Assembly (NCBI RefSeq): GCF_000143415.4
Contig: NW_003314334.1
Location: forward strand, 248,001-312,000
Source: Selaginella moellendorffii
Taxonomy: Eukaryota; Plantae; Lycopodiophyta
DNA: 64,000 nucleotides
Direction of reading: 5' to 3'
Under the pieces are notes generated by a model. That model was not told where the DNA came from, made no database searches, and saw only the letters and a list, made by a program, of their open reading frames with translations. The position numbers and the translations under genes are program-made. This document shows positions 1-64,000 of the stretch, piece by piece. Within the stretch, counting starts at the first letter, position 1. Every line of letters begins with the position of its first letter.

Positions 1-188
1 GGCCGGAAGGTGTCTGAGCTGGTAGCGCATCCGCGTTAGACAAAGAGGTTCCCCCTAACTCATTTAAGTTGGTGCATTTCTCACATAGTGTGAGTACCGT
101 GAACTTTTTCTGGAGTTGTTTCCTTGGCGGTATTCTAGACTTGAGTGTGCATCGACGAGGACGTCGATCTTCCCCAAGGGGGGGAGAG

Positions 189-1334
189 TGTCGCGAATGT
201 GACTTCGGGTATCAAAAGTTACCTGTCGACTAGTCCTTACGGACACTCTTTCCTTACTGCCACGATGGCAGGAGGTCGGTATTGCTGGACCCTTTATCAG
301 TCCCTCTTGTGCTAGTGGAGTTAACTGGGCATTTCGAGTGTACTTAGACCGGACGAGCATAAGGACGGAATTCCTACGTGTTATTAGCTAAGCATACTTA
401 GCCTGGTAAGGAGTTCCCGTCTCGTTATGTCTTGCACTGGCTAGTGACAAGAACCCTTGCGTATTGAGATTGGTCCCTCAATATCGCTACATGATAGCTT
501 ACCGTGTCTGCCAAACACCCTCGCTATCATGCCCTTTGTGTTAGTCTCATTTCGGTCCCAAATGCTAATTATGGAAAGTGTCCAGATTTGCTCATTTGGC
601 ATACCTACGGAATGTAGAGATTGGCCTGAACACAATGGTGTTCGTCCCATGTCCAAATTCACAATCTAGGGACATTCCATATTTAGTAAGTTTCGAGCTT
701 GTCCCAGAGACTAACTCCTGATACTAAGGGAGGCTTGGGGTGAAAGCCCAAAGCGTGTGTTCCTCAAGGGGGGGGGGCTATAGGGGGTTCCAAATGTATA
801 GTAGGGATAGTGGGTAGGTCGGGCATGGCCGACCAACCTGAGGCATAGTCTAGCTCCCGCTTGCGTGCCTGTCCTTGTTCTGCGTCCGACTTGGGTCTAA
901 GCCCAAGTTCCATTCCATGCTAGCTGGTGGAGTACCCATGTCCTCACGTTAGGCCACCGGTATGCCAAAATAGCGCCAAACTCCGTTTGGCTCCGTTTTG
1001 CGTGCTGGTCCTGGCATTGGGATGCTGGTTGCTCTAGGACTGTTCCAAGTCGCTCCGGGCTCCTGTCCCTTCGCTCCTTGGGCTATATGCTCGGGAGTTG
1101 CTCCGTGGTTCGGTTCCATCACTCCTTGGCTCCACGCTTGGGAGTTTGGCACCGTTCCTTCGTTCAGTGGCCCAAGGCCCTGAACCTCGGGTTCCTATGG
1201 ACACGTGGCATGGACACGTGGCATGTGACACGTGGCATCTGTCACGTGGCACAAAGAGGGTTTAGGTTCCGCTTCGTGGTGTTATCCTATGGTAAATCAC
1301 CATAGGATAAAGGGTCAAAACCACGTGCGCTACA
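189..1334 (+). repeat. LTR copy 1 (1146 bp)
   Basis: Starts TGTCGCGAATGTGA directly after the polypurine tract; ends GTGCGCTACA followed by TT and the PBS. Confidence 0.85.
1202..1250 (+). promoter_or_regulatory. Cluster of four G-box/ABRE motifs (CACGTGGC) in the LTR
   Basis: CACGTGGC at 1202, 1215, 1229, 1243; three copies in LTR2, four in LTR3. Function is inferred. Confidence 0.55.
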
Positions 1335-1336
1335 TT

Positions 1337-1347
1337 TGGTATCAGAG
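1337..1347 (+). other. Primer-binding site complementary to initiator tRNA-Met (also 7447-7457, 12349-12359)
   Basis: TGGTATCAGAG 2 nt after the LTR-terminal CA. Confidence 0.9.
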
Positions 1348-4300
1348 GAAGAGTCTCAGCGAGTACTATTCAATGAGATTGGGCAACTAGTCTCGTTGCA
1401 TACGTAAAGATGAAAACGATGATCCGAGTGGGTACACGTTTTGGTGCAAAGACTTCGCAATGGTTCCTTGGGTATGGATATTGTTACCTTATTGTACCTT
1501 ATGATGTGAGCTTGCGCTTGGGCTCATAGGATGGATTTGAGTTGTTCCGGTAGCATGAGTTTAAGCTTGAGCTCGTGAGTGAGGCACATTAGCAACTCGA
1601 GGTTACACTTTGAGTTGGCAGGATTAATATTTGCCTATCGATGGTTCCATGAGTTGTTCCATGTACCGTGGGTGAAAGTAAACTTTCCCTGAGTTTGCTA
1701 TGAGTGGCAAATAGGCTGGTCCGTAGCTGTTTAGCACGACACTAGTGGATCCTTCCTAGGCATGTTTACAAGTGGATCAATCAAGACTATAGGGATTAGT
1801 CTATTGGTTCAAGTAGTCATGGCCGTGCTTTCTCATAAACTTTTCTTGGATTGAACTGAAGGCAGTGCGAAAGCAAGCTTGAGGTTTAGTCAAGATGAGG
1901 CCGGAAAGAGAGTCGTCAGGGACGAAGGATCAAATACGTAAATCATTTTCTCTTCTTGGAGAGATGATTTGCAACGAGGTGTTAACTCATTGCTTGTGTT
2001 CACATTATGCAATCAAGAGTCCCTACCTTGATGCATGTTGGAGATGGTGGTCTTACAATGGTGAGTTGTGGGATGGATAGCAGTAAAGCGCTAAACCATT
2101 TTGTCTAAGCTTGCTATTGGAAGACTTGGGTTGCAATGCTCGATTCTTTTCTAGGGAACCTTGCTATTGCTCCTTGAGTAGCTTGGTGTTGGATTAGTTT
2201 TGAGTTTGGTCGGAAAGAGAGTGGCATGAGCTTGTCCATGTTGTGAACAAAAGTTAGTGGTGTTGGGTGTTGTAAATCTCTATTGATAGGGTGTGGCATT
2301 TATGTTGCATTTTGTTGAATTGAGTTAGCACTTGATATTCACATAAACCTTTACAGTAGTGACATGGGCATTTCTCATAGTGTTGCTTGATTGATGATCA
2401 AGTCATTGTGATTTATATCATATCCACGTGATAATAAGCAATGTGTTTACGAAGTTGCTTGGGTAAATGATGATCAACCCCAAAGTGGTTGATAGTGAAG
2501 CTAGTCTACTTGTACGAAGTAGCATTGTAGTAGCTTTGACTAGATTCTCAATGGTGGTCCATTATGCTAAGCTTAAGTTGGTACCTTGTTTCCTTGAATT
2601 TACCCATAAAGTGTTGGAAAAGGGTTATAGCATTCACTTGCTATAACTTGTCGGTTGATCCGTTAGCACTTGGAGTAGATTGTTGGATGGAGAAGATGTG
2701 TAATTGGGGCATTAACATCACTAGCACTTGTGTTAGTGGAGGTGGCATTGTTATTTCAAGTGATGAGGAAGTTTCCTTGGACCTTGATTTTCCATGTCAT
2801 TTTTCTTGTTAGTGTTTTGGCTTCACATTGGATCTTGAAGGTCGTTGAAGAAGAGTGTTAGTGCAATGTGGATATCCAAAGATGTGGTCTTCGTGATCAA
2901 GCCTTGGATGTTCATTTTGCACTTTGCGGAAGTTCGATGTTGGTTAAATGGGCAAAGATGTTCGATGCTTAAGCATGCTATATGGGTCATGAGAATTGGT
3001 GTTGAGGTGAACCTGTGTGAAGTTGTTAGTAGGAGGAAGTTGGTTGAGTCTTGAAAGTTTGCATTCCTGGACTAAGAGTCATTCTTTCTCTAGGATGGAA
3101 ATTTTCCACAAATTTTCTTAGACTTTTCCAATGGCTGATCTGTCGGTCACTTTGCTCGAAAACCAGTCCATTTTCGTAAACTAGTATAAACTAGTGAAGA
3201 GGTTGGAGTTGACTTTGGTTGGCTTGAACCTTAGTAAATAGTTTGTATGATGCGGCCTGAAAGGGATGCTAACTTTTGGGGCTAAGGCAATTGAGTTGGA
3301 TAGAGTCTAGAGTTGATATAAAAAAGTGGCCGTTGCACTTTTCTCAGAAAGGTGACCCTTGTACCTTTCTTTTGTAGCGTGGTGCTTGGTGGTAGATTGC
3401 ACCTTGCATTACGTTAGACTCTATGAGAGTAGTGAGCTCTCAGTGATCTTGACTTAGTCTTGGTAGCCCTGCACCTTGGCTGAGGATGGTGATGTCCAAC
3501 TTAGTTGTTTGAGGTTGAGATGTTAGTACCCGTACTATAGCTTTGTCTATGAGGAGGTTGTGTACCGATATGAGTTCATCTCATGGTCTTCACTTTCGTT
3601 TCGGCTGAGTGTTGATCATGCATAGCTAGCCTCTTCAAGGCATTCTCAGAGCTAGTGGCTAAATGCATTAGTGAGCTTATTGCGGTTGAGTTGGATTCGA
3701 GTGGTCATTTAATTTGTGCTTGTCTATGAACTTTTATCTTGTACCTGAGGTATCACGTTCATGTTGGACAAGTATATAACTTGATGACAAGAGTTAGTGT
3801 TCGGGTCTTGTGAAGTCAAGTTGAAGGGTGATTGTTAGTTGCTTTGCGACTAGTGATTACTTGTAGACTTTGTAAAAAAAAAAGACTGTTGATACTTGCT
3901 TTGCTCGATGATGATTTAGCAGTGATGGGCTTGCTTTACTGGATGGTGTTGCGGAGGATCGTGTCATTAGACTTACATGAGTTTTTTTCATGTTGGCATG
4001 TCGACTCTACCTCTGTTGATATCATTTGGTTACATTTCGTCCGTAGTGTTAGATTTCATTGAGTCTTGGACGTGGTAAATCACTCCTTGATGAAGTGTTA
4101 TCTGTGACTGAGTATTGTTAGAGGATTGCTCTCGGATACTGAGTAAAGTATCTCCGACTTTGGTTAGCTTGGTTGCTAGAGAGTTTTGAGTGGTGATTCA
4201 CTCTTGCTTTCTGCTAGCTTTGTTCTGTTGTTGATGGCATTGAAGTGATGCCTTGTCGTTGACATTATTGAGGTTGAGATTCAAAGTGAAATGAGATGTC

Positions 4301-6312
4301 TCTCCTTAGGATTGATATTGAGTTTCATTAGTCTTGATAAATATAGTGTTGATGATTTGGGTATAGCTTTGTGTTGTTGGCATTCGTGCATTTGCTAGTT
4401 AGCAACTGTGTTGACGTTCAAACGAACTGAGTGGCAAGTTGAGTTAGTTGTGTTTTAGACGAGATTATTTAGTAGAGGGTTGAGCTTTAGCTTTTCCTTG
4501 AAAAGTGATTTAGTCGTGGACTATGCTAACTCTACGAGAAGAAGAGTTAGTGATCGATATTAGAATGTTGAGTCCTTGCTGGATTTGAGTTCGGGATATA
4601 GCAATCATTAATGATTCTTTTTGGGCTTGTTATGAAGTGAGTTATGTCTTGTTATAGATGGATACATGGAGGATCGTTTGATGATCACTTGTTGAGCATA
4701 GCTTCGTTATACTTAGCTTTTGGATTGATGCAAATATGCTCTTCATTAGCTTTGGCATTATGAAGTTTGGCTTATGGATGTGTTGAGGAAAACTATTGTG
4801 GGTTGCAACATGATTTCTTCTTTAGCATTGAAGTTAGCTTTTATGAGACTTGTGCTCATTATTAGGCAAGACTTGGCTATAGACTCCTTCAAGCTTTTGG
4901 TTCTTTGAGTTTTATGCTCATTATTCCATTTGTTAGAAGTTGTTGGGGAAGGCATTTTGGCTTGTTAGCTTTGATGTTGAAGTTAGTATTTGCATCTAGC
5001 AATCATTAGTAATGATTGACTATCATTTAGGATGATTGATTCTCATTATCAAAGGTTTTGCTTGATTATCGTTGATCTAGAATGATTTGCTATTCTTTGG
5101 GATGGTGGATTCCTTCTTAGACGATGATTTTGCATCTCTTTATTGATGGGATGATTGATGATCTTTCATGATGGTTAGTTGTTCTCTTTGATGGCTTTTT
5201 GCATTACCACATGTTCTTTGTGGTTTGCCTTGGATTGGTCTCTTGGGTTTGAGACATCAATAGGATGTTGCTGACACTTGCTTAGGCAACTTGAGTTCCT
5301 TGGTATTATTGGTTGGGATCTATCTGGATTGGCTAGTGCAATGGTTGATATGAACAAGCGTTTGTTTGCTTTGCAACATTTATTTTGTTTCATTGATTAT
5401 TGCTCGAGTTAGTTCTTATAGATTAGGATGTTATTTCCTTCGGGTGATACATTCGCGAGCATTGTGCTTGTTAGTCAATAATACTTTGTGTTCTTTGAGT
5501 TGTGCTTTGTGAGTTGTTTGGCATGCTATCTGCCATTTTCGGTAGTTAAGTTTTATCATTGAGTTTCCTTGATGATCTACTTGCTATTGAATTTTGTTGA
5601 ATGGTGATTTCTATGTTTACCAATTATAGTGATCTTAGTGGTTCCTATACTATAATACTAGTTTATCAGATGATAACTTACTTGGAATACTTTTGTGTTC
5701 TAATCTAAGATATAATCACTAGTAATTAAGCTTCTCAGATATCATTGTCTCTGACTTTGATATTGTCCATCCATTGATCTTTGCGTTTGGGCCAGTATAG
5801 GTAGACTGGCTTCGGCACTTCGTGTGCATGGTGAAATGTTTAGTCATGGGGTAGCTACTGTCGACTGGTCACATAACCCGCCTCTTTGTCGATGTTCCTT
5901 ATTTCGTTGAAAGGGCGTGACCGTGTAAACAACTCTAACTGCCTGTTTACAGTAGTCTATCTAAACCTTACCGACGGGTTTGGTTTCTTTGCTTAGGAGG
6001 GTTGGGGCCTCTGGCTTCTCTCTCTATGTTCCTGCGGGCAGGGGCATATCACACTTTTGTAAGCTGGGTGACTCCCAGAGCAGCAAGGGTGGCTAACTCC
6101 ATTGGTCATTTCCTTGTCGGCGACGGCCGGAAGGTGTCTGAGCTGGTAGCGCATCCGCATTAGACAAAGAGGTTCCCCCTAACTCATTTAAGTTGGTGCA
6201 TTTCTCACATAGTGTGAGTACCGTGAACTTTTTCTGGAGTTGTTTCCTTGGCGGTATTCTAGACTTGAGTGTGCATCGACGAGGACGTCGATCTTCCCCA
6301 AGGGGGGGAGAG

Positions 6313-7444
6313 TGTCGCAAATGTGACTTCGGGTATCAAAAGTTACCTGTCGACTAGTCCTTACGGACACTCTTTCCTTACTGCCACGATGGCAGGAGGT
6401 CGGTATTGCTGGACCCTTTATCAGTCCCTCTTGTGCTAGTGGAGTTAACTGGGCATTTCGAGTGTACTTAGACCGGACGAGCATAAGGACGGAATTCCTA
6501 CGTGTTATTAGCTAAGCATACTTAGCCCGGTAAGGAGTTCCCGTCTCGTTATGTCTTGCACTGGCTAGTGACAAGAACCCTCGCGTATTGAGATTGGTCC
6601 CTCAATATCGCTACATGATAGCTTACCGTGTCTGCCAAACACCCTCGCTATCATGCCCTTTGTGTTAGTCTCATTTCGGTCCCAAATGCTAATTATGGAA
6701 AGTGTCCAGATTTGCTCATTTGGCATACCTACGGAATGTAGAGATTGGCCTGAACACAATGGTGTTCGTCCCATGTCCAAATTCACAATCTAGGGACATT
6801 CCATATTTAGTAAGTTTCGAGCTTGTCCCAGAGACTAACTCCTGATACTAAGGGAGGCTTGGGGTGAAAGCCCAAAGCGTGTGTTCCTCAAGGGGGGGGG
6901 CTATAGGGGGTTCCAAATGTATAGTAGGGATAGTGGGTAGGTCGGGCATGGCCGACCAACCTGAGGCATATTCTAGCTCCCGCTTGCGTGCCTGTCCTTG
7001 TTCTGCGTCCGGCTTGGGTCTAAGCCCAAGTTCCATTCCATGCTAGCTGGTGGAGTACCCATGTCCTCACGTTAGGCCACCGGTATGCCAAAATAGCGCC
7101 AAACTCCGTTTGGCTCCGTTTTGCGTGCTGGTCCTGGCATTGGGATGCTGGTTGCTCTAGGACTGTTCCAAGTCGCTCCGGGCTCCTGTCCCTTCGCTCC
7201 TTGGGCTATATGCTCGGGAGTTGCTCCGTGGTTCGGTTCCATCACTCCTTGGCTCCACGCTTGGGAGTTTGGCACCGTTCCTTCGTTCAGTGGCCCAAGG
7301 CCCTGAACCTCGGGTTCCTATGGACACGTGGCATGTGACACGTGGCATCTGTCACGTGGCACAAAGAGGGTTTAGGTTCCGCTTCGTGGTGTTATCCTAT
7401 GGTAAATCACCATAGGATAAAGGGTCAAAACCACGTGCGCTACA
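6313..7444 (+). repeat. LTR copy 2
   Basis: PPT then TGTCGCAAATGTGA ... GTGCGCTACA then PBS; lacks one 13-bp G-box unit. Confidence 0.85.
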
Positions 7445-7954
7445 TTTGGTATCAGAGGAAGAGTCTCAGCGAGTACTATTCAATGAGATTGGGCAACTAG
7501 TCTCGTTGCATACGCAAAGATGAAAACGATGATCCGAGTGGGTACACGTTTTGGTGCAAAGACTTCGCAATGGTTCCTTGGGTATGGATATTGTTACCTT
7601 ATTGTACCTTATGATGTGAGCTTGCGCTTGGGCTCATAGGATGGATTTGAGTTGTTCCGGTAGCATGAGTTTAAGCTTGAGCTCGTGAGTGAGGCACATT
7701 AGCAACTCGAGGTTACACTTTGAGTTGGCAGGATTAATATTTGCCTATCGATGGTTCCATGAGTTGTTCCATGTACCGTGGGTGAAAGTAAACTTTCCCT
7801 GAGTTTGCTATGAGTGGCAAATAGGCTGGTCCGTAGCTGTTTAGCACGACACTANNNNNNNNNNNNNNNNNNNNNNNNNNNNNNNNNNNNNNNNNNNNNN
7901 NNNNNNNNNNNNNNNNNNNNNNNNNNNNNNNNNNNNNNNNNNNNNNNNNNNNNN

Positions 7955-7956
7955 AG

Positions 7957-8009
<53 letters not shown>

Positions 8010-8065
8010 GATCCCGAACCCGGCAGAGGCAGGCAGCTGATGCTGCAGGTGACTTAGAGGACCCG
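7955..8065 (+). other. Low-quality read end: poly-A plus degraded pUC-type polylinker (assembly artefact)
   Basis: AGCTGATGCTGCAGGTGACTTAGAGGACCC resembles AAGCTTGCATGCCTGCAGGTCGACTCTAGAGGATCCCC and lies next to an N gap. Confidence 0.75.
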
Positions 8066-11000
8066 TAAACAGTATAAACTAGTGAAGAGGTTGGAGTTGA
8101 CTTTGGTTGGCTTGAACCTTAGTAAATAGTTTGTATGATGCGGCCTGAAAGGGATGCTAACTTTTGGGGCTAAGGCAATTGAGTTGGATAGAGTCTAGAG
8201 TTGATATAAAAAAGTGGCCGTTGCACTTTTCTCAGAAAGGTGACCCTTGTACCTTTCTTTTGTAGCGTGGTGCTTGGTGGTAGATTGCACCTTGCATTAC
8301 GTTAGACTCTATGAGAGTAGTGAGCTCTCAGTGATCTTGACTTAGTCTTGGTAGCCCTGCACCTTGGCTGAGGATGGTGATGTCCAACTTAGTTGTTTGA
8401 GGTTGAGATGTTAGTACCCGTACTATAGCTTTGTCTATGAGGAGGTTGTGTACCGATATGAGTTCATCTCATGGTCTTCACTTTCGTTTCGGCTGAGTGT
8501 TGATCATGCATAGCTAGCCTCTTCAAGGCATTCTCAGAGCTAGTGGCTAAATGCATTAGTGAGCTTATTGCGGTTGAGTTGGATTCGAGTGGTCATTTAA
8601 TTTGTGCTTGTCTATGAACTTTTATCTTGTACCTGAGGTATCACGTTCATGTTGGACAAGTATATAACTTGATGACAAGAGTTAGTGTTCGGGTCTTGTG
8701 AAGTCAAGTTGAAGGGTGATTGTTAGTTGCTTTGCGACTAGTGATTACTTGTAGACTTTGTAAAAAAAAAAGACTGTTGATACTTGCTTTGCTCGATGAT
8801 GATTTAGCAGTGATGGGCTTGCTTTACTGGATGGTGTTGCGGAGGATCGTGTCATTAGACTTACATGAGTTTTTTTCATGTTGGCATGTCGACTCTACCT
8901 CTGTTGATATCATTTGGTTACATTTCGTCCGTAGTGTTAGATTTCATTGAGTCTTGGACGTGGTAAATCACTCCTTGATGAAGTGTTATCTGTGACTGAG
9001 TATTGTTAGAGGATTGCTCTCGGATACTGAGTAAAGTATCTCCGACTTTGGTTAGCTTGGTTGCTAGAGAGTTTTGAGTGGTGATTCACTCTTGCTTTCT
9101 GCTAGCTTTGTTCTGTTGTTGATGGCATTGAAGTGATGCCTTGTCGTTGACATTATTGAGGTTGAGATTCAAAGTGAAATGAGATGTCTCTCCTTAGGAT
9201 TGATATTGAGTTTCATTAGTCTTGATAAATATAGTGTTGATGATTTGGGTATAGCTTTGTGTTGTTGGCATTCGTGCATTTGCTAGTTAGCAACTGTGTT
9301 GACGTTCAAACGAACTGAGTGGCAAGTTGAGTTAGTTGTGTTTTAGACGAGATTATTTAGTAGAGGGTTGAGCTTTAGCTTTTCCTTGAAAAGTGATTTA
9401 GTCGTGGACTATGCTAACTCTACGAGAAGAAGAGTTAGTGATCGATATTAGAATGTTGAGTCCTTGCTGGATTTGAGTTCGGGATATAGCAATCATTAAT
9501 GATTCTTTTTGGGCTTGTTATGAAGTGAGTTATGTCTTGTTATAGATGGATACATGGAGGATCGTTTGATGATCACTTGTTGAGCATAGCTTCGTTATAC
9601 TTAGCTTTTGGATTGATGCAAATATGCTCTTCATTAGCTTTGGCATTATGAAGTTTGGCTTATGGATGTGTTGAGGAAACTATTGTGGGTTGCACCATGA
9701 TTTCTTCTTTAGCATTGAAGTTAGCTTTTATGAGACTTGTGCTCATTATTAGGCAAGACTTGGCTATAGACTCCTTCAAGCTTTTGGTTCTTTGAGTTTT
9801 ATGCTCATTATTCCATTTGTTAGAAGTTGTTGGGGAAGGCATTTTGGCTTGTTAGCTTTGATGTTGAAGTTAGTATTTGCATCTAGCAATCATTAGTAAT
9901 GATTGACTATCATTTAGGATGATTGATTCTCATTATCAAAGGTTTTGCTTGATTATCGTTGATCTAGAATGATTTGCTATTCTTTGGGATGGTGGATTCC
10001 TTCTTAGACGATGATTTTGCATCTCTTTATTGATGGGATGATTGATGATCTTTCATGATGGTTAGTTGTTCTCTTTGATGGCTTTTTGCATTACCACATG
10101 TTCTTTGTGGTTTGCCTTGGATTGGTCTCTTGGGTTTGAGACATCAATAGGATGTTGCTGACACTTGCTTAGGCAACTTGAGTTCCTTGGTATTATTGGT
10201 TGGGATCTATCTGGATTGGCTAGTGCAATGGTTGATATGAACAAGCGTTTGTTTGCTTTGCAACATTTATTTTGTTTCATTGATTATTGCTCGAGTTAGT
10301 TCTTATAGATTAGGATGTTATTTCCTTCGGGTGATACATTCGCGAGCATTGTGCTTGTTAGTCAATAATACTTTGTGTTCTTTGAGTTGTGCTTTGTGAG
10401 TTGTTTGGCATGCTATCTGCCATTTTCGGTAGTTAAGTTTTATCATTGAGTTTCCTTGATGATCTACTTGCTATTGAATTTTGTTGAATGGTGATTTCTA
10501 TGTTTACCAATTATAGTGATCTTAGTGGTTCCTATACTATAATACTAGTTTATCAGATGATAACTTACTTGGAATACTTTTGTGTTCTAATCTAAGATAT
10601 AATCACTAGTAATTAAGCTTCTCAGATATCATTGTCTCTGACTTTGATATTGTCCATCCATTGATCTTTGCGTTTGGGCCAGTATAGGTAGACTGGCTTC
10701 GGCACTTCGTGTGCATGGTGAAATGTCTAGTCATGGGGTAGCTACTGTCGACTGGTCACATAACCTGCCTCTTTGTCGATGTTCCTTATTTCGTTGAAAG
10801 TGCGTGACCGTGTAAACAACTCTAACTGCCTGTTTACAGTAGTCTATCTAAACCTTACCGACGGGTTTGGTTTCTTTGCTTAGGAGGGTTGGGGCCTCTG
10901 GCTTCTCTCTCTATGTTCCTGCGGGCAGGGGCATATCACACTTTTGTAAGCTGGGTGACTCCCAGAGCAGCAAGGGTGGCTGACTCCATTGGTCATTTCC

Positions 11001-11199
11001 TTGTCGGCGACGGCCGGAAGGTGTCTGAGCTGGTAGCGCATCCGCATTAGACAAAGAGGTTCCCCCTAACTCATTTAAGTTGGTGCATTTCTCACATAGT
11101 GTGAGTACCGTGAACTTTTTCTGGAGTTGTTTCCTTGGCGGTATTCTAGACTTGAGTGTGCATCGACGAGGACGTCGATCTTCCCCAAGGGGGGGAGAG

Positions 11200-12346
11200 T
11201 GTCGCAAATGTGACTTCGGGTATCAAAAGTTACCTGTCGACTAGTCCTTACGGACACTCTTTCCTTACTGCCACGATGGCAGGAGGTCGGTATTGCTGGA
11301 CCCTTTATCAGTCCCTCTTGTGCTAGTGGAGTTAACTGGGCATTTCGAGTGTACTTAGACCGGACGAGCATAAGGACGGAATTCCTACGTGTTATTAGCT
11401 AAGCATACTTAGCCCGGTAAGGAGTTCCCGTCTCGTTATGTCTTGCACTGGCTAGTGACAAGAACCCTCGCGTATTGAGATTGGTCCCTCAATATCGCTA
11501 CATGATAGCTTACCGTGTCTGCCAAACACCCTCGCTATCATGCCTTTTGTGTTAGTCTCATTTCGGTCCCAAATGCTAATTATGGAAAGTGTCCAGATTT
11601 GCTCATTTGGCATACCTACGGAATGTAGAGATTGGCCTGAACACAATGGTGTTCGTCCCATGTCCAAATTCACAATCTAGGGACATTCCATATTTAGTAA
11701 GTTTCGAGCTTGTCCCAGAGACTAACTCCTGATACTAAGGGAGGCTTGGGGTGAAAGCCCAAAGCGTGTGTTCCTCAAGGGGGGGGGGGCTATAGGGGGT
11801 TCCAAATGTATAGTAGGGATAGTGGGTAGGTCGGGCATGGCCGACCAACCTGAGGCATATTCTAGCTCCCGCTTGCGTGCCTGTCCTTGTTCTGCGTCCG
11901 GCTTGGGTCTAAGCCCAAGTTCCATTCCATGCTAGCTGGTGGAGTACCCATGTCCTCACGTTAGGCCACCGGTATGCCAAAATAGCGCCAAACTCCGTTT
12001 GGCTCCGTTTTGCGTGCTGGTCCTGGCATTGGGATGCTGGTTGCTCTAGGACTGTTCCAAGTCGCTCCGGGCTCCTGTCCCTTCGCTCCTTGGGCTATAT
12101 GCTCGGGAGTTGCTCCGTGGTTCGGTTCCATCACTCCTTGGCTCCACGCTTGGGAGTTTGGCACCGTTCCTTCGTTCAGTGGCCCAAGGCCCTGAACCTC
12201 GGGTTCCTATGGACACGTGGCATGGACACGTGGCATGTGACACGTGGCATCTGTCACGTGGCACAAAGAGGGTTTAGGTTCCGCTTCGTGGTGTTATCCT
12301 ATGGTAAATCACCATAGGATAAAGGGTCAAAACCACGTGCGCTACA
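11200..12346 (+). repeat. LTR copy 3
   Basis: Same termini, PPT and PBS as LTR1. Confidence 0.85.
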
Positions 12347-14789
12347 TTTGGTATCAGAGGAAGAGTCTCAGCGAGTACTATTCAATGAGATTGGGCAACT
12401 AGTCTCGTTGCATACGCAAAGATGAAAACGATGATCCGAGTGGGTACACGTTTTGGTGCAAAGACTTCGCAATGGTTCCTTGGGTATGGATATTGTTACC
12501 TTATTGTACCTTATGATGTGAGCTTGCGCTTGGGCTCATAGGATGGATTTGAGTTGTTCTGGTAGCATGAGTTTAAGCTTGAGCTCGTGAGTGAGGCACA
12601 TTAGCAACTCGAGGTTACACTTTGAGTTGGCAGGATTAATATTTGCCTATCGATGGTTCCATGAGTTGTTCCATGTACCGTGGGTGAAAGTAAACTTTCC
12701 CTGAGTTTGCTATGAGTGGCAAATAGGCTGGTCCGTAGCTGTTTAGCACGACACTAGTGGATCCTTCCTAGGCATGTTTACAAGTGGATCAATCAAGACT
12801 ATAGGGATTAGTCTATTGGTTCAAGTAGTCATGGCCGTGCTTTCTCATAAACTTTTCTTGGATTGAACTGAAGGCAGTGCAAAAGCAAGCTTGAGGTTTA
12901 GTCAAGATGAGGCCGGAAAGAGAGTCGTCAGGGACGAAGGATCAAATACGTAAATCATTTTCTCTTCTTGGAGAGATGATTTGCAATGAGGTGTTAACTC
13001 ATTGCTTGTGTTCACATTATGCAATCAAGAGTCCCTACCTTGATGCATGTTGGAGATGGTAGTCTTACAATGGTGAGTTGTGGGATGGATAGCAGTAAAG
13101 CGCTAAACCATTTTGTCTAAGCTTGCTATTGGAAGACTTGGGTTGCAATGCTCGATTCTTTTCTAGGGAACCTTGCTATTGCTCCTTGAGTAGCTTGGTG
13201 TTGGATTAGTTTTGAGTTTGGTCGGAAAGAGAGTGGCATGAGCTTGTCCATGTTGTGAACAAAAGTTAGTGGTGTTGGGTGTTGTAAATCTCTATTGATA
13301 GGGTGTGGCATTTATGTTGCATTTTGTTGAATTAAGTTAGCACTTGATATTCACATAAACCTTTACAGTAGTGACATGGGCATTTCTCATAGTGTTGCTT
13401 GATTGATGATCAAGTCATTGTGATTTATATCATATCCACGTGATAATAAGCAATGTGTTTACGAAGTTGCTTGGGTAAATGATGATCAACCCCAAAGTGG
13501 TTGATAGTGAAGCTAGTCTACTTGTACGAAGTAGCATTGTAGTAGTTTTGACTAGATTCTCAATGGTGGTCCATTATACTAAGCTTAAGTTGGTACCTTG
13601 TTTCCTTGAATTTACCCATAAGGTGTTGGAAAAGGGTTATAGCATTCACTTGCTATGACTTGTCGGTTGATCCGTTAGCACTTGGAGTAGATTGTTGGAT
13701 GGAGAAGATGTGTAATTGGGGCATTAACATCACTAGCACTTGTGTTAGTGGAGGTGGCATTGTTATTTCAAGTGATGAGGAAGTTTCCTTGGACCTTGAT
13801 TTTCCATGTCATTTTTCTTGTTAGTGTTTTGGCTTCACATTAGATCTTGAAGGTCGTTGAAGAAGAGTGTTAGTGCAATGTGGATATCCAAAGATGTGGT
13901 CTTCGTGATCAAGCCTTGGATGTTCATTTTGCACTTTGCGGAAGTTCGATGTTGGTTAAATGGGCAAAGATGTTCGATGCTTAAGCATGCTATATGGGTC
14001 ATGAGAATTGGTGTTGAGGTGAACCTGTGTGAAGTTGTTAGTAGGAGGAAGTTGGTTGAGTCTTGAAAGTTTGCATTCCTGGACTAAGAGTCATTCTTTC
14101 TCTAGGATGGAAATTTTCCACAAATTTTCTTAGACTTTTCCAATGGCTGATCTGTCGGTCACTTTGCTCGAAAACCAGTCCATTTTCGTAAACCAGTATA
14201 AACTAGTGAAGAGGTTGGAGTTGACTTTGGTTGGCTTGAACCTTAGTAAATAGTTTGTATGATGCGGCCTGAAAGGGATGCTAACTTTTGGGGCTAAGGC
14301 AATTGAGTTGGATAGAGTCTAGAGTTGATATAAAAAAGTGGCCGTTGCACTTTTCTCAGAAAGGTGACCCTTGTACCTTTCTTTTGTAGCGTGGTGCTTG
14401 GTGGTAGATTGCACCTTGCATTACGTTAGACTCTATGAGAGTAGTGAGCTCTCAGTGATCTTGACTTAGTCTTGGTAGCCCTGCACCTTGGCTGAGGATG
14501 GTGATGTCCAACTTAGTTGTTTGAGGTTGAGATGTTAGTACCCGTACTATAGCTTTGTCTATGAGGAGGTTGTGTACCGATATGAGTTCATCTCATGGTC
14601 TTCACTTTCGTTTCGGCTGAGTGTTGATCATGCATAGCTAGCCTCTTCAAGCGGTGGCCCGATCNNNNNNNNNNNNNNNNNNNNNNNNNNNNNNNNNNNN
14701 NNNNNNNNNNNNNNNNNNNNNNNNNNNNNNNNNNNNNNNNNNNNNNNNNNNNNNNNNNNNNNNNAGCTGGTACTACACTTAGATGAACT

Positions 14790-15810
14790 GCATCAGAGGA
14801 TACCAACAAAGTCACGCTAGGAGTAATATAATTGTTGATAATCTTGGAAGAAACCTCATAAAAATGTTAAACCATCAAAAGATAAATGTGCACTTGGATT
14901 ATCACATAGTGTACCATTTTGTGTTCCGCATCCACATAATATTGGATTGTTGCAATGGAAATCATCTCCTGGTGCACTGCAACAAGCCACTTTATAAGTT
15001 TTAAATCCATATTGATCCATATTTCATAAGCTCAGTGCGTGCAGAGAACCAATCAAAATAGTATAGTTCAATATCATCGTTCTGATTTTTAATATCATTC
15101 ACGATATCCAAAATAGCTTAATAATATTTGTAAGCTCAATAACATATTGCATACCCCCAATATCAACAAATTCTTGTAAATAGCCACGAGAACAATCTTG
15201 ACGAGGAAGATTCATCACCAGAAAATGTTTGGCACCAGAATTATATAAATCCATAATACTAGATTTAATGCCAGCCACCACAGATGGAATTGATATTTTC
15301 CATATTGCATACCATAATTAGGATTATTACCAATATAATAAAGTGCTTTATCTTTATGAAGTTGTAATATTGTTTATGTCATAGAAAACCTGAAACTTGC
15401 GTAGATAAAACATGAGAACAGAAGTATTATAATACTAGTTGGACGAACAGTCACTCCAAATTCAGGCCCATAAAATAAGTTCCATTGTAAGTCAAGCTAG
15501 GACGCTCAAAATCTCCAAGCTTGAGAGAACAAGCTAAATAATCAATACAAATATATCCATCCCCTGTCGTTTTTTTCCAAGTGTCACTCAATATGGCAAA
15601 TTTCCAGAGAGACTAAAAGCGCCAGCAGCAATTGCTTCAAGGTTGCGGTTGCCAGTATCAGAGAGTGAATCAGTAAAGCTAAAGATTGCTGAGGAACACA
15701 AGTGCCATTGAATTTTTTAGCATTATCACCACCTTTGAATCAAGGAGAATTGAAAAGAATGAACGGAAAGCCATGGAAAAAACAAAAAAGACTTGATGAA
15801 AACAATGACC
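14790..15810 (-). pseudogene. GDSL esterase/lipase pseudogene (copy A)
   Basis: Fragments AIFSFTDSLSDTGN (block I, Gly of GDSL changed to Thr) and IMDLYNSGAKHFLVMNLP; stops and frameshifts. Confidence 0.8.
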
Positions 15811-16059
15811 TTATATACGCAAGAGTGTGGTGTCATTTTTATCTGAAATGTTGATATTTTTGTGGGAATAATCTTTAAAATATATTTTTCTTTCTATACT
15901 AGTAACATAGGATTAATTCTCTTGTTTTTCCCATGTCAGCCTTTCTACATTCCAAATGCTACAAAATGACCACTATCCGCTAGCTAGAAAAGTTACTTGT
16001 ACGATGATGATCATGTCAGTGTTACCGGTTCATAAGTGTGGATAACAATACATATGCTC

Positions 16060-17439
16060 CTCCCTGCTCTGGATTCATCCTGAATACCATTTTTGCAGCA
16101 CGGCCCCCGTTCTGTAAGACTCTATGGCTGGCCCAAGCAAGCTAGTCCACTCCAAAACATCTGGAAAATATGGCAGGTTTGCAATGGCCTCATTGAGATG
16201 CCCTGACCGGCCCAACAGATCCACAAAGCATCGATTGGCTCCATTCCATAGTCTGCTACCACTGAAGCAAAGGCACTACCTTCCTCGCCTCACATTTCCA
16301 GTATGGCTGCAAGCCACCAGACCCAAAACAAAGCACGTCAAGTCCGGGAGGTGTGTCTTTAGAGAACCAAACAGTTCCAATGCCTCAAATGAGCTAGGGC
16401 TACCAGCATCCCGGCATATGAAACCATGTCAGGCACGGGAATCAGGGCCAGCAGCTTCAAATCTCTGCCCAGATGCCCATTACCGGCATATGCTGTCAGC
16501 ACAGTATTCCACGTGGCAGATTCGTGTTGGGGGAGACTTACAAACATTCTTATGGCCTTGGCCAGATGCCCATGCTGAGAATATGCCGAGAGCATTGTGT
16601 TGAAGGATAGGAGGCCTTGCTCTGGCACGGGGTTGAAGTGGTGCTGTATCTCCTCGATTCTGTACGCCACACTCTTGCTTTTCAAGAGCAGCATTGTGGT
16701 CCATGACACAAGATCCCTCTGTGGCATTTTCTCAAACACGCACGTTGACTGCTCTATGCAACTGTTGGCTGGCATATGCCGCAAGCATTGACAATGTCCC
16801 TAAAAACATGGTTGTTGTGCTTCTCTCTTCTAGGAAGTTTGTAGATTCCTCTACACGACCGGCACGGGCATACGCTGCCAGCATGCCATTCCACGTCGCC
16901 ACATTCCGCAAAGGAATACTGCCAAACAGCTGCTGGGAGAGATCCAGCCGTCCATTCTCGGAGCAGCCATGTCTCTCTCCGGCATTTGCTCAAAGACCCC
17001 AACCGCAGCCTCTACCTCTCCACACTGGGCAGTGGGCATACACACTGATCTGATCATTGTTGTGTCGCTCACCTCGTTTCTAGCGGGCATTTCCTCGAAC
17101 ATCTTCACTCACTCTTGCATATGCCCAGTCCGGGCATATCCCGCCAAGAGCACATTCCAAGGCATGACGCTCTTGTGGGGCAAAGATTCTCTGGGCTTCC
17201 TCCAAAACCCCGTTCAGTACGTAGGCATTGAGCAGGAGACCCCAGGAGAAGGAATCTTTTCTGGGGAGCGAGTCAAACACGCGGCGGGCATTAGAGACAG
17301 TAGAGCACCTCCCGTACATCTGGATGAGCTTGTTGCAAAGGAAGATATCGCCGCTAGTGATGGATTGGATCCTGGAGTGAGCTTGGAGAGCTTGAGATGG
17401 AGTTGCACAGCATTGGATGAGCTCCAAGCACCCAGTCAT
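16060..17439 (-). pseudogene. PLS-class pentatricopeptide repeat pseudogene (copy A)
   Basis: Motifs LIQMYGRCSTVSNARRVFDSLPRKDSFSW, FEKMPQRDLVSWTTML and SFNTMLSAYSQHGH lie in different frames. Confidence 0.85.
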
Positions 17440-17479
17440 TCTTTCATTCTTTGTGAGTTTAGGGTTTTAGAAGGAAGCA
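17440..17479. promoter_or_regulatory. 40-bp divergent intergenic spacer with a telo-box (AAACCCTA on the minus strand, 17460-17467)
   Basis: Lies between the PPR ATG (17439, -) and the PRMT7 ATG (17480, +). Confidence 0.5.
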
Positions 17480-19806
17480 ATGCTCCAGCAGCGGGTGAAT
17501 GCGCTCACGGGGGAGAGCGAATGGATTCTCGTTGGCGATGGAGGCGACGGCGGCGATGCGAGCGATCCCCTGGCAGAGAGCTCGTATCTTGACATGCTGA
17601 ATGATCGCGCCAGGAACAGGGCATTCTCTTCAGCAATCGCGAAGGTCGGCCGCCATGGCCATGTCCTGGACATTGGGTGAGGCTAGAGAGATCCTTCTTT
17701 CGTTTCCTGAGCTCGTTCTTGACAGTGCTGGCACTGGGCTCTTGTCGCTCATGGCTTGGCGGGCAATGGAAGAGCAGTGCCAGGTGACTGCTTGCGAATC
17801 TTTTCTTCCAATGTACAAGCTGGCTCGCAAAGTTTGCCGAGACAATGGGACGATGGGAGCGATCAAGCTGCTCCATATGGGCTCGGATGAGATCAAAGTC
17901 GGGGTGGACATCTCTAGCAAAGCCGATGCATTGGTACGCTAAGTCTGTACACATTCTTCTTCTTCGTTTCCTCTGGACTCTTTGTCTCTCCAGGTGTGTG
18001 AGATTTTAGACTCGGAGTTGCTTGGAGAAGGGATCATTCCAAGTCTAAGGAACGCTCATGAGCATTTACTCCGGCCTAATGCTGCCACAGTGCCATATCG
18101 AGCTACTGTGTATGCCCAGGTATATAGCAAAGTCTTTTTTCTTAGCTCAGTGTTGAGTTTACTTCTTTCTCTTAGCTAGTCGAGAGCGACTTTCTCTGGA
18201 GATTGCACGACCTTCAAGGGGTAGAAGACCAGCTGCAGGACGGATTGGCTTTCGCTCCCAATGATTTCTACTCTTACTTCAAGCACAGACAGCATGCGTT
18301 TCACGTTGATGAAATCCCCGGTATGAAGCTGGTAATTTAGTAGAGTTCTCTTACAAGTTACCAAAACCCGTGGCGCTGCAGCTTTCCGAGCCGTTTGAGG
18401 CCTTCGTTCTTGACTTCTATAGAGCTCCAGATGTGCGTGGAGAATTTAATCAAGCCGTGCATGTCAACTTCTCTGGGACTGCTCACGCAATAGTTTCATG
18501 GTACGAAACTTGCTCGGATTCGCTACTTCTTGGTTCGCTTTCTTCTCTGCTTGAACTTGACAAGGTGGGTGCTGCAGCTTGACAAAGATGGCCTGGTTTG
18601 CTACTCAACTGCTCCTCGTTGGATCAGAGGTTTGTTTTCCTGTTCGATTCTTTGAGTAACTCCGCAGATTTGTGTTCTCAGGGGCAAGCGAGTGGTGTGA
18701 CCATTGGAAACAATGTGTGTGGTTTCTTCCTGGACAAGGTGTTTCGGTGGAGGAGCAGTCGGAGCTTCGCGTCGTAGTCAGCCATGATGAAGCGTCAGTG
18801 CGGTATGACATCAATGGTGGTGTATGCTGTAATAGTTCAGCGTCTGGTTTCGAGCTGAGCCTACAAAGGTGTCGCATGCTTGGTGACGGTAGCAGGCGTT
18901 CTATCATACAGTCTGCCATTCAGAAAGCTGTAAGTGTGTTTTGAATCTGTGAGTACGATTGTTTCTTTTTCTTTCTGTCCAGCTTGGAGAACGAGAACTT
19001 GGAAACTGTCTCATTCGGGATGACGGCCTGATGAGCGCCGTGTGTGCTCTATCTACAGCGCATGGATCCTGCCATGTGGCTGGCTTGTTTCCAGGCTGTA
19101 GAAGAGATGGCTTGAAGTACTTGGAGAGCGTCGCGAGCAAGCTGTCTATTATACACAAAGACGGCAAGCATCTCACTGGGGACGATTTCAAGGGGCATAA
19201 AGTATACAGTCTTGCAACTCCATTGGATATGGACGGGTTTCTTTCTTTTCGCGACAGGTGGATGTTCTTCTAGGGGAGCCTTATTACGCCACGTACGAGC
19301 ATGCGTTGCCGTGGAAGCAGCTTCGGTTTTGGTTCGTTTTCGTTTCGTTTTCTAAAGAGTTGGAAGTTGTTTTAAAGCAGTGAGAATCCAGGTACGAGAG
19401 AACGACGCTAAGTCCGTTGCTATCAGAGAACCCTATTATAGTTCCCTGCTTTGGAATTCTCTATGGGATGGCTTGTCATCTTCCTGTAAGTTGATTATTT
19501 TCTCTGCAGTGACTTTGGTTTCATGTTGGCTAAATCAGGATTTGTGGCAAAGCCGCTGTCGCCTTGAAGAAGTCGATGGCTTTGATCACAGGTCATTGAC
19601 AAAACCGTTTTCGCTGCTCGAGTTCAACATGCGTCAGGAAGAGTCTAAGTGGATTTGCAAAGGTTATTCAATTCTGTCCTCTTTGGTACCACTTAATGTT
19701 TTCTGCTACTTTTGCACAGGTTAGCGTTGTAAAGACTGGGCTCTGCCATGGAGTTGTCCTGTGGATGGACTGGGTGATGGATCCCGAGAACAAGGATTTG
19801 GTACTT
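17480..19806 (+). pseudogene. PRMT7: Protein arginine methyltransferase 7 homolog, multi-exon, 3'-truncated (copy A)
   Basis: SYLDMLND, VLDIG|AGTGLL (49-nt intron 17677-17725), VTACESFLPM, EILDSELLGEG and WCDHWKQCVW match plant PRMT7. Has a 5-bp deletion near 19640, and the last exon is lost at the 19806/19807 junction. Confidence 0.85.
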
Positions 19807-20021
19807 AGCAATCCAACACACCTCAAATTGGGAACAAGCAAAGCTTTTGATTGCAAGGTATGCATACAATGCCTCTCTATAGTGGAGTCTCTGAAGTTTC
19901 TAGATCTATAGTAGATTTGAGAGCCTAGGATTGTTTACTTCAGTCTTGAGAACAATGGATTATAGCAAGCAGCCTTATTCATTCATAATAGTAATGCCCA
20001 TAACTAGTTTCAGCAACTAGA

Positions 20022-20860
20022 CTAGACAGGCAGAGCGATACCCCCTGCAGCGCAGAGATCAGCTCCGGTGTTGCGATCGTAGAGACTGCAGCCCTCTTTC
20101 ATGTCCTCGCAGCTGCGGCGTGCATTCCTGCAAGACTGCAGGGTGGTGCCCTGAAAAGTTACAGACTTGGCACAAATGGACACTCTGGGCAGGCAAACGA
20201 GGGCGCAAACCCCCATGGGGTCTTCAGTAGGCAGGCAGGTGCTGTTTGCGGATGGATTCTCCAAGTAGATGCAACCGGATTTCCCGAAGCAGCAACCACA
20301 GTTATCTTTGGAGACCTCGGCATTGCAGACCTCCACAATCGAATCAAGCTTACACTTCCTTCCTGCCATGAGCTCTATCGGAGAGGGCTGAGCTTCCTGA
20401 ACATAATGAACAAGGCGGTTACCTTGATCTGTGCCCTGCTGCTCCAGCCGCGGGATGGGGTCACCGTTAACGATGTTGTAGTAACCGCATCCAGGTTGTC
20501 GGGGTGGGAGTTTTCCCTTGAGCACCTTGATGCCTGATGTTGGGAATCCTGATGAAGGCAATGGGCATACGGCCAACTTCGGACCTTGGCACTCCCGGGT
20601 ACAAGCCCTTGAATCACCGCCAATGCAAGTGACTTGTCCTGAACCAGGTTGCAGATAGACACAACCTTTCTTCAGACTACAGCAGTTGCTGCAATCGGTA
20701 TAGGTGAGGTCACCATTGCAAACCTCGACGACACCACCTTGAGCAGCTGCAAGAACAGGAGTCCGAGTTAGAATCGAACATACAAGTGGAGATCTCTCTC
20801 ACAGGATAACGAGGCCAACAGAAGAAGAACGAGCACGGGGAGATTGCCGCTTCCAGCCAT
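20022..20860 (-). CDS. Secreted multi-domain Cys-rich protein, potato type II (Pin-II/I20) proteinase-inhibitor-like; 2 exons (copy 1, P1 Arg)
   Basis: Signal peptide MAGSGNLPVLVLLLLASLS with a phase-1 56-nt intron; CSNCC..KKGC...C...ACTRECQ..AVCP pattern; 260 aa after splicing. Confidence 0.75.
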
Positions 20861-20967
20861 ACTTCTCTATTGCAGATCTGATGGGCTTTTGAAGTCCAGC
20901 ATTGGTGCTTTAGAAATGTTCAAAACGTGTGTCCTTGACACAATGGATATCTTAATGCAGTAAGATA

Positions 20968-21067
20968 AGCCCTCTCACCACGGATGTGACGGGCGAGCTG
21001 AATGTCCTTTGGCAATGCCAAAGGACATCTAATGCCAAATTGGCATTAGATAGTGGCTTGCTTTGCG
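20968..21067 (-). pseudogene. Histone H3 C-terminal fragment with a fold-back insertion
   Basis: Encodes PKDIQLARHIRGERA-like peptide; also at ~32990, ~34055 (-) and ~54415-54515 (+). Confidence 0.75.
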
Positions 21068-21499
21068 AAGATTCACCGGTAAAATGCGGGAACAATGCCC
21101 AGTCTCAGCACAAAAACAAATATCAGCTCCAGTGTTGCAAACGTAGAGATTGCAGCCCTTGATAGAATGAGCGGACCGAAGCTGGAGAGCCTAGGCCTGA
21201 AAAACGATCAGGCACGGTTGCAAGGGTGCAGGGTAACAAGTTGCATACGGTGGCAATTTATTTTGGAAAAATGCTCGTCTCGACCATTTTGATTTTTTAT
21301 ATTCATTTTCTGTTGTCACATATATTGTCTGTATTGAAAACATATATGCCACTAGCAACCCTTGTACCAGGGGTGCTACCCCGATCGATTTTTTGCTCTT
21401 AGGTAGGGAAAGCTGGATTACTCCTGTGTTGAGAGCTCATAAAATAGAGTAAATGGCAGCATCTGTTAGAACTAAGCTGAACATGCACACAACCAAGGC

Positions 21500-22250
21500 A
21501 GGTAGCTCACTGGTAGAGCACCTGGCACCGGTGTAGGAGGTCCTGCCTGTCCAGCCATTTTCCAACGGCATCCATCCCTCCAGCTGGCTGAAAGTTTGGA
21601 TCCCAGGACCATTTTGCACTAACAATGCAAACTTTAATTGAACCAGGCCATGGGGAAGAGTCAACCATTGAACCCAAGCATGATCAATAACAAGGACTCG
21701 ACGCAAAGAGTTTCTTCAATTCTCATATTGGTGTTGGTACAGTGGTTCACATTGAGTTGGTAGCTTCCCAGACAACTTGTTTGGTTGCTGCTAAAGTTCC
21801 TTGATGGAACACTGCCTTCAAACCTGTTGTTGGTCGCATTGGAGCTGAAATTTTTGGAAGGCTCACCCGAGAAGATGGCCTCCCAGTTTGTTGGAGTTTA
21901 ACAGAAGTATGCTCGGAAAGCTGAGAGGAATGCTGCCTTGTAGGTGACTAATATCTGCCGAATCTCAGGAGAGCTGAACAAGCTAGAAGCAGTTAGAGAG
22001 TTCCTAATCCCTGCAAGCTGGAATAGTTGGTTTATGAATATCTATCAAATCCATCAAATCCAATGCACCTTCACTGAAAATGTCAACACAGTGAGCCATT
22101 TCCTCCAAACACAGTAGGTGTAATGGGACCAATGTCGTACTTGGCACTGTCCATAAACCATGGCTACAACAAAATAGCAATCGTTGGCATTGCTTTGGCT
22201 TGTACATGTGATCTGAAATATGTCCTGCCAGCCCACGAGAGAACGAGCTT
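21500..22250 (-). pseudogene. Leucine-rich-repeat receptor-like remnant (also ~34590-35340 -, ~45490-46240 +, ~61700-62390 +)
   Basis: Fragments HLQGSIP, LLLNSNKLGG, NNRFEGSVP and NKLSGKLP fit the plant LRR consensus LxxNxLxGxIP; many frameshifts. Confidence 0.6.
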
Positions 22251-22259
22251 TTTAAATGC

Positions 22260-23112
22260 TTGAAAACGTTTACTGTTTGGAACGTACATAGGATGAAGTT
22301 ATCGCCTCTGACGGTGAATCCAAAGCCCTCTCTCCAGATTGTCGCGAGTTTTACAAGTTCCCAGCAAGACACAACCTCACTGGCTGGACGAATCCAGAGC
22401 ATGGCCCGTGGTGATTCGGCCTCTTTTGTTTTGCGTGGTTTACTCCCAAAGCCGGAGATCAACTTTCATGCTGGGATGCTGGCCGGTGTAACCTTGGGGA
22501 CGGTGTCTGGTGACGAGTTATTGCAGGGGCCGAGCCTGACCGAATCAACTGGTAAGCTAGAAGTTTTTTTCGTATTTACGTATTCGCTGACTGATACTTT
22601 ATTCCAGCGGCTTCGACATGGTCCGTAGCCAACGCCACGGCATTTGGACAGTGGATACAGAGCAGAGGCTCCATCTCTCCCGTTGCATCCGGCTACGTCA
22701 TCTCCGGCCCGACCACAGCTCTACGAGCCGAGGTTGTTCATGTTTCCATGGAGGAGGAATGGCCGAGGACGCTCCAGAACGGTCTCGTAGCACACTTCGG
22801 CTCCTCCAAGGCTCGAGACAGGAGATGCAAGGGATGCGTCTGGGTGGGAATGGCTTGTGTGACAACGCCGGTAGTAGCAGCAGTGTGGGCACAGGAAAGC
22901 CAGGGAGCAGCAGCGGCATCAAGCTGCAAATCCGCTACGTTCTAGAGCAACTTGGAGCGGAATTTTATGGCCTCTCGTGGCTGACCATCAGTCCCATGTA
23001 TCTCCACCGGCATCCAGTGCTGCCTTACCACTGCGGCGTAGTGCTGCGGCTGGAGAAGCTACTGGATTACCCGGAGGCACCACCACCGCCGCCGCCGCCG
23101 CCGCCGTTATGA
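22260..23112 (+). pseudogene. Degenerate gene remnant, possibly LRR-RLK/RLP-derived (also 35348-36200 +, 44638-45481 -, 60777-61714 -)
   Basis: GT-AG intron ~22552-22607; weak LRRNT-like and GGNGLC motifs; poly-Pro tail of variable length. Confidence 0.3.
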
Positions 23113-23484
23113 TTATGTACATACGATGTTTAAAACGACAGTATAAATATACGTATTCTTATTAAGCAAAGGGAAGATTAAAAAAAAAAGAGTTTAGCCT
23201 TTGTTCATTAACCATCTCTTCTTTGTTGAGCATACAATGGCGGACTCAAGGGGCTCTTTTCCAGACGTATCACGCTAAACCGGTTAAAGACCGATCGATG
23301 CTTAACCTCACAACAATGCACAGCCATATTTCTTGCTGATATCGGTTCTAAGCCAAGGCGCATTGGCCAATGTCGCATTGCTGGATTCCTACCACTTTCG
23401 ATGAAACTGCATTCTCTCTCGATCAGCCAAAACACCAAGCTATCTTTTAAAATAAAATAATAGAAATTATAAGAACTAAATTTC

Positions 23485-23836
23485 AGAGGATACCCAACAA
23501 AGTCACGCTAGGAGTAATATAATTGTTGATAATCTTGGAAGAAACCTCATAAAAATGTTAAACCATCAAAAGATAAATGTGCACTTGGATTATCACATAG
23601 TGTACCATTTTGTGTTCCGCATCCACATAATATTGGATTGTTGCAATGGAAATCATCTCCTGGTGCACTGCAACAAGCCACTTTATAAGTTTTAAATCCA
23701 TATTGATCCATATTTCATAAGCTCAGTGCGTGCAGAGAACCAATCAAAATAGTATAGTTCAATATCATCGTTCTGATTTTTAATATCATTCACGATATCC
23801 AAAATAGCTTAATAATATTTGTAAGCTCAATAACAT
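23485..23836 (-). pseudogene. GDSL lipase 3' fragment (copy B)
   Basis: Matches 14795-15146, then jumps to PPR sequence (~1.1-kb deletion, CATA microhomology). Confidence 0.7.
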
Positions 23837-24935
23837 AGTCTGCTACCACTGAAGCAAAGGCACTACCTTCCTCGCCTCACATTTCCAGTATGGCTGCAAG
23901 CCACCAGACCCAAAACAAAGCACGTCAAGTCCGGGAGGTGGAGTGTCTTTAGAGAACCAAACAGTTCCAATGCCTCAAATGAGCTAGGGCTACCAGCATC
24001 CCGGCATATGAAACCATGTCAGGCACGGGAATCAGGGCCAGCAGCTTCAAATCTCTGCCCAGATGCCCATTACCGGCATATGCTGTCAGCACAGTATTCC
24101 ACGTGGCAGATTCGTGTTGGGGGAGACTTACAAACATTCTTATGGCCTTGGTCAGATGCCCATGCTGAGAATATGCCGAGAGCATTGTGTTGAAGGATAG
24201 GAGGCCTTGCTCTGGCACGGGGTTGAAGTTGTGCTGTATCTCCTCGATTCCGTACGCCACACTTGCTTTTCAAGAGCAGCATTGTGGTCCATGACACAAG
24301 ATCCCTCTGTGGCATTTTCTCAAACACGCACGTTGACTGCTCTATGCAACTGTGACTGGCATATGCCGCAAACATTGAGTTCCAGGAGACAATGTCCCTA
24401 AAAACATGGTTGTTGTGCATGAAACCAGGCTTCTTTCTGGCATCTCTTCTAGGAAGTTTGTAGATTCCTCTACACGACCGGCACGGGCATACGCTGCCAG
24501 CATGCCATTCCACGTCGCCACATCAAAGGAATACTGCCAAACAGCTGCTGGGAGAGATCCAGCCGTCCATTCTCGGAGCATGCCGCAGACTCGAACATCT
24601 TGACGCACTCTTGCATATGCCCAGTCCGGGCATATCCCGCCAAGGGCACATTCCAAGGCATGACGCTCTTGTGGGGCAAAGATTCTCTGGGCTTCCTCCA
24701 AAACCCCGTTCAGTACGTAGGCATTGAGCAGGAGATCCCAGGAGAAGGAATCTTTTCTGGGGAGCGAGTCAAACACGCGGCGGGCATTAGAGACAGTAGA
24801 GCACCTCCCGTACATCTGGATGAGCTTGTTGCAAAGGAAGATATCGCCGCTAGTGATGGATTGGATCCTGGAGTGAGCTTGGAGAGCTTGAGATGGAGTT
24901 GCACAGCATTGGATGAGCTCCAAGCACCCAGTCAT
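23837..24935 (-). pseudogene. PPR pseudogene (copy B)
   Basis: Paralog of copy A with different small deletions. Confidence 0.8.
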
Positions 24936-24975
24936 TCTTTCATTCTTTGTGAGTTTAGGGTTTTAGAAGGAAGCA

Positions 24976-27476
24976 ATGCTCCAGCAGCGGGTGAATGCGC
25001 TCACGGGGGAGAGCGAATGGATTCTCGTTGGCGATGGAGGCGACGGCGGCGATGCGAGCGATCCCCTGGCAGAGAGCTCGTATCTTGACATGCTGAATGA
25101 TCGCGCCAGGAACAGGGCATTCTCTTCAGCAATCGCGAAGGTCGGCCGCCATGGCCATGTCCTGGACATTGGGTGAGGCTAGAGAGATCCTTCTTTCGTT
25201 TCCTGAGCTCGTTCTTGACAGTGCTCATGGCTTGGCGGGCAATGGAAGAGCAGTGCCAGGTGACTGCTTGCGAATCTTTTCTTCCAATGTACAAGCTGGC
25301 TCGCAAAGTTTGCCGAGACAATGGGACGATGGGAGCGATCAAGCTGCTCCATATGCGCTCGGATGAGATCAAAGTCGGGGTGGACATCTCTAGCAAAGCC
25401 GATGCATTGGTACGCTAAGTCTGTACACATTCTTCTTCTTCGTTTCCTCTGGACTCTTTGTCTCTCCAGGTGTGTGAGATTTTAGACTCGGAGTTGCTTG
25501 GAGAAGGGATCATTCCAAGTCCAAGGCACGCTCATGAGCATTTACTCCGGCCTAATGCTGCCACAGTGCCATATCGAGCTACTGTGTATGCCCAGGTATA
25601 TAGCAAAGTCTTTTTTCTTAGCTCAGTGTTGAGTTTACTTCTTTCTCTTAGCTAGTCGAGAGCGACTTTCTCTGGAGATTGCACGACCTTCAAGGGGTAG
25701 AAGACCAGCTGCAGGACGGATTGGCTTTCGCTCCCAATGATTTCTACTCTTACTTCAAGCACAGACAGCATGCGTTTCACGTTGATGAAATCCCCGGTAT
25801 GAAGCTGGTAATTTAGTAGAGTTCTCTTACAAGTTACCAAAACCCGTGGCGCTGCAGCTTTCCGAGCCGTTTGAGGCCTTCGTTCTTGACTTCTATAGAG
25901 CTCCAGATGTGCGTGGAGAATTTAATCAAGCCGTGCATGTCAACTTCTCTGGGACTGCTCACGCAATAGTTTCATGGTACGAAACTTGCTCGGATTCGCT
26001 ACTTCTTGGTTCGCTTTCTTCTCTGCTTGAACTTGACAAGGTGGGTGCTGCAGCTTGACAAAGATGGCCTGGTTTGCTACTCAACTGCTCCTCGTTGGAT
26101 CAGAGGTTTGTTTTCCTGTTCGATTCTTTGAGTAACTCCGCAGATTTGTGTTCTCAGGGGCAAGCGAGTGGTGTGACCATTGGAAACAATGTGTGTGGTT
26201 TCTTCCTGGACAAGGTGTTTCGGTGGAGGAGCAGTCGGAGCTTCGCGTCGTAGTCAGCCATGATGAAGCGTCAGTGCGGTATGACATCAATGGTGGTGTA
26301 TGCTGTAATAGTTCAGCGTCTGGTTTCGAGCTGAGCCTACAAAGGTGTCGCATGCTTGGTGACGGTAGCAGGCGTTCTATCATACAGTCTGCCATTCAGA
26401 AAGCTGTAAGTGTGTTTTGAATCTGTGAGTACGATTGTTTCTTTTTCTTTCTGTCCAGCTTGGAGAACGAGAATTTGGAAACTGTCTCATTCGGGATGAC
26501 GGCCTGATGAGCGCCGTGTGTGCTCTATCTACAGCGCATGGATCCTGCCATGTGGCTGGCTTGTTTCCAGGCTGTAGAAGAGATGGCTTGAAGTACTTGG
26601 AGAGCGTCGCGAGCAAGCTGTCTATTATACACAAAGACGTCAAGCATCTCACTGGGGACGATTTCAAGGGGCATAAAGTATACAGTCTTGCAACTCCATT
26701 GGATATTGACGGGTTTCTTTCTTTTCGCGACAGGTGGATGTTCTTCTAGGGGACCCTTATTACGCCACGTACGAGCATGCGTTGCCGTGGAAGCAGCTTC
26801 GGTTTTGGTTCGTTTTCGTTTCGTTTTCTAAAGAGTTGGAAGTTGTTTTAAAGCAGTGAGAATCCAGGTACGAGAGAACGACGCTAAGTCCGTTGCTATC
26901 AGAGAACCCTATTATAGTTCCCTGCTTTGGAATTCTCTATGGGATGGCTTGTCATCTTCCTGTAAGTTGATTATTTTCTCTGCAGTGACTTTGGTTTCAT
27001 GTTGGCTAAATCAGGATTTGTGGCAAAGCCGCTGTCGCCTTGAAGAAGTCGATGGCTTTGATCACAGGTCATTGACAAAACCGTTTTCGCTGCTCGAGTT
27101 CAACATGCGTGAGGAATTCAAGAGTCTAAGTGGATTTGCAAAGGTTATTCAATTCTGTCCTCTTTGGTACCACTTAATGTTTTCTGCTACTTTTGCACAG
27201 GTTAGCGTTGTAAAGACTGGGCTCTGCCATGGAGTTGTCCTGTGGATGGACTGGGTGATGGATCCCGAGAACAAGGATTTGGTACTTTCAACGGGACTTT
27301 TAAATCCAAGTGAGTAAGATTCTCTCCATCTCATCTCAAGGAGTTTCGTTTTACGTCTAGGCTGGAAGCAGGGCGTCAAGCTTTTCCGAAAGCCACTGCA
27401 AGCCACGGAGACTTTAGAGCTCAACGCGTCCTTCGATTCACAGACTGGAGAGATCAGCATCACTCGCGTGGTCTGA
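24976..27476 (+). pseudogene. PRMT7: PRMT7 homolog (copy B): complete 3' end but frameshifted
   Basis: Last exon WKQGVKLFRKP...TRVV* is present. A 20-bp deletion at ~25225 removes GTGLLS of SAM-binding motif I and shifts the frame. Confidence 0.85.
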
Positions 27477-27559
27477 AGCCACAAACTCTTCTTTGCATTT
27501 AGGAAAACTTTTAAACCAACATCAGGTAAATTCCAAACATATAGTTCCTATCTCTTGTG

Positions 27560-28450
27560 CTTCAAGTTCTTTGTTTGTTCGTCCTTGAAGTGTTGTTGAG
27601 CCTGAAGTAACCAGCGTCATACCGGATGCTCTTGATGTACGGTAACTTCCGCCACCTCGCAGTTGCTGAATTATACACCACCAAAATCTTGTTCTCTTCC
27701 TGTTGCTTTTCATCAAGTCCTTCCTCGTTTGGCATTTTCTCTCCTCTTGCTCCGGAGCCATGCTCTTCTCTCCAGGCTGGTCTTCCTCCCACTCCTCTTC
27801 GTCTTCCTCGTCATCGTCATCGTCATAAGGCAGAGCTCCAGCACCACCACTCGATCCACAACATTACACGCCCGGAATCCATATCCGCTCCCATCGCCCA
27901 AAAACTTCTTGGGCACATCCACGATCCAGCACTTTGTCGGCCCGAGAATGGCTGCGCTGCGATCAAAGTGCCAGAAGTCGAGAATCTTGCGCCGCACAGC
28001 ACAAACTGGTGGTGGTCACTGTCGTCAACCAGAGGCCACTCGATCCCTTTCTGGGAGAAGAAGGAGCCGGCATCCACTTGCCCGACTCCCAGACGCCGCG
28101 CAGCGCGTCGTGATCCCGGCACGACTCGACGACGCTCACGTCCGACTCCTTCCATGCGCTGTTAGCTCCGCGAGTCGAAAGCTTGGACCTGGACGATGCT
28201 CTGGAGGAGATTTTGCTGCTGCATGGCGGACACCATGTGACCGTAGCGGAGATAATCACTCGATTGCTGGCCTAAGTTCATGGAGTAGCGAACGATCTTG
28301 AAGTCCCCACTCGAAGAACACGCAGCGCCAGCAGTAGCCGTTTCACCACGTGCCACGTGTTGGTTACCCCAGCGAACCAGGCCCTTTTGAGCGGCGCGAC
28401 ATTGTCAACCGGAAAGGTGGCGGCCCAAGAGTTATGGCACGATGACTTTA
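27560..28450 (-). pseudogene. F-box-associated-domain-like remnant
   Basis: Fragments VVYNSATARWRKLP, DFKIVRY and VTNTWHVV in different frames. Confidence 0.35.
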
Positions 28451-28489
28451 TCTTAGAAAAGGTAGATTTAGATATGGAATGTTCTAAAC

Positions 28490-30714
28490 TCAAACTTGTG
28501 TTTTTTTTAGGCTCTGCCTCTTTTTGGGCTGCCGCCCATCGCCGCTACATTTGCTGCCGCTGAGGTTGTGCTGCGCCTTCGTCATCTCGATTTCATCGCT
28601 GCTGCATTTGTTGCCGCTCTCGATAGCCGTCTTGGGGTCCTCGTGCTGCGCCCTCTCCATGGCCTTCTTGAGGTCCTCGTGCTGCGCCCTCGTCATCTCG
28701 ATTGCGCGCAGGTCGTCGCCCGCTTCGTCGCCGGGTAACTCCAACTTGTGCGCTCTCCCCTTCTGCAGCAGCTCCTGGATCTCGAACACCTGCATGCAGC
28801 GGCGGACGGTGATCAGTGCCACGATTGGCAGCAGCGCTGCGATGGAAATCCACGCCAGGAGGAGGGATTTGGACTTGTAGGTGGATTCTCCCTGAATAAC
28901 CGCGAGCACCTGGAGACCACGCTGCGTGATCTGGACTTGGTCGGCGTGGAGTCCCCAGGTCACGAACTTCGCCTGCCTCTGCATTTCTGTGCCCATCATG
29001 GCGATGACAGCCGAGTAGGAGACGATGGCCAGCAGCAAGTTGGCGATCAACAGCAGTGCGGTCTTGAGGTAGCGGGTTTTCCTTCTCAAGTTTTTTGAAC
29101 GAAGGCGACTTAGCTGTGAATTTGTGAGTGGCTTTGTAGTAGCCACCACGGCGATGAAAGTGCTGGGAAGAGCGATGGCTGCCACCCAGAAATCCGTGGC
29201 GGCTCCTTGTTCCAGGTTGAGAGCCGAGCTGTGAGCTTGGATGTACAGGTTCTTGAGCTTCAAGGATACCGACCTCGGAATCTATGGTATCATTGAAAGA
29301 TGGGATGAAATCGGTGCCTGCCAGGCACATATCTCTCGCTGCTGGCACCACACAGTCGGTAAGGCCTTGGACATTGTTTATTTCTGAAAAGTTTGTGTCG
29401 TTCCTCCAGGATGCCGGAGGTGGATATAATCGGTGGAACAGCGATAGCACGTCTGTTCGGTTCCCATTGCCTTGGACACACAGGTAGCCTTCGCCATCGG
29501 CGCTAGAGTTTGAGCATGCAACAAAGTTTCCCGTCGAGCCAGACGCTAAAACAGGTGTGTGTACTTGTTGCTCGCATTTGCTGATATTGTCTTCCTCTCC
29601 TAGAAAATTTAGTGGCTGCTCCATTCCCAAAACCCGGCAGTATTGCTTGCTACTTGTGCTGTTGAATTTGTCGTCCATTTGATAGCGCGTCAGAAGCTTT
29701 CTTCACGACAGCTTTTATGCCCAGTATTGTCTCGGCCTGCACCCTCTGGGCCTGCACCCTCCAGGCCTGCCCCGCGGTTGAAAAATCTCTGGACGCCATC
29801 TGTTTATCTCCGACACTTCCCGTCGCATCTATCATCTGTTTCGTTCCGGAACTTCCCACCAGCGTTTTATGTCTGGAACTTCCCGTCTCATCTATCACCG
29901 ATTTAACTCCGGAACTTCCCGTCGCATCTTCATCTTCATCTCCGTACATTAAATTACGTCTAGCGCTGGTTTTACTGTCAGTCCTCGTCTTGTTTGAGCA
30001 GGAGATAAGTGTGCCATCTTGAAAGCTTTTGATTTTCACATCCGAGCTGTTGAGCAACTTGACTTGGCGGCTGTTGCTGGAGAGCTCGAGAATTCTTGCT
30101 GTTAAAGAGTTGCTAACTGTCTGGCTAAACTTATCTTCTCCATTCTCTTTAGAGGTTCCTATGGACTCGGAGACCTCCCAGACTGTTCTAAACGCTGGCT
30201 TCTCCCCGATCGTAGTGAGTATGACTGGAGCCACACTGTCGCAAGCCTTACTGTCATCTTTGTTGCTGTCGCCAACACACAAGTAAGCCAGGATCCATAC
30301 TGTGACACGCATCGTTCCCAGGCTCTTGATGTGGTCGACGGACTGGTACTCTGCAATGGCTGCTCCCCTCGTGCCTAACAGACCCTTCTTCTGCCTGATC
30401 TCCGATTTAGCCCGATCCGTCAGATTTTGGTCTTCGTGCCCAAAATCGCAGCGTGACTGGTTGTGTACAGCGCCAACCATGTACCGGAGAAAGGCCTCGG
30501 GACGCCTGTCCTGGAGGGGGAGGAACTGCCACCATACCTGTTTGTGGAGGGAGTCGCCGCTCATTCTCAGGATCGCCGTGGAGCTGTCCACCTCCGACAG
30601 ATCGCCTTGCTGCACAGAAATCAGTGCGTGTCCATGGCACGAGAAGAGAACAAGAATGCAGGCCGAGAACACAAGCAACTTCATCTGCGGTGTAAGGCTA
30701 CGCAGAGAACCCAT
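28490..30714 (-). pseudogene. Uncharacterised membrane protein gene (signal peptide, Cys-containing ectodomain, ~3 C-terminal TM segments), two apparent frameshifts
   Basis: Three successive overlapping ORFs: 29650-30729, 28593-29678, 28490-29263. Signal MKLLVFSACILVLFSCHG; hydrophobic helices in the last ORF; internal short tandem repeats. Confidence 0.55.
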
Positions 30715-30729
30715 GGCTCGGTGTCTCAA

Positions 30730-31150
30730 TTATAAAAGCAAAGTTACAAAGAACTTTGAATATTTTAAGTGGTTTGTGGGGGATATGGAATGAGAAGATG
30801 CTTTCACACTGAGATTGAGACTGCAAATGCTTTCACACTGTTCCCAGGGATGGACGTGGTTAAGTTCCTGGCATTATAGAAATCTCATGAAAACAAAGTT
30901 AAAACAACTTTGAATGTTTTCATTCATCATAAATTGTTTATATGGTTTACTAGTGCCCGCCACGAAGCATGAGATGAGACTACAGATGCTTTCACGGATG
31001 GACGTGGTTAAGTTCCTGGCATATGAAAATCTTATAAAAGAAAAGTTACAAACAACTTTGAATATTTTCAGTGGGCATACGGAAAGACAAGATGCTTTCA
31101 CCCTGTTCCCAGGCTGCTTGAAGGGATGGACGTGGTTAAGTTCCTGACGC
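30730..31150. repeat. Three degenerate ~130-150-bp repeats
   Basis: GATGGACGTGGTTAAGTTCCTG at ~30849, ~30997, ~31125; AAAGTTA..ACTTTGAAT at ~30739, ~30896, ~31042. Confidence 0.7.
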
Positions 31151-32045
31151 ATTGTTCTTGTTCTAGAAAAAATGTATTCGACTCTTTTGTACTATGGCTG
31201 ATTGATTGGACCATAATTCAATACAAGACAGCCTATTGTCATTCACACTTTAATGTTTTGACAAACACATGGACTTGGGTGATTTGTAAATTTTTGCAGT
31301 GGGTGAAGTTGGGTGAACTTGATCCACTAGAAGTTGGGTGAAGTGAATTTGGGTGGTGAAGTTCACCATTGCACTTACAAGCATCAAGTCTCAAGGTTCT
31401 CTTTCACGCTGGTGTTGTTCTTCCACAGGAAGTATAGGTTCTTCGACACTAGCAAATTCTAGCCCACATCTTCTCCAACACAATCCTCTACTCCAATTAT
31501 GTCAGGAGGAGCCAGAGGAAGTGGACTTCCACAATGATGAAGTATTTTATGCTTAACAGGTTTAGTGATCCAGATGCACACTTGCAAACTTTCTTTATTT
31601 CTAAGATAAATAATGAGAATTCAGATGTGGAGCGGTTGTGGTTACAACAGAGGATGGAGCAGCCGAGTGGCTAGGCATAGTAGAACAAAACACCATTCAC
31701 AGATTGACCAACCCTAAGAGTGGCTTTTCTCAATCGCCAGCTCCTCTAGTCATATTAAGTATTATTGTCAAGGATTGCCATTAGAGATAGAATCTCACAT
31801 GAAAATTCAGAATCCAGCGCCTTTGGAGGAAGCAATCCAACACACCTCAAATTGGGAACAAGCAAAGCTTTTGATTGCAAGGTATGCATACAATGCCTCT
31901 CTATAGTGGAGTCTCTGAAGTTTCTAGATCTATAGTAGATTTGAGAGCCTAGGATTGTTTACTTCAGTCTTGAGAACAATGGATTATAGCAAGCAGCCTT
32001 ATTCATTCATAATAGTAATGCCCATAACTAGTTTCAGCAACTAGA

Positions 32046-32884
32046 CTAGACAGGCAGAGCGATACCCCCTGCAGCGCAGAGATCAGCTCCGGTGTTGCGA
32101 TCGTAGAGACTGCAGCCCTCTTTCATGTCCTCGCAGCTGCGGCGTGCATTCCTGCAAGACTGCAGGGTGGTGCCCTGAAAAGTTACAGACTTGGCACAAA
32201 TGGACACTCTGGGCAGGCAAACGAGGGCGCAAACCCCCATGGGGTCTTCAGTAGGCAGGCAGGTGCTGTTTGCGGATGGATTCTCCAAGTAGATGCAACC
32301 GGATTTCCCGAAGCAGCAACCACAGTTATCTTTGGAGACCTCGGCATTGCAGACCTCCACAATCGAATCAAGCTTACACTTCCTTCCTGCCATGAGCTCT
32401 ATCGGAGAGGGCTGAGCTTCCTGAACATAATGAACAAGGCGGTTACCTTGATCTGTGCCCTGCTGCTCCAGCCGCGGGATGGGGTCACCGTTAACGATGT
32501 TGTAGTAACCGCATCCAGGTTGTCGGGGTGGGAGTTTTCCCTTGAGCACCTTGATGCCTGATGTTGGGAATCCTGATGAAGGCAATGGGCATACGGCCAA
32601 CTTCGGACCTTGGCACTCCCGGGTACAAGCCCTTGAATCACCGCCAATGCAAGTGACTTGTCCTGAACCAGGTTGCAGATAGACACAACCTTTCTTCAGA
32701 CTACAGCAGTTGCTGCAATCGGTATAGGTGAGGTCACCATTGCAAACCTCGACGACACCACCTTGAGCAGCTGCAAGAACAGGAGTCCGAGTTAGAATCG
32801 AACATACAAGTGGAGATCTCTCTCACAGGATAACGAGGCCAACAGAAGAAGAACGAGCACGGGGAGATTGCCGCTTCCAGCCAT
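32046..32884 (-). CDS. Pin-II-like inhibitor gene (copy 2, P1 Arg)
   Basis: Same structure as 20022-20860. Confidence 0.75.
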
Positions 32885-34247
32885 ACTTCTCTATTGCAGA
32901 TCTGATGGGCTTTTGAAGTCCAGCATTGGTGCTTTAGAAATGTTCAAAACGTGTGTCCTTGACACAATGGATATCTTAATGCAGTAAGATAAGCCCTCTC
33001 ACCACGGATGTGACGGGCGAGCTGAATGTCCTTTGGCAATGCCAAAGGACATCTAATGCCAAATTGGCATTAGATAGTGGCTTGCTTTGCGAAGATTCAC
33101 CGGTAAAATGCGGGAACAATGCCCAGTCTCAGCACAAAAACAAATATCAGCTCCAGTGTTGCAAACGTAGAGATTGCAGCCCTCTTTCATGTCCTCGCAG
33201 CTGCGGCGTGCATTCCTGCAAGACTGCAGGGTGGTGCCCTGAAAAGTTACAGACTTGGCACAAATGGACACTCTGGGCAGGCAAACGAGGGCGCAAACCC
33301 CCATGGGGTCTTCAGTAGGCAGGCAGGTGCTGTTTGCGGATGGATTCTCCAAGTAGATGCAACCGGATTTCCCGAAGCAGCAACCACAGTTATCTTTGGA
33401 GACCTCGGCATTGCAGACCTCCACAATCGAATCAAGCTTACACTTCCTTCCTGCCATGAGCTCTATCGGAGAGGGCTGAGCTTCCTGAACATAATGAACA
33501 AGGCGGTTACCTTGATCTGTGCCCTGCTGCTCCAGCCGCGGGATGGGGTCACCGTTAACGATGTTGTAGTAACCGCATCCAGGTTGTCGGGGTGGGAGTT
33601 TTCCCTTGAGCACCTTGATGCCTGATGTTGGGAATCCTGATGAAGGCAATGGGCATACGGCCAACTTCGGACCTTGGCACTCCCGGGTACAAGCCCTTGA
33701 ATCACCGCCAATGCAAGTGACTTGTCCTGAACCAGGTTGCAGATAGACACAACCTTTCTTCAGACTACAGCAGTTGCTGCAATCGGTATAGGTGAGGTCA
33801 CCATTGCAAACCTCGACGACACCACCTTGAGCAGCTGCAAGAACAGGAGTCCGAGTTAGAATCGAACATACAAGTGGAGATCTCTCTCACAGGATAACGA
33901 GGCCAACAGAAGAAGAACGAGCACGGGGAGATTGCCGCTTCCAGCCATACTTCTCTATTGCAGATCTGATGGGCTTTTGAAGTCCAGCATTGGTGCTTTA
34001 GAAATGTTCAAAACGTGTGTCCTTGACACAATGGATATCTTAATGCAGTAAGATAAGCCCTCTCACCACGGATGTGACGGGCGAGCTGAATGTCCTTTGG
34101 CAATGCCAAAGGACATCTAATGCCAAATTGGCATTAGATAGTGGCTTGCTTTGCGAAGATTCACCGGTAAAATGCGGGAACAATGCCCAGTCTCAGCACA
34201 AAAACAAATATCAGCTCCAGTGTTGCAAACGTAGAGATTGCAGCCCT
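32111..34247. repeat. 1064-bp direct tandem duplication
   Basis: TGCAGCCCT anchors at 32111, 33175 and 34239. Confidence 0.9.
33053..33948 (-). CDS. Chimeric Pin-II-like gene (copy 3) with a substituted C-terminus
   Basis: Same N-terminus; after EGC the frame runs into upstream-derived sequence (NLYVCNTGADICF...MPIWH*). Confidence 0.55.
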
Positions 34248-36412
34248 TGATAGAATGAGCGGACCGAAGCTGGAGAGCCTAGGCCTGAAAAACGATCAGG
34301 CACGGTTGCAAGGGTGCAGGGTAACAAGTTGCATACGGTGGCAATTTATTTTGGAAAAATGCTCGTCTCGACCATTTTGATTTTTTATATTCATTTTCTG
34401 TTGTCACATATATTGTCTGTATTGAAAACATATATGCCACTAGCAACCCTTGTACCAGGGGTGCTACCCCGATCGATTTTTTGCTCTTAGGTAGGGAAAG
34501 CTGGATTACTCCTGTGTTGAGAGCTCATAAAATAGAGTAAATGGCAGCATCTGTTAGAACTAAGCTGAACATGCACACAACCAAGGCAGGTAGCTCACTG
34601 GTAGAGCACCTGGCACCGGTGTAGGAGGTCCTGCCTGTCCAGCCATTTTCCAACGGCATCCATCCCTCCAGCTGGCTGAAAGTTTGGATCCCAGGACCAT
34701 TTTGCACTAACAATGCAAACTTTAATTGAACCAGGCCATGGGGAAGAGTCAACCATTGAACCCAATCATGATCAATAACAAGGACTCGACGCAAAGAGTT
34801 TCTTCAATTCTCATATTGGTGTTGGTATAGTGGTTCACATTGAGTTGGTAGCTTCCCAGACAACTTGTTTGGTTGCTGCTAAAGTTCCTTGATGGAACAC
34901 TGCCTTCAAACCTGTTGTTGGTCGCATTGGAGCTGAAATTTTTGGAAGGCTCACCCGAGAAGATGGCCTCCCAGTTTGTTGGAGTTTAACAGAAGTATGC
35001 TCGGAAAGCTGAGAGGAATGCTGCCTTGTAGGTGACTAATATCTGTCGAATCTCAGGAGAGCTGAACAAGCTAGAAGCAGTTAGAGAGTTCCTAATCCCT
35101 GCAAGCTGGAATAGTTGGTTTATGAATATCTATCAAATCCATCAAATCCAATGCACCTTCACTGAAAATGTCAACACAGTGAGCCATTTCCTCCAAACAC
35201 AGTAGGTGTAATGGGACCAATGTCGTACTTGGCACTGTCCATAAACCATGGCTACAACAAAATAGCAATCGTTGGCATTGCTTTGGCTTGTACATGTGAT
35301 CTGAAATATGTCCTGCCAGCCCACGAGAGAACGAGCTTTTTAAATGCTTGAAAACGTTTACTGTTTGGAACGTACATAGGATGAAGTTATCGCCTCTGAC
35401 GGTGAATCCAAAGCCCTCTCTCCAGATTGTCGCGAGTTTTACAAGTTCCCAGCAAGACACAACCTCACTGGCTGGACGAATCCAGAGCATGGCCCGTGGT
35501 GATTCGGCCTCTTTTGTTTTGCGTGGTTTACTCCCAAAGCCGGAGATCAACTTTCATGCTGGGATGCTGGCCGGTGTAACCTTGGGGACGGTGTCTGGTG
35601 ACGAGTTATTGCAGGGGCCGAGCCTGACCGAATCAACTGGTAAGCTAGAAGTTTTTTTCGTATTTACGTATTCGCTGACTGATACTTTATTCCAGCGGCT
35701 TCGACATGGTCCGTAGCCAACGCCACGGCATTTGGACAGTGGATACAGAGCAGAGGCTCCATCTCTCCCGTTGCATCCGGCTACGTCATCTCCGGCCCGA
35801 CCACAGCTCTACGAGCCGAGGTTGTTCATGTTTCCATGGAGGAGGAATGGCCGAGGACGCTCCAGAACGGTCTCGTAGCACACTTCGGCTCCTCCAAGGC
35901 TCGAGACAGGAGATGCAAGGGATGCGTCTGGGTGGGAATGGCTTGTGTGACAACGCCGGTAGTAGCAGCAGTGTGGGCACAGGGAAGCCAGGGAGCAGCA
36001 GCGGCATCAAGCTGCAAATCCGCTACGTTCTAGAGCAACTTGGAGCGGAATTTTATGGCCTCTCGTGGCTGACCATCAGTCCCATGTATCTCCACCGGCA
36101 TCCAGTGCTGCCTTACCACTGCGGCGTAGTGCTGCGGCTGGAGAAGCTACTGTATTACCCGAAGGCACCACCGCCGCCGCCGCCGCCGCCGCCGTTATGA
36201 TTATGTACATACGATGTTTAAAACGACAGTATAAATATACGTATTCTTATTAAGCAAAGGGAAGATTAAAAAAAAAGAGTTTAGCCTTTGTTCGTTAACC
36301 ATCTCTTCTTTGTTGAGCATACAATTGCGGACTCAAGGGGCTCTTTTCCAGACGTATCACGCTAAACCAGTTAAAGACCGATTGATGCTTAACCTCACAG
36401 CAATGCACAGCC

Positions 36413-37740
36413 GGGACACAGGGTGGAGTGCCCAAGACGATGGGCTTACTCAAAAGGAAGTACCATTGGCCAGATATGGTTAAGGACGTCCAAGACTATG
36501 TAAAGACATGTCCAACATGTCAGCAGGTAAAAGCCGTGACTAAGGCTAGTGGGGGCTTGTTGCAAAGCATCCGAATTCCAGATCGCCCGTGGAAATGTCT
36601 TACGATGGACTTCATCACGGGACTCCCCCCAAGCGAGGGGTTTGATGCGATATTTGTGGTGGTGGATCGATTTTCGAAAATGGCACACTTCATACCCACC
36701 ACAACGGAGGTGGATGCGGAAGGTGTGGCAAAGCTGTTCTTCGAACAAGTGGTTCGAGTGCGGGGAAGACCGGAAGAGATCATCTCAGATCGAGATAAGA
36801 TCTTCACCAGTAGGTTCTGGAAGACTCTCCTAGAACAGTATCACACCAAGTTGAAATTTAGCACAGCCTATCACCCACAGACAGGTATGGGGTATTGAGT
36901 CAAGTTGTTGGCACTAACACTTCTTGACAGACGGACAAACGGAAAGGGTGAATAGGCAACTGGAGGATTATTTGCGATGCTATGTCTCGGGAGACCAGAC
37001 TGATTGGGTAAGTCATTTGGGACTTGCAGAAATGTGTTATAACAACTCACCACATTCGAGTATCGGGGTGAGTCCATGGGAAGTCATCAATGGGCGAGCT
37101 ATTGAAGGTCCTGTGGAACTCGGCGTGGCCGAGTATCATGGAGAGTTGCCCGCAGTGGAGGCATTCACGGCGGAAAGACTCCGCATTTGGAATCTAGTGA
37201 GGGATTCCTTGGAACGGGCTCAACAAAGGCAAACCAAATACGCGAACCAGAAGCGTCGGGATGTAGAGTTCCAAGCTGGGGAGAAGGTGTGGCTGAACAC
37301 CAAGAACCTCAGACTACCAAGTGGGATCAGCCGAAAGTTGACCCAAAGGTAAAGATGCATGTATTCCTGTAAATGAATTGATCTTGAGTTCCTTAAGCAG
37401 GTTCGCGGGGCTTTACGAGATTGAGGCACGAATCGGTAAAGTGGCTTACCGACTCCGACTTCCTCGAGAGATGGGGAAGATGCACCCAGTGTTCCACGTG
37501 AACTTACTCAAGCCGTACTTTGAGGATCCGCTTCGCAAGGACCAAGTGAGACCTTTACCTGAGGTTATCCAAGGGGAAGAGGAATACGAAGTCGAGGCCA
37601 TCCTCAATGCGCGCAAGAGCAAGTAACAAGGACGCGAGGTGAGAGAGTTCCATGTGAAGTGGAAAGGATTTCCACACTGCGAAGCAACATGGGAACCGGA
37701 GATCTAGTGGAGGAATTTCTGCAAGGCAGAACTCTATGTA
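36413..37740 (+). pseudogene. Integrase-chromodomain fragment with two GT-AG introns (36885-36930, 37349-37400)
   Basis: Splicing restores TAYHPQT-D-GQTERVN and KLTQ-R-FAGLYEI; the chromodomain has a 22-bp deletion. Confidence 0.85.
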
Positions 37741-38249
37741 CTTATGCAAAATTCAATTAAAAATATCAATTTGCAAAGTTGAGCAAGTGGCATATGTTGG
37801 GACCCGAAGGCGCGCCAAAGGTAAGCTAATTAGCATAGGTTGGATAGGTCGACCAGGCGTAGGGCACTACGCCCGACTCCCCGCGGGGATGTCGAATTCG
37901 TAGACGTATTCTACGGAGGTTGGGTTTGAGTCCCAACCCCCTAGTAAAGCAAGGCTGGGTTCAAGTCCCGACCCCATACTAGGGCGTGGTGAGGTGAGGA
38001 GTATAGGGACACCTATATTCCGTTGTCATGGGCTTTTGGCCGGGGAGGCTAACTTAGGCACACCGCTAAGTGGGGGGATGCCCCCGGAGACATGGTCAAC
38101 AAGTCGTAGGATAAAACGAGACGTTCGATGTGGGCATCGAACTTCTTCTATGGGTGGTGGAGTTGTAAGGAACCGACTCCCCGAGATGTCGTAGGCTAAA
38201 GGATCCCCAAAAGCTTGACCGAAATGACAAAGAGTTCATCGAATGGGAC

Positions 38250-38520
38250 CAAGTCGAGGATCGAGTCCAAGACCGACTCTAGGACCGAGTTCGAGATAGA
38301 GTCCGGAATCGAGTCCGAGACCGACTCGGGGACCGAGTTCGAGACCGAGTTCGAGACCGAGTTCGAGACGGAGTCCGAGATCCGAAATCAGGTCCGAGAC
38401 CGAGTCCGAGGTCGAGTCCGAGGTCGGGTCCGAGATCGGGTCCGAGATCGAGTCCGAGATCGAGTTCGAGACCGAATCCGAAGTCGGATCCGAAATCGGG
38501 TCTGAGATCGAGCCAGAGAC
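38250..38520 (+). repeat. Degenerate 6-bp tandem array (YCGAGW)n inside the LTR (also ~44215-44485)
   Basis: CCGAGT/TCGAGA/CCGAGA units; produces spurious RD/ET low-complexity ORFs. Confidence 0.9.
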
Positions 38521-38532
38521 TAAGTCCAAATA

Positions 38533-39088
38533 TGTAGCGCATGTGATCATGGGATGAGATTTGGATATACTGTCACCGTGGATCCTTGGAACCTTGGGAG
38601 ATAAATGGGGATAAAATAGCCACTAAGGGCTCTCTCATCAAGCAATTGCCCCTTTTCCAGTTGGCTTAAGGGGAGAGAGATAAGGTGCGCTACAGTTGGT
38701 ATCGGAGCAAATGGCACGGGTTCGATTCCCATTGATTAGTGGCTACTTAAAAAGTATAATATACCCTTGAGCAAGGTATATTCCTACCCCTAAAATTTGA
38801 AATCGAACGTATTGGGCTTCCATGCGTACGTCCTTCCTCTTGTGTGGAGTATCCACGGACGAAGGTATCCACCGTGGGACTGCGGTACGGGTGGATGACT
38901 AGTTGCCTCACATGGAATCATTAGTCTACAAAATGGAAGGATTGGTAGATTGAGTGCGGAAATGGAGGTGTTGGTTCCCCTTGGCTCAGTAGGGGTTGTT
39001 AGTCAATAGTCAATGAGGACATTGACATCTCTAAAGGGGGGGTGAGTGTAGCGCATGTGATCATGGGATAAGTTTTGGATATACTGTG
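38533..39088 (+). mobile_element. TRIM-like miniature LTR element, 3' LTR truncated
   Basis: 162-bp LTR TGTAGCGCA...TGCGCTACA (38533-38694); PBS 38697-38708; ~350-bp non-coding interior; PPT; second LTR starts at 39047 and matches for only ~40 bp. Confidence 0.8.
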
Positions 39089-39419
39089 ATAGGCTTGGTG
39101 TGCTTGGCTGCTTGTGCTTGCGGGGAGTGTAGCCGAACCTTAAGTCCCGTCTAACCCGGGGAGGGGGATTGGGAGAGATTTGGGAATCCGTAGATGGATG
39201 GCTAACACTCCGTTGCTCGTGTAGTGAGTAGCTGAAACCAAGTAGGACCAAGTACCATAGGCGAGAACCTTGGCGAGGGAACTTAGCACAAGCCAAGGCA
39301 GAGTTGGTCGGATAGCCGAGGTAAGCTGGCAAATTGGAAAGGAAAAATTTGTGGCTTACAATTTGGTATCGGAGCCTCTTCCTCAGTTCTAGCGAAGGAT
39401 AGAGGCGGATTGCTGGGAG

Positions 39420-42400
39420 ATGGCAAGGGCAGGACGTAAGCGAACCCAGGCGGAGACGGAACCTCCTCCAGAGCTGGAGCCTCCGGTCGAACAGGAGGCT
39501 ATGGATGAGGAATCGTTGCATGAGGAGGACTCCAGTGAGGCAACTTCCAAACAGGAGTCCGGTGGTGAGGTTCGATCGTCCAAGGCTCGATTGGACGTTC
39601 TAGAAGGACAATTGGCACAGACCAATGCCCTGCTAGAGACTCTCGTACGCAAGCTAAAGCGTGATGAGAAGCGGAAGAAAAAGTGAAAGACTGCGGATGC
39701 TGGCAGCGCAGAAGGTGCGGACCCTTCGGCAGGGATTGAGGCAAAAACAGACAAGGTCGAACAGACCGAAGTGGAATCAGTCCCTCAGGCAGTTCCCAAG
39801 TACAAACCGAAGCCCCCACCGGTCTTCAAGGGAGTGAACGACTATAAGGTGGTGGAGGATTGGTTTTACGATATGGAGGACTACTTCTGAGCGTTGCGAT
39901 TACCGAGCTCGGAGAAGGTCCCATATGCTAAACCATACTTGGCAGATAATGCCAAGTCTTGGTGGAGAACAACGGAGGCCAACGAAGGACCGGTGGCCAC
40001 TTGGGAAATGATGAAGGCGAGGATCCGCGCAACTTACGTTCCTCCGAATGCTACTCTGCACCTAAGGGACGAGCTGAGTAGGCTGAAGCAGACCGGAACC
40101 ATTCAGGAGTATGTGAATGGGTTTATGGCAAAGAGGATACTTGTCACGGACATGGGGGATATGGATGCGTTACATGCCTTCATATCAGGTTTGCAAACCT
40201 GGGCTCGCGGCGAAGTAATGCGATGGAACCTGACCAACTATAAGGAAGCGTTGGATGCGGCCATCAAGGTGCATTTCAACAATAACCTCGGATAATTTTG
40301 TGGCTGCAGACATAGTCCGGCAAGCCGGACTAACGGTGCAGCGGCTAGGCAAACCAAGGACTATAGAGTTTGTTCAAGGTAGCCAAAGCACCGATGAGGT
40401 ACTTCGACAAGCGAGAGTCGAAGTGGGGACTTGGAAGGTGGACATGGATTTCACCGTGTTGGACATGGTGGGATTTGACGTGATCTTCAGAATGGACTGG
40501 TTCAATCGATTCGTGGTAGCCCTGCATGGACAAGGTAGAAACCTTGTGGTACTGGCGAATGCCCAAGGAAGAAGATCTAGGGTGGAGGCCCAAGATCTAA
40601 AGGTAGGGCAAAGCAAGGCCAAAGATTCCTGCTTAAACTTGGTGTCCACGAGAGGACAACTCACTAAAGGAACTAAGGCGGCCTTTTTGTGCTTACTCTC
40701 GGTGAAGAGTGACAAAAAGACAGGAATGGAAGAAGTACCTTTAGTGATCCAGCGGGTGTTGGACTAATTCCAGGATACCATGCCGGAGGAGCTACCGGCG
40801 GGGCTACCCCTAGCACGACCGATAGAACATAAGATTGAGCTGGTCGAGGGTGCTGAGGCAGTGGTTCGTCCCCCTTATCGTTTGAACGAAAAGGAACTCA
40901 AGGAGCTCAAGTGCCAACTAGAGGAGTTGGTGGACAAAGGGTATGTTAGGTTGAGCAAGTCGCCGTATGGGGCGCCGGTGTTATTTGTGAAAAAAAAAGA
41001 TGGATCTATGCGCATGTGCATAGACTACCGGTTGCTCAACAAGTATACAAAGAAGAACAAGTACCCTTTGCCAAGGATTGAGGACCTGTTCGATAGGTTG
41101 GGAAAGGCAAAATACTTCTCGAGGATTAACCTAAGGTCAGGATACTACCAGATCAAGGTAGCCGAGGAAGATGTCGAGAAGACAACCTGTCGAACGAGGT
41201 ATGGGAGCTTTGAGTTTCTGGTAATGCCCTTCGGGCTATGTAATGCGCCGGCAACGTTTTCGGCGCTAATGAACCACATCTTTGTACCCTATCTGGATCA
41301 CTTCGTGGTCGTCTATATCGACGACATCCTGATCTATAGCGAGACGCTAGAGGAGCATGTCGAACACTTGGCGAAGGTGTTTGAGAAACTAAGGGAACAC
41401 AAGCTGTATGCTAAAGAGAGCAAATGTGACTTTGCTCAACAAGAGGTAAAGTTTCTCGGGCATGTGGTGGGCCAGGACGGGCTCAAGGTGGACCTGGAGA
41501 AGGTCCAAGCGATCCAGGAATGGGAGCGACCATCCAATGTACACGAGTTGAGGGCATTCCTGGGGCTATGCAACTACTATCAAAAGTTTATCAGACACTA
41601 TTCGAGAGTAGCCCTGCCCTTAATGGACCAAACAGGAAAAGGGAAGATGGTGTGGACAGCGGAATGCGAGGCGGCATTCGTCCACCTCAAGGGGAAGTTG
41701 AGGAAGGCTCCCGTATTGGCATTACCAGACTTTGGTAAGGACTTTGAGGTAGAAATGAATGCTTTGGACTTTACGTTGGGTGCAGTTTTGAAGCAAGACA
41801 ACCATCCGGTAGCGTTCTTCTCGAAGAAGCTGGACAAGGCTCAACGGAAGTGGCCTGCCCACGAGAAGGAATTGTTTGCAGTGGTCAAGGCGCTCAAGGA
41901 GTGGCGACACTACCTTGGGAGACACTTCAAGGTTTACACGGACAATGTGGCAACGAAACACTTCTTGTCACAGCCCGACCTAAGAGGGAAACAAGGTCGG
42001 TGGGCCAATGCCTTGGCCGAGTTTGATTGCGAAATTCTGTACAAGCCTGGGAAGAGCAACATCGTGGCGGATGCGCTAAGTCGAAAAGCAAGCTTGAGGT
42101 TGGCAATATCCAGCGCAACAGCAACCTTCTGGGACGATGTGCGGATAGCATATGAGAACGATGGTCTAGCACAGGAAGTGTTGCTGAGGAATCTAGAGGC
42201 GCGGGAAGCTCACCAGAGAGGTGAGCTGCCAACGGAAGAGAAATCGGGCTATGCGGAACGCAACAGACTCATTTATTACAAGCAAATGAGGGTGTATATT
42301 CCAGAAGGGGAACTAAGGAAGGTGGCCTTAGAAGAGTGTCATGACAGACCTCTTGCGGGACACGGTGGAGTGCCCAAGACGATGGGCTTACTCAAAAGGA

Positions 42401-43700
42401 AGTACCATTGGCCAGATATGGTTAAGGACGTCCAAGACTATGTAAAGACATGTCCAACATGTCAGCAGGTAAAAGCCGTGACTAAGGCTAGTGGGGGCTT
42501 GTTGCAAAGCATCTGAATTCCAGATCGCCCGTGGAAATGTCTTACGATGGACTTCATCACGGGACTCCCCCCAAGCGAGGGGTTTGATGCGATATTTGTG
42601 GTGGTGGACCGATTTTCGAAAATGGCACACTTCATACCCACCACAACGGAGGTGGATGCGGAAGGTGTGGCAAAGCTGTTCTTCGAACAAGTGGTTCGAG
42701 TGCGGGGAAGACCGGAAGAGATCATCTCAGATCGAGATAAGATCTTCACTAGTAGGTTCTGGAGGACTCTCCTAGAACAGTATCGCACCAAGTTGAAATT
42801 CAGCACAGCCTATCACCCACAGACAGGTATGGGGTATTGAGTCAAGTTGTTGGCACTAACACTTCTTGACAGACGGACAAACGGAAAGGGTGAATAGGCA
42901 GCTGGAGGATTATTTGCGATGCTATGTCTCGGGAGACCAGACCGATTGTGTAAGTCATTTGGGACTTGCAGAAATGTGTTATAACAACTCACCACATTCG
43001 AGTATCGGGGTGAGTCTATGGGAAGTCATCAATGGGCGAGCTATTGAAGGTCCTGTGGAACTCGGCGTGGCCGAGTATCATGGAGAGTTGCCCGCAGTGG
43101 AGGCATTCACGGCGGAAAGACTCAGCATTTGGAATCTAGTGAGGGATTCTTTGGAATGGGCTCAACAAAGGCAAACCAAATACGCGAACCAGAAGCGTCG
43201 GGATGTAGAGTTCCAAGCTGGGGAGAAGGTGTGGCTGAACACCAAGAACCTCAGACTACCAAGTGGGATCAGCCGAAAGTTGACCCAAAGGTAAAGATGC
43301 ATGTATTCCTGTAAATGAATTGATCTTGAGTTCCTTAAGCAGGTTCACGGGGCTTTACGAGATTGAGGCACGAATCGGTAAAGTGGCTTACCGACTCCAA
43401 CTTCCTCGAGAGATGGGGAAGATGCACCCAGTGTTCCACGTGAACTTACTCAAGCCGTACTTTGAGGATCCGCTTCGCAAGGACCAAGTGAGACCTTTAC
43501 CTGAGGTTATCCAAGGGGAAGAAGAATACGAAGTCGAGGCCATCCTCAATGCGCGCAAGAGCAAGTAACAAGGACACGAGATGAGAGAGTTCCATGTGAA
43601 GTGGAAAGGATTTCCACACTGCGAAGCAACATGGGAACCGGAGGAGAACCTAGCGAACGCGCGAGATCTAGTGGAGGAATTTCTGCAAGGCAGAACTCTA
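39420..43700 (+). pseudogene. gag-pol polyprotein, defective, with integrase introns 42827-42872 and 43291-43342
   Basis: In-frame stops at ~39684, ~39888, ~40765, ~42514, ~43566. A deletion near 40285 removes the gag C-terminus and protease catalytic motif. RT/RH ORF at 40780-42516. Confidence 0.9.
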
Positions 43701-44127
43701 TGTACTTATGCAAAATTCAATTAAAAATATCAATTTGCAAAGTTGAGCAAGTGGCATATGTTGGGACCCGAAGGCGCGCCAAAGGTAAGCTAATTAGCAT
43801 GGGTTGGATAGGTCGACTAGGCGTAGGGCACTACGCCCGACTCCCCGTGGGGATGTCGAATCCGTAGACATATTCTACGGAGGTTGGGTTTGAGTCCCAA
43901 CCCCCTAGTAAAGCAAGGCTAGGTTCAAGTCCCGACCCCATACTAGGGCGTGGTGAGGTGAGGAGTATAGGGACACCTATATTCCGTTGTCATGGGCTCT
44001 TGGCCGGGGAGGCTAACTTAGGCACACCGCTAAGTGGGGGGATGCCCCCGGAGACATGGTCAACAAGTCGTAGGATAAAACGAGATGTTTGATGTGGGCA
44101 TCGAACTTCTTCTATGGGTGGTGGAGT

Positions 44128-44496
44128 TGTAAGGAACCGACTCCCCGAGATGTCATAGGCTAAAGGATCCCCAAAAGCTTGACCGAAATGACAAAGAGTT
44201 CATCGAATGGGACCAAGTCGAGGATCGAGTCCAAGACTGACTTTAGGACCGAGTTCGAGATAGAGTCCGGAATCGAGTCCGAGACCGACTCGGGGACCGA
44301 GTTCGAGTCCGAGTTCGAGACCGAGTTCGAGACGGAGTCCGAGATCCGAAATCGGGTCCGAGACCGAGTCTGAGGTCGAGTCCGAGGTCGGGTCCGAGAT
44401 CAGGTCCGAGATCGAGTCCGAGATCGAGTTCGAGACCGAATCCGAAGTCGGATCCGAAATCGGGTCTAAGATCGAGCCAGAGACTAAGTCCAAATA
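44128..44496 (+). repeat. Truncated 3' LTR
   Basis: TGTAAGG after the PPT; ends at CAAATA and is fused to inverted host sequence. Confidence 0.85.
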
Positions 44497-46712
44497 GCCC
44501 CTTGAGTCCGCGATTGTATGCTCAACAAAGAAGAGATGGTTAACGAACAAAGGTTAAACTCTTTTTTTTTAATCTTCCCTTTGCTTAATAAGAATACGTA
44601 TATTTATACTGTCGTTTTAAACATCGTATGTACATAATCATAACGGCGGCAGCGGCGGTGGTGCCTTCGGGTAATACAGTAGCTTCTCCAGCCGCAGCAC
44701 TACGCCGCAGTGGTAAGGCAGCACTGGATGCCGGTGGAGATACATGGGACTGATGGTCAGCCACGAGAGGCCATAAAATTCCGCTCCAAGTTGCTCTAGA
44801 ACGTAGCGGATTTGCAGCTTGATGCCGCTGCTGCTCCCTGGCTTCCCTGTGCCCACACTGCTGCTACTACCGGCGTTGTCACACAAGCCATTCCCACCCA
44901 GACGCATCCCTTGCATCTCCTGTCTCGAGCCTTGGAGGAGCCGAAGTGTGCTACGAGACCGTTCTGGAGTGTCCTCGGCCATTCCTCCTCCATGGAAACA
45001 TGAACAACCTCGGCTCGTAGAGCTGTGGTCGGGCCGGAGATGACGTAGCCGGATGCAATGGGAGAGATGGAGCCTCTGCTCTGTATCCACTGTCCAAATG
45101 CCGTGGCGTTGGCTACGGACCATGTCGAAGCCGCTGGAATAAAGTATCAGTCAGCGAATACGTAAATACGAAAAAAACTTCTAGCTTACCAGTTGATTCG
45201 GTCAGGCTCGGCCCCTGCAATAACTCGTCACCAGACACCGTCCCCAAGGTTACACCGGCCAGCATCCCAGCATGAAAGTTGATCTCCGGCTTTGGGAGTA
45301 AACCACGCAAAACAAAAGAGGCCGAATCACCACGGGCCATGCTCTGGATTCGTCCAGCCAGTGAGGTTGTGTCTTGCTGGGAACTTGTAAAACTCGCGAC
45401 AATCTGGAGAGAGGGCTTTGGATTCACCGTCAGAGGCGATAACTTCATCCTATGTACGTTCCAAACAGTAAACGTTTTCAAGCATTTAAAAAGCTCGTTC
45501 TCTCGTGGGCTGGCAGGACATATTTCAGATCACATGTACAAGCCAAAGCAATGCCAACGATTGCTATTTTGTTGTAGCCATGGTTTATGGACAGTGCCAA
45601 GTACGACATTGGTCCCATTACACCTACTGTGTTTGGAGGAAATGGCTCACTGTGTTGACATTTTCAGTGAAGGTGCATTGGATTTGATGGATTTGATAGA
45701 TATTCATAAACCAACTATTCCAGCTTGCAGGGATTAGGAACTCTCTAACTGCTTCTAGCTTGTTCAGCTCTCCTGAGATTCGGCAGATATTAGTCACCTA
45801 CAAGGCAGCATTCCTCTCAGCTTTCCGAGCATACTTCTGTTAAACTCCAACAAACTGGGAGGCCATCTTCTCGGGTGAGCCTTCCAAAAATTTCAGCTCC
45901 AATGCGACCAACAACAGGTTTGAAGGCAGTGTTCCATCAAGGAACTTTAGCAGCAACCAAACAAGTTGTCTGGGAAGCTACCAACTCAATGTGAACCACT
46001 GTACCAACACCAATATGAGAATTGAAGAAACTCTTTGCGTCGAGTCCTTGTTATTGATCATGCTTGGGTTCAATGGTTGACTCTTCCCCATGGCCTGGTT
46101 CAATTAAAGTTTGCATTGTTAGTGCAAAATGGTCCTGGGATCCAAACTTTCAGCCAGCTGGAGGGATGGATGCTGTTGGAAAATGGCTGGACAGGCAGGA
46201 CCTCCTACACCGGTGCCAGGTGCTCTACCAGTGAGCTACCTGCCTTGGTTGTGTGCATATTCAGCTTCGTTCTAACAGATGCTGCCATTTACTCTATTTT
46301 ATGAGCTCTCAACACAGGAGTAATCCAGCTTTCCCTACCTAAGAGCAAAAAATCGATCGGGGTAGCACCCCTGGTACAAGGGTTGCTAGTGGCATATATG
46401 TTTTCAATACAGACAATATATGTGACAACAGAAAATGAATATAAAAAATCAAAATGGTCGAGACGAGCATTTTTCCAAAATAAATTGCCACCGTATGCAA
46501 CTTGTTACCCTGCACCCTTGCAACCGTGCCTGATCGTTTTTCAGGCCTAGGCTCTCCAGCTTCGGTCCGCTCATTCTATCAAGGGCTGCAATCTCTACGT
46601 TTGCTGAACGTGTATGTACATTCCCCATGTCCCAATGGGACTAATACAAAAAATGGGCGTGCCGCCCTCTCCATGAGCTACTCTACGTGATCCTCATATG
46701 CCGCAGCTAGAC

Positions 46713-49700
46713 CTAGTCCTGGAGTAGAAGTGGACGTGGTCGTCTCGAGCGAATCATGTCGATGTCCAAGTCTCCCCCACGAGCTGACCTTAGAACAGAG
46801 TCTGGGGGGCGCCATTGCCAGCGAATCTCGCCACCTCCCAATTTGCCGAAGCATGGGAGCCACCTGGATCTCCACTCCTCGAGCTGCCTCGGTTTCGCCC
46901 GCTCTTTCAGGATGGTGTAGTGAAGACGCACCGCTGCAAGAGTGAGTCTCCACCATGATGCCACCACTGCCGATATTCTCGCTTGTTGCCCATCAAAGCG
47001 ACAGTGGTTCCGCGCCTCCCAAAGTGCCTGCAGTCCTGTTGCCCTCCAAATGGACCAGCGCTCTTGGCCCAACGCCTCCCAGATGGACATCCCAACTTCA
47101 GCCCCTGTCACGTCCCACCGGACTCGCATGTTCCATCGGTGCCGTCCGTAGCAGCGAATACGCCTCCAAGCTGGACCAATGGCTGGGCCTCTGGCTCCCT
47201 CAAACCAGTGGAGGATATCCCCACTCCGAGCCTCGAACTCTGGAATGTCTCCGAGTTCCTGCGTCGCCTTGAAGATCTGTCGCCAAACTTCTCTCGCCAC
47301 GTCGCATTCCCATAGGACATGTTGCGCTGTCTCCAACTCGCCACACTCCTTGCACCGTCGGCATGCTTCTTCCTGGAACCGCTGTCCTACCGGCAGCCCG
47401 TTATTTGCCACCAACCAAGAGGTGGCCTTGACTTTCTCCTGTACCGGTAGTTTCCAGAACGCAAGCGTGTTGCCCACCACCTGATTTGCTTCAACTCCTT
47501 GCTTGATCCATTTCTTCCAGAGCTTGGGGATCTCCCCTCGGGCCTCCTCCCTGCTGGTCAAGAGACCATCCCTTGCTTCCTTGACGCCGAAGGAGAAGAA
47601 GCTCCTCGCTCCTCGTTTCCATGCTGCGGGGTCCCAATCCAGATCCTCGATGAGCTGCTGTCGCCACCATCTAAGAATGCCTTCCCCTTCTAGTGCAGCC
47701 AACGATTGAACCACCACCGATTGTTTCGGAGCCTGTCGTATTACTCGAATCCTACCCTTGACCTCGTCATCCGTCACCATCGGCATGACCTGTTCGTCCC
47801 CTGCTGGCAACAGCATGTCGCCTCTCAAGACTCGAAAAGGACGCCCAACATTTTGGTCTGGAGACACAACGAACCATACCTCCACATCCCTGTCCTCCCA
47901 AGCTGGTGTTGGGGCCGTAAACGCCCGTGTCCAGGCCCCCAAGCTAACTCGTTCCCTGTCTGACTCCACGTCCCGTTGCAGAGCCACAAAGTCTCCAGAT
48001 TTGAGACAACGCCTAGGCCAGAGCTGCCCCTGCTTCGCCTCACTCACTGCTCTGATAATGCGAAGAAGATCAAGGTGGACTTTCCTCCACCGTCCCGGGT
48101 TAAAGACCTGCATATGTCTCGTAGTCTTCCTCCTGTCCTTGTCCAGAACCCGCACCAGCTGCTTGAGAGTTCGGAAGCCTGCGCTATGTAGCTTTCTCCA
48201 GATTGTGTAGTGGTCCTCCCTGCCCAGTGTCCTATCGTCCAGTTTGAAGAGGTCGTTGAAGAACAGGGGCTGGTTCAGCCAGTCCTCCGCTCGCCCTGGC
48301 AATTCCCTACTGACTGGAAACGCGCTCCATAACCGGAGAAGCCCCTGGACTAGAGTGCCGCCCTTGACTACTTGCTTCGGCCCCTCGGCAAAGAGCCAAC
48401 GTGGATCTTCTTCCCACGGTCTTGCAGTGTTGTGCTTGGGCCGGATTGCCAACAAGTTCTGCCTAAACATGAGTCTCCAAGGTTGATTACCTGGTTGAAG
48501 GCCCATGAGGAGGATTTTGTACCGTAGCGCCTTCGCCATGTCACTCGGATCGATTACTCCAAGTCCTCCCAAGACTCGCGGACGTGCTGTAGATTGCCAC
48601 GCGACCTTGGCCATGCTCCTCCCTGTGACCAGAGCGCCCCGCCACAAATACTGACGGACCATCGTGCGTACCTTTCTAAGAGTGCGTTCTGGAACAGGCC
48701 AGATGGAGAGGTGGTACCAGATGCCAGGCAGAATGATGCTCCTAGCGACTACCACTCTCGCTGGCAAGCCGAGTTTCCGGGGAGCCCACTTCTGGATTGA
48801 CGTTCGTACCCGTCGGAGCAAGGTGTCATCCTGAAGTGCTGCACTGAACCGAGTACCAACCTGGATCCCCAGGTACCTAGCGTCTTCTCCTGGTTTGAGC
48901 CACTGGAAGCCAATGTCCTGCCCCCAAGATTCGATGCCTGGTCGCCCCCAATTTATGCCCACTGATTTGTTCCAGTTAATTGCTGCACCAGCCGCGAGGT
49001 TGAACGTCTCCAGCGCCTTCTTAGCTGCATCCATGTTCTCCTTAGTCGCAAGTAGGAACAAGGCAGTGTCGTCCGCAAAAGCACCATCAAGGAGTTCCCG
49101 AGACACCCTTGTGGTTCCCGGAAGTTGCTGTCTCGCAGCCGGCAGTGTGAGTCCTTTAATGCGTCCGCCTTCCGCTAGAAACGTACCCAGGGCCTCAGCC
49201 ACAATCAGAAAAAGATAGGGTGCTAGTGGACACCCTTGGCGTACTGAACGTCCCAGCTGGAAACTCGGTCCCGTCTCGCCATTGATTGTGACTCTGCTTG
49301 TGGCTCCTCGGTATAGTAACGAGATCCTAGTGACCATCTCTCTCGGGATGCCGATCGTGTTCATGCACTCCTCTAGGAACCTCCAGTCCACCCGATCGTA
49401 GGCCTTCTCGAAGTCCAAAAGCCATGCTGCAGTTTGTTGGTTAGAGATCTCTGCCCATCTCTGAGCCAGCAGGTACGTCCAGATGTTTTCTGCGATTTGC
49501 CGCCCTGGAACAAACCCTGTCTGCTGCTCCCGGATGATCAGCGGCATGACAGCTTGGAGCTTGAGGGTCATTGCTTTGGCATAGACCTTGTAGGACGTGT
49601 TGAGCATGGTGATTGGCCTCCAATTCTTCAGCTCCTGCAGGTCCCCCCTCTTTGGAATAAGCGCAATCTGGCCCTCAAGGATCTCGCGAGGCAAGGTCCC

Positions 49701-51215
49701 ATCACGTTGAGCATCCCACCATGCTTGTAGCAGCAGCGGGCCTATGGTCTCCCAGTGCTCCTCGAAGAAAATGGGCAAGAGGCCATCGATACCTGGCTGC
49801 TTGTCGTTGCTGAGCTTCCCGAGCGCTTCCCGAAGCTCCTCCAGTGTGAGGTCCGTCTTCAGTGAGTCGTGCCACTCATGGGGGACTCGCTGGGGAAGGG
49901 ACGCAAGCACTTCCACCGCCGCCCTTTCCCTCTCTGGAGTCCACTGCTGGGCCGTATATAGAAGTTGGTAAAACTCCTGGGCGAGCTGTTGCATCCCCTG
50001 TTGGTCCTCGATGACTCGCCCGTCACTGTGCTTCAGTCCTAGAATGGGAGGAGAGTCCGTCACTGGCCTGATTCCCCTAAAGAAAGCCTTGTTGAGAAGG
50101 CGTTCATTCAGGGCCCATCCATCTTCCATGGCCCGGACGCCCTTGCTCCATGCAGCGTACTCCATGTCACGTAGCTCGGCTTCACGTTCATCCAGTATTG
50201 TTTGCCACTTGAGCTCATCTTGCGTGTTCAGCAACATCCTGTGTGCTGCTGCGACCTTCTTCCTGGCCAGTCTAAGGTCCTTCATCACCACCCCTTTGAG
50301 ATCCTTCTGGCGCGCCCGGAGCTTCTGTGAGCAAGACAAGAGCACAGGGATCAGTCCCAGCTTGTTCTGCGCAAGGGCGTCATGTATAAGCCCAATTGCC
50401 ACCGGGTCTCGCAGCGTGGCTCTAGTGATTGATCGCTGGACCGCTGTCCCTTTGTCCCTTTGGAGCTGGATCACGCATCTGAGGGGGTCGTGATCTGAGA
50501 AGGAGGCAAATCCCAGCCACGTTTTTAGGCTTCCCCCATCCTGCCGTATGCGAGACGAGGCGTAAATCCGGTCCAGTCTCGACTGGGAGGATACTGTCTG
50601 TCGCCTTGTAAAAGGGTGAGCATGAGGTGCGAATCCCGCAGCATGCTGGAGGTCCATGAGCCCCAGTATGTCCATGAGCTGACTCCACTGCTTCTGTTCA
50701 CGTGGCTGAATTGTTTCCTGCATACCCCTGCGATCGCAGACGTCCTCGACCATGTTGAAATCTCCCAGGACCAGCCATTCATCTGCTTGCCCCTGTGCAG
50801 ACTGTAACACACTCAGCCAGAATTCTGCACGTCTCCCTTTCTTCGTTGGTGCATAGACGTTGATTATCCCCACCCGTCCAAAGTGGAGGTGAAGGACAAG
50901 CAATTGAGCCTTTCCTGGGACGAGAACAAGGTGGTTTCGTACCTGAGCAGACCATTTGGTTGAGACTACCACTGCTGTGCCCCCTCCTGGTCTGGCCACT
51001 GCTTGCGTGGCCGGGTTCCACCAGAGCCGTCCCCTCATTCCAAAGGTGTAGTCTGGGGCCACAGTCATTTTGTGCTCTTGCAAGCATAGGATGTCGATAT
51101 CTCCTTCTAAGCTGATCTCTCGGATGTGGGACTTGAGCTGCGCCCTTTTGTTGAGTCGACTGCCGGTCCAGCTGAGTCCCCGGCAGTTCCAGGTGACGAG
51201 CGTGAGAGTTGTCAT
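46713..51215 (-). CDS. LINE ORF2: AP endonuclease, reverse transcriptase and C-terminal CCHC (zf-RVT) region, ~1500 aa
   Basis: TWNCRGL, LCLQE, GDFN, SRLDR, SDH; WRPITMLN, DFEKAYD, RQGCPLAP, FADD; CRRC..ETAQHVLWEC. Confidence 0.95.
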   Translation of the reverse strand: MTTLTLVTWNCRGLSWTGSRLNKRAQLKSHIREISLEGDIDILCLQEHKMTVAPDYTFGMRGRLWWNPATQAVARPGGGTAVVVSTKWSAQVRNHLVLVPGKAQLLVLHLHFGRVGIINVYAPTKKGRRAEFWLSVLQSAQGQADEWLVLGDFNMVEDVCDRRGMQETIQPREQKQWSQLMDILGLMDLQHAAGFAPHAHPFTRRQTVSSQSRLDRIYASSRIRQDGGSLKTWLGFASFSDHDPLRCVIQLQRDKGTAVQRSITRATLRDPVAIGLIHDALAQNKLGLIPVLLSCSQKLRARQKDLKGVVMKDLRLARKKVAAAHRMLLNTQDELKWQTILDEREAELRDMEYAAWSKGVRAMEDGWALNERLLNKAFFRGIRPVTDSPPILGLKHSDGRVIEDQQGMQQLAQEFYQLLYTAQQWTPERERAAVEVLASLPQRVPHEWHDSLKTDLTLEELREALGKLSNDKQPGIDGLLPIFFEEHWETIGPLLLQAWWDAQRDGTLPREILEGQIALIPKRGDLQELKNWRPITMLNTSYKVYAKAMTLKLQAVMPLIIREQQTGFVPGRQIAENIWTYLLAQRWAEISNQQTAAWLLDFEKAYDRVDWRFLEECMNTIGIPREMVTRISLLYRGATSRVTINGETGPSFQLGRSVRQGCPLAPYLFLIVAEALGTFLAEGGRIKGLTLPAARQQLPGTTRVSRELLDGAFADDTALFLLATKENMDAAKKALETFNLAAGAAINWNKSVGINWGRPGIESWGQDIGFQWLKPGEDARYLGIQVGTRFSAALQDDTLLRRVRTSIQKWAPRKLGLPARVVVARSIILPGIWYHLSIWPVPERTLRKVRTMVRQYLWRGALVTGRSMAKVAWQSTARPRVLGGLGVIDPSDMAKALRYKILLMGLQPGNQPWRLMFRQNLLAIRPKHNTARPWEEDPRWLFAEGPKQVVKGGTLVQGLLRLWSAFPVSRELPGRAEDWLNQPLFFNDLFKLDDRTLGREDHYTIWRKLHSAGFRTLKQLVRVLDKDRRKTTRHMQVFNPGRWRKVHLDLLRIIRAVSEAKQGQLWPRRCLKSGDFVALQRDVESDRERVSLGAWTRAFTAPTPAWEDRDVEVWFVVSPDQNVGRPFRVLRGDMLLPAGDEQVMPMVTDDEVKGRIRVIRQAPKQSVVVQSLAALEGEGILRWWRQQLIEDLDWDPAAWKRGARSFFSFGVKEARDGLLTSREEARGEIPKLWKKWIKQGVEANQVVGNTLAFWKLPVQEKVKATSWLVANNGLPVGQRFQEEACRRCKECGELETAQHVLWECDVAREVWRQIFKATQELGDIPEFEARSGDILHWFEGARGPAIGPAWRRIRCYGRHRWNMRVRWDVTGAEVGMSIWEALGQERWSIWRATGLQALWEARNHCRFDGQQARISAVVASWWRLTLAAVRLHYTILKERAKPRQLEEWRSRWLPCFGKLGGGEIRWQWRPPDSVLRSARGGDLDIDMIRSRRPRPLLLQD

Positions 51216-54200
51216 GGAGCCACGTACTTCCAAGAAAGTGAGGAGTTACGGGGTCTCGCCCTCCATTCTGTGGAGATGGTCCACACCGCAGTCATCTTCC
51301 CCCTGTGCTTCGTCCAGGAGAAGCCTCGGACAGTGTACTTCGCAAAGCCCGTCCACTCAGTGATAGCACTCTCCATGCGTGTGTGGTAGTCTCCAATAGT
51401 GACGACCTCTGGGAAGGCTGTGTTCCCGCGGCACATCAGCCAGTCTCCCGCCTCTGTGGGACTTAATTCCCGCTTAGGGGGAATCCACCTGACCGCCATT
51501 CCTACTGTTCGAGGGAGGACCGGCTGGAAGCCATCTCCTTCGACATCCGTAATAGGTCCCTCGAACAGTTTGGGCTGTGAGGATGAGCCCAAGAGTGGTG
51601 GGGCGACCGGGAAGCGAATGTGGGGAGCTTGGTCCGGAGGGCGTGCCTTCAAGATCCGCTCCTGCTCTGCAGGTAACTCAAACGGCTTCTGGGATGCCAA
51701 CCTGTTCCGCTTGACTGAGCAGGCCTCCTCCCGGTGTCCAGCGCGCTGGCAAAAGTTGCATCTAGGTTCTGAGTTCTCCGTTTGGATCCTGATATACTGG
51801 CCCAGCACTGCGATCTCTGTCGGGATTTCAGCCGGGGCTGACACGAAAACTTTGAGACGGATGGGACCTAGCACACCCTCTGCTTCTACAGTGTCGAGGC
51901 CGGCCGCTATCTGGCCAATACTTCCTTCAACCAGCTCCTGTATCACCGGTGTGATCCGCATTTCCATGGGAACGTCCCACAATGCAATGTTCACTGGAAA
52001 GCTCCCGCCCTTGAGACGAGCCTGGTCCTCTGCGGTGAACCTTGGGATCCATGGGTGGAATGACACCGCCCAATTCTCGTCAATGAGGCCATGCATGGCC
52101 TCCGCCTGAGACCGTGCCTCCTCTGTCTCAAAGACAACTGTGTAGCAGCCCTTCCCATGCGGCAGCATCTTCTTCATGAGGATTCCCTGGCCCAGCGTTG
52201 CATTGATCCAATCGTTAGCCATGCGACCTGTTGGGAACTTCCCCCTGAAAACAGCAATCAGTGCCTTCTTGCGGAGTTCCTCTTCCTTCTCTGCTACTGC
52301 TCTTTGCAGAGTCTCAGCCAGCTTGACAGGGACGGCCTTTCCTCTCGTGTCGTCGTGGACCAAGTGACTTCCACCTTCCCCTACTGCTGCCACCTTGTGC
52401 TCTTCGGCCTGACCATGTGTTCCCTCGTTCACTTTATGTGAGGTGTACTCCTTGTTAGCATCACTGTTCCCGTCCGAGGAGTGCAGCGCTTCTACCACCT
52501 TTCCGCAGCCCCGAGTCTTCCTCGCTCTCGACTGGGCTTTTGCCACTCGCTCCGGGGTGTCAACCTCCTGGTGCTGGTACGCCCGAGACTCTGTTCTCTT
52601 GTCTGGCAGGGCGTGCTCCTCCTCAAGGAAGGCTTCAACTGTGTTTGTCCAGGCTGGGTCCTCCTTGGCAAGTCTCAGAGTTTTAAGCTTCCGCCGCGTT
52701 GCTCGCTTCACTTTCTTCTTCTCACGCTTGGTCTTCCTCTTGTTGAAGGCATCGCGGTCCTGGAACTGAAGTGTACCATCTGACTGTTCCTCCAGTGAGC
52801 ACTCCGTTTCTGGCTCTGTTTCTGGCTCTCCGAGTCCCACTTCAACTGTTGGTGTTGGCGTGGTAGCCACTTTGCCACCTTGTTCTTGCGCCCATGCATC
52901 GAAGAGGTCCGCTTGCTGTGTGGCCACTGCCTTCGTGATTATCCCTTGAGCTTCACGCAGTGCAGGGCCCAACACGAGGTCCTCTCCCAAAGGACTCAGA
53001 TCCAGCTCTCTGATCGTGCACATCAGGGTTGACTGGAGTTCTTTGCGTACGGGAAGCGGAGAACTTTGGATCCTTTCCTCAAAGTGGTGGGGGTCCCAGA
53101 CCAGCCTCCCTGCCTTGTCGAGTCGTGGGAGTGGAGAGGGAAGCGACTCCTTCTGCTCCTCGTGTGGTGTTGTGGGAGAGTCCGGATCTGATTTCCTCAC
53201 TTGTTGTAAGTGCGCAGGGTCCACCTGGTGTGTTTCCTCCTGTACTCTTGCATGTACTAGATCAGGGATGAGCCCGGCCACGTCTGTAGGAGTTTCTGGG
53301 TGGGACAGGGGGTTCCCACCAGCTGGGCATGAACTTGACGCATTCCCGTAAGCAGGGAGTGTGCCAGCTGCGCAGTCCTTCCGAGTCTTAAGGTTCTCTG
53401 TTAGAATTGCGAGAGCTGCACGACGTGCATCCCACAGAGAGATGTTCCCCACGTCTTCCCCCTCATCCAGTTGGTGAGTTAGCTGCGAGACTTCATGCTG
53501 GATTCGCTGTGCTGACTCTCGACACACCTGTTCCGTGAACTGCTCACTGTTCCAAAAGACTATACCACCGCTTGCAGGCTTCGGCAAGAACAAGTGCAGA
53601 CAATCTGTGCTATCTCCACCCTGACTCAAGTCCATGCAGCGCCTCGTCACTGGAGGCTGTGGGCTGGATCGGGGCCTCACACTTGAGGAACGAGCTGGTG
53701 AAGATGGGAGTGAAGCTCTGGGCTTGTTTGTCAGGTCCGACAAGCATCTGTGGGCAAACTTCAGTGTCCGAAGAAGCGGCTCCTTGTTCTGTCCTAGGAC
53801 CACGGCTGAACGGTCTGGCTCTCTAGAGATCTCCTGGCCTGGTTGTGCCTCTGAATGGGGGATTGTGAACTCACCTTCTAGTGAGGCCTCCATGTTGAGC
53901 CTGCAAGACAGAAGTGCATCGTCCTGTTCCCCTCTATTTTTGGACGTTCTGGGTGGGGCAGACTTGAGTTCTCCTGTCCCACGTCCTGGCTTGGCTGCTG
54001 CTGCACGTGCTGCTGCTCTGGTGGTGACCCCTGCCCTGACCCTGGTGTGCCGCTCCTGTACTTCTGTGAGACATCCAACCCTGTGAATCCCTTCAACGGC
54101 GAAAGTGTTTGGGATAAATCCCCGCAAGCCTTCCTGACTTGTAACTGACCCGAGACCCTCACGAAGCTCCTGGACTCCAGCCAGTGCCCAAGCAAGTGGG

Positions 54201-54244
54201 TGAGGGGAGGTAGCTTCGTCCTCTCCACCACTCTCAGTGGGCAT
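51212..54244 (-). CDS. LINE ORF1 (RRM/DUF4283-like region and zinc knuckle), ~1010 aa from first ATG, possibly 5'-truncated
   Basis: CNFCQRAGHREEAC knuckle; the frame is open to the 5' edge of the element; the stop overlaps the ORF2 ATG (ATGA). Confidence 0.8.
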   Translation of the reverse strand: MPTESGGEDEATSPHPLAWALAGVQELREGLGSVTSQEGLRGFIPNTFAVEGIHRVGCLTEVQERHTRVRAGVTTRAAARAAAAKPGRGTGELKSAPPRTSKNRGEQDDALLSCRLNMEASLEGEFTIPHSEAQPGQEISREPDRSAVVLGQNKEPLLRTLKFAHRCLSDLTNKPRASLPSSPARSSSVRPRSSPQPPVTRRCMDLSQGGDSTDCLHLFLPKPASGGIVFWNSEQFTEQVCRESAQRIQHEVSQLTHQLDEGEDVGNISLWDARRAALAILTENLKTRKDCAAGTLPAYGNASSSCPAGGNPLSHPETPTDVAGLIPDLVHARVQEETHQVDPAHLQQVRKSDPDSPTTPHEEQKESLPSPLPRLDKAGRLVWDPHHFEERIQSSPLPVRKELQSTLMCTIRELDLSPLGEDLVLGPALREAQGIITKAVATQQADLFDAWAQEQGGKVATTPTPTVEVGLGEPETEPETECSLEEQSDGTLQFQDRDAFNKRKTKREKKKVKRATRRKLKTLRLAKEDPAWTNTVEAFLEEEHALPDKRTESRAYQHQEVDTPERVAKAQSRARKTRGCGKVVEALHSSDGNSDANKEYTSHKVNEGTHGQAEEHKVAAVGEGGSHLVHDDTRGKAVPVKLAETLQRAVAEKEEELRKKALIAVFRGKFPTGRMANDWINATLGQGILMKKMLPHGKGCYTVVFETEEARSQAEAMHGLIDENWAVSFHPWIPRFTAEDQARLKGGSFPVNIALWDVPMEMRITPVIQELVEGSIGQIAAGLDTVEAEGVLGPIRLKVFVSAPAEIPTEIAVLGQYIRIQTENSEPRCNFCQRAGHREEACSVKRNRLASQKPFELPAEQERILKARPPDQAPHIRFPVAPPLLGSSSQPKLFEGPITDVEGDGFQPVLPRTVGMAVRWIPPKRELSPTEAGDWLMCRGNTAFPEVVTIGDYHTRMESAITEWTGFAKYTVRGFSWTKHRGKMTAVWTISTEWRARPRNSSLSWKYVAP

Positions 54245-54621
54245 CTCGTCTCTGGCTTGGCTTTTACTTCCAGCTTGTTCCAGGACCTGTCCATCCCCCA
54301 GCCCTGAAACATCCACCACTTCTATCCCGCAATCTCTACGTTTGCAACACTGGAGCTGATATTTGTTTTTGTGCTGAGACTGGGCATTGTTCCCGCATTT
54401 TACCGGTGAATCTTCGCAAAGCAAGCCACTATCTAATGCCAATTTGGCATTAGATGTCCTTTGGCATTGCCAAAGGACATTCAGCTCGCCCGTCACATCC
54501 GTGGTGAGAGGGCTTATCTTACTGCATTAAGATATCCATTGTGTCAAGGACACACGTTTTGAACATTTCTAAAGCACCAATGCTGGACTTCAAAAGCCCA
54601 TCAGATCTGCAATAGAGAAGT

Positions 54622-55460
54622 ATGGCTGGAAGCGGCAATCTCCCCGTGCTCGTTCTTCTTCTGTTGGCCTCGTTATCCTGTGAGAGAGATCTCCACTTGT
54701 ATGTTCGATTCTAACTCGGACTCCTGTTCTTGCAGCTGCTCAAGGTGGTGTCGTCGAGGTTTGCAATGGTGACCTCACCTATACCGATTGCAGCAACTGC
54801 TGTAGTCTGAAGAAAGGTTGTGTCTATCTGCAACCTGGTTCAGGACAAGTCACTTGCATTGGCGGTGATTCAAGGGCTTGTACCCGGGAGTGCCAAGGTC
54901 CGAAGTTGGCCGTATGCCCATTGCCTTCATCAGGATTCCCAACATCAGGCATCAAGGTGCTCAAGGGAAAACTCCCACCCCGACAACCTGGATGCGGTTA
55001 CTACAACATCGTTAACGGTGACCCCATCCCGCGGCTGGAGCAGCAGGGCACAGATCAAGGTAACCGCCTTGTTCATTATGTTCAGGAAGCTCAGCCCTCT
55101 CCGATAGAGCTCATGGCAGGAAGGAAGTGTAAGCTTGATTCGATTGTGGAGGTCTGCAATGCCGAGGTCTCCAAAGATAACTGTGGTTGCTGCTTCGGGA
55201 AATCCGGTTGCATCTACTTGGAGAATCCATCCGCAAACAGCACCTGCCTGCCTACTGAAGACCCCATGGGGGTTTGCGCCCTCGTTTGCCTGCCCAGAGT
55301 GTCCATTTGTGCCAAGTCTGTAACTTTTCAGGGCACCACCCTGCAGTCTTGCAGGAATGCACGCCGCAGCTGCGAGGACATGAAAGAGGGCTGCAGTCTC
55401 TACGATCGCAACACCGGAGCTGATCTCTGCGCTGCAGGGGGTATCGCTCTGCCTGTCTAG
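54622..55460 (+). CDS. Pin-II-like inhibitor gene (copy 4, P1 Arg); exons 54622-54679 and 54736-55460
   Basis: GT-AG intron 54680-54735; open frame to TAG. Confidence 0.75.
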
Positions 55461-55675
55461 TCTAGTTGCTGAAACTAGTTATGGGCATTACTATTATGAA
55501 TGAATAAGGCTGCTTGCTATAATCCATTGTTCTCAAGACTGAAGTAAACAATCCTAGGCTCTCAAATCTACTATAGATCTAGAAACTTCAGAGACTCCAC
55601 TATAGAGAGGCATTGTATGCATACCTTGCAATCAAAAGCTTTGCTTGTTCCCAATTTGAGGTGTGTTGGATTGCT

Positions 55676-57980
55676 AAGTACCAAATCCTTGTTCTCGGGA
55701 TCCATCACCCAGTCCATCCACAGGACAACTCCATGGCAGAGCCCAGTCTTTACAACGCTAACCTGTGCAAAAGTAGCAGAAAACATTAAGTGGTACCAAA
55801 GAGGACAGAATTGAATAACCTTTGCAAATCCACTTAGACTCTTCCTGACGCATGTTGAACTCGAGCAGCGAAAACGGTTTTGTCAATGACCTGTGATCAA
55901 AGCCATCGACTTCTTCAAGGCGACAGCGGCTTTGCCACAAATCCTGATTTAGCCAACATGAAACCAAAGTCACTGCAGAGAAAATAATCAACTTACAGGA
56001 AGATGACAAGCCATCCCATAGAGAATTCCAAAGCAGGGAACTATAATAGGGTTCTCTGATAGCAACGGACTTAGCGTCGTTCTCTCGTACCTGGATTCTC
56101 ACTGCTTTAAAACAACTTCCAACTCTTTAGAAAACGAAACGAAAACGAACCAAAACCGAAGCTGCTTCCACGGCAACGCATGCTCGTACGTGGCGTAATA
56201 AGGCTCCCCTAGAAGAACATCCACCTGTCGCGAAAAGAAAGAAACCCGTCCATATCCAATGGAGTTGCAAGACTGTATACTTTATGCCCCTTGAAATCGT
56301 CCCCAGTGAGATGCTTGCCGTCTTTGTGTATAATAGACAGCTTGCTCGCGACGCTCTCCAAGTACTTCAAGCCATCTCTTCTACAGCCTGGAAACAAGCC
56401 AGCCACATGGCAGGATCCATGCGCTGTAGATAGAGCACACACGGCGCTCATCAGGCCGTCATCCCGAATGAGACAGTTTCCAAGTTCTCGTTCTCCAAGC
56501 TGGACAGAAAGAAAAAGAAACAATCGTACTCACAGATTCAAAACACACTTACAGCTTTCTGAATGGCAGACTGTATGATAGAACGCCTGCTACCGTCACC
56601 AAGCATGCGACACCTTTGTAGGCTCAGCTCGAAACCAGACGCTGAACTATTACAGCGTACACCATTGATGTCATACCGCACTGACGCTTCATCATGGCTG
56701 ACTACGACGCGAAGCTCCGACTGCTCCTCCACCGAAACACCTTGTCCAGGAAGAAACCACACACATTGTTTCCAATGGTCACACCACTCGCTTGCCCCTG
56801 AGAACACAAATCTGCGGAGTTACTCAAAGAATCGAACAGGAAAACAAACCTCTGATCCAACGAGGAGCAGTTGAGTAGCAAACCAGGCCATCTTTGTCAA
56901 GCTGCAGCACCCACCTTGTCAAGTTCAAGCAGAGAAGAAAGCGAACCAAGAAGTAGCGAATCCGAGCAAGTTTCGTACCATGAAACTATTGCGTGAGCAG
57001 TCCCAGAGAAGTTGACATGCACGGCTTGATTAAATTCTCCACGCACATCTGGAGCTCTATAGAAGTCAAGAACGAAGGCCTCAAACGGCTCGGAAAGCTG
57101 CAGCGCCACGGGTTTTGGTAACTTGTAAGAGAACTCTACTAAATTACCAGCTTCATACCGGGGATTTCATCAACGTGAAACGCATGCTGTCTGTGCTTGA
57201 AGTAAGAGTAGAAATCATTGGGAGCGAAAGCCAATCCGTCCTGCAGCTGGTCTTCTACCCCTTGAAGGTCGTGCAATCTCCAGAGAAAGTCGCTCTCGAC
57301 TAGCTAAGAGAAAGAAGTAAACTCAACACTGAGCTAAGAAAAAAGACTTTGCTATATACCTGGGCATACACAGTAGCTCGATATGGCACTGTGGCAGCAT
57401 TAGGCCGGAGTAAATGCTCATGAGCGTTCCTTAGACTTGGAATGATCCCTTCTCCAAGCAACTCCGAGTCTAAAATCTCACACACCTGGAGAGACAAAGA
57501 GTCCAGAGGAAACGAAGAAGAAGAATGTGTACAGACTTAGCGTACCAATGCATCGGCTTTGCTAGAGATGTCCACCCCGACTTTGATCTCATCCGAGCCC
57601 ATATGGAGCAGCTTGATCGCTCCCATCGTCCCATTGTCTCGGCAAACTTTGCGAGCCAGCTTGTACATTGGAAGAAAAGATTCGCAAGCAGTCACCTGGC
57701 ACTGCTCTTCCATTGCCCGCCAAGCCATGAGCGACAAGAGCCCAGTGCCAGCACTGTCAAGAACGAGCTCAGGAAACGAAAGAAGGATCTCTCTAGCCTC
57801 ACCCAATGTCCAGGACATGGCCATGGCGGCCGACCTTCGCGATTGCTGAAGAGAATGCCCTGTTCCTGGCGCGATCATTCAGCATGTCAAGATACGAGCT
57901 CTCTGCCAGGGGATCGCTCGCATCGCCGCCGTCGCCTCCATCGCCAACGAGAATCCATTCGCTCTCCCCCGTGAGCGCAT
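55676..57980 (-). pseudogene. PRMT7: PRMT7 homolog (copy C)
   Basis: 19-bp deletion right after the ATG (AATGC microhomology); same 3' truncation as copy A. Confidence 0.85.
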
Positions 57981-58020
57981 TGCTTCCTTCTAAAACCCTA
58001 AACTCACAAAGAATGAAAGA

Positions 58021-59290
58021 ATGACTGGGTGCTTGGAGCTCATCCATTGCTGTGCAACTCCATCTCAAGCTCTCCAAGCTCACTCCAGGATCCAATCCAT
58101 CACTAGCGGCGACATCTTCCTTTGCAACAAGCTCATCCAGATGTACGGGAGGTGCTCTACTGTCTCTAATGCCCGCCGCGTGTTTGACTCGCTCCCCAGA
58201 AAAGATTCCTTCTCCTGGGATCTCCTGCTCAATGCCTACGTACTGAACGGGGTTTTGGAGGAAGCCCAGAGAATCTTTGCCCCACAAGAGCGTCATGCCT
58301 TGGAATGTGCCCTTGGCGGGATATGCCCGGACTGGGCATATGCAAGAGTGCGTCAAGATGTTCGAGTCTGCGGCATGCTCCGAGAATGGACGGCTGGATC
58401 TCTCCCAGCAGCTGTTTGGCAGTATTCCTTTGATGTGGCGACGTGGAATGGCATGCTGGCAGCGTATGCCCGTGCCGGTCGTGTAGAGGAATCTACAAAC
58501 TTCCTAGAAGAGATGCCAGAAAGAAGCCTGGTTTCATGCACAACAACCATGTTTTTAGGGACATTGTCTCCTGGAACTCAATGTTTGCGGCATATGCCAG
58601 TCACAGTTGCATAGAGCAGTCAACGTGCGTGTTTGAGAAAATGCCACAGAGGGATCTTGTGTCATGGACCACAATGCTGCTCTTGAAAAGCAAGTGTGGC
58701 GTACGGAATCGAGGAGATACAGCACAACTTCAACCCCGTGCCAGAGCAAGGCCTCCTATCCTTCAACACAATGCTCTCGGCATATTCTCAGCATGGGCAT
58801 CTGACCAAGGCCATAAGAATGTTTGTAAGTCTCCCCCAACACGAATCTGCCACGTGGAATACTGTGCTGACAGCATATGCCGGTAATGGGCATCTGGGCA
58901 GAGATTTGAAGCTGCTGGCCCTGATTCCCGTGCCTGACATGGTTTCATATGCCGGGATGCTGGTAGCCCTAGCTCATTTGAGGCATTGGAACTGTTTGGT
59001 TCTCTAAAGACACTCCACCTCCCGGACTTGACGTGCTTTGTTTTGGGTCTGGTGGCTTGCAGCCATACTGGAAATGTGAGGCGAGGAAGGTAGTGCCTTT
59101 GCTTCAGTGGTAGCAGACTATGGAATGGAGCCAACCAAGCAACACTATCGATGCTTTGTGTGGGCCGGTCAGGGCATCTTAATGAGGCCATTGCAAACCT
59201 GCCATATTTTGGAGTGGACTAGCTTGCTTGGGCCAGCCATAGAGTCTTACAGAACGGGGGCCGTGCTGCAAACATGGTATTCAGGATGAA
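58021..59290 (+). pseudogene. PPR pseudogene (copy C)
   Basis: Same frames as copy B; C-terminal YGMEPTKQHYRC motif. Confidence 0.8.
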
Positions 59291-59465
59291 TCCAGAGCAG
59301 GGAGGAGCGTATGCATTGTTATCCACACTTATGAACCAGTAACACTGTCGTTATAAACACATGATCATCATCGTACAAATAACTTTTCTAGCTAGCGGAT
59401 AGTGGTCATATTGTAGCATTTGGATTGGCAGCCTTTAGAAAGGCTGACATGGGAAAATTAATCCT

Positions 59466-60430
59466 ATGTTACTAAGGTCATTGTTTTCATCAAGTCTTTC
59501 TTGTTTTTTCCATGGCTTTCCGTTCATTCTTTTCAATTCTCCTTGGGTTGCTATTCAAGGTGGTGATAGTGCCAAAAAATTCAATGGCACTTGTGTTCCT
59601 CCGGCAATCTTTAGCTTTACTGATTCACTCTCTGATACTGGCAACCGCAACCTTGAAGCAATTGCTGCTGGCGCTTTTAGTCTCTCTGGAAATTTGCCAT
59701 ATTGAGTGACACTTGGAAAAGCCACAGGGGATGGATACATTTGTATTGATTATTTAGCTTGTTCTCTCAAGCTTGGAGATTTTGAGCGTCCTAGCTTGAC
59801 TTACAATGGAACTTATTTTATGGGCTTGAATTTGGAGTGACTGTTCGTCCAACTAGTATTATAATACTTCTTTCTCATGTTTTATCTACGCAAGTTTCAG
59901 GTTTTCTATGACATAAACAATATTACAACTTCATAAAGATAAAGCACTTTATTATATTGGTAATAATCCTAATTATGGTATGCAATATGGAAAATATCAA
60001 TTCCATCTGTGATGGCTGGCATTAAATCTAGTATTATGGATTTATATAATTCTGGTGCCAAACATTTTCTGGTGATGAATCTTCCTCGTCAAGATTGTTC
60101 TCGTGGCTATTTACAAGAGTTTGTTGATATTGGGGGTATGCAATATGTTATTGAGCTTACAAATATTATTAAGCTATTTTGGATATCGTGAATGATATTA
60201 AAAATCAGAACGATGATATTGAACTATACTATCTTGATTGAGCTTATGAAATATGGATCAATATGGATTTAAAACTTATAAAGTGGCTTGTTGCAGTGCA
60301 CCAGGAGATGATTTTCCATTGCAATAATCCAATATTATGTGGATGCGGAACACAAAATGGTACACTATGTGATAATCCAGGTGCACATTTATCTTTTGAT
60401 GGTTACTCAACATTTTATGAGGTTTCTTGA
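59466..60430 (+). pseudogene. GDSL lipase pseudogene (copy C)
   Basis: PAIFSFTDSLSDTGN...LPY* and LYNSGAKHFLVMNLP. Confidence 0.8.
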
Positions 60431-62786
60431 CTTTGTTGAGTATCCTCTGAAATTTAATTCTTATAATTTCTATTATTTTATTTTAATAAGATAGCTTGGT
60501 GTTTTGGCTGATCGAGAGAGAATGCAGTTTCATCGAAAGTGGTAGGAATCCAGCAATGCGACATTGGCCGATGCGCCTTGGCTTAGAACCGATATGAGCA
60601 AGAAATATGGCTGTGCATTGTTGTGAGGTTAAGCATCGATCGGTCTTTAACCGGTTTAGCGTGATACGTCTGGAAAAGAGCCCCTTGCGTCATGTTCAAC
60701 AAAGAAGAGATGGTTAACGAACAAAGGCTAAACTCTTTTTTTTAATCTTCCCTTTGCTTAATAAGAATACGTATTTTTATACTGTCATTTTAAACATCGT
60801 ATGTACATAATCATAAGGCGGCGGCGGCGGTGGTGGTGGTGGTGGTGCCTCCGGGTAATCCAGTAGCTTCTCCAGCCGTAGCACTACGTCGCAGTGGTAA
60901 GGCAGCACTGGATGCCAGTGGAGATACATGGGACTGATGGTCAGCCACGAGAGGCCATAAAACTCCGCTCCAAGTTGCTCTAGAACGTAGCGGATTTGCA
61001 GCTTGATGCCGCTGCTGCTCCCTGGCTTCCCTGTGCCCACACTGCTGCTGCTAGTGTTGCTGCTACTACCGGCGTTGTCACACAAGCCATTCCCACCCAG
61101 ACGCATCCCTTGCATCTCCTGTCTCGAGCCTTGGAGGAGCCGAAGTGTGCTACGAGACCGTTCTGGAGCGTCCTCGGCCATTCCTCCTCCATGGAAACAT
61201 GAACAACCTCGGCTCGTAGAGCTGTGGTCGGGCCGGAGATGACGTAGCCGGATGCAACGGGAGAGATGGAGCCTCTGCTCTGTATCCACTGTCCAAATGC
61301 CGTGGCGTTGGCTACGGACCATGTCGAAGCCGCTGGAATAAAGTATCAGTCAGCGAATACTTAAATACGAAAAAAACTTCTAGCTTACCAGTTGATTCGG
61401 TCAGGCTCAGCCCCTGCAATAACTCGTCACCAGACACCGTCGCCAAGGTTACACCGGCCAGCTTCCCAGCATGAAAGTTGATCTCCGGCTTTGGGAGTAA
61501 ACCACGCAAAACAAAAGAGGACGAGGAACGAATCACCATGGGCCATGCTCTGAATTCGTCCAGCCAGTGAGGTTGTGTCTTGCTGGGAACTTGTAAAACT
61601 CGCGACGATCTGGAGAGAGGGCTTTGGATTCACCGTCAGAGGCGATGTAACGTTCCAAACACTAAACGTTTGCAAACATTTAAAAAGCTCGTTCTCTCGT
61701 GGCTGGCAGGACATATTTCAGATCACATGTACAGGCCAAAGCAATGCCAACGACAATTGCTATTTTGTTGTAGCCATGGTTTATGGACAGTGCCAAGTAC
61801 GACATTGGTCCCATTACAGCTACTGTGTTTGGAGGAAATGGCTCACTGTGTTGACATTTTCAGTGAAGGTGCATATGGATTTGGATTTGATAGATATTCA
61901 CAAACCAACTATTCCAGCTTGCAGGGATTAGGAACTCTCTAACTGCTTCCAGCTTGTTCAGCTCTCCTGAGATTCGGCAGATATTAGTCACCTACAAGGC
62001 AGCATTCCTCAGCTTTCCGAGCATACTTCTGTTAAACTCCAACAGACTGGGAGGCCATCTTCTCGGGTGAGCCTTCCAAAAAATTTCAGCTCCAATGCGA
62101 CCAACAACAGGTTTGAAGGCAGTGTTTCATCAAGGAACTTTAGCAGCAACCAGACAAGTTGTCTGGGAAGCTACCAACTCAATGTGAACCACTGTACCAA
62201 CACCAATAAGAGAATTGAAGAAACTCTTTGCGTCGAATCCTTGTTATTGATCATGATTGGGTTCAATGGTTGACTCTTCCCGGGCATATATCACCTCCAT
62301 GGCCTGGTTCAATTAAAGTTTGCATTGTTAGTGCAAAATGGTCCCGGGATCCAAACTTTCAGCCAGCTGGAGGGATGGATGCTGCCATTTACTCTATTTT
62401 ATGAGCTCTCAACACAGGAGTGATCCAGCTTTCCCTTTACCTAAGAGCAAAAAATCGATCGGGGTAGCACACCTGGTACAAGGGTTGCAAGTGGCATATA
62501 TGTTTTCAATACAGACAATATATGTGACACAGAAAATGAATAAAAAATCAAAATGGTCGAGACGAGCATTTTTCCAAAATAAATTTATGCAACTTGTTAC
62601 CCTGCACCCTTGCAACCGTGCCTTATCGTTTTTTAGGCCTAGGCTCTCCAGCTTCGGTCCGCTCATTCTATCAAGGGCTGCAGTCTCTACGTTTGCAACA
62701 CTGGAGCTGATATTTGTTTTTGTGCTGAGACTGGGCATTGTTCCCGCATTTTACCGGTGAATCTTCGCAAAGCAAGCCACTATCTA

Positions 62787-62834
62787 ATGCCAAAGGACAT
62801 TCAGCTCGCCCGTCGCATCCGTGGTGAGAGGGCT
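62787..62834 (+). pseudogene. Histone H3 C-terminal fragment (uninterrupted allele)
   Basis: Encodes MPKDIQLARRIRGERA, the canonical H3 C-terminus; the rest of the gene is absent. Confidence 0.85.
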
Positions 62835-62957
62835 TATCTTATCGCATTGAGATATCCATTGTGTGGTGGCGAACTGCTAACAAGTACACACGTTTTGAAC
62901 ATTTCTAAAGCACCAATGCTGGACTTCGAAAGCCCATCAGATCTGCAATAGAGAAGT

Positions 62958-63801
62958 ATGGCTGGAAGCGGCAATCTCCCCGTGCTCGTTCTTCTTCTGT
63001 TGGCCTCGTTATCCTGTGAGAGAGATCTCCACTTATATGTTACAGTCGATTCTAACTCGGACTCCTGTTCTTGCAGCTGCTCAAGGTGGCGTCGTCGAGG
63101 TTTGCTATGGTGACCTCACCTATACCGATTGCAGCAACTGCTGTAGTCTGAAGAAAGGTTGTGTCTACCTGCAACCTGGTTCAGGACAAGTCACTTGCAT
63201 TGGCGGTGATTCAAGGGCTTGTACCCTGGAGTGCCAAGGTCCGAAGTTGGCCGTATGCCCATTGCCTTCATCAGGATTCCCAACATCAGGCATCAAGGTG
63301 CTCAAGGGAAAACTCCCACCCCGACAACCTGGATGCAGTTACTACAACATCGTTAACGGTGACCCCATCCCGCGGCTGGAGCAGCAGGGCACAGATCAAG
63401 GTAACCGCCTTGTTCATTATGTTCAGGAAGCTCAGGCCTCTCCGATAGAACTCATGGCAGGAAGGAAGTGTAAGCTTGATTCGATTGTGGAGGTCTGCAA
63501 TGCCGAGGTCTCCAAAGATAATTGTGGTTGCTGCTTCGGGAAATCCGGTTGCATCTACTTGGAGAATCCATCCGCAAACAGCACCTGCCTGCCTACTGAA
63601 GACCCCATGGGGGTTTGCCCCCTCGTTTGCGTGCCCACAGTGTCCATTTGTACCAAGTCTGTAACTTTTCAGGGCACCACCCTGCAGTCTTGCAGGAATG
63701 CACGCCGCAGCTGCGAGGACATGAAAGAGGGCTGCAGTCTCTACGATCGCAACACTGGAGCTGATCTCTGCGCTGCAGGGGGTATCGCACTGCCTGTCTA
63801 G
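62958..63801 (+). CDS. Pin-II-like inhibitor gene (copy 5, P1 Leu); exons 62958-63015 and 63077-63801
   Basis: 61-nt phase-1 intron in the signal peptide; ACTLEC and VCPLVC reactive-loop-like motifs. Confidence 0.8.
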
Positions 63802-64000
63802 TCTAGTTGCTGAAACTAGTTATGGGCATTACTATTATGAATGAATAAGAAATGTCCCTCCTTGGAGGGGCCGGTGCCAATGTCCGAAGTTACTCGCCAT
63901 GCAATTTGTGATGGAGTGTAGGAGAAATATTGTATCTTCCTCTGGATCGATAGGAAAGTAGAGCAGGTCCTTGAAGAAGCCGATTCCTTGAGGCTTGGGC

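Follow-up and report, generated by a model that had tools for sequence, protein, structure and literature searches.

A decayed and truncated tandem copy of a high-copy spikemoss chromovirus lies in the 64,000-nucleotide stretch of Selaginella moellendorffii DNA analyzed here (the window). Our preferred reading, which we regard as probable, is that the family carries two genuine introns fixed in its integrase gene and that a minority of its transcripts is spliced to provide integrase. We conclude that the introns are real and family-wide and that proof at the RNA level exists for intron 2 alone.

The main copy in the window (copy B) has two inserts in its integrase gene, and inspection of the sequence together with its three-frame translation bore out the original observation that both have GT..AG ends, are 3n+1 nucleotides long and contain stops (Table 1). 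Intron 1 has the borders CAG/GTATGG...GCACTAAC...TTGACAG/AC, with a branch-point-like CTAAC 14 nt ahead of its 3′ end, and it separates TAYHPQT (frame 2) from GQTERVN (frame 0) by splitting an Asp codon as G/AC. Intron 2 has the borders AAG/GTAAAG...TTAAGCAG/GT and separates KLTQ from FTGLYEI, which is read in the third frame, by splitting an Arg codon as AG/G. The pol frame of copy B is open from 40768 to a TGA at 42514, and it resumes at 42517 to reach TAYHPQT at 42825. Reading through into intron 1 meets a TGA at 42838, four codons in, and reading through into intron 2 meets a TAA at 43292, right behind the split codon. Exon 2, between the introns, is 418 nt long. Each intron string occurs once more in the 64-kb window, at 36885 and at 37349. 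Introns of plants are richer in A+T and in T than are exons, and the inserts, at 57% and 65% A+T and 33-35% T, compare with exons at 50% A+T and 21% T. Judged by sequence, the identification of both inserts as canonical U2-type introns is supported.

Table 1. Features of the tandem element in the window (positions are those of the window)
Feature	Position	Strand	Description
Copy A	36412..37795	+	3′ fragment of internal region, from integrase zinc-finger end to chromodomain
Intron 1 of copy A	36885-36930	+	exact string match to 42827-42872
Intron 2 of copy A	37349-37400	+	exact string match to 43291-43342
Shared LTR (3′ LTR of copy A, 5′ LTR of copy B)	37795..38694	+	putative boundaries
PBS-like site, TGGTATCGGAGC (tRNA-Met type)	38697..38708	+	second identical motif at 39364-39375
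gag (Retrotrans_gag)	39501..40262	+	in-frame stops at 39684 and 39888
Protease, C-terminal part alone	40273..40764	+	RVP_2 profile 42-130 of 136; stop at 40765
RT, RNase H and integrase H2C2 zinc finger	40768..42513	+	Pfam RVT_1, RT_RNaseH_2, Integrase_H2C2; one 582-aa open stretch ended by TGA at 42514
Integrase core, end of exon 1	42517..42826	+	both catalytic Asp residues; TAYHPQT and first base of split Asp codon
Intron 1 (copy B)	42827-42872	+	46 nt, GT..AG, phase 1, 57% A+T
Exon 2	42873..43290	+	catalytic Glu (GQTER), rest of core, first part of SH3-like domain
Intron 2 (copy B)	43291-43342	+	52 nt, GT..AG, phase 2, 65% A+T
Exon 3	43343..43724	+	rest of SH3-like/GPY-F domain, chromodomain; natural stop at 43722
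3′ LTR of copy B	43760..44496	+	ends ~200 nt early, where LINE 3′ end begins

To compare the interrupted gene with uninterrupted relatives, the four pieces between the breaks were aligned separately to six continuous polyproteins taken from the database search. In all six, the exon 1 piece ended at a residue n and the exon 2 piece, taken without the split codon, started at n+2, as at reference residues 750/752 in P0007 and 700/702 in P0028. At the junction of exons 2 and 3, residue 136 of exon 2 corresponded to residue 888 of P0007 and exon 3 aligned from residue 892, and in P0168, the closest continuous relative of exon 2, the pieces were likewise separated by one split codon. Removal of the introns restores the frame and the conserved protein exactly with respect to every continuous relative aligned, and the claim that excision restores the canonical motifs thus held, with a single split codon lying between the pieces. 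Domain profiles gave the same picture. Pfam rve matched over positions 2-102 of 102, finishing where exon 1 finishes, and the first residue of exon 3 matched position 24 of SH3_Tf2-1 (24-63 of 64), which indicates that the SH3-like domain is split by intron 2. The catalytic Glu, that of GQTER, lies 36 positions past the second Asp (that of SD in ISDRD) and thus inside exon 2.

GT..AG ends are found in 0.5% of all 40-70 nt segments of copy B pol. Owing to the short repeats at their borders, insert 1 has 6 equivalent placements and insert 2 has 5, and with these allowed for, the joint chance of GT..AG ends for two arbitrary inserts is ~8e-4. The modal intron size of the species is near 50-60 nt. 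Intron sizes of host genes were not readable within the parts of the window examined, where other transposons and repeats are found. The spikemoss is described as short-introned (PMC3141229), and its average intron is 285 bp (PMC5310277).

The borders of the introns contain short repeats. GACAG closes exon 1 (42822-42826) and also closes intron 1 (42868-42872), forming a short direct repeat, and AGGT spans both junctions of intron 2 (43289-43292 and 43341-43344). These repeats could be ordinary proto-splice-site consensus or could be a trace of intron gain. We rejected the possibility that the introns arose when flanking exon sequence was duplicated in tandem, as local alignments did not outscore shuffles in four tests (p 0.04-0.46). 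RNA hairpins serving as a splicing or packaging signal were also rejected, as sequence in and around the introns folded no better than shuffles (z -0.3 to +0.8). Finally, copies A and B differ at 0 of 98 intron nucleotides and at 19 of 1183 exon nucleotides; ~1.6 differences were expected in the introns, and lower divergence of introns than of exons was dismissed as not significant.

The element was identified as a Ty3/gypsy chromovirus, consistent with the gypsy LTR retrotransposon first proposed. Pfam matches, together with tblastn to polyproteins, occurred in the order gag, protease, RT, RNase H and integrase along 39891-43721, and a C-terminal chromodomain was found. Exon 3 matched Chromo over profile positions 17-52 of 53, and the PF00385 Chromo match at 43569-43721 (E 1.3e-12) was broken by a TAA at 43566 that is common to copies A and B. 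The two copies are 97-98% identical and are arranged in the order internal region, LTR, internal region, LTR, and in self-BLAST 36412-38532 matched 42356-44496 at 97.2% identity. The left part of copy A is missing up to 36412, and 22 nt are deleted from its chromodomain. Because the copies stand in tandem through one shared LTR and have the stop at 43566 in common, they are not independent insertions. Thus, the second copy that had been put forward as containing the same inserts does contain identical strings, but it is a 3′ fragment and not an independent insertion.

Copy B is itself decayed. About 145 residues are absent after gag, corresponding to the C-terminal end of Gag and the N-terminal half of the protease, and the active-site part of the protease is therefore missing. 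By the DNA-run table, the stops at 40765 and 42514 are peculiar to copy B, and copy A also differs at 42514. Exon 2 is open throughout in copy B despite five stops elsewhere. The LTR pair is 97% identical and a PBS-like site is present, and both outer ends are truncated, apparently by LINE insertions. At each outer end the element runs into the 3′ end of a LINE, the two LINE ends being inverted relative to each other, so that no target-site duplication is readable. With several stops, no protease active site and truncation at both ends, copy B is, by its sequence, dead.

The surroundings of the tandem are dense in repeats. The block from 36412 to 44496 is flanked by inverted 2.1-kb segments that are 99% identical, at 34225-36346 (+) and 44492-46604 (-). 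The right segment runs on into a LINE with ORFs at 46713-51233 and 51212-54496 (-), one encoding an endonuclease/RT of 1506 aa and the other, upstream of it, 1094 aa, and both ends of the tandem seem to have been removed by two LINE copies. Elsewhere in the window, 1-14651, 17094-36412 and 54329-63849 consist mostly of large direct and inverted repeats of 94-100% identity; for example, 1-3639 matches 11012-14651, and 19807-21159 matches 31831-33183 at 100%. These repeats point to nested transposons and recent segmental duplication.

The ends of the LTRs are less sharply defined than the coding region. The start of the shared LTR is approximate (TG), and its end, ..CA, lies two bases before the PBS-like site. 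The PBS-like motif occurs twice, 667 nt apart and each time two bases past ..ACA, and no tRNA gene was found near either site. A segment of ~35 nt is repeated at 38538-38572 and 39052-39086. In the DNA run described below, contigs continued into unlike sequence past both 38694 and 39360, and several joined 39087 to 38600. The family seems to have variant or duplicated structures of the LTR end and leader, such that the true LTR end is uncertain. The LTR also contains a tandem array in which a 12-nt unit (GAGTCCGAGATC-like) recurs ~28 times over two blocks, and the array lies at 38239-38579 and 44203-44531. The length of this array may be the source of LTR size differences between copies.

The DNA run carrying the same organism label (X1) placed 66,914 short contigs on 38600-44200, which was divided into 30 bins. 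The family is highly repeated, summed depth (a quantity that differs from copy number) being very high in all 30 bins. In the bins with intron 1 and intron 2 the summed depth was 0.89 M and 1.00 M, compared with 0.90-0.96 M for their neighbors; if most copies were devoid of the introns, the intron bins would drop by about a quarter. No intron removal appeared among the best 15 joints listed (depth 179-2,106), a further 72 joints lying outside that list and some being uncounted, and at one position of intron 1 (42846) depth was low, at 0.10 M. We conclude that retention of both introns in DNA by the bulk of the family is supported. Rare intron-less copies, or a genomic copy lacking intron 2 alone, may exist. 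Of the proposed comparison between intron-bearing and precisely intron-less copies, the predominance of the former was seen as depth in X1.

One family that could correspond to the element is SM1-Galahad, described from S. moellendorffii by Novikova, Smyshlyaev and Blinov in 2012 (PMC3350952). SM1-Galahad is present in hundreds of copies of ~95% identity with a tRNA-Met PBS and TG..CA ends, and a 7.5-kb reconstruction was made because no intact copy was found (PMC3350952). In that reconstruction, ORF1 (3885 bp) ends after the core integrase, and of the two short ORFs behind it (316 and 309 bp) the second carries a group I chromodomain; the LTRs are 1076/1146 bp and contain poly-G tracts (PMC3350952). 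The present element resembles SM1-Galahad in host group, domain order, a PBS-like site of the tRNA-Met type, putative TG..CA ends and high copy number. Moreover, both have a long ORF that ends in the integrase core and then two short ORFs. In copy B, ORF1 ends at 42838, inside intron 1, the interval from ATG 42974 to 43291 is 318 nt, and that from ATG 43413 to the last sense codon at 43721 is 309 nt, the length of ORF3 in the published element. Unlike SM1-Galahad, the LTR here is ~900 nt if it ends at 38694, a boundary that is uncertain, and no poly-G tract or long run of G was seen in the LTR of the present copy. The family is most likely SM1-Galahad, an assignment made from architecture.

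The words intron and splicing are absent from the SM1-Galahad paper (PMC3350952), and among the papers we searched there was no report of introns in SM1-Galahad or in any chromovirus integrase. As to whether the family had already been described, then, the element matches a published one by architecture, but its introns go unmentioned there. If the breaks are introns, this would explain why no 'intact' copy turned up when SM1-Galahad was described. The sister family SM2-Galahad, a close relative, has hundreds of copies, a group I chromodomain and one intact, uninterrupted ORF of 4731 bp (PMC3350952). SM2-Galahad has no introns in its integrase, and it is the obvious intron-less family for comparison and could have provided integrase in trans. 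Searches for other copies of the family were negative within their reach: a protein search with exon 2 gave nothing at E<=1e-10, one with RT-RNase H gave a best identity of 59%, HMMER over all libraries with exon 2 gave at best 49% (mainly Haematococcus and Logan contigs), a metagenome scan gave distant relatives only and an exact look-up of the exon 2 ORF gave no record.

The inserts could instead belong to a single dead lineage that was duplicated locally and not to the family as such. In favor of this, the copies seen in the window are not independent, being in tandem with a shared LTR, a common stop at 43566 and 97-98% identity. Confinement of the inserts to one dead lineage had been named from the start as something that would refute the proposal, and it is contradicted by X1, in which the insert bins are as deep as their neighbors and no intron-less joint is found among the best 15 listed, and by the published SM1-Galahad reconstruction, which shows matching breaks into three ORFs (PMC3350952). 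Moreover, an RNA-type contig that derives from another copy also bears intron 1 (see below). We conclude that the single-lineage explanation is largely refuted, and we hold it to be very improbable.

RNA evidence came from three runs. Raw RNA-seq runs X24 and X29, each of 9.2 M records, contained 40 and 14 reads of the element. Most of these fell on the leader and some four or five on the integrase, and no junction reached the threshold for listing. We conclude that the family is nearly silent in X24 and X29. Run X15 covered 9 of the 30 bins and is taken to be RNA because DNA of so abundant a repeat could not leave 21 of 30 bins bare. One contig of X15 (record 12; 1291 nt, depth 59) aligned at positions 1-252 to 43592..43341 and at positions 253-748 to 43288..42793, and it skipped exactly 52 nt in a manner equivalent to removal of 43291-43342, that is, of intron 2. 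The same contig retained intron 1, the letters of which were identical to those of copy B, and all six differences in the intron 1 stretch fell outside the intron. There were 14 differences in 748 nt, indicating that the contig came from another copy, and to the left of 42793 it continued into ~540 nt of unrelated sequence. We conclude that record 12 is a chimeric or read-through transcript and not LTR-driven genomic RNA.

The skip in record 12 indicates that intron 2 is spliced out of an RNA made by another copy, the dominant form of which still contains intron 1. Alternatively, the contig may be the transcript of a genomic copy that lacks intron 2 alone. Of the two splice junctions predicted, then, 43290^43343 was seen in one RNA-type contig, intron 1 was retained there, and no junction was listed from raw reads. 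No fully spliced transcript was seen in X15, X24 or X29. Intron 1 is lower in A+T than intron 2 and starts with GTAT rather than GTAA, features that would fit weaker splicing. In both the raw RNA runs and X15, reads also matched the leader segments 38638-38687 and 39091-39185 and nothing more of the leader, and then passed into the same unrelated flanks. These leader-related pieces seem to be exons of some other expressed transcript.

The reading frames dictate what each RNA could encode. Unspliced RNA would give Gag, protease, RT and RNase H, and its integrase would terminate four codons into intron 1, devoid of the catalytic Glu, the SH3-like domain and the chromodomain. That unspliced RNA encodes a dead integrase without a chromodomain, as originally claimed, follows from the frames. 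RNA lacking intron 1 alone would encode a core-complete integrase ending at the border of exon 2, and the full integrase with its chromodomain would be made only from doubly spliced RNA. Because genomic copies keep both introns, the RNA that is reverse transcribed must be unspliced. Integrase would come from a spliced minority of transcripts, on the pattern of Ogre, with spliced RNA either excluded from particles or too rare to leave progeny. A switch in which integrase is gated by splicing and intron-retaining genomes are selected is a plausible but hypothetical model.

One way in which the same copies could arise with no role for splicing in the life cycle is if integrase was disabled by the inserts in one master copy, from which a non-autonomous family then spread through the integrase of an autonomous relative, such as SM2-Galahad; the inserts would still be open to splicing. 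Indeed, no intact SM1-Galahad was found, yet SM2-Galahad has an intact ORF (PMC3350952), and the sole RNA-type contig keeps intron 1, which closes the frame before the catalytic Glu. The lack of fully spliced RNA among the three runs also fits with spread in trans. Two disabling inserts, however, would both need GT..AG ends (~8e-4), intron-like composition and borders that restore the motifs, and the spliceosome recognized the second of them in the X15 contig. Moreover, the published reconstruction leaves exons 2 and 3 open, as ORF2 and ORF3, and exon 2 is open even in decayed copy B. We consider spread of a disabled family unlikely, with somewhat more to be said for it than for the explanation that follows.

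Splicing might also benefit the transcript itself. Splicing suppresses silencing in plants, and silencing there favors intron-less transcripts. The introns could be kept because splicing aids export, expression or escape from silencing, with no gate on integrase dosage, an explanation that is compatible with our preferred one and fits with introns that are tiny and host-like. Plant mRNA export differs between intron-containing and intron-less transcripts, and LTR elements are normally intron-less (PMC12786077). A benefit to the transcript leaves unexplained, however, why both introns sit in integrase, break the frame and bring immediate stops, and we give it a low probability as the reason for intron retention.

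If integrase is gated by splicing as we prefer, the spliced RNA would still keep the PBS, the LTR-derived ends and the leader, which are the usual sites of priming and packaging signals. One candidate explanation for why intron-less progeny are nonetheless absent or very rare, in a family with a very large number of copies, is that the element or the host actively bars RNAs that have passed the spliceosome from reverse transcription. Such a barrier is possible but doubtful; it could operate by keeping junction-marked RNAs out of particles or by drawing genomic RNA from a separate pool of transcripts. Furthermore, copy number might be held down from within by the shortened integrase, devoid of catalytic activity, that unspliced RNA encodes.

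LTR elements of plants as a rule have no introns, Ogre and the alternative splicing of EVADE being the cited exceptions (PMC12786077, PMC6317226). Ogre has an intron inside its polyprotein gene that is spliced in only a subset of transcripts (PMC6317226). Like Ogre, the spikemoss element has spliceosomal introns in the polyprotein gene, would make its upstream proteins from unspliced RNA and the full set from spliced RNA, and keeps its introns in genomic copies. Ogre belongs to a non-chromovirus lineage and has one intron, 274 bp on average, between protease and RT, whereas the spikemoss element has two, of 46 and 52 nt, both within integrase; intron 1 lies four codons before the catalytic Glu and intron 2 lies in the C-terminal SH3-like domain. 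Thus, unlike in Ogre, RT would be made without splicing and integrase alone would be gated.

A division of roles between RNAs has been reported in other elements. BARE draws on different RNA pools for translation and for replication (PMC3735527), and in Cer1 a protein made from spliced mRNA is required for export of the unspliced RNA (PMC10309623). As in EVADE/copia, BARE, Cer1 and retroviruses, spliced and unspliced RNAs of the spikemoss element would differ in role, with the unspliced form as the genome (PMC12786077, PMC3735527, PMC10309623). In those systems, splicing drops large parts of the RNA to give a shorter mRNA encoding gag only, env or an accessory protein, whereas in the spikemoss element splicing would drop two tiny introns and complete a reading frame, and known cis signals would stay. 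With Ogre as precedent and the family itself published, the idea is less novel than it first seemed, although the published breaks had not been read as introns.

Elements copied through RNA should lose introns, and an abundant family that keeps two of them in an essential enzyme poses a clear puzzle: how spliced RNA that is needed for the enzyme stays out of the pool of templates. Ogre posed the same puzzle with one large intron. The spikemoss family is a cleaner natural test than Ogre, as its introns are tiny, its gate concerns integrase only and an intron-less sister resides in the same genome. Moreover, annotation based on open reading frames will misjudge intron-bearing elements of this kind as dead.
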